DNA of 64,000 nt from Raillietiella orientalis (lineage: Eukaryota): assembly GCA_036172245.1 (NCBI GenBank), contig JAYWIR010000013.1, forward strand, positions 3,224,001 to 3,288,000. Reading direction: 5' to 3'. How positions within the stretch are numbered: the stretch's first letter is position 1; each line of letters opens with the position of its first letter. Positions 1-64,000 of the stretch are shown here, piece after piece. Below the pieces are notes generated by a model. The model saw nothing but the letters and a program-made list of their open reading frames with translations. It did not search any database and was not told where the DNA came from. A program made the translations under genes and the position numbers.

Positions 1-2107
1 CGAAGAAGTCTCCGACCGCCTTCGCCGGGGTGGACATAGGTAACAGGAGCAGAAGGTCGTCGGCATAGGCTGCTACGGCGGGCGTGCCGGGACACGAGCT
101 AGGCAAGGAGGCCAAAGTCACCCTGTAGGCTCTCAGCACCAACTCAAAGTAGGTGCTGAAGAGCAGGGGACTCAGGCTATCTGCCTGCCTGATGTTTTGC
201 CGCACCGGCACGCCATGCACCTTCTGACTGCTGAAAGAGACGGAAATTATCGCATGGCGCCAGCAGGAGCGCAGGTAGTTGATCAAGGAGGGTGGGAAGC
301 CCATGCGACCTAGGAGCTCCAACAAAAGCCCCTGGTCAACACAGTCGAACGCCTTATGGAGATCGACTGCGAGCGCTAAGGCCCCCTTCCCCGCCCGGGA
401 GTCCATTCCCTGCCCTGCTGGCGGCCCCAAAGTGGGGTTGCCGATTTTTCCTTTCCCTTCCTTTTGACACCTCTGCGCGTGCATCCACGTGCTCGCGAAG
501 AAGAGGTTGGCATCCATACTTCGCCCGGGAACAGCATATGTCTGCTCCGGGCTAATAATGGATTCTGCCACCTGCCCCAGACGCGAAGCCCATAGCCCGG
601 CAACCAACTTGGCGTCCGTATTCACAATCGTGATCGGACGCCAGTTGTTCAAATTCCTAAGGTCTCCCCCTTTGGGAAGGAGCCTCACTCTGGCTGACCG
701 AAACGAGGCGGGAACATCGCCTTCGTCTCGGATCAGCCTTGTCAGCTGAAGCAGCAGGGGTGCCAGCTCTTCCGCGAAGCTCTGATAGAACTCCGCGGGC
801 AAGCCGTCTTCCCCCTGAGCTTTCCGCCTCTTGAGCCTTTTGATACCGGCGAGAATTTCGCCGGAGGTAAAAGGCTCATCGAGGCTTAACGACTCCTCCT
901 CCCCTCTTGCCGGGGCACCATCCGGAAGCAAGAGCCGAGAGGCATCTTGATCCGGGGGCGCCCTGGCGTAAAGGGAGGAATAATAACTCCGCACGAGATG
1001 CCGTACCGACGCCGGGGACGAACATTCCCGGCCCTGGTCGTCCAGCAAGCTGGCCGACCCGGATTGCCAGGCTGGGCGTTCGGCCCCGGCGCGGTACTCG
1101 GCCAGGCGACGGACATTAGGGGTTCGCTCGTACCTACGGGCCTGTAAATAGGCCCGATGGTTGCGAGGACCCTCGCCGAATCCGGAGGGCAGGCGGTCCA
1201 GGGGGACCTGCTCGCAGAATTCCCGGACCGATTCCTTAAAAAGGTCCCAGTCTTGGAGATTCCGGAGCGTGACGCCTCTCAGGTATTCGCGAAGGTGTTC
1301 CTTCGCACCTGAGAGTCGCGTCCAGTCCCCCGGCAGACGCCAGTCTCTGGATGGCGGTCCCTTGTCGCGAGGCCGCATCTCGAAAATTAACCGGGAATGG
1401 TCCGACAACGTTGACGCAACCCTCCCCCGTTTGCCGACCCGTGAACACAGGTCAGCGTCGAGGAAGACGTGGTCGATGCTGCGGACCATTCCCCTCTCAC
1501 CCGCGAACAAGTTGCGCGCACGCATGGCGGCGCACAACTCGTTCATCGCGTTCACCTGTGTTTCCGGCTCACCTGTTAGCAGGCGGAGATTGAAATCTCC
1601 CGCTATCAGGTGAGCCTTCCGCACGCTCGTGTTCGCCAGCCAGTCGCGCTTCAAGGATTCAAGCAGCCTGGTACGGTTGCTATATCCCTTTTGACCGGTT
1701 GGGGCGTACACATTCGTGACGATCAGATCGATCGAGTCCGACCAGCCGAGAGTCAGCTGACCGACCCGACCGTCGTCATCGAAGCGCACGCCCTTCACGG
1801 CAGCGTCGATGGCCGGTTTCACGAAGAACGCGACCCCGCAGGTGTTGCGGATGCCGCATTGCCAGTACAGCCGACCCCCCGCGATCGTCTCGATCTCCTG
1901 GACGTCTGCCGCGGTGATCACGTGGATCTCCTGCAACAGGGCCAGGTCGAACTCCCGCAGGGTGTCGGCTGTATCTCGCCTGTTACCGTCGTCGCGCAGC
2001 CCGTTGACATTCCAACAGGCCGCGCGAATCCGACGGCGACTGGCGAGCCCAGGTGTTACTCCGGGGAAGATGGCAGTGCGGCGTCCGCCACCTGCTGGGG
2101 CGGGACG
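1..2107 (-). CDS. ORF2 of copy A: APE endonuclease + reverse transcriptase (partial, open to the window edge)
   Basis: Manual translation: WNVNGL..LALLQEIH..TNVYAP..AGDFN..IDHVF..SDH (EN), then GEDG..EFY..NWRPITIVNTDAKL..DLHKAFD..IRQADSLSP..YADD (67-56). Same frame throughout; absent from the ORF track because it has no stop inside the window. Confidence 0.93.
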
Positions 2108-3806
2108 CTAGGTGGAGCAGGGGGGTCAGGTGCTGAAGGCACCTGGTCCCCCTCCTCCATCGGTGCCGGCGCGTCGGCCGGATCACCCGCAGGTGGAGTC
2201 GCGCCTACCTGTTCGCCCTCCTCCATGGGGGCGGGCTGTTCAGGGTCGGCGCCGGCAGGGGGGACTTCACCCCCCTGTTCACCCTCCTCCATGGGGGTGG
2301 CCGCATCGACGGCTTCCGAGCGTGGGAATTCCTCCTCCGAATTTCCCACGCTGGCGACGGCTTCCGTCTTCTCCTCCTCGCTGGTGGAGGGAGGCGCCTC
2401 CTGGGCTTCTGGGACTTGCGTCCCGACTTCCTGGGGGGTGCCTCCGAGGAGGAGGATGTGCTTCCGGCCCCCAGGTCTAACTCACCTGTGGGGGCCTTCC
2501 TCGCCGGAGCCGGCCTTCGCACGGCCTTGCGCGAGGGATTCTCACGCTCGGCCAGCGTGACCGCGAGCTCCTCCGCCGCCTGCGCGAACGCGGCGTCCGC
2601 GGTTTCGACCGCCGCTATGTCGCGCGGCTCACCCTCTGTGTAAACAGAGGGTTCGCCGTTACGAGCCTCGGGCGCAGCGGAAACGGCAAGGGAAGGATCG
2701 ACGCTCCGGGTGGCAATCTCGGGAACGACGATTCGTTCGAGTGCCACCGTGCACTCGCGCAGAGTTTTCGAGCGCGGACCGGGTTTTTTTGGCTGTCCGG
2801 CCGTCTTGCGCTCTTTGCTCTCCGCGGGTGGGAGTTTCCTTGGTTTTCTGGCCTCTACAAGCTGCCATCCCTCTTCGCCTTCCACCGTTTCAGAAGGTTT
2901 ATCCTCCGGCTTACGCGCCGGAGGTTGAGGTGTTGGCAGCTTGTGCTGGCCCTTTTCCACTTTAGGTCTAGAGACCTTTGAAGCGCGTTTCCCCTGCGCT
3001 TTTTTCGCGGCAGGGGGAACCGGGGTGGGACGTTTTGGGCACACGCGCCGAACGTGGCCCCTCTCCCCGCACAAATGGCATTGTATATTGGGACACCTTT
3101 TACGTAGGTGTCCCACGGTATCACAATGCCCGCAATACCGGGGCTTCCCTACATACCACAGGTCGACGTTTTCTTGCGCCACCTGTAGTTTGTGGGGAAG
3201 CCCACAATTCTCCCGTACGGTGACCCGCGCTGCAGCCTGCTCACCAAAAAGGCTATCGAAGCCGTCGAAAATGGAGGGTTTCGGCCACAGTGCGTGCACC
3301 TCACCGTACTTTCTCAATTCCTCACCAACCGCTGACCGCGTCATGCGGCTGGTGATGCCAGTCATGCGGACCACCACGGAGCGGTCCATGGATACTGGCA
3401 GGATCTTGCGGCCGTCTACGTTCAGCGGCGCATGGATTAGGCGGTGAGCCAAGGTGACATCTTTGCAGACCACCTCGACCCGCTGCCCGCCGCTGAGGAC
3501 GGAGAGGCCGTCCAGATCCTTCTCTGTAACATTCGCGTCCTTCAACGCTTTGCTGAAGGCGCGCGCTGTCCGGCCGTCGAACAAGTTGCCTACCTGGTAG
3601 ACAAGCGATGGCTTGTACCCGGAGGCCTTGTATGCTGCCATCTCCGCCATGGCTTCTGCGCTGGGCGCGGCCACCATGGCGCTCCATGTCCTCGGCGTGG
3701 CCGGGGATGATTCCGGGGCGGCTGCCCCTGCTCCAGTAGGCTGTGGGGGCGAACTAGCCTCCCCCACTCCCAGCTCCATCGCGGTGTCCTCTGGCGTCGT
3801 GGCCAT
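2056..3806 (-). pseudogene. ORF1 (gag-like nucleic-acid-binding protein) of copy A, one frameshift near 2395
   Basis: MATTPEDTAM start; RRM-like region; CGHCDTVGHLRKRC and CHLCGERGHVRRVC knuckles; acidic PMEE-repeat tail lies in a second frame (2056-2349). Confidence 0.88.
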
Positions 3807-3892
3807 TGGACACCGACGATGTACACAAAACACCACACAGAAGAAAAAGCGCTTTCCTACTACTCTTTGGGGAGTGAAGGAAAAACACGTCC

Positions 3893-5280
3893 TCCTACTG
3901 GCCGCGGAGGAAGCTGGCTGCAACGAGGCTGCCAGCTCCTCCGCGGCTCGCGCGAAGGCTGCGTCGTCGATGGTGGTGTCGATGACGGACGCCGCCGCCG
4001 GCTCGCTCCCCTCGCTGTTGACTGTTTCAACAGAGGGGAGGTCGTCGGTAGCAGCGAGTTCTTTCCGGCAGCGTTCGGCAACATCGAGAACGCGTTCGAC
4101 AACGACGCTGCACTCTTTTATTATCGCGCTACCCTGCTCTTTCTTCTTCTGTTGGTAGGCGATTTTCTTTTCCATCCTCCTCTCCTTCTTTGATTTTTTG
4201 GCCGTTGCCACTTGCCACCCAGTCTCCTGGGCGGCTCCCTCAACTTTTTCGGCGTGGGTCGCCGGGGTCTCGGGTGCGGCCTGGGTCTTGGGCGCGGGTG
4301 GCACAGCCTTCGCGGCAGCTTTCGCCGCCAGTCTTTTCTGCAGAAGCCGGGCGCGTTTTTTAAGGTTTCTCTTGGAAACCACCCGCACTGCTGCTTTTGG
4401 GCACACCTCTCTCGTGTGGCCCATTGTGCCGCATACTTGGCACTGCACATTGGGACACCTCTTTTTGAGGTGGCCCGACGTATTGCAGAAGCCACAGTAT
4501 TTCGGCTCGAAAGAGGTCGACGGTTTCGCCTTCGACCACCAGTTTGTGGGGAAGAGTGCAGCCCTCCCGAACGGTCACGCGCGCAGCAGTGAGGCCGTGT
4601 TGCAGCCCCGTGTAGTCCTCGAAAGGACTAACTTTCGTCCACTGCGCGTGGACCGTTCCGAACTGTTCCAAAGCGGCGCGAACCTGTTCTTTGCGCATTC
4701 GCGCGGTCACGCCTAACAGGTGGACCACCATGCTGCGGTCCGCCGTAGTGGGGAGAAGCCTGCGCGTCCCCATCACAACGGGGGTTTTAAGCAGTCGTTG
4801 GGCCAGCTCTGCATGTTTGCAGATGACCTCAATGTACTGACCCCCGCTGCGGATGGTCATAGCGCTGAGCTCCTCCTCTTTCACATCGAGAGCGCGCATG
4901 CCCTTCGAGAAGGCGCGCGCGCTCTTTAAAGAATATAAATTGCCTACCTTGTAGAACAATGACTGGTTGTACCCCTCCTCTACATAGGCCGACAATTCCG
5001 CCGCGGCTGCAGGCGATGGCGCCGACACAACGGCGCTCCACTCCCGCGCTGCAGCGGGGACCGATTCTGTTGGGGCGGATGCCCCCACCTCCATCGCCTC
5101 TGGGGGCGACGTTGCCGCCGCCCCCTGGATCTCCATCGCCTCTGTGGGCGGCGTTGCCGCTGCCCACTGGCCATCCCTGGTGGTCGCGTCATACATCGCT
5201 GCCTGATCGACCACCGAACCACACGACGCTTGCACTGGGGGAGACTTCCTGGCACGAGGAGCACCGAGAAAACACGTCCA
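3893..5280 (-). mobile_element. Same family, piece C: 5' end and 5' two-thirds of ORF1, cut by copy A
   Basis: 5' motif at 5279-5269; ORF1 homology (YKVGNL..SGGQ..VHAQW..CGFCNTSGHLKKRC..CQVCGTMGHTREVC); frameshift near 4510. Confidence 0.9.
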
Positions 5281-5290
5281 CCCTGGAGCA

Positions 5291-7395
5291 CGCAAGGCGG
5301 TCGACTGTGTAGACCAGGAACTCTTCTTGGAGCTCCTGGTTCGCATGGGCTTCCCACCCTTCTTGATTTCCTACCTGCGCTCTTGCTGGTGGAACGCGAT
5401 AATTTCGATCCTTTTCAGCAGTCAAAAGGTGTATGGCGTGCCGGTTCGGCGGGGTATACGGCAGGAAGATAGTCTCAGTCCCCTGCTCTTTAGCACCTAC
5501 TTTGATTTGGTGCTGAGAGCGTACTGGGTGACTTTGGCCCCTTTGCTAAGCTCGTGCCCCAGCACGCCCGCCGTAAGTGTTTATGCAGACGATCTTCTGC
5601 TTCTGTTACCTGTGTCCACCCCGGCGAAGGCGATCGGAGATTTCTTCGACCTGCTCAGCCGCGGGACCGGACTGCAGGTGAACAGGACGAAGTCGTCGGT
5701 GGTGTCAGTTGGTGCGGCGTGGGCAGGGCAGCAGGACTGGGTTTGTTCGGGGATCCCCATGGCGAGGTGCATCAAGTACCTTGGTGTGCCGTTGGGGGAC
5801 TTCTCCCTTGCGGAAGCGTGGTCCAGCTGCCTCCAAAAAGTCGAGACGGCGATCGGCCCGTTCCTGGAAGGCAAGTTTCACTTGCCGGAACGGGCCGCGG
5901 TGTGGAACGCCTTTGCTGCCCCCATTTTCCGCTTCTTGCTTTTTGTTTGCCCCGCCCCAGGAGTTGTTAAAAGGAGGACGAAGGACCTCCTCCGCATCGC
6001 CCTTTGGGGCAAGGGGAGGCCCCTAGTCTCTTTGAAGGACTTTTGCGCTCCTCGTCGGGACGGCGGACTTAGTCTCCTGACGCTGGAGCGCGTGGAGAAA
6101 CAGCTGCGATGGCGTACCCTTGCCATCGCAGCGAAGATGTGGAGCACCCCGTGGTGCATTCCGGCTCGCCTTCTCGCCAGTCGTGTGTCCCGGTGCGAGG
6201 GACTTGCGTCTTTTCTTCTGTGCCCCGGCCGGAAGATCAGAAGATGAGGCCTACAGCTCGGGCGCATGGCATCGTTGGCCATGGACAACAGCTGGATGGT
6301 TTGCTGCCCCTCCAACTCCTCCGCCTGGCTGGAGGAGAACATCGGAAGGTGGGCTGTGGTGAACCAGATAAGCCACGTAACGTGGAATCGTCTCCGATGC
6401 GGCCCCTACGCCCGCTGCACTCTGAGGAATCTTCTGGAGAATCCAGCTAGAAGCACGTGGGCAGACACAACTTGCCTGGCTACGGCGCTGCCCTTCCTGA
6501 GGAGGGCGCTTGACTGCAGTCGGACGCCAAGGTGGCAAGTCTCCTGCTGCATCGAGGGACGGGAGAAGAGAATGAGCGGCTGGACCATGGGTCAACTGGT
6601 TGACGCCACGACCCCGAGCATCCAGCCGCGAGGACTAAGAAGATGGGGCGATCTGCTGGCCATCCTTATGGATGTGCTGAAGTGGCCCCCGCTTCTTCAG
6701 GAATCCAGGATCCTGCCCCTTAAGTGGAAAGAGTCGGCGTTGCTGTTGTTGCATTGGGGTTTACCCTGCAACGCACGCCGCTCCCACTGGACAAGAGGAG
6801 TTGTGGATCCTGCGTGTGTCAGGTGCGGAGAGCGGGAATCGCTCTCTCACCTTATTGTGGACTGTGCTGCCCTCCGTCCCCTTTTGGAACGGTTTGGGAC
6901 GACCCTCGGTCTCCCTACGGGCAGTTCCCCTAGAGACGTTTTTCGGCTTCTCTTCGCGCGGGACGCCCTGCAGCCAGCCGCAGTCCTTGCAGCCTTGTGC
7001 TGCATCCGAGGCATCGTGGCGGCATGGAGCGACACCAACAAGGGAGGAGTGGGTCAGCACGCGAGGGATGTCATCCCATATGCCCACCGCTTCTTGCGGA
7101 GAGCTGCTGGATGGCCCCAACTGGGGAACATACGGATGGACCTCGAGGGCTTCCTTCAACGGATGGGCCCTCCTCTCAGCGAACAGTGATCCCTTCCCTG
7201 CCCTCCAACCTCTTTTGTTTGTTTGCGTTTTTATTTTTACTTTTGTTTTTTCCCCATCCCTTTTCGCTGCTGGGGAGTGCCACGCCGGGCTGCGTCCCGG
7301 CGTCCCGGTAGGTCCCGTGCATAAGGCCGTGAGCGGGGCCTGGTACCGCAATTGTAGAGTTTTTTATTAATAAACGCCCCGGGCGAACCCGGGTG
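5291..7395 (+). mobile_element. Same family, piece E: 3' half (RT from KAxDCVD, zinc finger, 3' UTR)
   Basis: GIRQEDSLSP, YADD, GLQVNRTKS, KYLGVP, DGGL, CVRCGERESLSHLIVDC; frameshift near 6245; stop 7189; AATAAA 7369-7374. Confidence 0.93.
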
Positions 7396-10085
7396 GCAAC
7401 TCCAAATCCCCGGGGCAGGCGGTGCAAAGGGAAATCCTCGCAGAACTCGCGGACCGAGACCTTCATGCGGTTTCATTCTTCGAGGTTGCGGAGGATGACG
7501 CCTCTCAGGAACTGACGGAGATGTTCCGCCGCACCGGAGATGCGCGTCCAGTCCCCTGGCATACGCCACGCCCTGGATGGTGGTCCTTTGTCGCGTGGCA
7601 TAATTTCGATTATCTACCGGAAGTGGTCCGATAGCGTCGACGGAGGTTTCCCTCGTCTGCCGACCCGTGGGCACAGGTCGGCGTCAAGGAAGACGTGGTC
7701 TACACTTTGGGCCATTTCCGGTAGGTCCCCCAGCAAGTTGCGCGTACGCATAGCGGCACACAACTCGTTGGTTGCGTCTTTTTGCCTGCAAGGCACACCT
7801 GAGAGCAGGCGGATGTTGAAATCCCCTCCGATCAGCTGTGCCTTGCGTACGTTTGTATCCGCCAGCCAGTCGCGCTTCAGGGTTTCGAGGAACCGGGAAC
7901 GTTCCCCGTATCCGCGTCCTCCGCTCGGAGCGTACACATTAGTCACGACAAGGTCGATCGAGTCGGACCACCTAAGGATAAGCTGGCCAACCCGACTGTC
8001 CTTGTCGAATCGTACGTCCTTTACGAAGGAAGCGACTGTTGGCTTCATAAAAAACGCGACGCCACAGGTGTTGCGAGCGCCGCATTGCCAAAATAGACGA
8101 CCCCCTGCGATCCTTTCGATCTCCTGGGCGTTCTCCGCGGTGATCACGTGGATCTCCTGCAGGAGTGCCAGGTCGAAGTCACGCAGGGTGTCGGCCGTGT
8201 CCCGCCTGTTGCCGTCATCGCGCAGCCCGTTGACGTTCCAGCAGGCCACGCGTAATCGACGGCGACAGGCGAGCCCAGGTGTTACTCCTGGGAAAGTGGC
8301 AATGGGGCTCCCGCCACCTTGTCGGGCGGGACGCTAGGAGGAGGGGGTGCGTCGCGCACCGCTTCTCCCTCCTCCATGGAGGACGATTCGTCGTCGGGGC
8401 CTTGCAGAGGAAGTAGGGGTTCACCCACCTGCACATCCTCCTCCATGGGGGTCGCTAGCTGCACGGTGTCGGGGAATGAGATATTCCCACCCTCGCCTCC
8501 CACGCTGCCGGCTTCCCCCTCGGGGGCCGATTCATCCGCCTCCTTATTGATCCGGATGCGCCTCCTGGGGTTCTGAGACTTCCGTCCCGTCTTCTTTGGT
8601 GGCGCCTCCGCTGAAGAGGACGCACTTTCGACGTCCGGATCGGCCTCACCTGCCTCCGGAGCCTTCCTCGCGGCCGGCCTTCGCAAGGCTTTTCGCGAGT
8701 TCTTTTCACGGCCTTGCAGTTCAGCCGTGAGTTCTTCCACCGCCTGCTGGAAGGCGGCCTCCTCGATCGCGTCGAGCGTGGCGCGCGGTTCCCCTTCTGT
8801 TTCGCCAGAGGGTTCACCATCGACCGTCGCGGCTTCGGCGGACGCGAGGGGGGGGATTGCTCCCCCGGTGGCGGCATCGGGTGCCTCCACACGTTCTAAT
8901 TTTACCGAACACGCGCGGAGCTTTTCGCGGCACGGTTTTTCGCGCTGCGTTTTTGTTTTCACCGCGTTTCGTTCGGGACTCCCGGGTTTTCTTCGTGGCT
9001 GTACCGTCTGCCAGCCTTCGCCGTCACCAGCGTCGTCGGGAGTGTTCTCAACCGACGTTTGCTGTGAGGGCTTAGGGACTGGCATCTGGCTTTTTACAGC
9101 CTGTTTCAGGTTATTCACACCTCTCCCGCCCGTTTCCCCTTTGCCTTTTTTGCAGCGGATGGGGGCGGGATTTCTCTTCTTGGGCACACCTTACGGATGT
9201 GGCCCTTATTTCCACATAAGTGGCATTGGATGTTAGGGCACCGCTTTTTTAGATGCCCTGTAGCATCGCAATGGCCACAATACTTGGGCTTTCCCACGTA
9301 CCAAAAATCGACTTTTTCTTCGCCGATATTCAGTTTGTGGGGAAGCCCACCATTCTCTGGTAGGGTGACGCGGGCTGCGGCCATCCCACTGAATAGCCTT
9401 CCGTACGTTCGGAAGACATTGGGTTTGGCCCAATACGCGTGCACACTACTATGCTTCGACAACTCCTCATGGACGCTGGTTTTGTCCATTCGGAGTGATA
9501 CGCCCGTGAGGTGGACCACGACGGAGCGATCCTCCGTCACAGGGAAGATCCTGCGGCCGTCCACCGTAATAGAGGTGTTCAGCAGTCGCTGCGCCAGACT
9601 TGCCTCTTTGCATGTCAGCTCAACTCGCTGGCCCCCACTAAGGACGGATAGGCCTAAAAGGTCTTCCTCCCTCACGTTCAACCTTTGCAGCTCCATTTCG
9701 AAGGAGCGTGCAATTTTTTCATCAAACACACTGCCTACCTTATAGATCAGAGACGGCTTGTAGCCGCTGTCCTTGTAGGCAGTCTGCTCCGCTACTGCAT
9801 CCGGGGATGGTGCAGCAACGACGTCACTCCAACTCCTCGCCAATGGCAAAGAGGGTCGCGAAGGGGTGGTTGCCCCCGATTCCGATGGGACAAGTGCCCC
9901 GGATTCCGTGGGGGCGGATGCCCCCACTTTCATTGGTGGAGGAGAGCATGTCGCTTCTCCTCCTACAACTTCCATCGCAGTGTCCTCAGGCATTTCTGCC
10001 ATGGGACACCGGTACTCCCACACACCAGGCAACCAACGAAAAGCTTCCCACTAACCAATCCGTGGAGCGATGCCAAACCACGTCC
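7396..10085 (-). mobile_element. Same family, piece B: 5' end, ORF1 (10002-8282, frameshift ~9180), endonuclease and start of linker
   Basis: 5' motif GGACGTGGTTT at 10085-10075; ORFs 9115-10032, 8282-9187 and 7614-8249 match copy A ORF1 and EN. Confidence 0.93.
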
Positions 10086-10094
10086 GCTCCCTAG

Positions 10095-10700
10095 AACGAC
10101 ACGGGGAAGTGTGAATCCTAGCTGTGCCAGGTGTGGGGAGCAGGAAACCCTCCCGCACCTTTTAGTTGACTGTGTTGCCTTCCGGACCCTATGGGAACGG
10201 TTCGGTCCCACCTTAGGGATCCTGGAAGGTAGCCCTCCCAGAGACTTTTTTTGGTTCCTCTTTGTACAAAACACCCTGCAGCCAGCCGCGGTCCTAGCAG
10301 CTCTCTGCTGCGTACGCGGCATTATGGCAGCTTGGAGTGGATCCGACCAAGCAGAAGATGTTAACGGAAGGGATGCCATGGAGTATGCAGCTCGTTTTCA
10401 GCGAATAGCATCCCGATGGCCCACCTGGAAAATCTGTACCAGGACCTCGTCGGCATCCTGCAAAGGATGGATGCTCCACGCAACGGACAGTGATCCCCTC
10501 CCGGTCCTCCAGATGACAAGTGTTTTCCTGTTTCTTTATTTTTTATTTTTGTTTTTTCCCCAACCCCATCCGTTTACGTGGAGTGTCAAGTCGGTCTGCG
10601 CACCGATCACCCGACAGTTCTACAGAACTATTGGCCGCAGCGGGGCCTTGTACCGCAAATTCTGTAAGTTTTTGAATAAACGCCACGGCTTGACCGGGTG
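10095..10700 (+). mobile_element. Same family, piece F: zinc-finger region and 3' UTR
   Basis: CARCGEQETLPHLLVDC; 3' UTR alignable to E; AATAAA 10675-10680. Confidence 0.9.
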
Positions 10701-10704
10701 AAAA

Positions 10705-12168
10705 CGTCGAACCGTACGCTATGTACCGTATGCATGATGGCCGGCTGTATCAGGAAGGCCGTCTCTTTCGCTTTACGGGCGCCGCACTGCCAATGCAGCA
10801 TTCCGCCCGCGATCCGTTCGATGTCGGCGGCATCCTCGTACGCGATCACGTGGATCTCTTGAAGGAGCGCCAAGTCAAAGTTTCGTAGGGCGTCGGCTTT
10901 GTCGCGTCTTTTCCCGACGTCGCGCAGGCCTTTTACGTTCCAAACGGCCACGTGCATGCTACGGGAGGACGCGACTCCACGTGTTACTGCTGGGATTCTG
11001 GCAGTGCAGTCCCCTTCTGGCTTGCAGAGGGCGCTTTCTCTTTGGGAAAAGGCATTTCTCAGACTTCCGAGGCACTCTCTATGCCTTCCTCACCTTGAGG
11101 CGGGAAGGACGTGATTGCCTCCTCGAAGGAGTCCCGTGAGCCTTCCTCCATCTTCTCTGGGTCAGAACCAGTGTCGTTCTACCTTTGCAGGGATACTTCC
11201 CTGTGGACGGCTTCGGCATGGCGCGCAAACGTGTAGCGTGGTCCCTCTACGGGAGGCGCCGGTTCCGCGTTCGCCTCTACCACGGAGATCGTGCAGAGCG
11301 ATTCTTTTGCGGTGGGTGCGCGTATAGCGTCCTGAGCTGCTCTCGCGGCCGCACGCGTCATGACGCTGGGGCGCTTTCCAGAGGTTGGCGAAAGATTTAC
11401 AGGCCTGCCGCTGGGTACTGCTGGTGAGGTCAACAACCTTGACGACCTGCATGCTGTAAGTCCCGTCTACGTGCACTCGGTCGCGGGTGGTGCGACCTTG
11501 TCGTTCTCCGTAGGAGGTGGGACGGTGCGCTGAGGCCGCAGCTTCCACGTTTTTTATTTTCTCGAGTCGTGGAAGGACTTCGCGAGCAATCTGCGGTTTC
11601 TTCTTCTTTCTTTTTTCAACCTTTCGTTTTTTTCGATTGGTGAACTGCACTCAGCCTGCTTCCTCTTTTCCCTCTTCGGCTTCTGCATGGCTGCTCGCCG
11701 CAGGTGCAGGTGTAATGGATGCCGTTGGCTGTGGGTCACCTTCCGGAATCGCCTTAGATGCGGAATTGGCTGAGAGAGCTCGATTGTTCTTATTTTTTTA
11801 TTCCTTCTATTTTAAATTATTTTTTTCCAAGGGTGCTTCCCCTTGTATCAGACGTTGACAAGTTTCCTGCCGACGTCAAATCTGTGGGGTAACGGACGGT
11901 AGTGGCCGCAAGCAGACCAAGTTCTTAAACGACAGGTGGCATGTCGATGTCACAGGGCGGTTCCCATATTTTCTAGAGACAGAAGTTAGCTTCTTCGCGG
12001 TCTGATCAGTGGCCACTGTGAGGCTACTGATCAGATCTATTGGTCCCTGGTATGCAGGGATGACGTAGAGCTTCGCCCACAGTGCGTGCACCGTCGCGAA
12101 CTACTCCAATTTCCGGTGGACAGTCTCCTTGGTCGTCCTTAACGTGATGCACGATCAGGAAGCGGTCG
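10705..12168 (-). mobile_element. Same family, piece D: decayed 5'-truncated ORF1 plus N-terminal endonuclease
   Basis: VHALWAK near 12090; MHVAVWNVKGL..LALLQEIH..VRFD (10957-10705). Confidence 0.82.
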
Positions 12169-12740
12169 TGATTGACGTCGTTACGAACGTCTTTGCGCCG
12201 AGCGGCTCCCACCTGCATAGGGAACAAAATGACTTTTCGACTCCCTGTAGCGCAGATGGCTGGCGGTTGCAGGCGTGTGCAAAGTCCACCTGATTGCAGG
12301 CGACGGCAACATGCGTCTGCTTTCTGGTGGGAACATCGCCGAACTCCACCACGTCAACGAGCTGTGCGCGTCCGTGCGCACGCGCAACTTCTTTGACGGC
12401 GACCGAGGAGTGGAAAACAGCATCGACCACGTCTTATTCGACGAGCACCTGCGCGCGCGGGTGGGTCGCCGGGCTAGGATGCCGTCTTAGCTGTCGGACC
12501 ACCTCCGAATTAGGTTCGAAATGCTGGCACGCCAGAAAGGCCGCGAAAGCCAGAAAGGTCCTCCGCTTGGCGTATACCGAGAGAATGAATGCGTTTCCCC
12601 GAAGCTGTGGAGCACCTCCGTTGCTTCCTGCGAGGAGCAGCAGTGCAGAGACTCGAGGATTGGGACTCTCTGAGGCGCTAGGTCCGAGAGTTCTGCGAAG
12701 GATTCCCGATGGGCTGCTTTACCACATGTTTGGGCGTTGC
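12168..12740 (+). mobile_element. Same family, piece G: C-terminal endonuclease and start of linker
   Basis: IDVVTNVFAPSG, HLIAGDGN, NELCASVRTRN, IDHVLFD, SDH, VREFCE. Confidence 0.85.
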
Positions 12741-14030
12741 CATGCTGTTACGCCGGGGCGTTTATTTAAAACTGTTCTATACGGTTGTAGTACAAGACCC
12801 CACTGATGCCAACACATCATGGAACCTTCCGGGTCGCCGGTACGCAGACCGACTCGATTCTCCTCGGCAGCAGGGTAAGGGGGAAAAAAAGAAAAAGAAA
12901 AGAAAAATCAAGAAAAGAAACACTTTGGAGGGCTGGGAAGGGATCACTGTTTGCTGGGTGGAAACTTCATCCTTTGTCGAGGTCCATTCGTATGCTTCCC
13001 AAATGAGGCCATCTGGTCTCAATTCGCAGGAAGCGAGCTGCAAGTTCAATGGCGTCCCTTTCGTTGTTTCCTCCGTTGACGTTACTCCGTGCTCTCACAA
13101 TACCTCGGACAAAGCAAAGTGTTTCCTGGGCTGCCACTGAGCGTCCTACGCGAAGACGAGCCGAAAAACATCCCGGAGTCCAGTGTTGCGGTGCGCGTTG
13201 CGTGGAAGACCCCAGTGCAACAGCAGAAGCACCGTTTTCTGCCACTTTAGGGGGAGGATCTTCGATCCATTCAATACTGGGGGCCACTTCAGGTCATCCG
13301 TTGGAATGCCGAGCAGCTTGTCGCATCTCAGTAATCCACGCGGAAGGACGCTCGGGATCGTGGCGTCCGCATGCTGTCCCATGGTTCAGTTGCTTAAATT
13401 CTTCTCCCTACTTGCGATACGGTAGGAGACTTGCACCTCGGCGTCCAGCTGCTGTGAAGCGCCCTTCTAAAATAGGGCATCGCCGTAGCTAGGGGGGTCT
13501 TCTCTGCCCACGTCCTCCTGGCAGACACTGCAGTATGTTCCGCAGTGAGCAGCGGGCGTAGTTGGAGAAACGCAGGTAGTTCCAGCTGTCACTTACAGAT
13601 CGATTCAGCATCGTCCACGTGCCAATTATTTCCTCTAGTCATGCGCTTGAGTTGGCGGGGCTACAGGTCATCAAGCCCTTGACCAGTGTGGCCATGTGTC
13701 CAAAGATAAGGCTGCATCTGCTCATCTTCCGGTAGGGGCACAAAAGATGAGATGCCAGCGCTTCCGTCGAGGATATACGGCGGTTGAGGCGGAATGGAAC
13801 TCACCAAGGGGTGCCCCTATACTTCGCTGCGATGTCCATGGTACGCCATCGCAGCTGAATCTCCATCCGCTCCGGTGTCAGGAGGCCGAGACCGCCGTCC
13901 TAACGCGGAGCACCCAAGTCCTTTGAAGGCACCCGGGGCTTCTTGTTGCCCCACAGGGAGATACGTAGGGGATCCTTTGTCCTTTTCTTCAATTGAGGGG
14001 GTACGGAGCAAACAGCTGCTGGAGCATGAT
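12741..14030 (-). mobile_element. Same family, piece H: 5'-truncated 3' fragment inserted antisense into G/I
   Basis: Reverse complement aligns to E ~5930-7395 (KWPP..KILPLKW..LLHWGLP; 3' UTR; TTTATT at 12761-12766). Confidence 0.87.
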
Positions 14031-14049
14031 TAAAACCTCCCTTCGAGAC

Positions 14050-15960
14050 CGGTTAAGGCTAGGGTGTTTGGAACGAGTATACTTGAAAGCTCGTCGCTAC
14101 ACCCAAACACCAGACATCCGCCGACTGGCAGAGTACTAAGCCAGGGCCGTACGGTAAACCTGGCAATCCGTGTCAGCCAGCCTCCTAAACGGTGATGACC
14201 AGGAGCACTCGAACGGCAAGAAGGCAGCCTGAGTCCCTTGCTCTTCAGCACCTAGTTTGAGCTGGTGCTGAGGGCTCACAGGGATACTCTAGCTTGCCTG
14301 CAGCGCAATTGTCCCGGTACGCCTGCGGTGGCAGCGTATACGGACGATTTTCTGCTGCTGCTCCATATGTACACCCCGGCGTCGGCACTCGAAAATTTCT
14401 TCGAGCTGTTGGACCGCGATACAGGACTAGAGGTGAACAGTGTGTAGTCGTCCGTGGTAGCAGTCGATTCGGTGTGGGCAGGACAGCCGGACTGGATCCT
14501 CCTGGAGATCCTCATGGTTCTGTACTTTAAGTACCTTGATGTACCATTGGAGGAGTATTCTTCGCCGGAGACGTGATGGTCCAGATACCTCCAGAACAAG
14601 CAGAGTTGGAATCTTTTCGTTCCGGAATGGCAAGTTTCTGTCGCCGGAACGGGCCGGGGTGTGGAACGCGTTTGTGGCCGTTCTCTTCCTCCCTCTGCTT
14701 TTGGTTTGCTCACCACCAAGTAGCACGAAGGACCTCCTGAGGAATAACCTCTGGGGCAAAGGAAAGCCTGAGTCTGCCTGAAGAACTTGTGCTCTCTGCG
14801 TCGCGACGGAGGTCTCGACCTTCTCACGTTAGGGCGCTTATAGCGGCAGCTCCAGTGGGAGATGCTTGCCCTAGCGGCAAAGCTTTGGAGCACAAACTGG
14901 TGCAAGAGCGCACTTTACCTGGACAAGCGAGCCATCGGCCACTCGGGACTATGTTCGTTCCAGACGCCGCGGCGCAGACGAAACGTGTCCAACTGTGGAC
15001 TAAAGCTCCAGAGGCTGGCCAATCTGACCAGAAACGACAGCTGGATCTTCTGCCGGCCCGCCGACGGTGGTACCTGGATGCAGAAAACCGTTTGCACATG
15101 GGCCATAAACAATAAAGCGAGCAAGAAGTTGAGGCAGTGGCCACTACTTCTTGCTCTACAACAACTGATGGCTTCAGGATATCACTGCGCGGCCCACCAC
15201 CACGTGTGCGTGGTCGCAAAGAGCATTCCTAGCCGCGTCAAAGTTCTTCCTCAGGTAGCACTTGGGCAGTAAATAGACAGCCAAATAGGAGGTCAGTTGC
15301 GAAACAGGTCTTTGCACGAAGGAATTAAATGGTTGGATTACGGACCAGCTCAAGGACGGTGCGACCCTACGGACTAAAAGGACTATTGCGCTAGGATGAG
15401 CTACTGGGAATCAACAGGAGGACTTCGAGTGGTCTCCAGCGCTAAAGAGCAATCCGGTCCTCCCTTGAAGTGGCAGAATTCGGCACTTCTGTTGTTGCAC
15501 AGGAGTATCCCGTGCAACGCCCACCGGCCTCTCTAGACCTGGGGACTGTGGATCCCAATCATCCTACCGCACCCGCTTGTAGACTGTGTTGCCTTCCGGT
15601 TCATGTGATTGCGTTTCGCAACGGCCCTTGGGGCATCAAAGGACAATCCTAGAGACCTGTTCTAACGCCTCTTCGTGCGCGATGCCCTTTCGTCTGCCGC
15701 ATCCCTAGCAGTTCATTGCTGCTGCCTTTTCGAGACTGTAGCGTCCTTATCCTACGCGAGAGGAATACGGCGCGAGAGGGACACTATCTACCTCGCTCTG
15801 TGCTCCATGAAGACGGCAGCTGGATGGTCCCGGCGGCAGGGATATACTCAGACGGAACTTACCGGCCTCCTGGGAAAAATGCAGAGGAGACCCTTCAGCA
15901 CCAGGTGATCCTTTTCCTCAGCCTCTCAACTATTGCATGTCGTTTGCACATTAACTATTC
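14050..15960 (+). mobile_element. Same family, piece I: continuation of G (linker, internal deletion near 14210, decayed RT and C-terminus)
   Basis: VYLKARRYTQTPDIRRLAEY matches copy A AYLQARRYERTPNVRRLAEY; RQEGSLSP, AYTDD; GTGATCC 3' UTR start at 15905. Confidence 0.85.
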
Positions 15961-16039
15961 ATTATTCTCTTCGATATACTGCTGAAGGACTCCAGGAAGT
16001 GGTTCACACTCCAGATGCTTTCATGCTGACTGCTTCCAC

Positions 16040-17150
16040 GTAGGAGTTACTCAACGCGAACATTGAGAAGCCAGACCTCGAAGGGTTCTTGGTGAGCGGA
16101 GGTGAAGTTGTTGACCTGATCCACAAAGTGACAGCCCTTGCTTAGCGACTGCTAAACACCCATGACCATCGATGGCAAGAGACTTTACCATGAAACGTTG
16201 GATCACTCAGTAGTGATTCACCTGAGAGGTTCACGGTTGCATTTGGACTCGCCTGAAGTCCTCCGTCAGCTCAAAGAATAGGAGGCGGTCCACGCTCACT
16301 GGACCAGGCCAAACTGGCTCTCCGGATATGAGGGATCGTTCATCGTCTGGGCTGCAGCGCGCTTGACCGACACGGAGGGAAGCAACTTTCCTGCCGTATG
16401 GAAAAATGGGGACTTTACGTCGATCTCTGCTTTCCCAGGAAACTAAAACTCCTCAACCAGTGCAATAAAACCGGGAACTTGAAGACGTGGTGTCCGGAAA
16501 TTAGGAGCCTTGACCGCGGACTGAAGAACCACATAAAGTTTGTGTTCCTAAAAAGACTCGTCGGCGACATTTCGCGCTCAAAGTACAAGAAAGGCATTGT
16601 GAGCAAAAGAACGGAAGGAAAGGGAGGAAGGAAGAATCTCCATCACAGACAAACCAGACTTCATCGGAAGAAACTTTTAAAAGAGGGGGAAAAAATGAGC
16701 GACGGAGAACAATGGCAAGTGTCAACACCAAAAAAGGAAGAGGAAAAACCTCCCGAAAACCAAAAAGGCGACGGCAAGGCGATAGCTAAGCAGCACCTCA
16801 AGGCGGCTCTTCAGCAGGTCAGAGCGATCGAGGGGACCATCAGAAAGGCAGCCGTGAAAAGCGCTGTCGACGAATCGATCGATAGCCACGAAGGTCTTTG
16901 CAGCGTTAGGGGCATTTTTTGGAGAAGGCGGTGGCACCAATCCCTTTGAAAATAAGGGCCTCGAGAAAGAAAAGGGCTGTATGGCGTTTCTGAAGGGTCA
17001 ACTGAACTCGAGCATGGCTATGTACTCCAACCTGAATAAGTTTAGCATCAGCGGAAGCAACGGGAACCTCCTCAAAAAGACCCGAGGCCCCGAGAAAGAA
17101 TGCTTTCCCCCAGGAAAATAAGGCATCAGCTCGGAAAAGCAGATGGGTTT
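16040..17150 (+). mobile_element. Same family, piece J: heavily decayed ORF1
   Basis: NIEKPDLEG..SGGEVVDL..RLLNT..IDGKRL, DHSVVIHL, VHAHW, AAARLT, eroded knuckle CNKTGNLKTWCP, GEQWQV. Confidence 0.72.
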
Positions 17151-17459
17151 TGGGGAGTCGTCCTCGGAAGGATCCTTCTCTTCGGAAGGAGAACAGAGAT
17201 GAAAGAGGAGGAGCAGGATTCAGTTTTCCAGGTTGTCTACTATACCGCATAACTCCGGTTCAACACATAGTGTATAACACTATTGGAAGCCTTGCCCATG
17301 ATTTTGTGACTGCGCAATTTGGGAAATCTCTAATCGCATTCCCTGATTTCAGTTAAGTTGCCACCGTTTATTGTATAGTAGCATTCTGAGGAACTGCAAA
17401 ACATTTGCGCGAGCAGACCACAAGAGGTTGATTCCGTAAAAGACATGGAGATCTCCTTT

Positions 17460-20079
17460 TTAAGATTCCTTCTGCTCGTAGAAACTGATGCTTTTCATCT
17501 GGTAGTCGAATTCCGTGGGGAACTTCTTCAGAAAGATGCTTCCCAGTCTTATGGATTTCGTGTCGAAGGGATGGATTCGGATCAAGGTTTTGCATATCCA
17601 CTGCGGGATCCCTTCGGGCTTGATCTGAAACGGCTTTTGATCGCTGTGCTCCGAAACGCTTACGGATTACCTTCCTGAAATAATCTTTGTAAGTGAGCCG
17701 GAATTCCCTTTTGTTGATGGTGAATGTGAAATTGGGAAACGTCTTCATCTTGGAACAAGCCACCTGTCTGTCAAGTTATTGCAAGCTGAGACAACGCTGC
17801 GACCTACTCTAGGAAATTGTTTGATAGGAGGATCAGCGTCCATTTTCATGAGTGTTGCGAAGGTGCTGTAGATGTCTGAGGAAACACTCATCCCGTGGAG
17901 GTGAAATTGGAATTGGGCCTCGCAACCGTTTTCGCAGGCGTTACTGTCACCTACAAGTGCACTACAAAAATTCCATATGAGCCATCGCGTGGGTTCCCGC
18001 TTTCGTACCCTCACCTTTCGATTTGGAATTTCCACTTGGTGTAGTTTGACATCAGGATTAGGGGGCTCTTTCCATAGGTTTCACTGGGGCCGCTTCCAAG
18101 CACGAGGTTCCCAATTGCACCCTTTGGTTTCAGAGGTCTGCAAGATGGATCGTGAAACATTCTTCAACTTTTTCCTCAACAAAGTCAGTACTGTGGACGA
18201 ATTCTATTCGTCTTCGTTTTTTCCTGTTTTCGAACTCCGGGAAGCATCGAGAAAGGGCACCTTATCGTTACGAGGAGGAAGTAATCCACAAAAGCGGCTG
18301 CCTTTGGAATCACTAAGGAAGGGGCCGTGGCGTGATCAACGCACGGGGGATTCTACTGAGCAGAAACGCAGTGGAACTCCAAGGACCACTCGCGGCAGTT
18401 CGTGCTTCTTGTCTCACCATCCGACGAGAGTGGTGGATGAACCAGCGTTTTCATCGAATAGTCATGCCAGGTGAACCTTTTTCCTCGCTTCCGGAGCTTT
18501 GCACGTTTTCCGCAACATGCTAGAGTGCTCTTCGACCTCTGAAGAACTACAGATGGCATTCATTTCTCTCGAAGCAGCCGGGCATATCGCCTCTCGAATA
18601 CATACTTGCGCTCTTGCAAGCGAGCACTCGGATGGTTTGAAGCTGCGAACCCTACCAGGGGTGGGGTTCGCAGCTTAGAAATCATTCCTTGATCACATTC
18701 TCAGCATCTTTGCTCATGATTTGTATTGTCCTTGAGGAAATGCCGACTACTTCGGGCGGCTCTTCTGCGAGCGAACGTTGAAAGCTTTCCAAAGTTTCAG
18801 AATGTTCTCAAAAGAAGAGAAACGAAAGTTTCCGAAAATACAAACGTCCTGGATTCCCGCTAAGTGTCCTACCCAACCGTCATCGTGCAGATCGTTTTAT
18901 CAGACAAGTCACGGCGTAATGGGATTATCCGCGGGCAGTGGGACAGAGGCTGTTGAAGCAAAATCATGCACACGCATCTCGATCCAACATAAGAGGGGGA
19001 GGGCACAGAGTAACCACACACAGAGCATATGTAATTCGTTCCATTGTAACCCTACATTGGCAGCGTTGGTCAATCCCAATGGTGAGTGAGGGAATTCCTA
19101 CGCACACGTCTCGGAGCAAAACGAACTGTGCATTCATTCGAAAAGGTCAAGTGTTTCCGAAACTGTGCTCGTCTGCAACAGATACCAACCTGTGCCACTC
19201 GAATGAAAATTTCTTCCTCAGTTTGGGGCATCTCACTCCAAGCATCGACAGAAAGGAGAAGTCGTCAAAGTCATGAATAGGAGGTGGAGTCATCCCCAGG
19301 AATCCATCGATCTGGAGCTTCGCTTCTGGATCACGTCTGAAGTTGTCCAGTCGGAAGGTCACATTTTCAAAAGCTGCACCTGCAATCTGCAAGAAGACAA
19401 AGACGCGCTCTGGAGCAAGATGCTACAATCTTTCACATTTCGAGATGGCACTTCTTGTACTTCTGGAATCAGTTGCAAATCAGCAAACAGATACGCATGC
19501 AAGGGAAAACTTTGTGCGATGTTTCCTTCTGGTGTTCAGACCGTTGTTGTTCGGTTTGAACACGACTTTCACAGAAACAAATCGCTGAAATTTTAAGCAG
19601 GAATTGTGAGAACGACGGTAAGGAGCGCATAGTTCAGCAGCAAAGAGCTGAGCTGGAAAACTTTCCTTAGGATTCTCGAAGAAGGAAAATTGAGTGAGCG
19701 CTGAAAAGATCACGGGATGTGCGTCCACAAAACAAAGGGTTCTGAACTGCGAGGGCGACAACTGATTGGTTCAGTTACTGTGTAAAGGACGCACTCTCAT
19801 GTTATCCGTTACTAGGTTTCTCAAGACGTTATTGTACGCTGGTGACCAGAACTCTCCCAAGTTCAGGTCATGATATGATCCCGATTTCTCCGATCGATAT
19901 CCGTGAGATTGACCTGGAACAAGAACGTCACAAAGAGCCTGGGAGTGTTAGCCGTGGTTACCCTTCGCATCGGGGCCCGAATTCTTGTACATCAGAATGT
20001 AAGTGAACGGTATTTCGGAAGAAGGTGCAAGAAACACTCTTTGCGGAGGGCTGCCCAACATCATTCGCATGTAGATCCA
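17460..20079 (-). CDS. Pepsin-family (peptidase A1) protein, predicted catalytically inactive; 7 exons, 5' exon(s) unresolved
   Basis: Exons 20079-19962, 19913-19795, 19386-19190, 18137-18015, 17961-17808, 17763-17671, 17624-17460; all GT-AG and phase-compatible, 322 codons with no stop. Motifs LGSPPQ, YRSEKSGSY, IDGFLGM, KFSF, GNLVLG, WKFQI, CENGCEA, FPNFTFTINKREFRL, LGSIFLKKFPTEFD. Confidence 0.88.
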
Positions 20080-20747
20080 CTGCAAGAAAATGGCAAAAAT
20101 GCCGCAATCAGTTGTTTCCAGGAAGGGTCCGTCTCGTGGCGAGCGCTCTAGAATTTTCGTGTTAAAAGAGGGAGCGCTTGTGTGGGCAGTTCATGTGTTT
20201 TCATTGAAATACACTGATGTGCCAGTCATCAGCCAAAATGCATTTTCTTCTGGAGAGGATTTCTTCTTCGAGAAAAGCGTCTTTTTTGTAAAAAGTGCCT
20301 TTCTACAAAATACATACGTGTCGGACACGACACAAAGTGGCCGTTGGGTGTATATAGCTGCAAGAACTCCGCAGTTGTGAATGCAAATTCAGATTGGTTC
20401 ACAAAATCTTCAGTAAAAGTACTACCATTCTGCACAGTCGAGTTCACAGTTTCCGAACGCCTCTGTGCGCAATGGCTTTTCCTTGCTTAGAATGAACGCT
20501 GCGGTATCTCGCCGAAGACTTTAGTCCGAGCAAAGAAGTACACTCCCATCAGATACTGCTTACATGATCGCCTCAGGATGTTTCTTCTTGCACGATCTTC
20601 AACACCAATCAACAAGCGAATCCTGTTTCCAAGAGAAGCACTTTCCTTCACATGAAAATTCCAAGAGTGTTGGGGAAAAAAAATCGCAATTCAAAAGTCT
20701 CACGCCAGTACTAAATGTGCTTCATAATCCTATGGGGAGGACCTACA

Positions 20748-23700
20748 TTACAGTGGAGGAGCCGAGGTAAAAGACTTGCGGACGCTTCCTGCCATTCTTC
20801 CCCGTTCAAGATCGATAGAGTCACATTTGTTCGGTGTCAAACTATTGATGAGGCTTCTTATCGGAATGGTTTCCGTGTAGCAACCAGATTGCTAATGCAA
20901 GAATAATAAAATCACAGCTTTACTTACGAAGCCATCTGTATAGACGGGAACTTTGATTGGGTCCGTTAGGTCATTTTGTGGGACTTCTTTTGCCTCTCTC
21001 TCTCTCAATGTGTAACGAGACTCTGGAGGAACTTTGAGAATCGATTCGCCAAGATCACGCAGGTTGGCTGTGTTTCGCACATCAGTTCTAAAAAGGCAAA
21101 GATCCTTAGCATTATAAATCCCACTTCCAAAATAGTAGAAGAGTACTCATTTCTACACATTTGAGCGAGCATTTAGCGAGCGCCGTTTGTGTAACCAAAA
21201 TGGATGTGTGGCAAGACGGAGCGGAGCGTTTTCGTCACTCGGGAAAGTAGAGTGCCTTAAGGTCCGGCAATGCAGGATTCCAGTTCAAGTCACTGAAAGC
21301 TGTCTTCCGAGCAGCACCTAGAGGCTTCGGCTATCCTGTTGGGAATGTTCGCCATCAGGTCAACTCATGTGTGTAAGTTGCAGAGCTGGACAGCCTCTGC
21401 TGCGAGTTATGCCGATTCCATCTAACGGTGCTGCTATCGGAACACGTGGAAAATCTTGCCTCGAGCAGCATGCCATCGAGGAACTTTCTCGAAGAACGAG
21501 TGGCACTGCCATTCAATCAATACGACTGGTGTAAGCAGCTCACAGCAAGAACGAAATGTTCTTGCAGCTCGGAAAATCAGAAAGCAGCCACAAAGGACTT
21601 GAGGTGAGAATTGGGCGAGGAATCCGAGACCAATGCCTGACTGTGCTGAAGTTGCATTTCCATTTTCAGTTTGCACCAATTCAGAATAGAGACTTGGCGG
21701 AATAATTTTCGGAAGCTTCGCATCTTTCAATGAGCACTGATCTTTTCTTCCGAGGCAACCTACAGATGCATTGCGAAGTATCGGTGTTGTGGCTGGTGGT
21801 CATGGAAACGACAAAAAGCACCATCCTACGGTCTCCATGGATGCAGCTCGTGATCGCTCTCGTAGTTCGAAAGGGCGATTTTCGTGGAAGGCAGTATCCG
21901 GATGCGAGTCTCACTTCTAGGAAAGGCCTCCTCCTAGCACGGCAGCACGCCTCCAGCACAGCTGCGAAACCATGCCTCGTGGGCGCTGCCTTTCCCACAT
22001 TCCGTGACCTCGAAACCGCGGACGGCGGTCGCCGCAGTGATCAATCTGTACGGGTTGTTCAGCTTTGGAATTCTCGTTATTGAGAATTGAAATACGAAAT
22101 GTTTGCCAAAAGGGTTCTTTCCTCTGGGAATGAGATCTGTAGACTGCAGTGGGAGACAGCAAAATCGGATCAAACTGAGCGAATCACATTCTTATCATCC
22201 TCGCACACACGAGTGAGGAGAGAAAGGCGAGACTGTACCTTGTCGGCCCAGACGAAAACTGGCCAGCTTGAACAAGGAGGAGTTCCAAGATGATTGTATT
22301 CATTTCCTCGAGGTTTGGGATCCCTTGTCCTGGTCCGAAGGAAGGAGATGCTGAAATGGGGCTTGATTTATCCAAGCATCCGATAACTACCCTCGCACCG
22401 CGCATGAAGGTTCGTTTTGTCCTATGGAAAAATTCCGCTCATCATCGGCAAATCATCAGATAATCGCTTTTGTTTCCCTTTTTTTGAGAATGTGCTCTTC
22501 TTGGCACGTCCCAATCCCGCATGACTATAGTGGATATTGAAATTGCAAGTCACTCCGGTATTTAAGCCCAACTAACAGGAAGTAAAGGAAAATGGGGGAT
22601 GGAAATCTTATTCCAGAAACACCGGCAAACGTTTCCATATTTGTCTTCCCTTCTTCCAGCCCCATGTTCTCGATGACTCACTGATGGTGCGCAGAAAAAT
22701 TGGAAGGCGAAACCGCATTTCTTTTCTTGTGGTCTACATTCGAATTGCAAATGTCTCCTAAACAGGCGCCAGGTTGACTCATTTTCGGTTGCAGCAATCA
22801 ACGACGATAAGACAAACGGCTCATGTGAGTTCAAGGAATCTGTTGCGCTCCGGGCATTTCATTCAGCTTTCGAAACAATCAGCGTGACCTCCGCTTCACG
22901 AGGGATTCTCTGATCATTCCTATGAGGCTTTAGCACTTTTCCTCTACGTCGCAAAGGCACACATTATTTACCTGACAAGGACTGTCCTGCTGGAAATTCT
23001 TCCTGTGGCAGCAATCCCTACGTACGTATGTCCCGTTGGGTTCCCCACCACTCATCCGCTTGATGGAATCCCAATAAGGACGCTCAGACGTGGCTATCAA
23101 CACCGAGCCCGCAGAGGGTGCACTGCACCAGAGAGGACGCGCCCTTGCAATGCAGTGCTGCGATAGGGACAGAAGAAGTGAAAACTGTACAGTGCACTTT
23201 ATTCAGGTGTCCGGAACTCTTCAGGGAATTCTCCCATCTAAATCGCTGGGTCGCTGAGCATCCTCGTGGCTTGGAAAGCCGTCATTGTTTTTTCCATGAA
23301 GCTCTTGCAAATGGAGTTTTGGAATCCAGGTTAAGTGCTTCAGTAGTAGGTCTGTTTGCTCATTTGCGAAATCGATGTTGTTGGCGATGTCATGCAGACA
23401 CCAATTTCGTTTCATTAAGGTTTGCATGCAAATGACTTGTACACTTTGTGCTCGCAACTCATTGTAACGGATCCATGCATGAGGCAGCGTGAATTTCCGA
23501 GGACACCTACAGCGTGGTCACCATGCATCACAGGTGCTTCACAGTTCCAGTGCAAGATGCTGGTGGGATAAGTTGCTTCCTGACGTGATGACTTTTTGGA
23601 ATTTTTCGAAGTCGCAGAGCTGCATCCCCAGGAACCTAAGCTTGAGCTTCTTCGATTCTTATCTCCATGATTATGGCTGGAGGGCTCACCCAAAGTGCGA

Positions 23701-25470
23701 CTGCAAAGCTCACTCTGATGATGCTTAGACTCCTTCCTGTTCCGCTTCGATTATGCATGTAATATGAAAGAATTCGATGTAGGATATAATCAACATTTTC
23801 TCTAGAGTCTGTATTTTACAGAACCTCTTCTTCAACTGCATAAGATTTCCCTGGAAGACTGCTTCCCTTCGTTACGAATGCACCCATGATAGAGATCTCG
23901 ACTTCGTACCTTGCCAAGAATCTTAAAACATCCACACTTCACGTCCCAGCACTTTGGGTCACGAGAACATTTCATGTCAGCATACCTCTTCCACATGAGG
24001 AACCAGATGTGCGAAAGCAGAACTCCATTCAGAAAATAATAGAACGTCTCCTCGGAAGTGTTCAGCTCCTTCTCTTCGAGTGGCATCTAGTAACAGGATG
24101 AGTTCCTGCCATCAAAAAGCTCAGGAAATGGAAAACAAAGCGAAAGAGTTAAGCGACATGTGACAGAATCACTGCAAGGTAAGTCTTCGGAAAGAAAACC
24201 CAATGCAAGCAGTTCGTGGTATGGGATCCAAGCAACATGCGCAGGGTTGCTTCCGGTGCAAACTCCGTTTCGTTTGGGATGTAAACATCTGATTGTCTGA
24301 GAACGTACGGAACGCGTAGCGGGCACACACACATACGTCTTACCATGGAGCTGCGAGTTTTGCTGAGTGAAAGAATTCTCTCAAGATGTATGTTGTCCAA
24401 AAGGCAGCGCGTCCACGAATTTCATTTCCTTGTCGCAGAAGATGAGCAAATCAAAAAGGTGGTATCCTTGAAGTCTCTCCGGCGACACCTTTTAGTTTGC
24501 TTGTGATTTCACTCTTGTTTTAGGTATGCTAACTCAGGCCACCAAAAGATCGATTTTTGTTCTTGCTGAATTTTAGGGTCATCAGATGCTCAGCGTATCG
24601 AAACCTCACATGTGGACGCGGTTTTTCGTGCTCCTTGAATGTTTCGGTTTTCGAGTGGGAGCTTCCCACTCTGCTGCTCATTGGCATTCAGCGGATGGAG
24701 ACGCTGGAGAGGAATGCTGCTGCCTCCACCAGCAAAACAAGAGAAGCAGCAGAGGTTCCTCGGGAAACACGTAGCAACGAAATCTCCGTTGCCTGCGTTC
24801 CGGGAAGTGCTCACGCAGTCCGAACGCAGGACGTTTGGACGCCGCAAAGAGGTGATTCGATTGCAGCTTCGCTTCAGGAAAAGATGATGCTCGCAAGATG
24901 AGGTCAACTGAGCGGTGATCGCCGCCGGATGCAAGTGCAGTACCTTTGGGCGGCTTCCGGGCACGTAACTGCGTTTTCCATCCGTGCATCCGGCTGGATT
25001 TTTTCGAACCTTTTCCGTAATTGCGGTTTGCTCCTTCGGTGCGTTGCGTTGTATCCGAAGACCACAGGGAAACTCTCATGCGGGATGCCTTCATGCAATA
25101 ATAGCAATGGGACTTTGGATTCCATGATGTAATGGGTGGACCGTTGCTGCAATTCGTATGTTGAAATTTTTCACACATCGATATTCATTATCAGTGCATT
25201 GCTTGCGTCTTCACAAAGAACCGACAGACCCGGAAGAAAGTTTCGGCAATCGCAAATGATGGACGGGCATTCGCGGATCTCCCGTGCCGCAGTAAGTGTA
25301 ACCAAATCAAGGAGAAATTGGAATTTCCAGGATGCGAACAAAAGGAATTTTTCCTGGATTTTGCAATTGCCATGGTTCTTTTCAGCGAAATCGTTACACA
25401 AGTCATCTGCTTCCGTCACCTCATCTGCTCTGGCGCAAGTGTTTCCTCGCTCATTGCAACACACAGACGG
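20748..25470 (-). other. Probable multi-exon gene(s) of unknown product
   Basis: Candidate last exons 21087-20928 and 20891-20748 with GTAAGT/TAG sites; further exon-like minus ORFs at 23221-23457, 23832-24086, 24149-24400 and 25171-25464. No recognisable domain; extent uncertain. Confidence 0.3.
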
Positions 25471-26209
25471 GAGTTAATCATCGGCTCTTCGGAGCCATTG
25501 AGCAATCTCTTTTCGTGGAAAGGAATTGCACCGCTCGAGAAAAATGATGCAGTGATCCTCACTCCTATCCGATGCGTGGCTCGATTCATTCGAGTTCATT
25601 ACTTACGGAGGTATATTTTATACATAGCCGCACCTTCTTGTCGATTATTGATTATTTGAATTCACTCATATCATAGGTGAGGAAGCTGAGAAGTCCATAC
25701 GAATGTCACAAAATGAACAGAAACTTTGCTTCGCCCCGCATATACCACGGGTTCTCAGAATTGAGCTCATCTTGGTGCAACAAGGAACCACAAACCGTTC
25801 CTCTCGCCGAAGAGAGCAACATATCGCGGCCAGCAAGCAACTGGCATTCGGTCTAGAAGTGCGGTTGAGACCGCCGAGGTCCTCAGACAAAAGCAAGAAC
25901 TCAAGTGAGCCCCGTGACCGCTCTCGTCAGAGATTCCATCACCCGACCTTGTCTCCCCCCCCCCCCCCTTGTGGCGCGTGCACATAGAGTGTCGCAAAGT
26001 AACGCATGCGCGTCACTGGAAAGAGGGAAAAAAGAGGAGGATTCTCGAACACATTTTCCCTGGTTTTCCCCCTACGAGTTGCTGGTAATCAGCATGCACA
26101 GCAGCACGTCGTCTTCCACTGCCGGCTATCCGCAGATCGCCACAAGCAAGTTGAGGTCACACCTCACTCCATGCGACCGACATGCAATTCCTAACGACTG
26201 CTTCAGGCG

Positions 26210-26446
26210 TAGCAGGGAAATGATGAATATGGGAGCTAGTTTTTGTCATGATAGTAATATTTTGGTTGTTGTTCATCAGGAATTATTAATGATGGGTAAT
26301 AATCAATAGTGGAATGGTAATATGCCTAGTTTTACTAGTATGATTATTGCCATGGTATTGGATATGATAGAGGGGAAGGAGTTGAAAATAATGGAAATTA
26401 TTAGGAATATTGAGGATGAAACTGCTTGGATTAGGAAGTATTGCAG
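26210..26446 (-). pseudogene. nad2: NUMT: fragment of mitochondrial NADH dehydrogenase subunit 2
   Basis: With TGA=Trp and ATA=Met reads LQYFLIQAVSS..VKLGMLPFHYWL..LLSWQKLAP without frameshift; abrupt AT-rich island. Confidence 0.9.
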
Positions 26447-28014
26447 CGCCTCCTGAACAAGTCTCTCCTTCGATCCCATGCAGCATCAGAGAGTTGAAAA
26501 TCTTCCAACAAAAGGACGTGTCGATTCTTCTAGCTGACAGTATGCAAGGAGTTGTCCTTTCTCCAGTCAGTCCACCGCCAACGAAGAGATTTCGGCGTAT
26601 CGGCGGCAGGTCGCATGATCGTCCACCTTTGAGGTCCAGCTGAACGTTTTCCGCATGCAACATCCTGTGGAAGTTGAATCCGGGAAGCAGGCACGATCTG
26701 CATCCTCGGACCCACGGCTCGCAACGTCAAGCGCACCTTCCGAAGACAGACAGACACCTCTCGTACAAAGTACGCAACTTCCGTACACGGAGTGCGACTG
26801 CGCGCAGCTGCTTGCTTTGCGCGAATGTGGCCATACGAGAGGACGGTGCGCGGAGCTGCGCAGGCGCTTAGCGAGGGAGATGGACCCTTTGGAACATGCG
26901 CTGTCCCGATTGAAGCACGAAAAGCGCTAAAGAGCCCTCAATCACCCATTCGAGCTCTATCCCCCGGTCACAGTTGCACACAAGAACGTCTGGTTGCTGT
27001 TTTCAATCGATTTCAATAGCGGCCCGTGTTGTTCGCAGGAGAGCGGGTGAACAACCATCGTTGCATCGTAGAAGTGAACGTCTTGTGCTGAGGAATCGAC
27101 AGAAGACGTGTCCTGCATTTCGCACGTCAGGCACCTCCTACCTAAAATCGGAGGCACGTGATCTTAGGGTACGAACAGTCCGCGCGTATGCCGCAGCCAC
27201 CCTCTTGCCGCATCCGCTTCAACCGCTGTCGGTTCCGGCAGAAGTGTGCCACGCATAGCTGCCACGAGCAGCTTAGGGACAGCGGCTCGCGCTGCAGCAT
27301 TTTCGCCACCCAGAGATCGCAGTTGCAGCACTTTTTCCGGAGAAGAGCTCCGACATCTTGGAGACAGCGACCGCCTCTCAGCCTGCCCGACACATGCCCC
27401 TGGGCACCGGTCGCGGCAGCCTGTGCGGGTGACCATCGGAAACACTTCTGTCGCCACCTTCCTTCAATCTGTGGCATTCCTTTCCTTGTTCAGATTTGTG
27501 ACCTTGCGGTAGCGCGCCACACGATGGACTCGACCTGCTGGCACGGGAGTCAACAGTTCATCTCATTCATCCTTTGCTTTATGAGCCGCCGGCTGAGTTT
27601 CGTTCGAAATTCCGTATGCGGGAGTTGCGTGAGATCGGAAAAACGAAACCTACGCGCTTTCGGTAGAAGATATACACAAATCCATTTTATCATGAGACAT
27701 TTATTAATATTTATTAACAAACACAAATTCATAGAATCAATGTATACGTTGAGAATGCTAAAAAATGAAGATGTATATGTTGATTCTATAGATGAAGATA
27801 TCCTTATACACATAACAAATACACATGAAATCAAGATGGAAACCAGGAAATCTGAACACGTGCATCCATCATGGACTCACAATCCCGGAAGTAGAGTTCA
27901 TCATTTACCAGAAAAAGTTCCTATTCAGAGATATGACTAGACTATTGGGAAAAAGAAATGCAAGGGTCTTCTTCTATTTGTTAAATAACATTGCCTTTTC
28001 CCCTCATTTTTGAT

Positions 28015-28170
28015 ACCAGTTTCGTTCTCCATAAGACGGTATTCATGCAGTCCTTTCATAAACATTCATTTTACATATACACACATATATATGTTTATAA
28101 AGATCGATACAATTTGGTGCGTACAAGGTGCATATATCTTTATTGTTTCTAAACTTTCTCCATGTTGAAG
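28015..28170. repeat. Diverged AT-rich direct repeat, copy 1 (copy 2 at ~33435-33590)
   Basis: Shared blocks AGACGGTATT, ACACATATATAT, ATACAATTTG(G/A)TGC, TTGTTTCTAAACTTT in the same order. Confidence 0.8.
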
Positions 28171-29030
28171 ACGTACCGCCTCTCGTACCGATTGCTATAC
28201 TTAAAGAGGGAGCGGTCTTCAATGTCCTGCCTCATCTTCCAGCCACCGTGTTGCATGTTGCAGAGTAGGTGGATGGTGCAATTCAACTTGTCCCAATCGT
28301 CGACCCCGCAGGATCGTTTCGACGAGTTGCTGGTGACAGGGAAGCGCCTGAAACCAGGAGAGCATGCATGCGAGCGCTGCCCTCGTCTTCTTCTTCCGAG
28401 GATTCTTGATCCTGAGGGCAAGACGCACCAGCGGGTGGTCCGGCACAAGGTTCCGCGTTTCGCGAGATCCTTAGATGTGTTGTAGAGGACGTGGTCGATC
28501 GACTTGTGGCTGACTGTTAGCCACAGCATTCCGAACCCATCACACGGCTGCCGATATGCCGTTTTTTGGATATGCCTGCAGAGATGTAGCCCAAAGACCT
28601 GCCAGAAAGGTTGAATTTCTCGTCGTCTCTCGCGAAAACTCCAAGAACCCGGTATTCCTGGTGGGAGCTGTTTCCGTTCTTCCTCTCGGCCTGCAGCTGA
28701 TCAACATCTTGGCACCTCGGGCTCCACTTCTCAATGAAGAGCACGACCACGACTCAGAGGAGAGAGAACCCAACGAATGGAAGCTCTGCCGCACGCGCTG
28801 TTTGACGCGGAAGACTGTGCCAATCGCAGAAGCGCATCGCTGAGGGCACTCCGCTTGCCGACGCTGTCCCGCAAAACGCCATTGAACGGATGTTCAGTGC
28901 TCCAGGTTCACCGATTGCCTCCTCGATGGAGACCCTCTGTCTCGTGCAGACAGCAGTGACCGCCGAGATGGAAGAAGAGCGTGGCTGCATCGGGCATCAT
29001 GTCCCTGGGAGAATCTGTTGCGATGGTCAT
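28170..29030 (-). mobile_element. Decayed APE endonuclease of a different non-LTR family
   Basis: Across frameshifts: MTIAT, CCLHET, SGV, KFN, IDHVL, PDHPLVRLAL. Confidence 0.55.
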
Positions 29031-29529
29031 CGCTTTGATAAGAGCAGCAACGAATTGGTCCACTCCGGGATGTGAGGCTCAAGGGAACCACTGGAAGACT
29101 ATGGGCAGGCTCACTCGATGACCTCGCCCGACTCGGACTCTCAGGAATCAGGTTAGCTCTTGTGGGTATGGTACATCCCATATTCCATTGACCTTCCTGG
29201 CCCTCCTTCCTCTCCCTTCTCTCCTTCCTAATCATGTCCCCTTCTCTTCAAGCTCGAACGCGTCGCTCCTCCTATAAGTGCGCACATTTTCCTTCTTCAT
29301 GTTGAATAAATAACACTCCTGCATGTTGAGGGTCTGAACATCTAGAGGTGTGAGGATCATGCGGAGAAGTTGATTTTCTATCAGCCAACACAGGAAAGGA
29401 GGTTACTGTATCTCAATCGCAGCTGAAGGTGGGATGGGAGCCACCGATCTGCAGATCGGAACGCGACAGCTGAAGTAACTTGGCAATGGAAAAAAAATGA
29501 ATAAACAGCGACGCCAAGGATCGCGATCT

Positions 29530-30500
29530 TCATTCATCCGCTCCGTGTCTTCGGAAGCCCTTTGTGTGCAACCCTTGCATCTTCCTCCTCAGCTTCAAGG
29601 CGTGTCCCAAGGTCTCGAGCGCTGCTTCATCGCGTAGCTGGTAGCCTCCGCACTTCGGAAGCCATGCCGAATGGCAATCGGGGCGGCAGGAGAATGTCCG
29701 TCGCCGAGAAAGCAGTAGCTCTTCGGAGGGCGTCCACAGAGAAACAGCAAGGCCTTCCCAACTGCTCCAAAGAGCGCCTCCGTACACCTGGGACGCTGCC
29801 AAAGTCCGCGCGCGCCTGTCGCAGTTGAAAAAGCTGCAAAACCTTTCCAGCTGCCTGGGTACGCTGTAGCCAGTTGCACGGGAAGCCGTGGTGCAAATCG
29901 AGCGAGGTCACTCGGAGGAGAGCAATTAGTTGACGGACGACATGGGGAGAGCCAGAAAGTTCAATGTGAAATCTCAGAAGCTCAGCATAAAAGACAGTCC
30001 TTTCCGCGCGGAAGCCGAAGGCTGCTACATTCACCCCCACCATCCAGAATGTAAGGAAAACTCCTCTGCTTGGCAACAGTCACTTCTCTCCTTCGGAGAG
30101 GGCAGGAGCACTGGGGTAAAACGAACCTCCTCAGGTCGCATTGTAGTTCCACCATGTAGACCATTCCTACGCGCCCGATAGAACGCATCAACCTCAGGAT
30201 TGCCATGCATTTAGTAATGCAAGTCTAGGTGTTGGCTTCCTCCATGCATCTTTGTCCCCAGAGTATAGGAAGATACAAGGCTGCTCTCCCGAAAGTTGGC
30301 CTTCTTGACAGTGTTCATCCTCTCGCTCTTACGTGGCAATTCCGCCACGTCTACTACTTCGCTGTCATGACCATTCTTGATGAACGGAGCTCAAGTTCCA
30401 TCTTCTTTGGCCTTCGAATGCAGAGTCGTGCATCTCCTCGCGAGACAGCGATGACATCGCGCCTCTCCCGAGAGTTTGCCGGTGTTTTGTCCTGATAAAA
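29530..30500 (-). mobile_element. Highly decayed RT and C-terminal region, RTE-like
   Basis: Weak motifs (VYGGALW, LETLGHALK, LSGS) in the expected order; many stops and frameshifts. Confidence 0.35.
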
Positions 30501-30999
30501 AGGGAAGAAAAATGCAAAAATCAGGGGCCACAAAGTACAGCAAATGTACCATCTGGAAGTATCTGCCTATATGGAGCCGAACCAGAGGGACTACCACAGC
30601 GTGGAAGCAGCACATCTAAAAGTGCGAGGCGCACAAACCCCCCATGAGCTCGCCAAGATAATTCGTTGCACCGCTTAGAGGAAATTTTAATGATTTTCAT
30701 GGGAGACGGCAGGAGCTCGGAAGTCTCGTCAAGACTGTGTCTCAAGCACTCACTCGAGGATGGTTGGCCTGCCCCCTTGCCTGATCTCGCTACGCACAGG
30801 CACAGAGACCGATGAAAACTCGAATCACTTTGTCGCTACGGAAAAACACGAAGGAAATAGAGTAAAAGGGAGAGAAGAAATCCAAAGAAGGCGTGGCGTC
30901 ACCCCAGCCTTTTTCTTTTGACGAGAACGACGTCCATGCTTCCGGTGCCGCAGCTGAAATCGCGGCGCGACAAACGGAGGCTCTTTGGGAGCCTCCGCC

Positions 31000-32090
31000 T
31001 CCCGACCCAAGGGGCAACACTCGAGACGCTCTTCACCGTGTCGGTCGCGTCCAAACTGGCTGCCCTATTCCTGGTACCGTGGTCTAAAAGGGTCACGTGG
31101 GATGGGGCCTCCTCCTCTTACTCCACCGAACGGTTGGGGCGATGGCACTGCTTTGACCTCACGTGTGTTGCAGCTCAGCCCGGAAGGCAGAGAGCCCCAA
31201 GCGAAAAAAGCGCGAAAGACGGCAGTCGATAAGGGAGTTGCAAGCGAATCGCAAACGTGCGCCTGCGCAGCCTGGAGTTCCAGTGCTTGGAGATAGCCAC
31301 GCAGCCGTGCGCTTCCAAAGGGCCGCAAGGAATGCAAACGCTTCCAGTAAAAATATCCTGATAAGCTTGCCCAACCCGCGACAGAGCGCCAGCTAACAGG
31401 TTTGGATTTCTGACCCCTGAAAGTGACTTCCCAACGAATCCGCGAGGACGAGTGCGCAGCATTCGTGATTGGCTGCCCTTTCAGAAGGATCGCCGAGCGA
31501 TGAAGCAGCACCCAGAGAGAGCAGCAGCGTTCCCATCTCGCACCATCTCTTTCGGGAGGAGGTTCGATGCGGGAGGAGCGTACCGGCACCGCCTTGAGCC
31601 ACGCCGCTCGCCCCACCACCATTTCCTTCGGCAGAGAGGGCGAGGAGGTAGACGGTTCTCTGAGATCGCCGCCCGTGCGCATCAGTCGTCCCGAGGTGGG
31701 AAACAGGATGCTGCTGCACCGTGGGACAAGTGACCCGGTGTTTCACCAGGTGGCGCTTTCCGCATCCGTGCTGGCAAGTCCACACTTCGGGTCACCAGCA
31801 GGAGGAAACCGGAAGAGCTGGTTCGACCGACGCACCTCCATCGATGCGAACGAGAGCAGCAAGATCGCGGTTGATGGACGACTCCCAGCTTCCGCATTCC
31901 CAAGGAATCCCTATCGACGATCCGAGTTGATGGACTCGAGAGCTCGGACGAGTGCGCAATTCGCTATATGGGAAGAGGAGGACGGTATGTTGCGGTGGTT
32001 CCAGGACGGCACCCTGTCACCCCGTGTATGGCGAACGCTCCGAAGAGTTCTTATTTCCGCCTTTTTCCGTTCGAAGCTTTTCTAATGGCC
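31000..32090 (+). mobile_element. Possible decayed C-terminal part of a non-LTR element
   Basis: GC-rich, TSGH motif near 31785, resembles 40100-40800 in character; weak. Confidence 0.25.
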
Positions 32091-33434
32091 CTCCAGGTTT
32101 CGCGCGTTTTGCGCGCCGACGGGTGAAAGAACACGAAACAGGTACGGCGCTTCCCGTATTGCACGAGGAGATGACGATCTTGCAGGCCTTTCCCCTCTTG
32201 CAGAGGGGAAAGACCGAAGCATTCCGATCTGCCCGAAAGTGACAAGTTGGACGGATTTTAAGCGGTACAGGAACAAGGATCGAAGGTCCGCCAGCTTATC
32301 GAAAGGTGTGTGGAGAGAACTTGGTCCGTTCTGAACTCCGTTTGCTGTTGACAGCCGAGGAAAAGGGGGAGAATGCAGTAACTGGCTGAAAGAGGAAGGA
32401 TGACAGATGCGGATTCAACATCCCACATTGTTCTATGAACGAAACGAAAGCCTTGAACATTGAATGTATGGTACAATCACAATACGAATTCGAAACAGAA
32501 ATCGAAAGAGCAAAGGAAAGCTTTGAAAGAAGAGCATGACGGGCTACAGAATCAAGATCCTGGAAAATGCAGCATCTCCATGAATACGTATTAAGGCATC
32601 ATTCGCTTACAATTGACTGAAGCTACAGTTGTGGCGAAAGGAATTACAGAGCAACTGTGTTGTAAAAGGTTCCCATCCATGGGTAGGTTGAGCATAAGAT
32701 TCCACCACGGACTTGCAGTTCATTTTGGAAGAGCATTTACACACAGCGGAATGCGTCAGAAAACCAAAGGAGGCATCAGTCCTCTCCATGAAGAGTTATC
32801 CGATTAAAAGAAGAGCTTCCTGATCGAGAATATGCTCAACTTTGGAAACGACTAGCTGCTAAAATGTGAACCAAAGAGGAGATGAGAGCTCAGGAAGCTG
32901 CATGATTGCCCACTCGACAGCCTGAAGGGGGCGTGGAGTATTTCCTGCTGCACAAAGCTTCAAAACACTGAAGACAAGACACTGAGAAACCAAGAAAAGA
33001 ATGACTGAAAAGAATACAAAAAATGATCCCACTGAGAGGAAGAAACAAGACATCACTCAGAGATGGGAGAGTCGTACAAAACAAGGTGAACTGGAGATCA
33101 TTTGTTCCGCCGATTCTGTATCGGAATCAATGATCATCAAGAAGCCGAAGGAAATTCGAAAACAGATGATCATTCGATCACAGCATAAGGAGCTGCCTGA
33201 ATGATCTGAATGCAGAAGCGGAAGGCTCCACTTCACTGTCCATTAGAGAATGAGATTCTCAACTTTTTAGAATGAGATGAGTTTCTACAGACGGAGGCGG
33301 AAAATAGGAAATACTGCGTTTTTTGAATAGAGCGAAATGCGTCTGGCATCGAGGCTGAGGAGAAGACATTAAAGTCTCCTAGAAGCCAGTGCGTTGTGAT
33401 GGACCAACAAAATGTCCAAACAGAGGACACAGCG

Positions 33435-33590
33435 TAATCTGGTTCTTCATCAGACGGTATTAATACAGTCATTTCATCAACATTCATCATATACACGCAC
33501 ACATATATATGTGTTTCTCTGCATCAATACAATTTGATGCCCACAATGTGCATGTATCTTTTTTGTTTCTAAACTTTGCCCATGTATTCA
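33435..33590. repeat. Diverged AT-rich direct repeat, copy 2
   Basis: Alignable by eye to 28015-28170. Confidence 0.8.
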
Positions 33591-33849
33591 CGGTAGATTA
33601 ATGCGCATCACTCGTTAGATTACTAAAATCTAAGTTCAGAAATATCAATGCGAACACATGAATTCATAAGAATATTCATAGCAATCCGATAAGTATGAAA
33701 AATACGGACGTTAAAATGAATTTAAAACGAAGCATGTACTCATGTACTTAAAAAGCACAAGTACTACTTAATGAGAATCTTTACAATATGCATCCGCACG
33801 CTTCCTCTCCTATATACGAACATGTGCACTTTGATTTCGTCTGAGCTTC

Positions 33850-34850
33850 CGGAACTTTCCATTTCGGCGCTCGCGATTTTGAAACCATTCCTCATGGACC
33901 AACTGGATCGATTTCCCACGCCAGCCGGAGCAGAAATCCATCCTTTGAAACCATAGCTGGGACATTAAGCGGACCAAGGAGATCGAGGACAGCAGCCACC
34001 AGAGGGCTGCGAGCGCATCAGCAAAGTTCGAGTGACCTTTCGCGTGAGAAATCCCAAGTGCCTCGCGGTCCCCAGTCGGCTGGAATGTACGATCATTGGA
34101 ACACACATTCCAGCCGCCCCAACGAGAATGCTCAAGGGAAGAATTCCCTAAAGACCACATCTCGATCAAGGCAAGGAAACGCGCCACCACGGGTGCCAAC
34201 TTAGTTGCAGTCATTCCGCCGCATCACTTGGGGAACCACAGCGCGAGAGGCATTGCTCACGACGCTGCCGATCACGGTGCCGTCGCAGAAATTTCATTGC
34301 AACGTCCCAACCAGCACTGCTGAAAGGAAGAGGATCTGTCAGCATAGCAGCGCGTTCCCAGTGCACATTAAAACTTACTCCCTCTCGAAGAGATCTCCAC
34401 AACGCATCGTCTGGAAGTCCTGGAAGCGGTTTCTGTCCGAGCGACAGCCTTCAGTTTAACTACGCAGCAACCAGAGTTCCAGTGTCGAGATGTTGGCCAA
34501 GATATCACGCTTTCACAAGTGGTTCCCTTGGTCATTGCGATCCGAGCAGTGATGCAGTGCCACGCGACTGAACTCTGCCAACCGGGTGGCCGCACTTTTC
34601 AAAACAAAGGCAGCTGCTTGTCACCGCGTTCATGCGGCTCCATACCGTGATGTCTACTGGAGGGTCACCCACTTGGGCGAGCATCCGAAGAAGAAGAAAA
34701 CGACATCAAGGTACCCAGGATGACAGGATACGAGATGGATGTATCAGAATTGGACGATAGACAGGAGGAACGACGTCACGAATCCAACCACCGACTCCAG
34801 AAATCCGGGACAACACGAAGCAGCATCATGAGGTGTCAGCCCGAAGGTTC
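33850..34850 (+). mobile_element. Decayed RTE-like RT C-terminal region
   Basis: GAEIHPLK (GLxIxxxKT-like), HISIKARKR..AVIP..LG, in the order expected for RTE-clade ORFs. Confidence 0.35.
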
Positions 34851-36184
34851 GCGTCAGCTACAATGCACGATTCGATACGACCAAGATTGGCATGGAAAAG
34901 GCAGGTACATAGGAATGCTTGCTTCTTTCTTTCACTTTCTCCCAGAAGCTCCTTACACAGGAGAACAAGGACGCTTCCGGGTTCCGCTTCCATGCATCCT
35001 CGCTTCTGTCTTCCCACTTCACATCCAGCCTCCGAGCTGCCTGTCGAACGTGAGCGGAAAAGATATATGTGCATCCTATCCAGAGTCGGATTCCGCTCGG
35101 GCAGGAAGCAGAAATTCTCGGATAACTGGGATCACTTGTCGCTCACAACAGGAAGGCTCCCAAAAATTCAGCGAAGCTGACTTGAAACAGGATTCGAAAT
35201 CGAGATGGTCGCTAGAAGTTGTTGGTAGCGGTGTGCCAACGGCTGCGATCCAACTCGGGACGTCAGAGACCGGGTTGATGCATTCCCAATCCATGGATGC
35301 GAGCGCCAGGAAACCTGGAGGTTGCGCGACCCCAGAGGAACGGCATTGCTGCGCTCCCGACCACAGCTCGTTGCACAACCCCCCAAGCGACATAAGGCAG
35401 AAAGCAGCAACTCTTGGAAAGTTCACATTCAAATTTATTTGAGCAAAAAAGTCCAGGTTAGGCCTGAGCCTCAGGGCGGCACCCTGAATGCGGGATGCAC
35501 GGCCGGGATACGATCACCGCGATGCGGAGCCATCTTCGCAAGGTGGCAGACTGCGGGACGAAATCCGCTCTCTTTGCTTTCCTCGATCTTCCTTGCCACC
35601 TCTCCCTCAATGGCGTCGCTCCGGATGCAGCTCGTCGCAACGAGCGCGTGGCGACGGGTGGGTGTCTCGCGAGACCTCCGACGGAATGGACCTCGAAGGG
35701 CGCATTAGCGAAATTCGCCGGAGGCAAACCCACTGCAAGGGTGGTTCCAGCGCTGCAGGAGCATCCTCCGTTCCTACCGCATCTTTCCATCCTACAACCG
35801 CTCCACAGCAAGGCACGCCCCAACACCCCAAGCAGTTTACAGCCTGAGGGGAAAAACACACCGATTCTCTGGGGTGTTCGCAACCCACGGCCTCGAAAGC
35901 CGACCCCAGCCCCCCAACCCACGCGCACCACTCGCCTAACGTAGGAATCGCCGGACTCATCTCCACAACCTCAAGACAAATCCGCAGCTTCCACCAACAA
36001 GGTGACATTTTCGTGCTGTAGGTCCAACCATCTGTGAACGAAATGGGACGGTAAGAATGTACTCCGCAAAGATGGGGGAAAGAAGGAGGTTTGCCAAATA
36101 GGGGGAGAGGGGGAATGGGGAACAACCCAAAAATTGGCACTAAAAAGAAAGCATCGTGCAAATACAGAGCACAGTCGCCACCAT

Positions 36185-37565
36185 TTTTGCTTACTTTTTC
36201 TTTTTCGTTTTTTAGTTTCCTTTTCTGCATTTTCTTTGCCTCATTTTTTCCTTTCCTCTTCTTTATCGCTTTCCATTTTTTCCTCTTTTCTCAGCTTTTT
36301 TTTTGTTTGTTTCCTTTTTATCTCTCTCTTTCATTGTTTTGTTTTCCTTCTTTTTTTCCCCATTTTTATTTCCTCATTTCCTTGTTTTTCTCTTTTCCTT
36401 TTGTTTCTTTCCTCTTTTTCACTAATTTTACTTCTTTCCCTTTCTTTCTCATTTCTCCCTTTTTTCTTCTTCTTTTCTCTCCTTTTTGTTTTTTTTTCCT
36501 TTCCTTTCCTTTCTTTTTTTCTTCCTTTTAAGATTTTTTTCATATTCTTTTTCTTTCTTTATTTTCATCTTTTTAATCTCTTTTCTTTTCTATTCTTAAT
36601 TATTTCGATATGTTTTGTCCATTTCTATTCAATTCTTTCTCTCTTCTTTTTTTTTTTCTATCTTTTCACTGCCCAGTGTTCCCTTCTTCCCTTTTTTTTT
36701 CTACTGCTTTCTCCTCTTAGTGTTCTTCCTTTTGCTTTCTCCATTTTTCTGTCTCTTTTGGTTTTTTGTGTTCTCTATTCTGTTTTTTATGTTCTATTTT
36801 TTTTTATTTTTTTTTTCTCCTCACTACTTTTCCTTTTGTTTTTACTCCTTTCTCCTCTTAGTGTTCTCTTTGTTTTCTCCTTTTTTTTCCTCTTTTCTTT
36901 TTCTATTATTTCTCCTCTCTCTCCTAGTGTTCCCTATTTTTATAGTTTTCTTCTTTTTTTCCTCCACCTTTTCTTTTTTTTTTTTTTTACTGCTTTCTCT
37001 TCTTAGTGTTCTTCTTTTGGTTTTCACGTTTTGTTGGTCTCTTTTCTTTTTCTTCTCCTTTCTCCCCTAATGTTCCTCATTTTTGAGGCTCTCTTTTCAG
37101 TTTTCCTTCTTTTTTTCTTCCTTCCCTTGCTATTGTCCCTTTTTTTTGTGTCATCTCTTTTTGTATCTTTTCTTTATCTCCTTCCTCAATGTAGGGCTCT
37201 TCTTTTCTCCTCCATTTTGTGTTCCGTTTTGTTTTTTGTTTTCTCTCTCCTTTGTGCCTTGGTGCTGTTTTGTTTCTTCCTGTTTTTCTTCTTTTTCTTT
37301 CTTTTTGTTTTTCTCTGCTTTCTCCTCTTAGTGAATAGTTGGAGTTAGGGCGTTTCCCTTAGTGACCTTTTTTTCCTCTTCTTTTTCTCTCCTTTGTAAT
37401 CCGTTTCCACATCTCTGTTTTCTCTCCTTTGTTCTTTGGTTTTTATTTCTTTTTTTTCCCTCTATCCTTTCGCCTTCTTTTCCTTCCCTTCTTTCCTTTC
37501 CTCTGCACCCCTTCTTTGTTCTTCTTGGGAATGTTTTCTCTTTCCTTCTTTCTCTTTTCCTTCCC
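36185..37565. repeat. ~1.4-kb T/C-rich low-complexity tract with an embedded repeated ~25-bp motif
   Basis: Nearly pure pyrimidine on +; motif like TACTGCTTTCTCCTCTTAGTGTTCT near 36702, 36843, 36911, 36988, 37053 and 37314. Confidence 0.92.
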
Positions 37566-38899
37566 CCGCAGACCTCCAGAAACGGCACGACAAGAACTTC
37601 GGCATTCCGAGGACCGGAAAAAGCCTCCGTGGCGCACGAAGCGCTCCCAGCGGCATCACCACGCAGCTCGAGTGACGTCACCACCACCCCCGCTCCACAC
37701 GAAAGGGACAGAAGTCACTCACGCCGACAGAAGGAGACGAACGCAAGGGTGGCGCCAGGGGACGCGGTGCTTCCTCGGCGGTAGGATAGCAGCGCCGCCC
37801 GCAAGGTCCTCCCTGCACAGGTGGGCGGGACGGAATTCGCTCGCGCCCTAGCGAAATCCCATCGCATCAAGGGGTCGATGCCGACGATTCACGGCCCTCG
37901 GTTCCCGGGACAGCCCGCGAGCCGAGGCGACCCCGGTGGCTACGGGGGAATGGCCAGGGGCTACTCGACTGCAAGGACTCCGCGTTACCTGGACTCTGGG
38001 CACACAAATCGCGCATCTTCCGGAAACGAAGCCGCACTCGCGCGTGCAACCATTCACACGTGTTCTCATTCACGCGTGCAACCGTGGATACCCATTCGCT
38101 CAAGTACGAGGAGAAGTTTTCCTGAAAACACAGGCGGCCTCCTTTCAGGAGGCCCGCCGGGCGGAGCGAACACTCCCTTTAGAAGGCCTGATACCCCACT
38201 GCCGGGGGGAACAGTGGGGCGCGGAAGAGTAGGACGCATCTGCAATGCCAGGAAGACGTCCCCGCGTTCTGAGACGCCAGGAAAGCAAAGGGGGAGGGGA
38301 GAAGCTGCTGTTCGGGTGACGTCATCCTAGCTGTCAACGGAAGCCATGCGCAGTTGCAGCGGTTGGATTGCAACGGGAATCCTGGACTGCGGTGTTCGAC
38401 TCCACATTTGGGTTCCCTTTCCGCTTGCCTGACTTGTGAGCCACGCCTGTTGGTCGCATGTGGGCTTCGGGAAACCTTCCTGTTCCTGGTCTGCCTATTC
38501 AAGGGGCTGATTGCGACGTCGGAATCGCTATCCACGCAGCCACCTCGCAGAGCCAATGCCTGCTGCCAGAAGTGTTCGTGAGGGGCAGATATCCAGGGGA
38601 CCTCGGTTGGCCAGGATGGCCACTTTGTTTCGTGCTGTAAGCGAAAAGCATAGGAAGAAATATAAGAAATAAGGACAGGATGGAAGGGAGAAAGAATGTT
38701 TTAGGGATGGCAGGGTTATGGGAAATGGGGCAAAGTGTAGTACTGCTTCGCTTGTTCTTCTTTCATCGGATAGGTCGTGCAGCGCACCGTGGATGGTATC
38801 TGCGATTCCTGGACCAAAGGACGAATGGAGAAGGTGGATCTACCGAGGCGAGGGTGGGCTATGGATCACCTTCTGATGTCCTGGCGAGGGAATCCGGTG

Positions 38900-40800
38900 C
38901 TCCTGGAAGAGATGGTTGCCAGCGGGAGGGAGCGGTTCGGCCTTCGCGTTCGAGCGGCCGCATGCCGTTTGTTCCGCGTGCGCGCCAACGGCCTATCCGC
39001 TGTTTCCTCGCAATCGGTTTTCGGCCGATCTGCAAGCGCTTCCGTGGAGTCCGAACCCCTCGCGGGCGGGTATGGGCAGGGTGCGGTCGGCTTCCGCCCG
39101 GAGACGGCCCTTCAGCTCGCGCGATTGGCGGCTTAACGACGGCTGCCCCTGCGATGCCGGTCTCGCTGCTAGGCGGACGTGCTTGCTGGGAACGCGGGTC
39201 GTACCCTGAGTCGGGATGCGGTGCTCCTGGGGACGACGGATGCATCCGTGGGTGTCTCCTCCTGGGGACTTGTTCCACCTGTGGAAGCAGCTGACCTTTT
39301 GACTGCAGCATGGGCGTCCACCTGGGCGCGCGAGATGGGGAGGCGGCGGCGTTCCGCTGATCCTTGCGCGTTGCCGAGCGTTAGCTTTGGCCTCACGTCC
39401 ACGCGAGTTGCAGCTGGGCAGGCTGGGGTCAAGGCTGTGCCTTCCCTACTACCCTCTTGGGGCATGAGGTGGATACAGCTCATCTGCTCCAGGCCCGAAT
39501 CCCACGACATCCCATCTTCCCCATTCGTGGATCCCAGGGCACGTTCCGATGCAAGCAACCCGGAGGCGAAGAAATGACTCGAAACGAGAAGGTCGGTGCC
39601 GACTCTTAAAGATTGCGTGATTCCCCTGGAAAAAACGCTGAGGCGAGGCGGCGATTTCTCATCGAAGGCGAAAAAAAGGAAAACGCGGCATTCGATTTGC
39701 TGAGCGCACCGGAAGAGGACGAGGCTCGAAGACATGGAGATTTACCGCGCAACACCGCGTCCTGGTTTCGTCGGGCGCGATTCCGCGTCACTCACCTTGC
39801 AGGTCGCTCGGCTCCCGTGCTTTCCACGTGTTGTCGGGACAGCTCCCTCTTCTCCTTGGTCCACGCCCAGCAGCAGCAGCTCTGCCGAGAATGTCCATTC
39901 CGCGTCTCCGGCGACGTTCGTGCTGGCGCCGGCGGCGACCTGTCATGGGAGCACGGGGATCGGCGATGCTTCCTCCCGCTACCCACCTCAGCCAGGTTGG
40001 GGTGGGTGGGGTCCTCACGCTTCGAAAGGTACGTCTGCTCCTCTCGGCTATGTTGGGGGGAATCAGAGCAAAGAATCGCCGGATAATCCGTTTCCATGGA
40101 TGCCGAATTCTTGGCCCGCCCCACCAGCGCATGCTGGAGGTTACGATTGTGCCTTGCCGCTCGGAAGACCTCGGAGGAGCGTCACCCGTGGCAACCCCCT
40201 TCCGCAGCTCCGATGAGGGCATGGCCTGAGGCGATCGTTCGTTCCTCACTCGCGTGGGCCGTTAGCCCTGGTTTCACGCCTGCTCGGGAACGTGCGTACG
40301 CGGCTGTCCATCCCGACAGGGCAGCTTCTTCGCGGCCGCCCTTACCTTGTTCTCCCCCACTTGGGGAGGACGGAGAGCTCCTGCGGGATCGCTGGCAGCG
40401 AAGGTGAGAAAGGGAACTTTCCGCGTTTTCTTCCTTCCTGAGGGGCGCGTCGGTCCGCGACCGCTTCCGAGGGAAGGCAAGACGCAAGTGCGCACTCACT
40501 CGACCAGCGGGCAGGGAAGGCTTGGGCGACGGAGAATCGTCCGTCGAGAACAGCGAAGAGTCCGCGGGCCGTGCGTGCGAAGTTCGTCTTCTTCGCTCGC
40601 AGTCTGCCGGCTGCTGCTCCCTTCTCTTGAGCGACTTTCCGCAGGTCGGCGATCGAGATTCGGCTGTTCGACCCTGACGTCACGGTCGGGCGGTCGCTCC
40701 GGAAACCGCACCTTCCGCGTGCGTGCCCTTTCCATGCTCGGTCCAGATGCTCCTCCTGTGCGAGGCGTACGGGGCCCTTCCTCGTCCACAGCTTGCGGTT
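38900..40800 (+). mobile_element. Decayed non-LTR RT element (R1/Jockey-like)
   Basis: GFRP near 39015, RGC..LW near 39250-39285, eroded AD motif near 39355; frameshifted. Confidence 0.45.
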
Positions 40801-42799
40801 ACTTTTAATCTTCCAATCTTCGTGTCTTTGATGTCGATTGAGCCTATCTCGATGTTCTGCCTCGTGATTGCTGTCCACAAAAACGCAACGCGGAGCTCCA
40901 GACTCTTCGCTCTTCTCAACATTATGCAATCTCTGCGAAAAACAAGTTCTTAGCAGCATCTCGTTTGGATTACTTTCAGAAGACGGTCAACGATGAAATG
41001 GAACAGCCTGAACAGAACATACTTCACACGACATCTTTTCTGGAAACTCTTCCAGAGGAAACCGAAAGCGCAATGGTGCACTTCCCCGTGATTTATCTGA
41101 AGGAAAGCGGATGAATGTTGTAGGGTTATCTCTTCACGTCTACGGAGCAGTCTGAGTTCCATACTCTTTTCCAGTAGCTGAATTCCACCTTGAAGGCAAA
41201 CAAGGAATCAAAACTCAGAAAAGTTTTTTCCTGAGCTGATCTTCGGCAGTGGCTGCATATTGTGCTGGAAGAATTCGAAATCTGCTGCCCTGAAAAGGAG
41301 AAAATTGTGAATCCATACCTCAAGGGAGATGGATCGTCAGCTTACGATGGATCGGCCATTTGGATACTTTCGTCTCACCGTGAGCCGCATGCCAGCGGCA
41401 AGTCTGGGAAGCACAGCATTATGCTTTCAAGCAGAGGTACGCAATCTGGACTGACAGCGTGCTGCACTTCCTAGGCGACTTCGTACATGGAAGGAAGACA
41501 AGCCGTCACTGCTTCGGAAATAAGGAGGCTGCAATCGCAACCCCGCGAAGAGTGGAGTAGCTGTTAGCTGCGTAGGGCATCCGTTTCCGGTTCCCAGCAT
41601 CGAGGATAGGAATTCAGTCTTGAAGTTGATACAGCGGAGAGAAAAGTTGACTCTTTCCGTTTCCGTACACTTGCCTTGAATGAATGGGTCGTCCCAGACT
41701 CTGACGTGACATGGCATGAAAGAAGTCATTGTGAGTTCACCTAGTCAGTCGCCTGGCATGGAAGGATTTCTTGCCTCTGACCATCGAATGCTCCTATTGC
41801 TGAAAGCATGCGCATTCAGTGTACGCTTTCAGGACTTCATTTCCACTGCTGTTGTGCACGAAATCCGACACGAAATGAAGCACTTCGGGAGGCTTCATGC
41901 GGGTTCGCGCGCAGACATGGAACCCATTCGTATAAAACCACCTTCAACTTCGCAAGCAACTTCGCATCTTCCGGTTTGTACCATTCGTCTCGCAACGTTC
42001 CCCACATCCTTGCCTGATCCGTGCGTTGAGCATGTTTCCGTTTTCCCTTGCCTTGAGTTTGGTGCGAAACGGCTCCTATGACATGTCCTAGAGGACCGCA
42101 GTTCCTCTATTCGGATGGTCATCTCTGAATATCTGTTTCGGACCAGGATCAGAAACCTTTTGTGCGATCGGTAGCCAAGACACACTGCAACGGTTGGGAT
42201 GCCTTAATCGCCTCACTTCACTGACACATATATAAGATTGCCTCAAATTCCGCCCCGGAAAAGAGACTGGAGGATCATTAGAATCGCACTGACTCAAAAA
42301 GAAAGAAAAAAAAACATCAGAATCGCAGTTGAGGAACAATTTAAACGTTTCCATGTGGCACTGCTTCTTCCCGCGCATCGAAAGCATCCGAAGAATCTTC
42401 TCGATTGTGCTTTCAAGTTCAAGGAATACCATCATCCATTTGCTCATTGAGATCATTGAGTGAAGTTTTTGCTCCCTCGGTTCAGTGTCTTCATGACAGT
42501 TTACTTTGTCTCTTACCACTTGAGGACCTTAACCCTAATTTTCTCCAGAAATCTGCAGAGACACTCAGCAGTCATATGTTTTGCATCCAAATCAGTAAAG
42601 ATTATTGGAAACGGCGCACATTCCAAATTTCAAGGAACTTTTACTGCACTTCCATGATGACAAAGAAACAAAGTCCTCCTCTGTTTCAAGCAGCAGGAAT
42701 CAATCCTTCAACTCGGATATTCCATGAGATAGAATTCTCCACACTCACATCAAACACAGACATGCCATTCGTATAAAGTTGAATTCAAACACATTTCTC

Positions 42800-43360
42800 T
42801 GGAATGAACGAAATCTACAAAAACGTCCACAAAGTATCGCGGGTGCCTCGCCGGTGGGACGATGCATGGTTGCAGCTACGAAAACGTTTGCGACCCCGAA
42901 TGCCCCACTCTGGGTCGCACCGACCGCAGGTCCTCGGGTCGACCACCCGTCAAGTGCTGTACAGCGGTTCTCTTCCTACTGTTGTACGGTTATGCCGGTT
43001 GCTCCGAGGGAGGACCGCAGTGAGGTGAGGACGGGTAAACGACCCCCACAGCGTCTTGCGTGGGTCGCTGACGATCTCTTCCAGATATTGAGGAGCGCAT
43101 CTGCCACGCTTCGGGCAGACGAACTCTTCCCGGCTCGAGTCCTCGACCCTTCCCCGTGCGTAAACGGATACCTGGAGGCAGCTAGGCGGTCTGGTTCGCG
43201 AAAAGGTAGGAGATCCAGGAATTCTCTCTCGGGAAGGCAATCATTGGGATAAGTGGATGCCTACCCACGTTAGCTAGCGACGGAGACGGATGGGTGTCCA
43301 TGGTAGCCGCTTGCTCGCTTGACCGGAAGGCGTGCTGGCAATCATCCTCACCTGGCAATC
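42800..43360 (+). mobile_element. Possible RTE-like 3' relic
   Basis: TTRQVLY..LP, RLAWVAD, LDRKACW; weak. Confidence 0.3.
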
Positions 43361-43659
43361 ATTTTTTTTTTTTTTTTAAAGGCCAGTAGCGACCCCCACG
43401 AGGAGATCGTTACTATTGGCCTAGGACGATGGAAATCCTTGGGTTCTTCTTTTTCTTCTGACTTCGCTCTTTTTCTTTAAGCTTTTTTTTTTTTTTTTTA
43501 AAAGTTTTCTTTTTTTTTTTGGTTCGCTAAGTACCTCAGAGCCGGTCGCTTGCCTCGCGGCGCACGTGGCTCTTTTTAAACATTAACACACTGTTTTGTT
43601 TCCACGCCCCTCCACCCGCGGCAACCCGCAGGGGGGCGTGTAATTCTTCAGTGTAATTC

Positions 43660-43975
43660 TTCAGGATAGGGAGCACCCCGGGATGGGGGTCCGCCCTATG
43701 AATCCAGGAAGGGCTCGGAGTCCGTTCCTCTCACGCTTGGGGAGGGATCGCACCTCCCACCCTGGTTGTCTCCGAAGGGGAACCCCGAAGAGAATCTCCT
43801 TCCTCATTCTCTCCGGAGGGACACCCCCTGGGATGGGGGTGGTCCTCTCCATTTTTTCTTATCCAAAGGGAACCCGGAAAGGATCCGCTAGCAGGAATTT
43901 CTTCTCCGGAGGGAACCCGCCAGGGAACCGCTCCTGTTCACTCCTCTGAAGAGAACCCCGACGGGACGCTTCCGA
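43660..43975. repeat. Degenerate minisatellite (GGGAACCC core, roughly 45-bp spacing) next to poly-T tracts at 43362 and 43483-43520
   Basis: Recurrent AGGGAACCC(C)G, CTCCGGAGGGA and GGGATGGGGGT blocks. Confidence 0.55.
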
Positions 43976-44899
43976 AACTCAGAAGGGGCGCTGCAGCTTC
44001 CCGCAGGAAATCGCTCTCGCTTCCTTGTGCACTCTGTGAAGAGGCGACGACTCGGAGGGTCCCCCGGTGAGGAGGGGGGGGTTTGCTCTCCGTTGCACGA
44101 CAGAAGGGGGAACTCTCCACTCCTTGATTCCTGGGAGGACCCGAAGGTCGACTCCCATTGTTCCGGCCTTCATCGGGGGCCTCCGGTTTTATTCACCGAC
44201 GGTGCCACGCCCGAATGTCTCGGCCAACCAGCGCCATTGCAGGAGAAACTCGGAACCCGACGACGCAGTGGCGTCACAGTTTCATGCCGAAGTATTCGAA
44301 CCCGCGACGCCCGGGGCCACGCGCGGAAGCCTTAACCACACAGCCTCCGACGCGGGCTGGCCGAGCGGCAATCATCCAGAACTTCGCCGCAAGGACGAGT
44401 TTTCTGGATTGTGCTGATGCTCCTTTCGCTCCAGCGTACGCAGGCCAACACCATCCATCCCGGAGTGAAGCTCGCCTGTGTTTGGAGCGGACTCTAGACC
44501 CCAGCGTGCCCCACGGGACTTATCGTAGGAGGTGCTCTGTCCGCTCTTCGATTTCAAACGGATCGATGCAAACGGAAGGTACAAGGGAAGGACTACGAGT
44601 TCTTAGGTGGACAAAGAACTCAACAGTTGGCTCCAAAGAAACAGTCTCCCAGCCCGATGACACGGATTGGCAGTATCCATCAGCTCACTGTCCTTGCAAA
44701 TTCCTTAGAGTTGAGAAAGTTTCTTAGAGAACAAATTCCAGTGGAACTCAGAACTTTCTCCTCTGAGGAGAAAGCTCTTCTGTCCTGATTGGTAATGTGG
44801 AAGCCCACGTTTCCTGCCCAGCAGGAATTATAATTGATTGGACTAAAAAGACCCAAGGGTGATCTTGCAAGAATGCGGCAAGCTGCCTCAGCAGGAATA

Positions 44900-45950
44900 A
44901 ACTTCCTGTGAGAACTGATTCCGTGGCGCGGCAGCAATCTTCAAACTCCTTTTCTGCCGAACTTTGCGCAGAAAGATGCGTCGCGCGGGCGCTCACTGCG
45001 AAGTCTGCAATTTCGCTCACATTCGGAACTGCACATCCAGTGGCATGTTTTCCAGCATCAGGGTGCATCATTCTGTGTGCTCACTTCCCTAGAGCGGGAA
45101 AGCACAGAATGGTGGTGAAAGAGGAGAGAGGCCCTGTGGGCGTCGCATAAGCAGAGAGATGGACCGCTGCTGAAAGGCATCGCCGAGGCCGTTCAGAGTA
45201 CGTAAAAAGGGAACCGTTGGAACGATCCTGCAGGACAACAGGATCGTTCAAACGGCCACTTACTTTTTCTGATCCATTAGATGGATCGTTTCATGCACCA
45301 GGACGGACTTTTCTCCGCAGACTCCCATTCTGGGAGGCATGTTCTTTCCAACGTGGATTCTTCCCTATTTTTTGAACTCTTTCTTTTCGAAGCTCTCGAA
45401 CCGTGGCTGGACCACTCCGGGGTGCGTCCCGAGGGTCGTGAGGAAGGGATGCCGACTCGGTCGGCTCGCCTGCAACACTTTGTCCTTGAACCGCTCCATG
45501 CAAGGTCGTCTTGCCCTAGAGGATCTTCACTCCGTACAGTCGGTCGCTTGTGCACACACAGAACGCAGTCTTCATCTCCGACTCTCCGTCTCCGCTCGAG
45601 CGTGTCCTCCGTTGCAGAGGAGACGGGTGCTCCTGGTGAACGCGACAAAATGCTCGTCGTTACATCGCGTGTCTCTCCCTGTTCCCGCATGCTGCCTTCA
45701 TGGCTTCTCGAACTGTTCATCTCCAAAGTGGATAGACAGAATGCATGGATTAGTCCCATTCACGTTTTGGAGCAGCGCATATTTTTTTTGATTCCAGGAA
45801 TCCTCGACAAGATGCTTGCTCTGTCGCGTGAAGGATGGTCATTGTGGTGATCGCTCGACAAGTGTTTTCACCATGGCCTGCCAACATGGTGCCCTTACCA
45901 CTGTAAGCATGACGGTAAGCAGGATCGGCATCTGCTGAGCTGATGACGAC
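44900..45950 (-). mobile_element. Decayed reverse-transcriptase relic
   Basis: Weak RT-like order of motifs in ORF 45277-45759 and adjacent frames. Confidence 0.3.
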
Positions 45951-46149
45951 ACGTTTCGCTGGCAACAAGGATGACTGCAGCTCGTGCTGGTGTTCAGTGG
46001 ACACAGTGCGGACGTCGCTGTGCTGGTACGAAGGGACAGGAAAGGGAATAGGCGGACGGCCGGCGAGGAGTACCAGGTAGCCAGGATCGCCCAGAATTAG
46101 AGGAACCGGACGGGGCCAAGCGACGGGAAGGCGACGAAGACGAATGCGC

Positions 46150-47336
46150 TTTGGCTGCCTTCACCCGCCCCAAGGTATGAACATGCGGTTTCTTCATCGG
46201 TCGCGTGGTAACCCTGGCGAAGGAAAACCGCAGTTGCATGGTTTGCTACTCCGCTCACGCCAGTGCCTAGCTAGAGAAAACAGCTGGCACGTCCGAGCCG
46301 ACATCCGAGAATTGGAACTGATACCGCGACTCTGCAACCGCGCCAGCTGCTCGCTGAGGAAGTCCCTGAAGTGTCTCAGCAGCAGCACATGGGCGGATAC
46401 GACCCCTTTCCTCTTCCGCCACAGTGATGCCCTTCTTGAGGAGAGCACTTGTCAGTAGCCAAGCGCCGAAATGGCAAGTCTCCTGAGAGATCTCAGGCAG
46501 ACGGAAGTGGATGAGGGTATGGACCATTCGGCAGCTCACGGATGCTGCGATCCCAAGTGCCCTTCCATGAGGATTACAGCGCTGGGGCGAGCTGCTCGGT
46601 ATACCATTCAAAGATCTGGAGTGGTCTCAAGTGCTCAACAATACCAACACCCTCCCGGAAGTGGTAGGAGACGTCACTTCTGCTACAGCACTAGGATCCC
46701 CCCTGCAGCGCAAGCCGAAGCCACTGGACTATGGAGAGGGTGAGAACGGACACTGTTGCCGGTGAGAGAAACTGGAACCCCCCCCTCACATTCCAGTGGA
46801 TTGTGTTACCCTCCGGTCCCTATGGAAACGTTCCGAAACGACCCTCCGGATACCAATTGGCCTCCCCAGTAACGTTTTACGGTTCTCCTTCGTGCGTGAT
46901 ACCTTTCAGCTAGCCGCAGCCCTAGCAGCACTTAGCTGCATCCGCGGAAATGTGGAGGCGTGGAGCGAAGCCAATGGAGGAGGAAACGTGGAAGAGACCG
47001 TCCGATTCGCGATTCGCCTTCTGTAGATAGCGCCCAGATGGCTCCCACTGAGCAGTATACGAACGGATCTTCCCGGCATCCTGCCAAAGGATGCAGACTC
47101 CCTCCAGGGGCAGGCATTTCCGCCCGGTCCTCCAGATTGTTTCTTTTTATTTTTGTTTCTTTTTTTGTTTTATTTTTGTTTTTGGTTTTTTTCATCACTC
47201 TCCGTTGCCTAGGGGAGTCCAGCCGGTCTGCGCACCAGTGACCCGGCGGGTTCATTGTAAAATCGGGAGGCCGCATGCTCTGCCACGATAGTTGCAGGTT
47301 TCTTGGTTTCAAGAAACACCAGGGTGTGACCACGTG
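46150..47336 (+). mobile_element. Isolated 3' fragment (piece K) of the Tx1-like family from 1-17 kb
   Basis: Aligns to E 6220-7395: STWADT, WQVS, QLAAALAALSCIRGNVEAWSE, T-rich 3' UTR, terminal CACC..CGTG. Confidence 0.85.
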
Positions 47337-47715
47337 GCAATTCCAGGCACCACTTGCCCGTTGGCTGGGTTCCTCCTCCACGATATTGCCCCTGACGATG
47401 AATGGCTATTGAGCGAGGGTGAGAGATGCACAGGGACGAAAGGGGAAAGCGAGGGTCCGGCATGGGGTCCGAGCGGGGCGATGGATAGGAGAGCAGGATC
47501 CCGCCGGTGGTCGTAAGAAGCGGAAGCAGAGAAAGGCGACAAGCATTATCGTAGCAACGGAGCATTGTTTTCCAGGATTGTCTCCCTTCGTCTCTCTCGT
47601 TCCTACTTGGGCGTCCCTCTTTACCTTGCGGAAAGAAGGAGAAGGACCAGAAGAAGAAGCAACCGAGATCGTTTTGGAGCATGGAACCCCAGTGATGGTG
47701 TCGTCTTCCTGGATA

Positions 47716-49452
47716 TGCCCCCAGTGGCTCCTACTGCCTGCCCTGGTGGCGGTGGGAGTGGGATGCCTCCTCTTGCGAGAGTGAATGTGGAAGTCGCGGC
47801 GGATGGCGAGGCAGGTAAGACCTTTCCCTTCTCCCGTTCCTCCGATAGAGTAGTTTGCTCCCGCTCACTGCCCGCGTGCTCAGGATGGGCGGAGGGAGTG
47901 GGGGATGTGGTGTTGGGTTGGGTTGTTGGTGCCCTCTGTTGTCGTCGCTGCAGGAGGAGGGCAGGAACGCCGCGGGCGTCTCTCGCTCATGCCCATCCCT
48001 CCACCCACGGCGCGGCGTCGCTCCGAACCGGAGGCGACGAGGGGGAGGGGTGAAAAGAGTGGAATTTCTAGTTTCTTCGTGGCTCGGCGGCCCCTGGGCG
48101 TATCCCTCTTGACCATTGCCGTGGCCTACTTGGTTCCTCATCTCGGTCTCCCGAGGCTTTCCGACCGTTGTGCGAAGCCCCTGGGGACGTGCGTGCGTGA
48201 GTACGCGTTGTCCCCGCAGGGAAGCTTTCCCACCATCGCCGGATGGGAGACGGCAGGAGCCAAGTGACGGACAGCGGGTGACACCCGTTGCCAGACATTT
48301 GGCCGAACGAGAAGGTGAGCGAGGGGTGCCTCACCGCGCCTCCGTGAGGCGGCTACGCAGACTCTCGAGGAGGGAGGGAGCCCCAGGATGTCCAGGAACG
48401 GTGAACAGGAGCGGCGGCTGCGAAAGGGTGGTGCCTGCCCTGCGGATGCGGGCTCGTCCGGGTGCGGCGGATTTCGGGAATGCGCCGGCTCGGCGTCGCT
48501 TTCTCCCCCCCTCGTCCGCACGGTTGCCCGTTGCAGGAGCCGGACACGCCCCCGCAGGCTGGGTGGACGGAGGAGGAGACGCTGCACGCCTCTGGGAACG
48601 CCGCCCCATCCAACGGCGAGCACCCCGAAGGCTTCTCCAGGCTGCTGGAGGAGAACCGGTGGCTGCGGGAGCTGTGCCGAGAGGCGCGCCGACAGGCCGA
48701 CCGCTTCCAGGTACGTCCGCTCCGCCTGCCGCGCCTCGGGGCAGCCGAGTAAGGGGGCAGGAAAGCTCGGATGTCCGGCAAGCGTCTTTTCCAGGAGCTG
48801 TATCGGTGGAGCGAGGAAGCGAGACGGGACCAGTGGGATGAGCTGTCGACTGCCAGGCAGCTGCTGATCCTCGCCGCCGAGCACCTGGAGAACAGCCAGT
48901 CACGCAGCCCAGCACGGGAGCAGGTGGAATCAGAGGAAGACCCGGTGACGAAGATGCAGGAGGGCGAACAGGTTGCGGACACAGACGAAGGGTTGGCGGC
49001 CTTGGTTCCCGTATGCCGTCCCTCGCCTTGCTGCGCTGTCTCCTGCATGCCCGACTGTCCCCGTCTCACGGAATAGGATTCCGATGGATCCCTGGAGCAA
49101 AAATCCTTCTTCGCTCACACCACCTGCGAGGTGATGGTGATTGGTGCGTCTGAACCTTCCTCCGGATGGCAGAAGGCGCTCTTCTTCATCAAGAAGAACG
49201 TCACAGGGGAGGTGCGGGGAGTGACCACCACTTACGTCTCGGGCAGCAGGAAGATGACGGCAGACATCCCCGAAAAGTATGACCCTTTCTCCTTCGCCTA
49301 CCGGATGGCACCCACGTGCTTCGGGAAGCTGGAGGAGATATTCCGGAGGTCCTGTGCTTCCCGTCGGGTGTCCAGGGACCGGGGTTACACTGGAAACGCG
49401 AAGAGGACGAGGAAGAGGAGGAGGAAGAAGAATTGGAAGAAAAAGAGGAGTG
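47716..49452 (+). other. Putative spliced gene or pseudogene encoding a coiled-coil/acidic protein
   Basis: Phase-0 exons joined by CAG|GTACGT..TTCCAG (48711-48794) and CCC|GTATGC..AATAG (49011-49076) read LLEENRWLRELCREARRQADRFQ-ELYRWSEEARR..; terminal poly-Glu tract is out of frame; 5' structure uncertain. Confidence 0.45.
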
Positions 49453-51066
49453 AAAAGAAACGTCCTGCAAAGTTTGTCACGCAGATCATTTTTCTGGGCT
49501 CTGCTTTGCCTTCGATGACATTCGGAAAATTCTTCACAAATTTAATTATGTACACTTATGAGTCCATAGAAAATGCTATTAATATGCATCATTCATTCAA
49601 GGATGGAATTCCTTTTATTTCGTGGACACATGCACAAACTTGAAAATGAAACCTACTTACCCAGCAGTCTTCCCTTGACAAGCACTCTCTTGGGCCTTAT
49701 AAAGAAGATTCTCGCTGAACTGGTAGATTCAGTTCTTCCTATGTAAATTCATGTGTTTTGGGAAATGTTGTTTGTCCTATTGTAAGATTGGTCCAACTTG
49801 AATTCCAGGAGCTGCTTTCTTGCGTTGGGTCAGTTGCATCGAGGTTTTTCGATGAATCGCTCTAAACTTCAACTCTACAACCATGCCTGAGTCCTCTACT
49901 AGAAAGTCGCATTGGCTTTCCTTCTTCCGCAAGCAGAGCTCGCATACACGACGACTGCCCTCATTTCATCTTGTAGAGGCTGCTTGTTCGCTATTCCGAA
50001 TTGAATCTCCTTGATTCGTGGCAAGTTAGTTCACTGCCTTCGCAATCCCCGAGGCTAACCTTCAGCTTCAATGGCATTCTCCTCACTGCTCCGTTCTTCA
50101 TCCTCCAAGTGTTCAAGAGATCTTTCAAGAGTTGCTCTGCCTTGGTAATCTGGCTTGTCTCGTTAAGCGCGGCACATCGCACGGTCGAAACTTTGCGTCT
50201 TCAGGAGTTTCTTCACGTTGACTGGTGATGGTTGCGAGCCCATGAGTTCGATACTTCAAAAAGTTGGAGCGAGTCTTCGAGCAGGAGGTAGCTGCCCCAT
50301 CAATTTTCATTCAATATCGATCTGGCTGTGGTCCATCGCTCCATCGCCACAATCGATCCCAGGAGTGCTGCAATTTTGCCAAGGATAGAGAGACCATTGG
50401 TTTGACTGGAGCTTTATGAGAGAATGCATCGACGGGTCTCATCTCGATCGCATGCCATTTGGGAGGAGAAAGTCCCTGGCGTCTACAGCAGCATGAGCGA
50501 GAAATAGAAACTGTTGTTGTGTGGATGAGATGGCCATGTGCTCTCTTATAAAGTTCCTCCTATTAACATTTTAGGTGGAGAAAGGGTCCGATTCGACGGT
50601 GGTGTCTCGATACCCATGAGTGGGATGTTCCCTTTCACAAGAAACATGTAAAGTTTTTACGAAACTGCCCAATATCCAAGAAAAGACATTTCATACACAG
50701 CATTGCAGTTATCTTGCAAATTATAGTGAATGCCACTTCCATGTACTTCTACATTTAACTTTTGATCTATACACGTTTGCTCAATTTGGACCTCTGAGTA
50801 ACCTGTTGTGCTTTCAAAAAACAACGCATTTCATTTTCATTTCTATGTCTGTTTGTTTAGTCATGCTGAGAAAATGAGGAGCCAACTTTGCAGCTTACCT
50901 GAAATACTGAGAAAACCCAATCAACAAATCAACAACATTAATCATGGAACAGAATCCTTGATTTTATTCAAACTCAAATATGTACATTTTTAAAACTTTA
51001 TTATCTGAAAATATGTTTCATTATACAAACAAGCAATAGTGTTCCACTGAATTGCTCGGTAAAGAT

Positions 51067-52767
51067 TTAAGACTGATGAAATTGTTTGTTGGAATGATTT
51101 GAAAGACAGATTTTTCTTGATTTGAAGTGCCAAGCAATGAAAGTACCCAGCACGGATGACAAGGCAGAAATGGCAGTTGGATACTGTGGATTGAATTCAA
51201 ACGCAAATGCAGTTACAAAAGGTGAAACCGCTCTTGCACAGGCAGAAACAGTAGCCCCCAACCCTACTGCACAACCAAGTTTTTCAAGTGGCACCAATGA
51301 AGTGATTGCATGTAAGCTAGCCACTCTAATTATAGCAGCACTGGCAGATAAAGGTATAAGTACAAGACATAACCACTTAACAGATGAAATCAACCATATG
51401 CAACAAATGGAAACACTAAACAAGACAGAAGTATAAAACAGTTCCACAAACACATTAGTATGCAATTTATGAATGTATCCTGCAAAACTGCTAGTTACTG
51501 TTGCTATTATGCCTTGATATGAGATTATTAAACCAATAACAAAGGGAGAAACAGAATACACTTCTTGAAGCAAAAACAACATACTTAATCTAAATGTAGA
51601 ATTAGCAAGAGTGAGAAAGAAACGCATGAAAATTTGGATCTCATAAAACTCCCAAGATTGCCAAGAAGCAAAAAAATTATAAGGTGTTTCCAGGATGAGA
51701 ACATCTGATATGTTAGGATCTGCCTCATGAAGGCAGAATGCAACCAGAACTGAAAGAAAAATTGCAAACAACACGCAGAACACCACATTGTTATTCATCT
51801 TACATCTAAACATTAATAGGGGCTACATTTAACCTGTAATTTTTACCGAAACAAGTAAAAGATTATGCAATAAAAAGCCATTCCTTTGTATTACAACAAG
51901 TAAAGAATAATTCGAAATTTCAAATTCTCGATATAAACTAATGGATTTAGTATTTCAAAAAAAATCCTCAGCTGATACTCACAGAATTGCATAAAGAACA
52001 GAAATGAAGCGATTAAGGCAGTTATTATGAAGCCATTTTCAAATGATGACTGTAAGTAGCCCCCAACTATTGGACCAATAATGAATCCTAAATTTGATAT
52101 GCTATTAAACATTCCAAATGCTGATGCTTTTTCACCAACAGACACAGTATCCGCCAAATATACTCTGCATACCATCTGGCTATGCTTTCCTATTCCTATT
52201 TAAACAAATTTAAAGAAATCAAAATTTGAAATAGCAAAATTATAGGATGCATTTTTTCTAAAGACAGCAAGAACTCACCACCTATAATTCTAGATAAAAA
52301 CAAAATGCCAAGATTCCCAAAACACAACAGGAAATAGCTAAAAGAAGTTGCTCCAAGACATCTTATTAAGATGAATCTTCTTCCATACAAATCTGCTAAT
52401 CTACCCTAAAAGTAAAGAATTCACACAAAAAATGCAAAAACATTGGGTACTTGTAATTAGACACAAGCAGTGAAAACTAGATTACTATCATGGGGCTCGA
52501 AATTGTTTGCAAAAATCCATAAATGCTTCCTAATGCGCCAATAATAAGAGGAGTTCCATGTAATGATTTAATGTGGGCAAAAAATCCTGGTGTCAACATG
52601 CCAACACTATACAAATCCTAAAATAGAAAATTTTATATTTGGACTGTGAAATTTTGATATGGCCAAGCTTTTCGAAAAGCACATCATTTTCAAAGATCAA
52701 AATTCGAAATTTCTTCCGAACTAACCAGGAATCCAAGAAGGTTTAGCAGAAGCTGAGAATGCTTCAT
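51067..52767 (-). CDS. MFSD9: Major facilitator superfamily transporter, MFSD9-like; 5 exons, 398 aa
   Basis: Exons 52767-52726, 52617-52486, 52405-52279, 52195-51983, 51749-51067, phase-compatible. GFLDLYSVGM, GSIYGFLQ, motif A GRLADLYGRR, GFIIGPIVGGYL. Confidence 0.9.
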
Positions 52768-52989
52768 CCAGAACAGCGTTTTTATAGAAAAAATCCTTCA
52801 GAAAAGCGCAGCCACTGAACCAAACTGGAATAACATCTCTCAATACTGTAATTTCCGAATCACAGATTCAACCAGAAAGACTTCAGTTCTCGCCAGCGTG
52901 GTGATGAATGAATCTGATTTTCACCTACATTCATGAAACAACCGGCATGCCTAACAATGTCTTCCTAAACGATTCTTGAATTAATGGAA

Positions 52990-55900
52990 TACGGGAATAT
53001 TTTCGTTTATTGTCATTTGAATGTATACTTGTTGCATTTACACAGACATATAGCAGCAGGCAATTTCAACATGGACAATGCACAATTGGCAAATCGGCAT
53101 TCATCTTTGAAAATTAATACAGGGCTACTGACTGCTTTAGCTGGCAGCCATTTTGGACCAATCTATGATATAATTCAACACCAAACGCTCAGTAACCGGC
53201 TCAATTATGTATGTCGTTCTCTGTTTCAACTTATCTATCGTTTCACCTGGTATAATTATTCAGACCCTCGTTGAATAATCAGCATCAATAATTTAGCATC
53301 TATGGATATTTGATACTCTTGTTCAGCATTCAATCCGTTCCTATGCTTAAATACAAACTTCCAACTTCTACAATGGCAGCTTGTGTTTCCAAACTGCAAT
53401 TTGAAAATCTCAAAATTATTTTATTTCAGTTTGCACATCTATATCACCTTATCGAACAAACCATTTATCATCTAGGAATCGTCAAATACATCGAAAGACT
53501 AAGTTTTGATTTGCCCTTTTGTTTACTTGCGTAAGGTGAATAATTTGGTTCATCTGTGAGAATCCTCACAAATACAAAGTCTGGTGCTATGCTCTCTATG
53601 GTGCCCTTTAGAAATTTCAGAAAAAGTAAACAAAGTATACTTTTATTTTAAGTAAAACTGTGCCGACAACATTTCTATAGACTGTTGTGGTATTGACTCT
53701 GATAGGAATGTAAAACGATTTTAATTGACCTTTTAAGTTTTGTTGATTATTTCGTAGCAAATGGTTTGCATTTAGATGATCAACAAATGTTGGTGTATAA
53801 ATTATACAATTTTCGTCTGCGTAATGTCTTTCATGAGAATTACACGATGTAAGCATAGCGGGAGTTAATGACAGTAATATGGTGGTAGGCTGTGTGATAC
53901 AGACAGACAATTTTCTCCAATATTCGAAATATCAAGAATGTGATATTCGAGTATTACAATACTTGGAACATTACTGTCCAAACCTCAGGAGTGAGTTTGC
54001 TGATGCACACCGACTTTCTGTAGTGAAATCCATCAAGATTTGTTTTACGTAGATCTTATAGGAAAGTGACGGATGCAATAAGGTGCCAATTTTTCCAACA
54101 GATTTTTCGATCACTATTGGCGGCGACTGTTTCGATCCTTTTTGCGAATTCATCTCGGTATATGCAATAAATTCTTAAGTCTAAAATGTCCGTTGAATGC
54201 ACCAGAGCGATCGAGATGTTTTGGAATTCAACCTCACGCACTTTTGATTTTCATCTGCAAGTATCGCCTACCAAGTATCATTTTCCAAACGATCAGTTTC
54301 ACGAAGACAACGTTAATTATTTAACGAAGTAGATTCATTCCATCCTTAACCCAAGCAAGTGTCCAGTTCATGGCTATTGTCCCTTGTGAATTGTCTTCAG
54401 CACACTGACAGCCTACATTGCCTTTGGATGAAATGGTTATCCTTTGGTTCATTTTTGATATATTGGCAGTAATTTGATCCCTTAGCTGAAGTATTGCTAC
54501 GCAAAGTTCTCTAAGACTTCAGTTCTCGATTTGCAGAACACGAATTGAAGCAACGATAGAGTTGGGTCTTAACGTCTACAGCCCCCGACTCCCTCAATGC
54601 CTCAGTCCAGTTTCGAACAAGTCTTATATGAAGTTCCTTATTAGGCCAACATTTCACTTTCTTTAATCTGCCAAAATGACTTGCTCACTTCGAGACATTA
54701 CCAGTGTTTCTTTTCGTGTTCTTTTCTGTTCTCTTCTAACCTCATATTTGTGTGCAAACCCATCTAGACATCGACGGAACTGTTTTGCTAATTTGTAGTC
54801 GGATCAATCACTCTGTTGCTTCGATAACCACTTTGACGTTGCTACGTTAGCACATTCCTCTTGGACTTTTGCAGGCAACGCCGATCCCCCTTTCTCCCAT
54901 TTGCACCCTTAACGGCCCTTTTCCCCTCCTTCGTATTCTGCCAAGCACGCAAGATCACATGCGTTTTCTTCGTTCAATTTTCAACGTTTCCTGAATTACA
55001 TCTTTCATATCCTTTCCTGTTACCAGCGACTTCAGCCACGTTTGCCAAAATATCTTTGCCCTCTTCGAATGCCTTTACCGAAAGTGCTGTAACGTCGCGT
55101 TTTCCATTCGACCGAGAAAAGAGACCATCCGTCCAACGGCACCAAAACATACATGAAAAAGAAATTAAGTTCAGCAAAAAATCCGGAATGGTTGGCAGGG
55201 ACACTTGGTACTTTTTAGATTCCTCATGATGGCTTATACGAAATGCATTAATTATGAGCCACTTTGTATCAGTTTTCTGAAAAATCACCACGGTGGACAT
55301 TAGAATCGAATCTGTGTGTAGTGAATGTACAATCTCAGTGTCTTTATGTTGCCGACAAGTTTGTAACTGCGTTTTTGTGAAACATCACTGTAATTGCAAA
55401 AATTACCTTGATGGCATATGACGGCATCTACTGGTTCATTTGGGAATTTTGTCTCGAATTTAGCCAGGAAGGTCCCCAAAAGTTTTTCCTCTACAACAAC
55501 CAATAAACACCTCGTCATCGCCATTCATACCATCGTATCATTACAAATTTTTATTTCGACTACCCATCTCGATACATTCAACAACATTCTATAAAGGCAA
55601 CACTTTAAAATTTTTGATTCCGGCAAAGGTGACTACATTGAACACATGGAAGGATTTCATTTGATTTTAACTTAACCTCTAGGTCACCAAATAATCGTTT
55701 GCCAAAACGTACCAAGTTTCAGGCTCAAACATGAGTACACTTTGCAAATGCTTGTGTTTGGCCAATGGCTTTTGCAAAGCTGGATTCAAACTTCACAGTT
55801 TTCCCTGCTCCAAATCCATGCAGTCCCAGAAATAAAACAGTTTCCTTTGATTGAATACTTACACAACAGTTCATTATATTATGCATGATATCTGGGAAAA

Positions 55901-56620
55901 CAATAGGGCAAGGGCACCTCCAGTCTTCCAACATTGCTTAGCTAGGGCATTAGAATTATGCCTAAAAAACTGTATTCGAACAGAATTTCTAAAATTAAAA
56001 TGTCAAACAGAGGAAGAGGGCTGTGATTCAGGTTACTGAGCTAAGAATAGAGATTACACCAATATTTCATAGGAACTACGGTTACACAACAAAGTGAAAC
56101 TCAGAAAATGGTTGCAGCTTCGTCAGGTTCACTGCTTGCAATATTAAAGCAGTTGAATTTTCACTTTCGTATTTACATGTCACAAAGATTTGTTTTCCTA
56201 TCACGCTCTGGAAATCCGGTGTCTGTACTTGTATTTTTGGGGATCCTAGTTTCAATATTTCGGCAGAGTAGCCATTACTTAACATCATTAATGCAATCAC
56301 TAAATTCCATGATGGATTTGCTCTCAAAAAATGATGCCTGTCGCCATACAGTTGAGCAATATGACTTGTAATCATGCAAACCACTAGATAACTTATACTG
56401 AGAACTTGAAAAACAAGACAGCCATTTATTTTTATGACTCTTCCTTTTACTTCTACATCTCAAATTATATTCAACTATTTCATTTTTTTTTTATTTTTAT
56501 TTTTTTCAGCTTACATATGACTACATCTACTGGTTCATTTGGAAATGTTGTCTTGAACTGGCCACTGGTCAGAAAGGTCCCCAAAAATTCTCCCTTCACA
56601 ACAATCAATAAACACCTACC
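52990..56620 (-). other. Probable multi-exon gene(s) of unknown product with a locally duplicated segment
   Basis: Exon-like minus ORFs (53617-53910, 54974-55300, 55300-55524, 55725-55934, 56082-56384); 55415-55511 is repeated at 56514-56616. Confidence 0.35.
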
Positions 56621-57140
56621 ATATAATGTGTATTACATTTTAAATAACGTTTGTAAAAAAAATAGCAAAGCCATAAACATCAGATCAAAACAACTGAACA
56701 AAACACTTTTCAACTGTTCTGACCATTCATTCAAAAAAACTTTGCTCTATGCTATTAACAGAATGATTTTATGAAACTGATCTCTCCACTTTTCTGTTTG
56801 TTGTTGAAATTCTTTAACAATTATAGTTTGCATCAAATGGAGAACCTATCTAACTAAATTGAAATGAATTCAACATATCCTAGATTTTATTAAAATCACA
56901 GGTCGGCAATAGGTTAACAAAAAAGAATTACTAGTCAAGAGCAGTAATAGTCATGTATTGTAAAATCAAATATAAAATGAGCATTAGTATGCAAAGCACA
57001 CATGCAAAACTTTTAAAACATGCACTGCAGGTAGAAAAACTTTTATACCTTGTACAATTTTCTTGGTTATTTCTTATGAATCTGAATTGTTTTCATATGA
57101 CTCCAGCCTTGAGAATCCTCAAATTCTCTGCATATTTATT

Positions 57141-58221
57141 TTAAGTGAATATGATTAAAGTAATTATTATCGCTAATAGAAGAACAGCAACAATAATGCA
57201 TATCACTTTTAGTTTCCTCCTCCTGTTTTTTGTTTCCTTTGTTTTATGAAGAGTTTCAGCACCATCATTAACCTGTTCTTCAATTTTGTTAACTCTCCAA
57301 TCAATTATATCTATCTTTTCTTCCTGCTGACCAACCATGAAAGCAACCTCAGTAAATAACTGATTCAATTCTACAATGGAGTTTTCAAGTGCATGAAATG
57401 TCTCCAATGTCTGCTCTGCTTCCAATAACTTTCTTCTTTCTTCTGCATGCTTGACTGTATAATCTTTAAAAATATTAAACAATAAACTTTGTAAATTATA
57501 AGTTTCCGAGAATCAATTCAGTTTACAAATGAACAGAATCATCACTCCTATATGTAGCGTTTTATATGCAATGACATGGTAAAACTTACTATCTGTGAAT
57601 ACGGAAAGCTCCTCATTATCCAGCATAGATTTCAAATCTTCATCAGCACACTCATATCCACAAATTCTCATCTCTGATTTTAATAAGGCTTTCATTCTGA
57701 AAAGATGTTTAAGATCGGTTCCTCTCCTATTTCCCCCAGTGTCTGCATAACCTAACATACTTTTCTCTCTGAATATCTGTAAACTGCTGGTACTCTATGA
57801 TAATGCTACTGTACTTCTTACTTAAAGCATTGTAGAGATTTTTTTGTGTGACTTGATATGCAGTGCTTTGATTAGAATTCCCTTTCATAATTCCTCTGAG
57901 CACTTCCAAATCTTTTAGGTCCACTTGTATGGAAGCAGCAAGTTTTCCGAAGTTTTCAAGCTCACCCTTTTCAACATAATTGGTTGAAAATATCATTTTG
58001 ATGTTTTCCAGTAGATGTTCCAAATCATCTATCTTTTTCCGTACGCTACACTCCTTTGTCAAAAATTCATCAGAATCAGAATTACTTGTTTCAGCATTTG
58101 AGCGCTTTGATATTTTGAACTTGATTAATGGTACACGAGGGTACTTCGAACTGTTCTTTTGCACATCCAAATTATTCACTGCTACTTTACTTCTCAGTTC
58201 TTCCAAGCGATCTTTTACCAT
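57141..58221 (-). CDS. Syntaxin-1/2/3/4-like Qa-SNARE; 3 exons, 296 aa
   Basis: Exons 58221-57761, 57696-57590, 57463-57141. MVKDRLEEL N-peptide, helical Habc region, SNARE motif LENSIVELNQLFTEVAFMVGQQEEKID, basic RRRK plus C-terminal TM helix. Confidence 0.92.
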
Positions 58222-61200
58222 GTTTTTTATGAATATTATTTTAAGGCACACTACTTGCTAATTTACTTAAGATAATCTCCTAATATTTTTTTTGCAAACA
58301 CTCCCAATATCTACAACACTTGAGACGGTCATTCTTTCATACCACAGCCTTAGTCACAGACAGATAAGCCATCGCAGCGAAAAACGGGGGTGCCTTGGTC
58401 TATCGAAGTCGAGAAAACTTAAAAACACAAATTGTATTCAGATAATTGGATGAAATAATAGTATAGGCCCAAAAGTTATCACAATTACGATCGAATTTTA
58501 TATTCAGCAAAAGAAATCACTACTTGTATTGTTCCCATCTCAATAGTCAAAATATCAACAGTATTTAATAATCGGCAAATGCTATTTTACTTATTTCTGT
58601 TAGCATAGAGGTAAGTAAAACCGAAACACTCGTGTGCCTGTGATGAATATTCGAGCAACTTGCATGATCTTGAGTTGAGATCATGCGGGTGAAGATCAAG
58701 AATGAGATCAAGTTTCTGTGTTTTAGAATACATCCCACAAGCCCATAATTTCTTAATGCCAATCTTGATCATTTTTTTTTTTTTATTTCAAGCTCTCATG
58801 TATCACGAAGCATATCACTTATTCGAATCAACTGAGTATTTTTTTTATTTTAGTTCATTTTCTTTATATAACTCATCATTAACTTTTAACGAGAAACTTT
58901 CCGTTTCACACTGTGGAGGTGAATGAAAAACATAAATACAATATATACTAGATGTCTACAAAATCTGCCCTCAGACTAGTACAATGTAGTCGCAATTCTT
59001 TGATCAGAGTTCCTCGTTATATCCACACTCACTTCAGCGGACCAGAAATTTCTCGCTCTCCAAACAGCCAAGAAACTATTTATTTGATACCCGTTGATCT
59101 GAATATAGTGGCGGAACACAAAAGACTAATTGAGAATTATTTTTTCCTGAACTGAAAGAGACATTTCTTCTAGTGTCCATAAGAAGAAATTCTCTTTCAA
59201 TGTTCCAAGGACAAACCATCTAAGGAAACAGCTTCTTCAGTACTAAACTTAGTATAATACGAAATCTTCTTTCAGGATTTAACTTGTTAGCAATGTTGTA
59301 GCTGTTCAAAATATTTCAATAAAGTAGCAGAGAGACCATTTAGATAAAACACTTGGAACCTCTAGAAGATACATACCATCACTATTTACATTTATGAAAT
59401 CCATAGATTCATTTGATTTGCCCGGCAGACGCACGAAAATTTTCTCATTCGTGTTCGTGAAACTCCTCTGAGAAAGTAAACTCAAGTCATGATGGACGAA
59501 TCAGGGCTTTTAACAAACAGAAAACCGATGTGATCGGATATTTGGAAAGACAATATCAGCTGAATCTTGTAATTTCTGTCTTATATTCAAGACCTAATTT
59601 GCCACAAACGCTTCCATGGACCGGTGCGTTCATGTTTCAGACTCGATCTCCTGAGATGTGACAGTACCTGGATTTCCTTTCGCAGTGTTCTTGAAATACG
59701 TGGCAGAGTTTAAAACATTGGCAAAAGGGAACATCCGATTATGCTTATATGGAATTCAATTCTTGCAAGCTGACACATCCACTCGAGAACTAATTTGTTC
59801 CTCTTCAATGACTTATTCTGAAGAGTGTTGTCGAACTGGCATTCGGTGACAGCTTTTTTGTGATTAGCCATAACCATATCCATCTTGTTGCCAAATTCTT
59901 GAAATGAAACTATCATCAAAACAAGAGGCGCCGTGCTGCGTATCTGCATCCCCCAACGCTTTATATGGCAGTCGACTGATCAATTCGATTTTAGCAGTTC
60001 GGCAACGTGGTCGTTTTCCTCAACCGCCAAAAAACCATGTGGCAAGGTCTCTGTGCATGATGTTTGGTGAGATATTTGGAAGCTAACCTGCAAAAGAAGA
60101 AAGCAAGTACTTTGGATCACGACGCAGCTAGAATGGGAAACATTGATCGGCTAGTGTGCAAGATTGCTAAGGAACCAGCATATCGGAAGGGAAAAGCCCA
60201 GGCTTAATGCTTGATTTCATCGTGAGGCACGTAACCAACGCACGCAAACTCGTGGCAAATGTCGAGGATGTTTGCAGGCGATCAAAAGTACCTCGCGCAG
60301 TAATGCTGCACACATTAAAAGAGGTACTGAAATGAACCTTTTTTTTTCTGGACACCGAAGCTAGAGTGTGAGAGTGAAAGATTAGTTGGTGAGAGCAATG
60401 ATAAGGCATGCCGGCAACCAGGTGGAATAGTAACTATGGTTCATAATGAGGCAATTGCCCCTTGATGTTTGGGGGAGCTTGTAATGGAGGATTATTTGCA
60501 CATTTGAGAGAACAGAATTTGACACCATTGCGATTCCAGGAGTTCCTTCCAGCTGGTCCTCTTCAGGAGCCGGGTTTCTAATTTCCAATGCAATCCCCGA
60601 TGTACTACGATCGATTACATACCAGAGATGCCCGCGATCAATGGATAACCCTATGATCAGAGTTACAGCGTTAATGTAGGCGCATCGGTCCGCCCTGTGG
60701 ATACCGCTATGAACTAACCGGATTGTAAGCTGCAAGAAGTGGTTCGTAAGACATCCTGCATAAACACAGAAATATGTATTCTTTAAATATGAAGAGGATG
60801 GACCACTTAAAAGCACAGAATTCAGTGACCCAAGGGTGTTTGAAGAAAGCTTCTGAGGAATTGCAGCATCCACTGTGTCGGGGCGAGGGTCGGTTAACCA
60901 AGGGAGTGGCTCCATTTTTTCAGGGGGCACTCAAAAAACAATAATCCTGCGGGGACTCGTGGTCCCTCGGACGAGGTCGGAGCGAAGCAGAACGTGGAAA
61001 GGTGTGATTCAACATGAGCCGGGGGATCTATTGGACACTCCCTTCCCGTGCGAAAGTTCCGTCAGCGTGTCTGTCGCAATAGGCAGTGAAGAATCGGGAG
61101 GCATGATGGATGAGCAGCCCCAAGCGTTCCTATGATACGTACCTCAGGCTTTTGGGTAAGGCGCGAAGGTTCCGCGCACAGTGTAGCCTCTCCGCTGGAT

Positions 61201-61989
61201 CCCGAGGTCGCTTCTGGATCTGCTCTCGTCCTTCCCTTCTCAGAGGGCGAAGGAAAAGGGGACAAGGAAACCCGATACTCTTGAAAGGTAGCCTGGATGA
61301 AATTTGCATGCGATGATCCGAGCTGCCGATAAAGCAGCGACGACATGGACACCCCCCTTCCCCCCCCCTCCGACGCTCCTTATTATCTTCCCTTCCAGTA
61401 GCATTAGCCCGCGGCAACACAGTTGTAACTGATCAAAGGGTTGGGGTCCTTCGAGGGTCCTTATCTCGGTCCGAGAGCTGCGCAGCAGGCCCCCTGCCTC
61501 TGGGCGAGATGGTCGGCTCATCGACCACGAGCCTTTTTGTTCTCCAGGAGCCTATGAGGAAGCGAGGTGGGGGGGCGCCGCTGAACCTCTCCCAGTGCTG
61601 CTGCCACCTCCCGCCATCCACGAGGTTCACCTTAAGCTTCCCGTATCCTCCCTCCTTGAGACGCCGTCGCGCAACAGCGAAGCGGGCCGGAGGGCGGTTC
61701 TACGGCAGCGGAGCGCACCAGCTGGGGGAAATGGCGGAATCTCCGCAGACGAGGAGGAACGCACATGCTGCGGAACGGACGGCGGTGGGCGTCACGGAGA
61801 TCTCCCCCCCCCCCCCCCCTCTTTCACCGGCGGATTGCGCCCGCTTGCTCAGCTTCCCGGCCGTGACGCGGGGCGCCCGCCGTGCTGGAGAGAACCTCAT
61901 GGCTGTTTCCATCCCGAGGAGCGAGCTCCCTCGGGCGTGAATCGTGGCACGGATACCTCTCTTCAAGACGCGCGCGCGCCTACTTTCTT

Positions 61990-64000
61990 TTTCTTTTTTT
62001 CTTCCTTGCCGTGTCCATCCGAATACCCGGGGACGTCCGGTCCCCCTCGTTCGAATGGCCTTCGCGCTCCAGGAGAGATGAGGGATGTCGCCCCTCTCCT
62101 CAGAGCGCCTCTGCGGGGCCTCCGATGGCCTGCGCGCGCGCGCGGTCGTCAGCGCCCGCCCACCCTCGAGGAAATGTTCCCAGGGGGAGTCCATCTCCCG
62201 AGGAAAGATTTCCGGGATCCCGACCCCGGCTACCTCTGGCTCGGCCGGGAGTCCTGTTCGACGAGGATCCGGGAGGTCGAGCGGACACGTCTCTGGTGCT
62301 TCCTCCCGCCAGGGGCGCCGCTCGCTCGGGAGCGTTCCCCCTCCCCCCTCCTCCCATTCCTCCTTCCGCAGACCGAGGGGCGATCGCGCGCGCGCGATCA
62401 TCTCAGAGGCCCGGAATCGATGCCCAAAGTGGGTAGGGAAACCTCATATGCGCCCGCTCCCTCCCTCCCTCTCCTTCCCTCCCCTTCCCGCCTCCTCGAG
62501 GTGCGGGCGGAGTCCGTATCGATCCCGGGGGTCGCGCGCAGCGGGAGCCGCCGCTGCGGAGAGGCGCCCGCGGCGCAGGCGGGAGCCGCCGCGGCGTGGC
62601 GGACGCAGGACCATGATCTTCGCAGCCCTCGTGTGCCTTTCGCCCCACGTCCTCGGTGCAGCTTCCGGGATGGTCGTCGAAGGACGCATCAACTCTCGCC
62701 AGGTGAATCTGCGCCGCGCCTCCTACTCTGAAGGGGAAGCGGGGGAGGGAGAGGGAGAGGAGGAGGAAACGCGCAGCACCTTCCTTCCCTCCGGACGACT
62801 CCAGGGAGCCTCGCGCGGCCTTCCTTCCCGGGGGAGGCAGCAGGGGCGGAGAGACCGGCCCTGCCGCTTCCCCGCGGAAGCACTTTCTCCGCTTCCTGGA
62901 AGGAAACGGAAGGAGAGGCGGAAGGGGGCGAGACCCCCCTCGAAGGAGAGGAAGGAGAGAGCGCTTTCTGGAAGATGAAAAGCGCAGCTCCGGCCAGGAA
63001 AGCGGTTGCCCAGGCAACACACCGTCCTCGAGGGGGGAAGGAGGCTGGGGGGCAGGAGAGCCTGCGAGTGTCCCCAGGAACGGCGGAGGTCGGTGAGCCG
63101 ACGAAACTCTCCCGCGAGGGATGCCAGCACCACCACCCCACCTTTCTTTCCTCGACCTTCCCACGTTCCCCGCCGCTGGGAATTCCACCGGAGCTCCTCC
63201 AAGCATCTTCCCGGAAGCAGCTGCATGACCTGCGCAGTCGCGCTGCCGTCGTCGGTCGGGAAAACGTCTTGAAGTTTTCGGCTCCTGATGCCAGGCGCCC
63301 TCAAGGTTCAGAGTCATCGCGAGGAAGGGGGGGGAGCTGCTACATGTTTGCGAGCGGCGCTCCTGGTGGCGACGACAGGTGGCAGATCGTTCGCGGCCTG
63401 CTGCTCCCCTGGGAAAGGAGAGAGAGCGGCATCTCCTCTCAGCCCTCGAGGCTCCTGGCCCGCCTGCGAGTGGCGACCACCATCCTTGCTCCTCCTCTCC
63501 CCCCCCCCTTTGTCACGCGCACGAGCGGTCGTCCACTTCGTCGCTCTGGGCGTCCCTAGTGGTCATCCCACTCTGGCGAACGTACGGGCTGGAATGGGAG
63601 CCAGAAGCCTGACCACTAATAGCGAGCATGACCTGTCGGGAGAGTGGAGGACTCCGAAAAGGGGAGGGGTCCCCTGTGACCCTCCTCAGCGAACGCGACA
63701 GAACGCCCAGGAACTGCGGCCGCGATGCAGGGAGTGCGCCGGGATCTGCAGGCGAGCCGCCCCGAGAACGGGAAGGGGGGAAGGCAGCGCTGAGAAGTTC
63801 CAAGGGGTGCATGCAAACGGGTTCTCCTTTCCGGTCTCTCTGGAGCCGAGGTCTGCACCGTCCGAGAAGATCGTCTGGAAGCTCGAAGTCCGAGCTCGGC
63901 TGCGACACTTCCGGTAACCGGTAAACATCCGGGATCCCCTCCTTGCTTGCGTGATGGGCATGGAACCCAAGGGAGTTGGCAAGCGCGAGTCTCCAAGGAG
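61990..64000 (-). mobile_element. Decayed GC-rich non-LTR RT element (R1/Jockey-like), partial
   Basis: In order: GK..FSALPSPLPVLG, SQGS, VFPTDD..LEELRW, CP-containing C-terminus, A-rich tail near 62000. Confidence 0.5.

Follow-up and report, generated by a model that had tools for sequence, protein, structure and literature searches.

The 64,000-nucleotide stretch of Raillietiella orientalis DNA analysed here (the window) begins with a stack of retrotransposon pieces that, with a probability of about 0.8, arose as several sequence-specific L1-group (Tx1-like) LINE subfamilies inserted repeatedly, by target priming, into the coding DNA of their sisters. Each subfamily uses its own fixed nucleotide inside sister subfamilies, mostly in antisense, and the insertions are independent events with a site and orientation fixed per subfamily. 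A further new observation is that off-site copies of one element, D, carry canonical target bases at their 5' ends. Sequence-specific LINEs are known to target RNA genes, microsatellites or transposons of other types, and Zepp is known to nest in its own copies; a literature search, which took in few subscription papers or Repbase Reports, returned no account of at least 10 sister subfamilies with base-exact sites in each other's coding sequence.

Layout and age of the stack

Tiling with a profile made from natural copies revealed ten pieces of 8 or 9 L1-group (Tx1-like) elements covering positions 1-16,600, oriented -,-,+,-,+,-,+,-,+,+ and given our own letters A to L (Table 1), which bears out the abutting pieces and the orientations that an earlier note on this DNA had described. 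The junctions that it had placed at element termini were likewise found there (5' motif ends at 3892, 5279 and 10085; 3' motif ends at 7395, 10700 and 12741), with the true termini lying 8-14 bases past the 5' motif and 4 bases past the 3' motif.

Table 1. Parts of the stack, in window coordinates.
Feature	Position	Strand	Remarks
Element A, 5' two-thirds	1..3900 (5' motif end 3892)	-	5' end, ORF1 with two zinc knuckles, ORF2 endonuclease, most of RT
A target duplication, 5' copy	3901..3910	-	lineage GC variant
Element B, 5' part (ORF1)	3911..5293	-	motif GGACGTG 5273-5279 and 14 element bases beyond
Element C, 3' part, DLHKAFD to 3' end	5294..7399	+	motif 7369-7395, 4-base tail 7396-7399
Element D, 5' half (ORF1, endonuclease, linker)	7400..10096	-	motif 10079-10085 and 11 element bases beyond
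D target / 5' leader, 13 bases	10097..10109	-	same sequence accompanies D copies inserted elsewhere
Element E, 3' 0.6 kb	10097..10704	+	zinc finger, 3' end 10700, 4-base tail
Piece F, decayed ORF1 and endonuclease start	10705..12160	-	without 5' motif; same subfamily as H
Piece H, endonuclease second half	12177..12736	+	host of I; continues in J and K
Element I, 5'-truncated, 1.3 kb	12737..14040	-	3' end 12741
Pieces J and K	14049..15966	+	H continued: reference 2707-2874 and, after a deletion, 3702-5488; strongly decayed
Piece L, old ORF1 fragment, distant subfamily	16033..17150	+	71% to best match among compared loci

Full-length A measures 5.64 kb, ends 1,745 bases left of the window and sits in sense within ORF1 of B; its 5' duplication is the GC variant, whereas empty sites and the 3' end of A itself have the host's AA version. 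The remainder of B lies left of the window, interrupted by A and by G, a sense insert of 3.1 kb that has a 15-bp duplication. B in turn is antisense at the KAFD codons of C, C antisense in D at reference position ~2720, D antisense in E just upstream of the ORF2 zinc finger, and E antisense in F at reference position ~2119. Further right, H, J and K are a single host split by I, which shares the ~2720 site and the antisense orientation of C and is flanked on each side by a degenerate duplication; F either arose by 5' inversion of H or inserted into H in antisense. The 3' end of A and the rest of B were seen in the left flank as the earlier note had predicted from nesting, but within the 40 kb examined there the left halves of C, D, E and F are missing, and later deletion or recombination probably took away most of this side of the nested stack.

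Identity to the best other copy is 99% for A, 97% for B, 93% for C (leaving out one 1.7-kb contig identical to C), 97% for D, 91% for E, 83% for F, 82% for H and about 70-76% for I/K, with ORF2 stops rising from 0 in A to 14 in K. The proposed rise of decay from left to right holds broadly, with C and D breaking the strict order, whereas the idea of a single family does not hold, as the pieces come from different subfamilies, of which there are at least 10, roughly 60-87% identical to each other.

Each subfamily uses its own fixed site

Of the B 5' ends, 33/35 lie at one antisense position, the KAFD codons of RT, and 2 are tandem; the corresponding figures are 18/22 at one sense position and 4 tandem for A, 17/27 at one antisense position and 4 tandem for D, and 3/6 at one site and 3 tandem for C. 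Genome-wide rows judged by eye revealed antisense KAFD-like codons following about 82/100 B 3' ends, and the B ORF1 site at 17/18 TAAA-tailed ends versus 1/82 other ends. One of these sister sites falls on the codons of a core motif of RT. The junctions of A-E, the young pieces, and of I match sites that the same kinds of element use elsewhere in unrelated hosts, and targeting between subfamilies can be reciprocal, with A found in B and B in A. Because the hosts are far more divergent (64-76% alike, no host pair at 99%) than the inserts that they carry (94-98% alike), the insertions are independent.

These recurrent junctions support the nesting that had been proposed, but not a purely antisense form of it, since 17 of 27 in-family insertions are antisense and 10 sense, with both A and G in sense. 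The landing site is usually in a sister subfamily, not in the element's own copies as the note had inferred, and the same-subfamily contacts observed were all same-strand, fitting the tandem arrays that occur at the duplicated target. Target-site duplications measure 9-16 bp, candidates for which accompany 44/127 ends (some being chance matches), and both junctions with the duplication were read in six loci (L181, L188, L199, L005, L011 and L019). The 3' terminus is fixed as the motif plus exactly four bases, mostly NNAA, with no poly(A): tail position 3 is A in 126/129 ends and position 4 in 120/129, and a single end has an A-run of at least 6.

Genome-wide, the 3' motif occurs 3,088 times against 4 for a reversed control, with 3' ends all along contig C1 and at least 2 clusters on contig C5. 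Among 3' ends taken in order of position, 27/77 lie within family DNA, for which at most about 8% was expected, and 50/77 lie outside it, so that the targeting is a preference. The earlier note had held that copies lying mostly in unrelated DNA would speak against its reading, which is where the 3' ends do lie but not the full-length copies, with 8/10 of the position-ordered ones and 102/105 of a biased set in family DNA; purifying selection and the loss of off-site full-length copies could have inflated this on-site share. Off-site insertions keep the first 4-6 target bases. Seven TCAA-tailed insertions were considered as hits on distant family members and set aside, as the host sequences appear to be non-coding and contain a B-box-like word. 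ARAGORN detected no tRNA in any of eight loci where the target is SINE-like, and Rfam gave no match within the window or in 18 loci, the targets being LINE ORFs and not 28S rDNA.

Copied target bases and the choice of site

In the mechanism that we favor, each subfamily would cut a short stretch within the coding regions of its sisters, with the endonuclease making the first nick and probably supplying most of the site choice. The predicted transcription start is at the 5' duplication or immediately ahead of it, some 24-27 bases upstream of a DPE-like GGACGTG whose promoter role is putative; an Inr-like signal at the predicted +1 was not convincing (CA 0.25 versus 0.00-0.23 at nearby offsets). 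The target copy in the RNA could then anneal to the upstream target, which would give seamless 5' joints, favor full-length copies at the canonical site and re-create the landing site at each insertion.

Off-site full-length D copies have 12-16 canonical target bases at the 5' end, beside a duplication of their own, which implies that the RNA includes the parental target. At one locus, L104, the 3' flank was predicted from the 5' flank and then confirmed, although the start of its leader could have been copied from local host DNA, leaving at most 13 certain bases. The leader also stands beside foreign DNA in L105, L225, L228, L231 and L001/L109, with both junctions read only in L104 and L105; the 3' end of L228 was absent from the stretch examined, and no 3' motif was present in the stretch examined for the 3' end of L127. 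The GC variant of A points the same way, occurring in 11/17 filled 5' sites but in 0/18 empty sites and 0/9 3' copies (p = 3e-5 and 0.002), and B shows the same kind of mismatch in L186. Use of the leader is not universal, as the 5' copy in L199 follows the host sequence. The hairpin that host and junction form (z = -4.66) raised the possibility of fresh fold-back copying with every A insertion, which is less likely as a general cause because non-host bases extend past the exact upstream arm in several forms. Folding of the 3' ends (z of -0.69 for C, +0.30 for E, -1.33 for A and -3.60 for B) at most suggests a common terminal hairpin.

It is possible, if on balance doubtful, that the target copies at the transcript ends, more than the endonuclease, set the site, such that a lineage inherits its target through an RNA starting (and perhaps ending) in the target duplication of its parent and can take up a new site with no change of enzyme. 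The endonucleases of A and C are 92% identical, with an identical loop before SIDH, and yet almost never have sites in common; these enzymes do, however, differ in the loop after YAP, and swaps of the SART1/TRAS1 endonucleases alter specificity (PMC7265360). The 5' leader fits such inheritance but would act after the nick and so cannot choose the nick site. At the other end, a 3' junction of fixed length with no poly(A) is as expected for read-through RNA pairing with the primer, and R1 sometimes copies downstream 28S bases (PMC2718515), but off-site 3' junctions (L026, L177, L221) carry no canonical target bases beyond the 4-base tail. If true, the result would be retrotransposons that disable one another in a self-sustaining web and carry a short address tag open to natural reprogramming. 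The subfamilies also offer a natural panel of close endonuclease variants with different targets, in which the A and C pair makes enzyme-versus-RNA target choice directly testable, and they could serve to model how transposon lineages compete and how gene-free repeat clusters grow.

We consider it decidedly unlikely that a loose 4-6-base preference, together with retention, produced the stack, with insertions piling up in open or tolerant cluster chromatin and being lost elsewhere. The few target bases common to off-site insertions, the 3' ends outside family DNA and the clustering of full-length copies (e.g., C5 2.34-2.58 Mb) would all suit it, but so short a motif recurs many times per 5.6-kb element while B and A each keep mostly to one position (33/35 and 18/22), and A and C use different sites despite a common C-rich start and the same clusters.

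We regard a misassembly, or the segmental duplication of a single composite unit, as very improbable, because the window junctions are base-exact sites that recur in diverged hosts across many contigs, a pattern that no assembler would produce; the missing left halves and some exact duplicates among loci (L208-L210, L190/L191) would be consistent with it, and no independent reads cross the stack, the contigs of one run (0.22 of words) not spanning it and the 1.7-kb contig identical to C starting at the B/C junction without crossing. Least probable of all is the series of 5'-inverted (twin-primed) elements that the earlier note had offered as its second model, which F (minus, reference ~530-2120) and H (plus, from 2169) do resemble as adjacent parts of one subfamily, collinear in a C36 relative, but which is already refuted for B/C and D/E, as B passes DLHKAFD to a normal 3' end of its own left of the window, the junctions of B, C, D and E are found again elsewhere, in other hosts and complete with both flanks and duplications, and neighboring pieces belong to different subfamilies.

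Relation to known LINEs

ORF2 matched PF03372 and PF00078 above cut-off and PF13966 weakly, and its APE endonuclease, RT and C-terminal cysteine finger are features of the L1 group, as are the target-site duplications and frequent 5' truncation. Its best PDB match was human L1 ORF2p (E 1e-50; endonuclease E 6e-8). ORF1 has two zf-CCHC stretches, which we counted as the Tx1 feature of RRM-like domains with CCHC knuckles; its look-alikes in the Atlas, CCHC and ZCCHC3-type RNA-binding proteins (0.92-0.95), are a lead, and an ORF1 of such a type is consistent with Tx1 (PMC5203782). A Tx1 target preference, set at >20% of flanks of one kind (PMC4494074), is seen here in 27/77 ends overall and at far higher shares per subfamily. 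Protein database searches returned no close or named Tx1 relative (best matches unnamed and 21-35% identical), nor a match for a neighboring MFS-like ORF, and our grouping is Tx1-like.

The target-specific Tx1-clade LINEs of PMC4494074 include Tx1 in the Tx1D DNA transposon, Tx1-Mar in Mariner-N4_AMi, Tx1-8_Crp and Tx1-4_AMi in LTR elements, and also Keno, Kibi and Koshi. Like them, the present elements combine L1-group architecture with a preference for a fixed site in another repeat, duplications, tandem copies around a duplication and leaky specificity, but whereas the clade's targets are given as DNA transposons, LTR elements, RNA genes and microsatellites, the present ones lie at coding positions within sister LINE subfamilies, with at least 10 different sites and reciprocal use, unlike the LINEs listed there.

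Zepp of Coccomyxa/Chlorella and ZeppL of Chlamydomonas are likewise L1-group LINEs that nest in existing copies and build clusters (PMC3446292, PMC8226300). By the same accounts Zepp has strictly a single cluster on each chromosome, made up mostly of 3' ends, and ZeppL is not found outside its clusters; comparing cluster layout, the present elements differ in their genome-wide spread of 3' ends, in having more than one cluster on C5 and in their many subfamilies with separate sites.

R1A of the Drosophila melanogaster group (PMC2718515) also has off-site full-length copies with parental target bases at the 5' end, ~14-bp duplications and tandem arrays formed by insertion into the 5' duplication, its off-site targets having 4-9 bases in common. 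Its target is 28S rDNA and its leader the upstream sequence ending at -9 (PMC2718515), whereas in the present elements the duplication itself forms the leader and the ORF of a sister element is targeted. Human LINE-1 differs in that the present elements have no poly(A) tail, zinc knuckles in ORF1 and long subfamily-specific sites.

Composition of the stack and of its left flank

The stacked LINE pieces, lettered A to L from the left end of the window rightward with subfamilies named after them, were compared using copy A as reference (5,637 bases, joined from the window and the adjoining left stretch) and by searching the 210-Mb assembly of 491 contigs, in which the window spans G000:C13:3,224,001-3,288,000. 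Profile tiling and motif positions confirmed the ten pieces, strands and termini of the earlier note. Its description of them as one family was not borne out, since the subfamily reference copies are about 60-87% identical to each other; the other endonucleases are about 50-92% identical to that of A. The rise in decay from left to right held from A (best other copy 99% identical) to K (about 70%), with C (93%) and D (97%) breaking the order. ORF2 carries an APE endonuclease and a reverse transcriptase (RT), both scoring above Pfam cut-offs, together with a weak C-terminal finger; two CCHC knuckles are present in ORF1, and human L1 ORF2p is the best solved relative of ORF2. Proteins in the databases reach no more than 35% identity, with the top matches unnamed, so the label "Tx1" is based on architecture and behaviour and not on a tree. 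H, J and K are a single host element interrupted by I, and F and H, neighbouring parts of one subfamily on opposite strands, may represent a real 5' inversion.

The earlier note had set nesting against a series of 5'-inverted elements, of which the latter predicted a stop near the RT motif DLHKAFD. Examination of 40 kb to the left revealed a complete A, whose 3' end lies 1,745 bases outside the window, followed on the same strand by the rest of B. A 3.1-kb sense insert, flanked by a 15-bp duplication, interrupts this part of B and in turn contains a 0.2-kb antisense insert at KAFD with an 11-bp duplication. B runs through DLHKAFD to its normal end, ~9,070 bases from the left edge of the window, so the inversion model is refuted for B. 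The 5' stub of an older B adjoins this 3' end in tandem, and beyond the stub stands an internally deleted D copy. Nesting thus correctly predicted the first two steps leftward (the A 3' end and the rest of B). The 40 kb contained neither the 5' half of C or E nor the 3' half of D or F, and the remainder of the stack's left half has been lost.

Elsewhere in the window, an open frame in AT-rich DNA with a weak MFS_1 match probably belongs, as one exon, to a transporter gene of the host; a homologue search with it found none.

Recurrent insertion sites in sister subfamilies

These nestings represent real, independent, site-specific cross-insertion among L1-group LINE subfamilies. The 5' ends (105 profile-verified of 129 motif candidates) concentrate at subfamily-specific sites. 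Most of the set was collected through similarity to A, B or D, which biases the subfamilies included and not the flanks.

Insertion sites and other features (reference, position on copy A; L plus number, fetched locus; C plus number, contig)
Feature	Location	Strand	Observation
B 5' ends	reference 3523	antisense	33/35; 2 tandem
A 5' ends	reference 1366-1367	sense	18/22; 4 tandem
D 5' ends	reference 5021-5022	antisense	17/27; 4 tandem; 6 elsewhere
C 5' ends	one site		3/6; 3 tandem
Additional recurrent sites, from 3' ends	reference 2003, 2029, 2119, 2642, 2722, 3295	antisense	
Additional recurrent site, from 3' ends	reference 2292	sense	
B insertions after unusual residues (examples)	C50:489926, C11:3049858, C28:2885416		in KAFD codons
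TCAA-tailed insertions in non-coding repeat	L029, L042, L153, L154, L162, L166, L167 (C1); possibly L129		
Clustered full-length copies	G000:C5:2.33-2.58 Mb, 3.49-3.60 Mb; C1:8.01-8.06 Mb; many contig ends		
ORF1/ORF2 boundary (A, D, B)	window ~2025-2035, ~8280-8290; L001 ~7870		A and D: TAACA after ORF1 stop, no ATG for ORF2; B: TAATG
A 5' junction	window 3901-3947		strong hairpin, z = -4.66
T-rich low-complexity tract	window 36181-37565		~1.4 kb
Decayed fragment of same LINE family	window 44375-44592	-	outside stack
Decayed fragment of same LINE family	window 46167-47345	+	outside stack
Open frame	window 51067-51822	-	251 aa; MFS_1 match weak

Genome-wide patterns matched at least 129 B-type and at least 213 A/C-type 3' ends, both lower bounds because the patterns bar T at the last place. 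Among 100 B-type matches listed, about 82 were followed, by eye, by antisense KAFD-like codons; of the remaining 18, nearly all retain TCG or TCGA. Among 100 A/C-type matches listed, likewise read by eye, 17 of the 18 with TAAA tails lie at the B ORF1 site; the remaining 82 include one at that site and about 40-45 similar to the 2722 site. Among the contacts examined, A occurs inside B as well as B inside A, and those within a single subfamily are all same-strand, as in tandem arrays. Self-avoidance is not absolute, as 2 of the 100 B matches listed match the KAFD spelling of B itself. Some B insertions follow residues unlike the family's usual ones, so B may also target RT genes of more distant LINEs.

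That the junctions are copies of one composite unit was rejected, since hosts at the same sites are far less alike (B 70%, D 64%, A 76%, with no host pair at 99%) than the inserts (medians 97%, n=21; 94%, n=17; and 98%, n=20, respectively); the B, D and A insertions are independent. Some nested junctions are duplicated exactly or near-exactly across contigs (L208-L210; L190/L191; C416), and these are recent duplications or assembly redundancy. Two chimeric loci (L017, L018) combine a 5' part of A type, located at the B ORF1 site, with a 3' end that is C-like and located at the 2722 site; they are probably ectopic recombination products.

Frequency of insertion into family DNA

Among the first 77 3' ends in positional order along contig C1, 27 adjoin family DNA (17 antisense, 10 sense). 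The profile makes this count a minimum, and shuffled flanks gave 0. Chance would account for at most 8.3% (3,088 ends, each counted full length, over 210 Mb) or, from ten loci with a chance motif, 4.6%. Full-length copies taken in positional order lie in family DNA in 8 of 10 cases (p = 0.013 vs 27/77). The simple reading, in which the family lands on its own copies, is contradicted for 3' ends overall, as 50 of the 77 lie elsewhere; targeting is a preference. Seven of these 50, all TCAA-tailed, occupy the same position in a distinct non-coding repeat whose copies are 70-77% alike and bear a B-box-like word, and which is probably a SINE; Rfam and ARAGORN searches at these target loci gave no match. 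Full-length copies are strongly clustered and truncated ones scattered.

Termini, probable target-bearing RNA and known systems

Exactly four bases of the element follow the 3' motif, the third being A in 126/129 ends and the fourth in 120/129, and there is no poly(A). Target duplications begin directly after this tail, and off-site 3' junctions had no target bases past it. Every subfamily keeps the word GGACGTG, at 8-14 bases from its 5' end. A downstream promoter element stands at +28 to +32 in jockey, Doc, G, I, F, SART1 and TRAS1, according to the L1Tc paper (PMC4748587); if GGACGTG is spaced likewise, transcription would start within the 5' duplication or immediately ahead of it. An initiator-like CA at the predicted start had a frequency of 0.25, against 0.00-0.23 at nearby offsets, which is not a convincing signal. 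At the ORF1/ORF2 boundary, B has an overlapping stop-start, TAATG, and the arrangement in A and D suggests reinitiation without AUG. Such an arrangement resembles SART1 coupling.

Junction sequences indicate that element RNA carries the parental target at its 5' end. For A, all 18 empty B sites read AA, and GC occurs in 0/9 3' copies and in 11/17 filled 5' sites (the window's A among them), with more non-host bases upstream. One B insertion (L186) has lineage spelling on the 5' side and host spelling on the 3' side; another (L199) has host spelling on both. The D copy at L104 lies in AT-rich non-family DNA, where a 3' duplication predicted from the 5' flank was then found on fetching (9 bp), and 13-16 bases of canonical ORF2 target, otherwise absent from the locus, stand between duplication and element. 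L105 shows a 25-bp duplication, then filler, then such a leader, and 12-13 leader bases adjoin foreign DNA at L225, L228, L231 and L001/L109 (5' sides only). The hairpin at the A 5' junction forms with host DNA 30 bases upstream, and at L086 a D leader lies in a fold-back.

Most likely, the endonuclease would nick a subfamily-specific site, reverse transcription would begin at the fixed 3' end, and the 5' leader would anneal to the upstream target. Endonuclease loops differ between subfamilies; A and C, whose endonucleases are 92% identical with the same loop before SIDH and a different one after YAP, nevertheless keep separate sites. In SART1/TRAS1, swapping the endonuclease alters specificity (PMC7265360).

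The literature searched, which did not extend to the original Zepp and Kojima-Fujiwara 2004 papers or to Repbase, contained no account of many subfamilies linked in a web through base-exact sites in the ORFs of their sisters; PMC9004415 and a preprint (10.64898/2026.09.17.752431) gave nothing specific to the question. Already described are Tx1 families targeting other transposons (PMC4494074), nested Zepp clusters (PMC3446292, PMC8226300), ORF1 types (PMC5203782) and R1 leaders (PMC2718515), and the off-site 5'-target test applied here to D is that applied to melanogaster-type R1 (PMC2718515).

Follow-up and report, generated by a model that had tools for sequence, protein, structure and literature searches.

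The window, by which we mean the whole stretch of 64,000 nucleotides analyzed here, comprises positions 3,224,001-3,288,000 of contig C13 in the 210-Mb assembly of Raillietiella orientalis, and its bases 1-16,000 are occupied by a nest of mutually related LINE copies. Full-length members of this family are approximately 5.65 kb long and possess two open reading frames, the second of which (ORF2) encodes an APE endonuclease (EN) and a reverse transcriptase (RT; Pfam Exo_endo_phos and RVT_1) and has a C-terminal CCHC motif of the form C-x2-C-x8-H-x4-C, as read in P0018. Matches of ORF1 to zf-CCHC are weak (E 0.0002-0.0005, at or just under the Pfam cut-off). The lineages of the family are mostly 60-85% identical to each other, and the closest relatives beyond it are approximately 26-41% identical, save for two fragments at 68-70%; family sequence is also present in one DNA sequencing run, in short contigs. 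The best PDB matches of the endonuclease are to L1 EN, copies with the 5′ truncation that is a feature of the L1 group are present, and at least four stop-free ORF2 frames of 1,215-1,221 residues were found among 40 sampled 8-kb loci. Judged from its sequences, the family would belong to the L1-group, APE-type non-LTR retrotransposons, and may be called Tx1-like in a sense that refers to target preference and not to RT phylogeny. In two copies (L224 and L226), the endonuclease is lost through in-frame deletions and long fused frames result; these copies are possible non-autonomous forms.

Copy A (1-3892, minus strand), a representative of the alpha lineage, is intact through its 5′ UTR, ORF1 and the EN-linker-RT portion of ORF2, and carries an empty GFG target near 1165-1174. 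It lies off-site, in the sense orientation, within ORF1 of copy A′, and its own 3′ end and the continuation of its host are located to the left of the window. Copy A′ (theta lineage; 3893-5289, minus strand) is represented by its 5′ part, the 5′ end of which abuts its host, copy E, at the KAFD codons of the RT, a type of junction that recurs in locus L231. Copy E (alpha; 5290-7399, plus strand), comprising the C-terminal half of the RT, the CCHC region and the 3′ UTR, closes with a conserved 3′ terminus (7369-7399) that consists of AATAAA, a G+C hairpin and a fixed end without poly(A), and is antisense within copy B. Copy B (eta; 7400-10109, minus strand) retains the 5′ end, ORF1, EN and the linker up to the GFG codons and is 94.6% identical to the eta copy L229; it is itself antisense, at HWTRG codons, in the 3′ part of copy C (beta; 10100-10704, plus strand), with the 5′ target copy at 10100-10109. 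The 3′ end of C in turn lies antisense, at 10705, on the EN RFD codons of copy D (10705-12150, minus strand), a decayed N-terminal part of EN with an ORF1 remnant. Both of these site types, that of B on HWTRG and that of C on RFD, recur elsewhere in the genome. Copy G (plus strand) is divided into a left part (12176-12736), in which decayed EN and linker extend to the GFG-homologous codons, and a right part (14051-15720), which resumes at the GFG codons and, following a deletion of approximately 810 bp after 14211, continues from the RT onward. Between them is copy H (12737-14050, minus strand), an old, 5′-truncated copy antisense in G that forms a lineage of its own, the nearest other copy being 80% identical.

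Read from these junctions, the window would record a chain of insertions in which A entered A′, A′ entered E, E entered B, B entered C and C entered D, together with the insertion of H into G. A twin-priming 5′ inversion, in which A′ and E, and likewise B and C, would each be one element, was rejected, as each of these head-to-head junctions bears target copies specific to a lineage and brings two distinct lineages together. Movement of E, B and C as a single unit was also rejected, given that the C parts are 87-88% alike and the E and B parts 96-98%. The head-to-head junction between D and G (12150-12180) fits none of the known sites and is probably a deletion. A further copy, of delta type (L236; G000:C13:3,218,255), occupies the GDFN site of A′ and has in turn been interrupted close to KAFD.

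Decayed family-related fragments, ORF1-like or from the C-terminal region of ORF2, are located at 16047-16950, 44375-44556 and 46167-47245. No Rfam or tRNA match was found in the window, and a reading of the target as an RNA gene was rejected. A 251-residue open frame at 51070-51822 (minus strand) shows a weak match to MFS_1 and is probably a host transporter exon, and no longer homologue was found among the longer proteins searched. A tandem repeat region at 36184-37333 is strongly T-rich and skewed, and the stretches at 47700-49100 and 61300-64000 are G+C-rich (up to 69%) with overlapping open frames, those scanned giving no Pfam match. A TTAGG array, which we take to be the arthropod-type telomere repeat, marks the end of contig C13, but because it lies approximately 1.2 Mb from the window, a subtelomeric position for the nest was rejected.

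Antisense insertions at the GFG codons of the EN-RT linker

The initial annotation, made from the window alone, had proposed that two copies are inserted antisense at the same position of the linker between EN and RT, and the junctions bear this out. In reference coordinates, for which copy A (1-3900) was joined to copy E (offset 3545), the E-B and H-G junctions both fall at position 2727. Copy E, on the plus strand, ends with AATAAA at 7369-7374, the hairpin, and GGCAA at 7399, and host B begins on the minus strand at 7400 with the antisense of GGA TTT GGA G, its target occupying 7400-7409. Copy H, on the minus strand, ends with GGCAA at 12737, where host G, on the plus strand, stops at TGT TTG GGC G (12727-12736). 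The residues VA that had been assigned to the hosts (up to 7396 and 12740) are in fact read from the end of the insert itself, in reverse complement, so the boundaries shift by about 5 nt. That H is an insertion, with its host resuming near 14051, was correctly recognized: G continues there on GFG-homologous codons and then with the next linker residues, an arrangement that a 10-bp target duplication would produce, the two copies of which (the second at 14051-14060) match at 6 of 10 bases. Copy E does extend farther 5′ than H, by about 650 bp, but its left edge is the insertion junction with A′ at KAFD and not a 5′ truncation. The far half of B was found neither in the window nor in the adjoining 22 kb on the left, where it had been predicted to resume, and E-B is a one-sided junction.

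Across the genome, NCCRAANCC comes directly after 91 of the 173 exact alpha-type ends, the enrichment of 3′ junctions at the linker GFG codons that a targeted insertion predicts. Among the 30 loci nearest to the E end (the window included), 21 are at the linker site, 6 join a duplicated target to the 5′ end of another copy, and 3 are elsewhere. The full 10-mer target occurs once per 5.65-kb element, in the antisense orientation at GFG, among approximately 400 CNCC sites. Forty GFG junctions, each having 400 nt or more on either side, were compared and resolve into 11 host classes, 51-82% alike, and 8 insert classes, in 15 insert-host combinations (12 at looser thresholds). In 78 of the 780 junction pairs, the inserts are at least 93% alike and the hosts at most 75% alike, and the insert and host trees of the 40 junctions are discordant. 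The pairwise identities in the window (69.5% for E and H, 62.8% for B and G), which had been put forward as a test, are indecisive alone; the wider trees supply the discordance that was sought. Copy H has no relative above 80%, whereas relatives of E at 96% occur in other host classes.

Host sequence flanks eight full-length copies on both sides, resuming at 2718, and their 10-bp target duplication is exact in five and has one wobble mismatch in three. At the 5′ junctions of L036, L065 and L068, a single wobble base distinguishes the 5′ copy of the duplication from its 3′ counterpart, a difference that could stem from gene conversion or from an upstream flank carried by the RNA. Tandem stacks joined by the same 10-mer account for 16 of 63 alpha ends. 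Of 19 tandem pairs, 17 could be scored, and in 16 of these the upstream copy of the duplication has closer relatives, a weak indication of which copy is reused, since the loci were picked by their upstream ends. One ancient junction spread by duplication, the outcome named at the outset as contrary to repeated insertion, is inadequate because full-length copies show these 10-bp duplications and tandem stacks. The site has been used repeatedly and independently, in one orientation and with a 10-bp duplication, and we regard site-specific repeated insertion at the GFG codons as real with high confidence. Intact, empty linkers are also present, and the 85 that were found give no estimate of occupancy.

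Some junctions of the set may be duplicates or flank swaps. At 11 junctions of the E-B type, the divergence of insert and host co-varies, and these may represent fewer events. The hosts on the two sides of L042, and likewise of L068, are from different lineages, which shows that flanks have been exchanged or misassembled. These same two loci are the only ones among 38 alpha GFG junctions in which the host is 99-100% identical to the young alpha inserter; the remaining alpha hosts are of the eta lineage (the type of B) or of classes 51-82% alike. The description of the target as the family's own linker therefore holds for the family and mostly not for the inserter's own lineage, the hosts being mainly siblings.

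Lineage-specific sites across ORF2

A total of 211 unique ends were collected, of which 209 have enough flank and 172 could be given a lineage by means of their upstream sequence only, with seeds taken from a tree. The lineages have sites of their own. Alpha ends lie antisense at GFG (reference 2727) in 38 of 63 cases, 16 of the others being in tandem and 9 elsewhere. Beta ends lie antisense at the EN RFD codons (2124) in 11 of 42, and several unmapped beta flanks resemble the RFD site in distant hosts. Gamma ends are antisense at the RT DAKL codons (3300) in 11 of 21, with 2 in tandem, and the gamma copy L224 has a 14-bp target-site duplication. Delta ends are in the sense orientation at the EN GDFN codons (2305) in 22 of 24; these junctions are mostly in A-type hosts and hence partly redundant, and they also occur in hosts 64-65% alike. 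The smaller groups comprise eta, at HWTRG (5053; 3 of 8, antisense for B in C), epsilon, at AGGRL (2034; 2 of 4), and the H type, at GFG (1 of 10, antisense for H in G) and mostly off-site. A further fixed site, that of theta at the RT KAFD codons (approximately 3550), is seen at window position 5290 and in L231:3790-5905, and no theta 3′ terminus was detected with the family end pattern.

None of the 172 assigned ends lies on another group's site; of the 37 ends left unassigned, 4 fall on a named site. The sequence-specific antisense target within ORF2 that was predicted from the window is supported for GFG, which is one of at least six lineage-specific sites, one of them sense-oriented. Flanks that are off-site keep a short motif of the lineage (C-N-C-C in 9 of 9 for alpha, mostly CTA for gamma and mostly CGTC for beta). 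Despite the abundance of CNCC sites, only 4 of 63 alpha ends lie elsewhere inside elements. Two secondary sites were also observed, one in the sense orientation at 3034 that is common to beta and gamma copies (L111 and L151), and an antisense one for epsilon in the 3′ UTR at 5573 (L193 and L198).

Target recognition and alternative explanations

A 3′ poly(A) tail is usual for L1 elements. Among 210 ends of the present family, none is followed by five or more A residues, and in 184 of the 185 ends that bear AATAAA, the end lies 24-25 nt past this signal; the 3′ hairpin has a predicted folding energy of -13.2 kcal/mol. The 3′ flanks match the host at wobble positions, even where the inserts are near-identical, which indicates that the flank is derived from the host and that the nick is precise to the base. 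The 10-mer has 14,950 matches in the genome, yet all 41 sampled ends on the full 10-mer belong either to a linker of the family or to a tandem junction, so the 10-mer alone does not suffice as a target. Most 5′ junctions have in common the C residues just outside the duplication, which points to an extended site, GGNTTYGGNG-NNGG (the 14-mer GGNTTYGGNGNNGG), of which we estimate several hundred occurrences genome-wide.

These features are probably best explained by target-primed insertion in which the element's ORF2 product recognizes a degenerate site of more than 10 bp. Each lineage would carry out target-primed reverse transcription at its own fixed nucleotide within a conserved coding motif of ORF2. 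The alpha group and the older H lineage would nick the host coding strand after GGN TTY GGN G, and because the nick would be on that strand, the insert would come to lie antisense and EN would be split from RT. Reverse transcription would begin at a fixed base just beyond the 3′ hairpin, which is proposed to position the template, and the 10-bp duplication left by the insertion is itself reused, giving rise to head-to-tail stacks. The site, a degenerate sequence of approximately 14-20 bp, would be read by the ORF2 protein, probably through surface loops of the endonuclease, and would persist across lineages since its codons are under protein constraint. Recognition by protein is favored because off-site flanks keep lineage motifs and 3′ flanks track the wobble bases of the host, and target choice in Tx1 elements is described as set mainly by the endonuclease in the available portions of two reports (PMC4494074, PMC1950540).

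The endonuclease itself is of an unusual form. The spacing between GDFN and IDH is 37 residues, compared with a median of 59 among relatives (63 of 74 scorable), and approximately 20 residues are missing at residues ~195-215 of P0001 and P0018, including the β-hairpin region that is present in most relatives. A structural model (pLDDT 85) has only a short, low-confidence loop and no β-hairpin at the DNA-binding edge, and matches human L1 EN (1vyb) with a Foldseek E value of 2e-15 and a TM score of 0.70. The fold and catalytic motifs are thus shared with the R1Bm and human L1 enzymes, whereas the family enzyme is shorter by those ~20 residues; in the parts of the two accounts available, the β-hairpin is called a common feature of LINE endonucleases (PMC1919474), and in human L1 EN the hairpin region shapes nicking and its deletion abolished activity (PMC1950540). 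The remnant of the hairpin region and two other EN windows vary most among lineages (residues 201-210, 181-190 and 141-150 in a comparison of five), a pattern that would support loop-based recognition.

The absence of the hairpin region keeps alive a reading, in our view unlikely, in which the target is remembered by RNA: the parent's downstream flank, carried on a read-through transcript, would pair with the nicked host strand, each lineage would pass on its site by way of its RNA, and the endonuclease would add only a weak preference of the C-N-C-C type. The fixed end without poly(A) and the insufficiency of the 10-mer by itself are consistent with this proposal, and annealing of read-through sequence raised R2Ol insertion from 12% to 96-98%, according to the portion of the report available (PMC6530143). 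However, the 3′ flanks contain no parent-derived bases and agree with the host from the second base onward, the same base is struck in hosts that share just 65-70% identity with the inserter, and the position of AATAAA 24-25 nt before the end suggests that the transcript is cleaved nearby.

It also appears improbable that a weak endonuclease motif, combined with chromatin tethering or local hopping within nests, would suffice, GFG then being the best-matching short motif in an element. The single occurrence of the full 10-mer per element, antisense at GFG, and the many copies found in nests and near contig ends would fit such a process, and clustering of the Zepp type offers a precedent in the sections of two reports available (PMC3446292, PMC8226300). 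Nevertheless, the approximately 400 CNCC sites per element are seldom used, and recognition of sequence would still be required, so that tethering modifies the preferred explanation more than it replaces it. The idea that a small number of ancient insertions, perhaps just one, later multiplied through segmental duplication and passenger transport, with gene conversion renewing the inserts, draws on the similar divergence of the E-H and B-G pairs, the co-variation at E-B-type junctions and the flank exchange in L042 and L068, but it is largely refuted and very improbable, as it demands conversion that stops exactly at the junction in 11 divergent host classes, conflicts with the empty sites in host classes, and leaves five further lineage sites, tandem stacks and motif-keeping off-site flanks unexplained.

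Relation to other target-specific LINEs

In the literature covered, target-specific LINEs are known to aim at RNA genes, microsatellites and unrelated transposons. Transposon-targeting members of the Tx1 group, as described in the part of the source available (PMC4494074), include Tx1L in Tx1D, Tx1-Mar in Mariner-N4_AMi, Tx1-9_AMi in Harbinger, and Tx1-8_Crp and Tx1-4_AMi in LTR elements. They resemble the R. orientalis family in being APE-type, in having a transposon as target with a fixed orientation per site, and in inserting in tandem. By the criterion applied in that work, in which more than 20% of flanks lie on one target (PMC4494074), alpha ends are target-specific (91/173, or 53%). In contrast to Tx1, the target in R. 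orientalis is coding sequence of the LINE family itself, with a base of its own for each lineage, and the preference is for a single nucleotide, whereas the Tx1 targets are described, in the same portion of the source, as regions "around" positions 240 and 830 (PMC4494074).

Zepp of Chlorella and Coccomyxa and ZeppL of Chlamydomonas are likewise L1-type elements that insert into existing copies and form G+C-rich nests (PMC3446292, PMC8226300). These are elements of green algae whose arrays consist mostly of 3′ ends, with one cluster per chromosome, and no fixed coding site is named in the available parts of those accounts (PMC3446292, PMC8226300). Set against these descriptions, the present family is mostly antisense and without poly(A), in a genome with a TTAGG telomere, and has several clusters per contig; it shares the nested insertion and not the single cluster per chromosome, alpha ends lying at separate places on contig C26 (0.03, 0.76, 0.87, 1.03, 1.43, 2.87 and 3.0 Mb). 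No report of LINE lineages that target fixed bases in each other's ORF2 was found in a literature search whose coverage lay mostly outside subscription journals and Repbase.

What sets this family apart from the elements in that literature is that its own enzyme gene serves as the target and that closely related lineages differ in the target they use. The lineages represent a natural series of endonucleases in which to follow how target specificity changes, and how it works without the usual hairpin. They also offer a mechanism for LINE nests and for the self-limitation of copy number, because every insertion splits or breaks an ORF2. More speculatively, and as a tentative possibility to which we give little weight, the lineages might constitute a guild in mutual conflict, in which a hairpin-less endonuclease, possibly assisted by an RNA-carried memory, cuts a motif that rivals cannot change, sparing host genes while destroying competitors. 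If true, APE retrotransposons would have a further, novel way of becoming sequence-specific.
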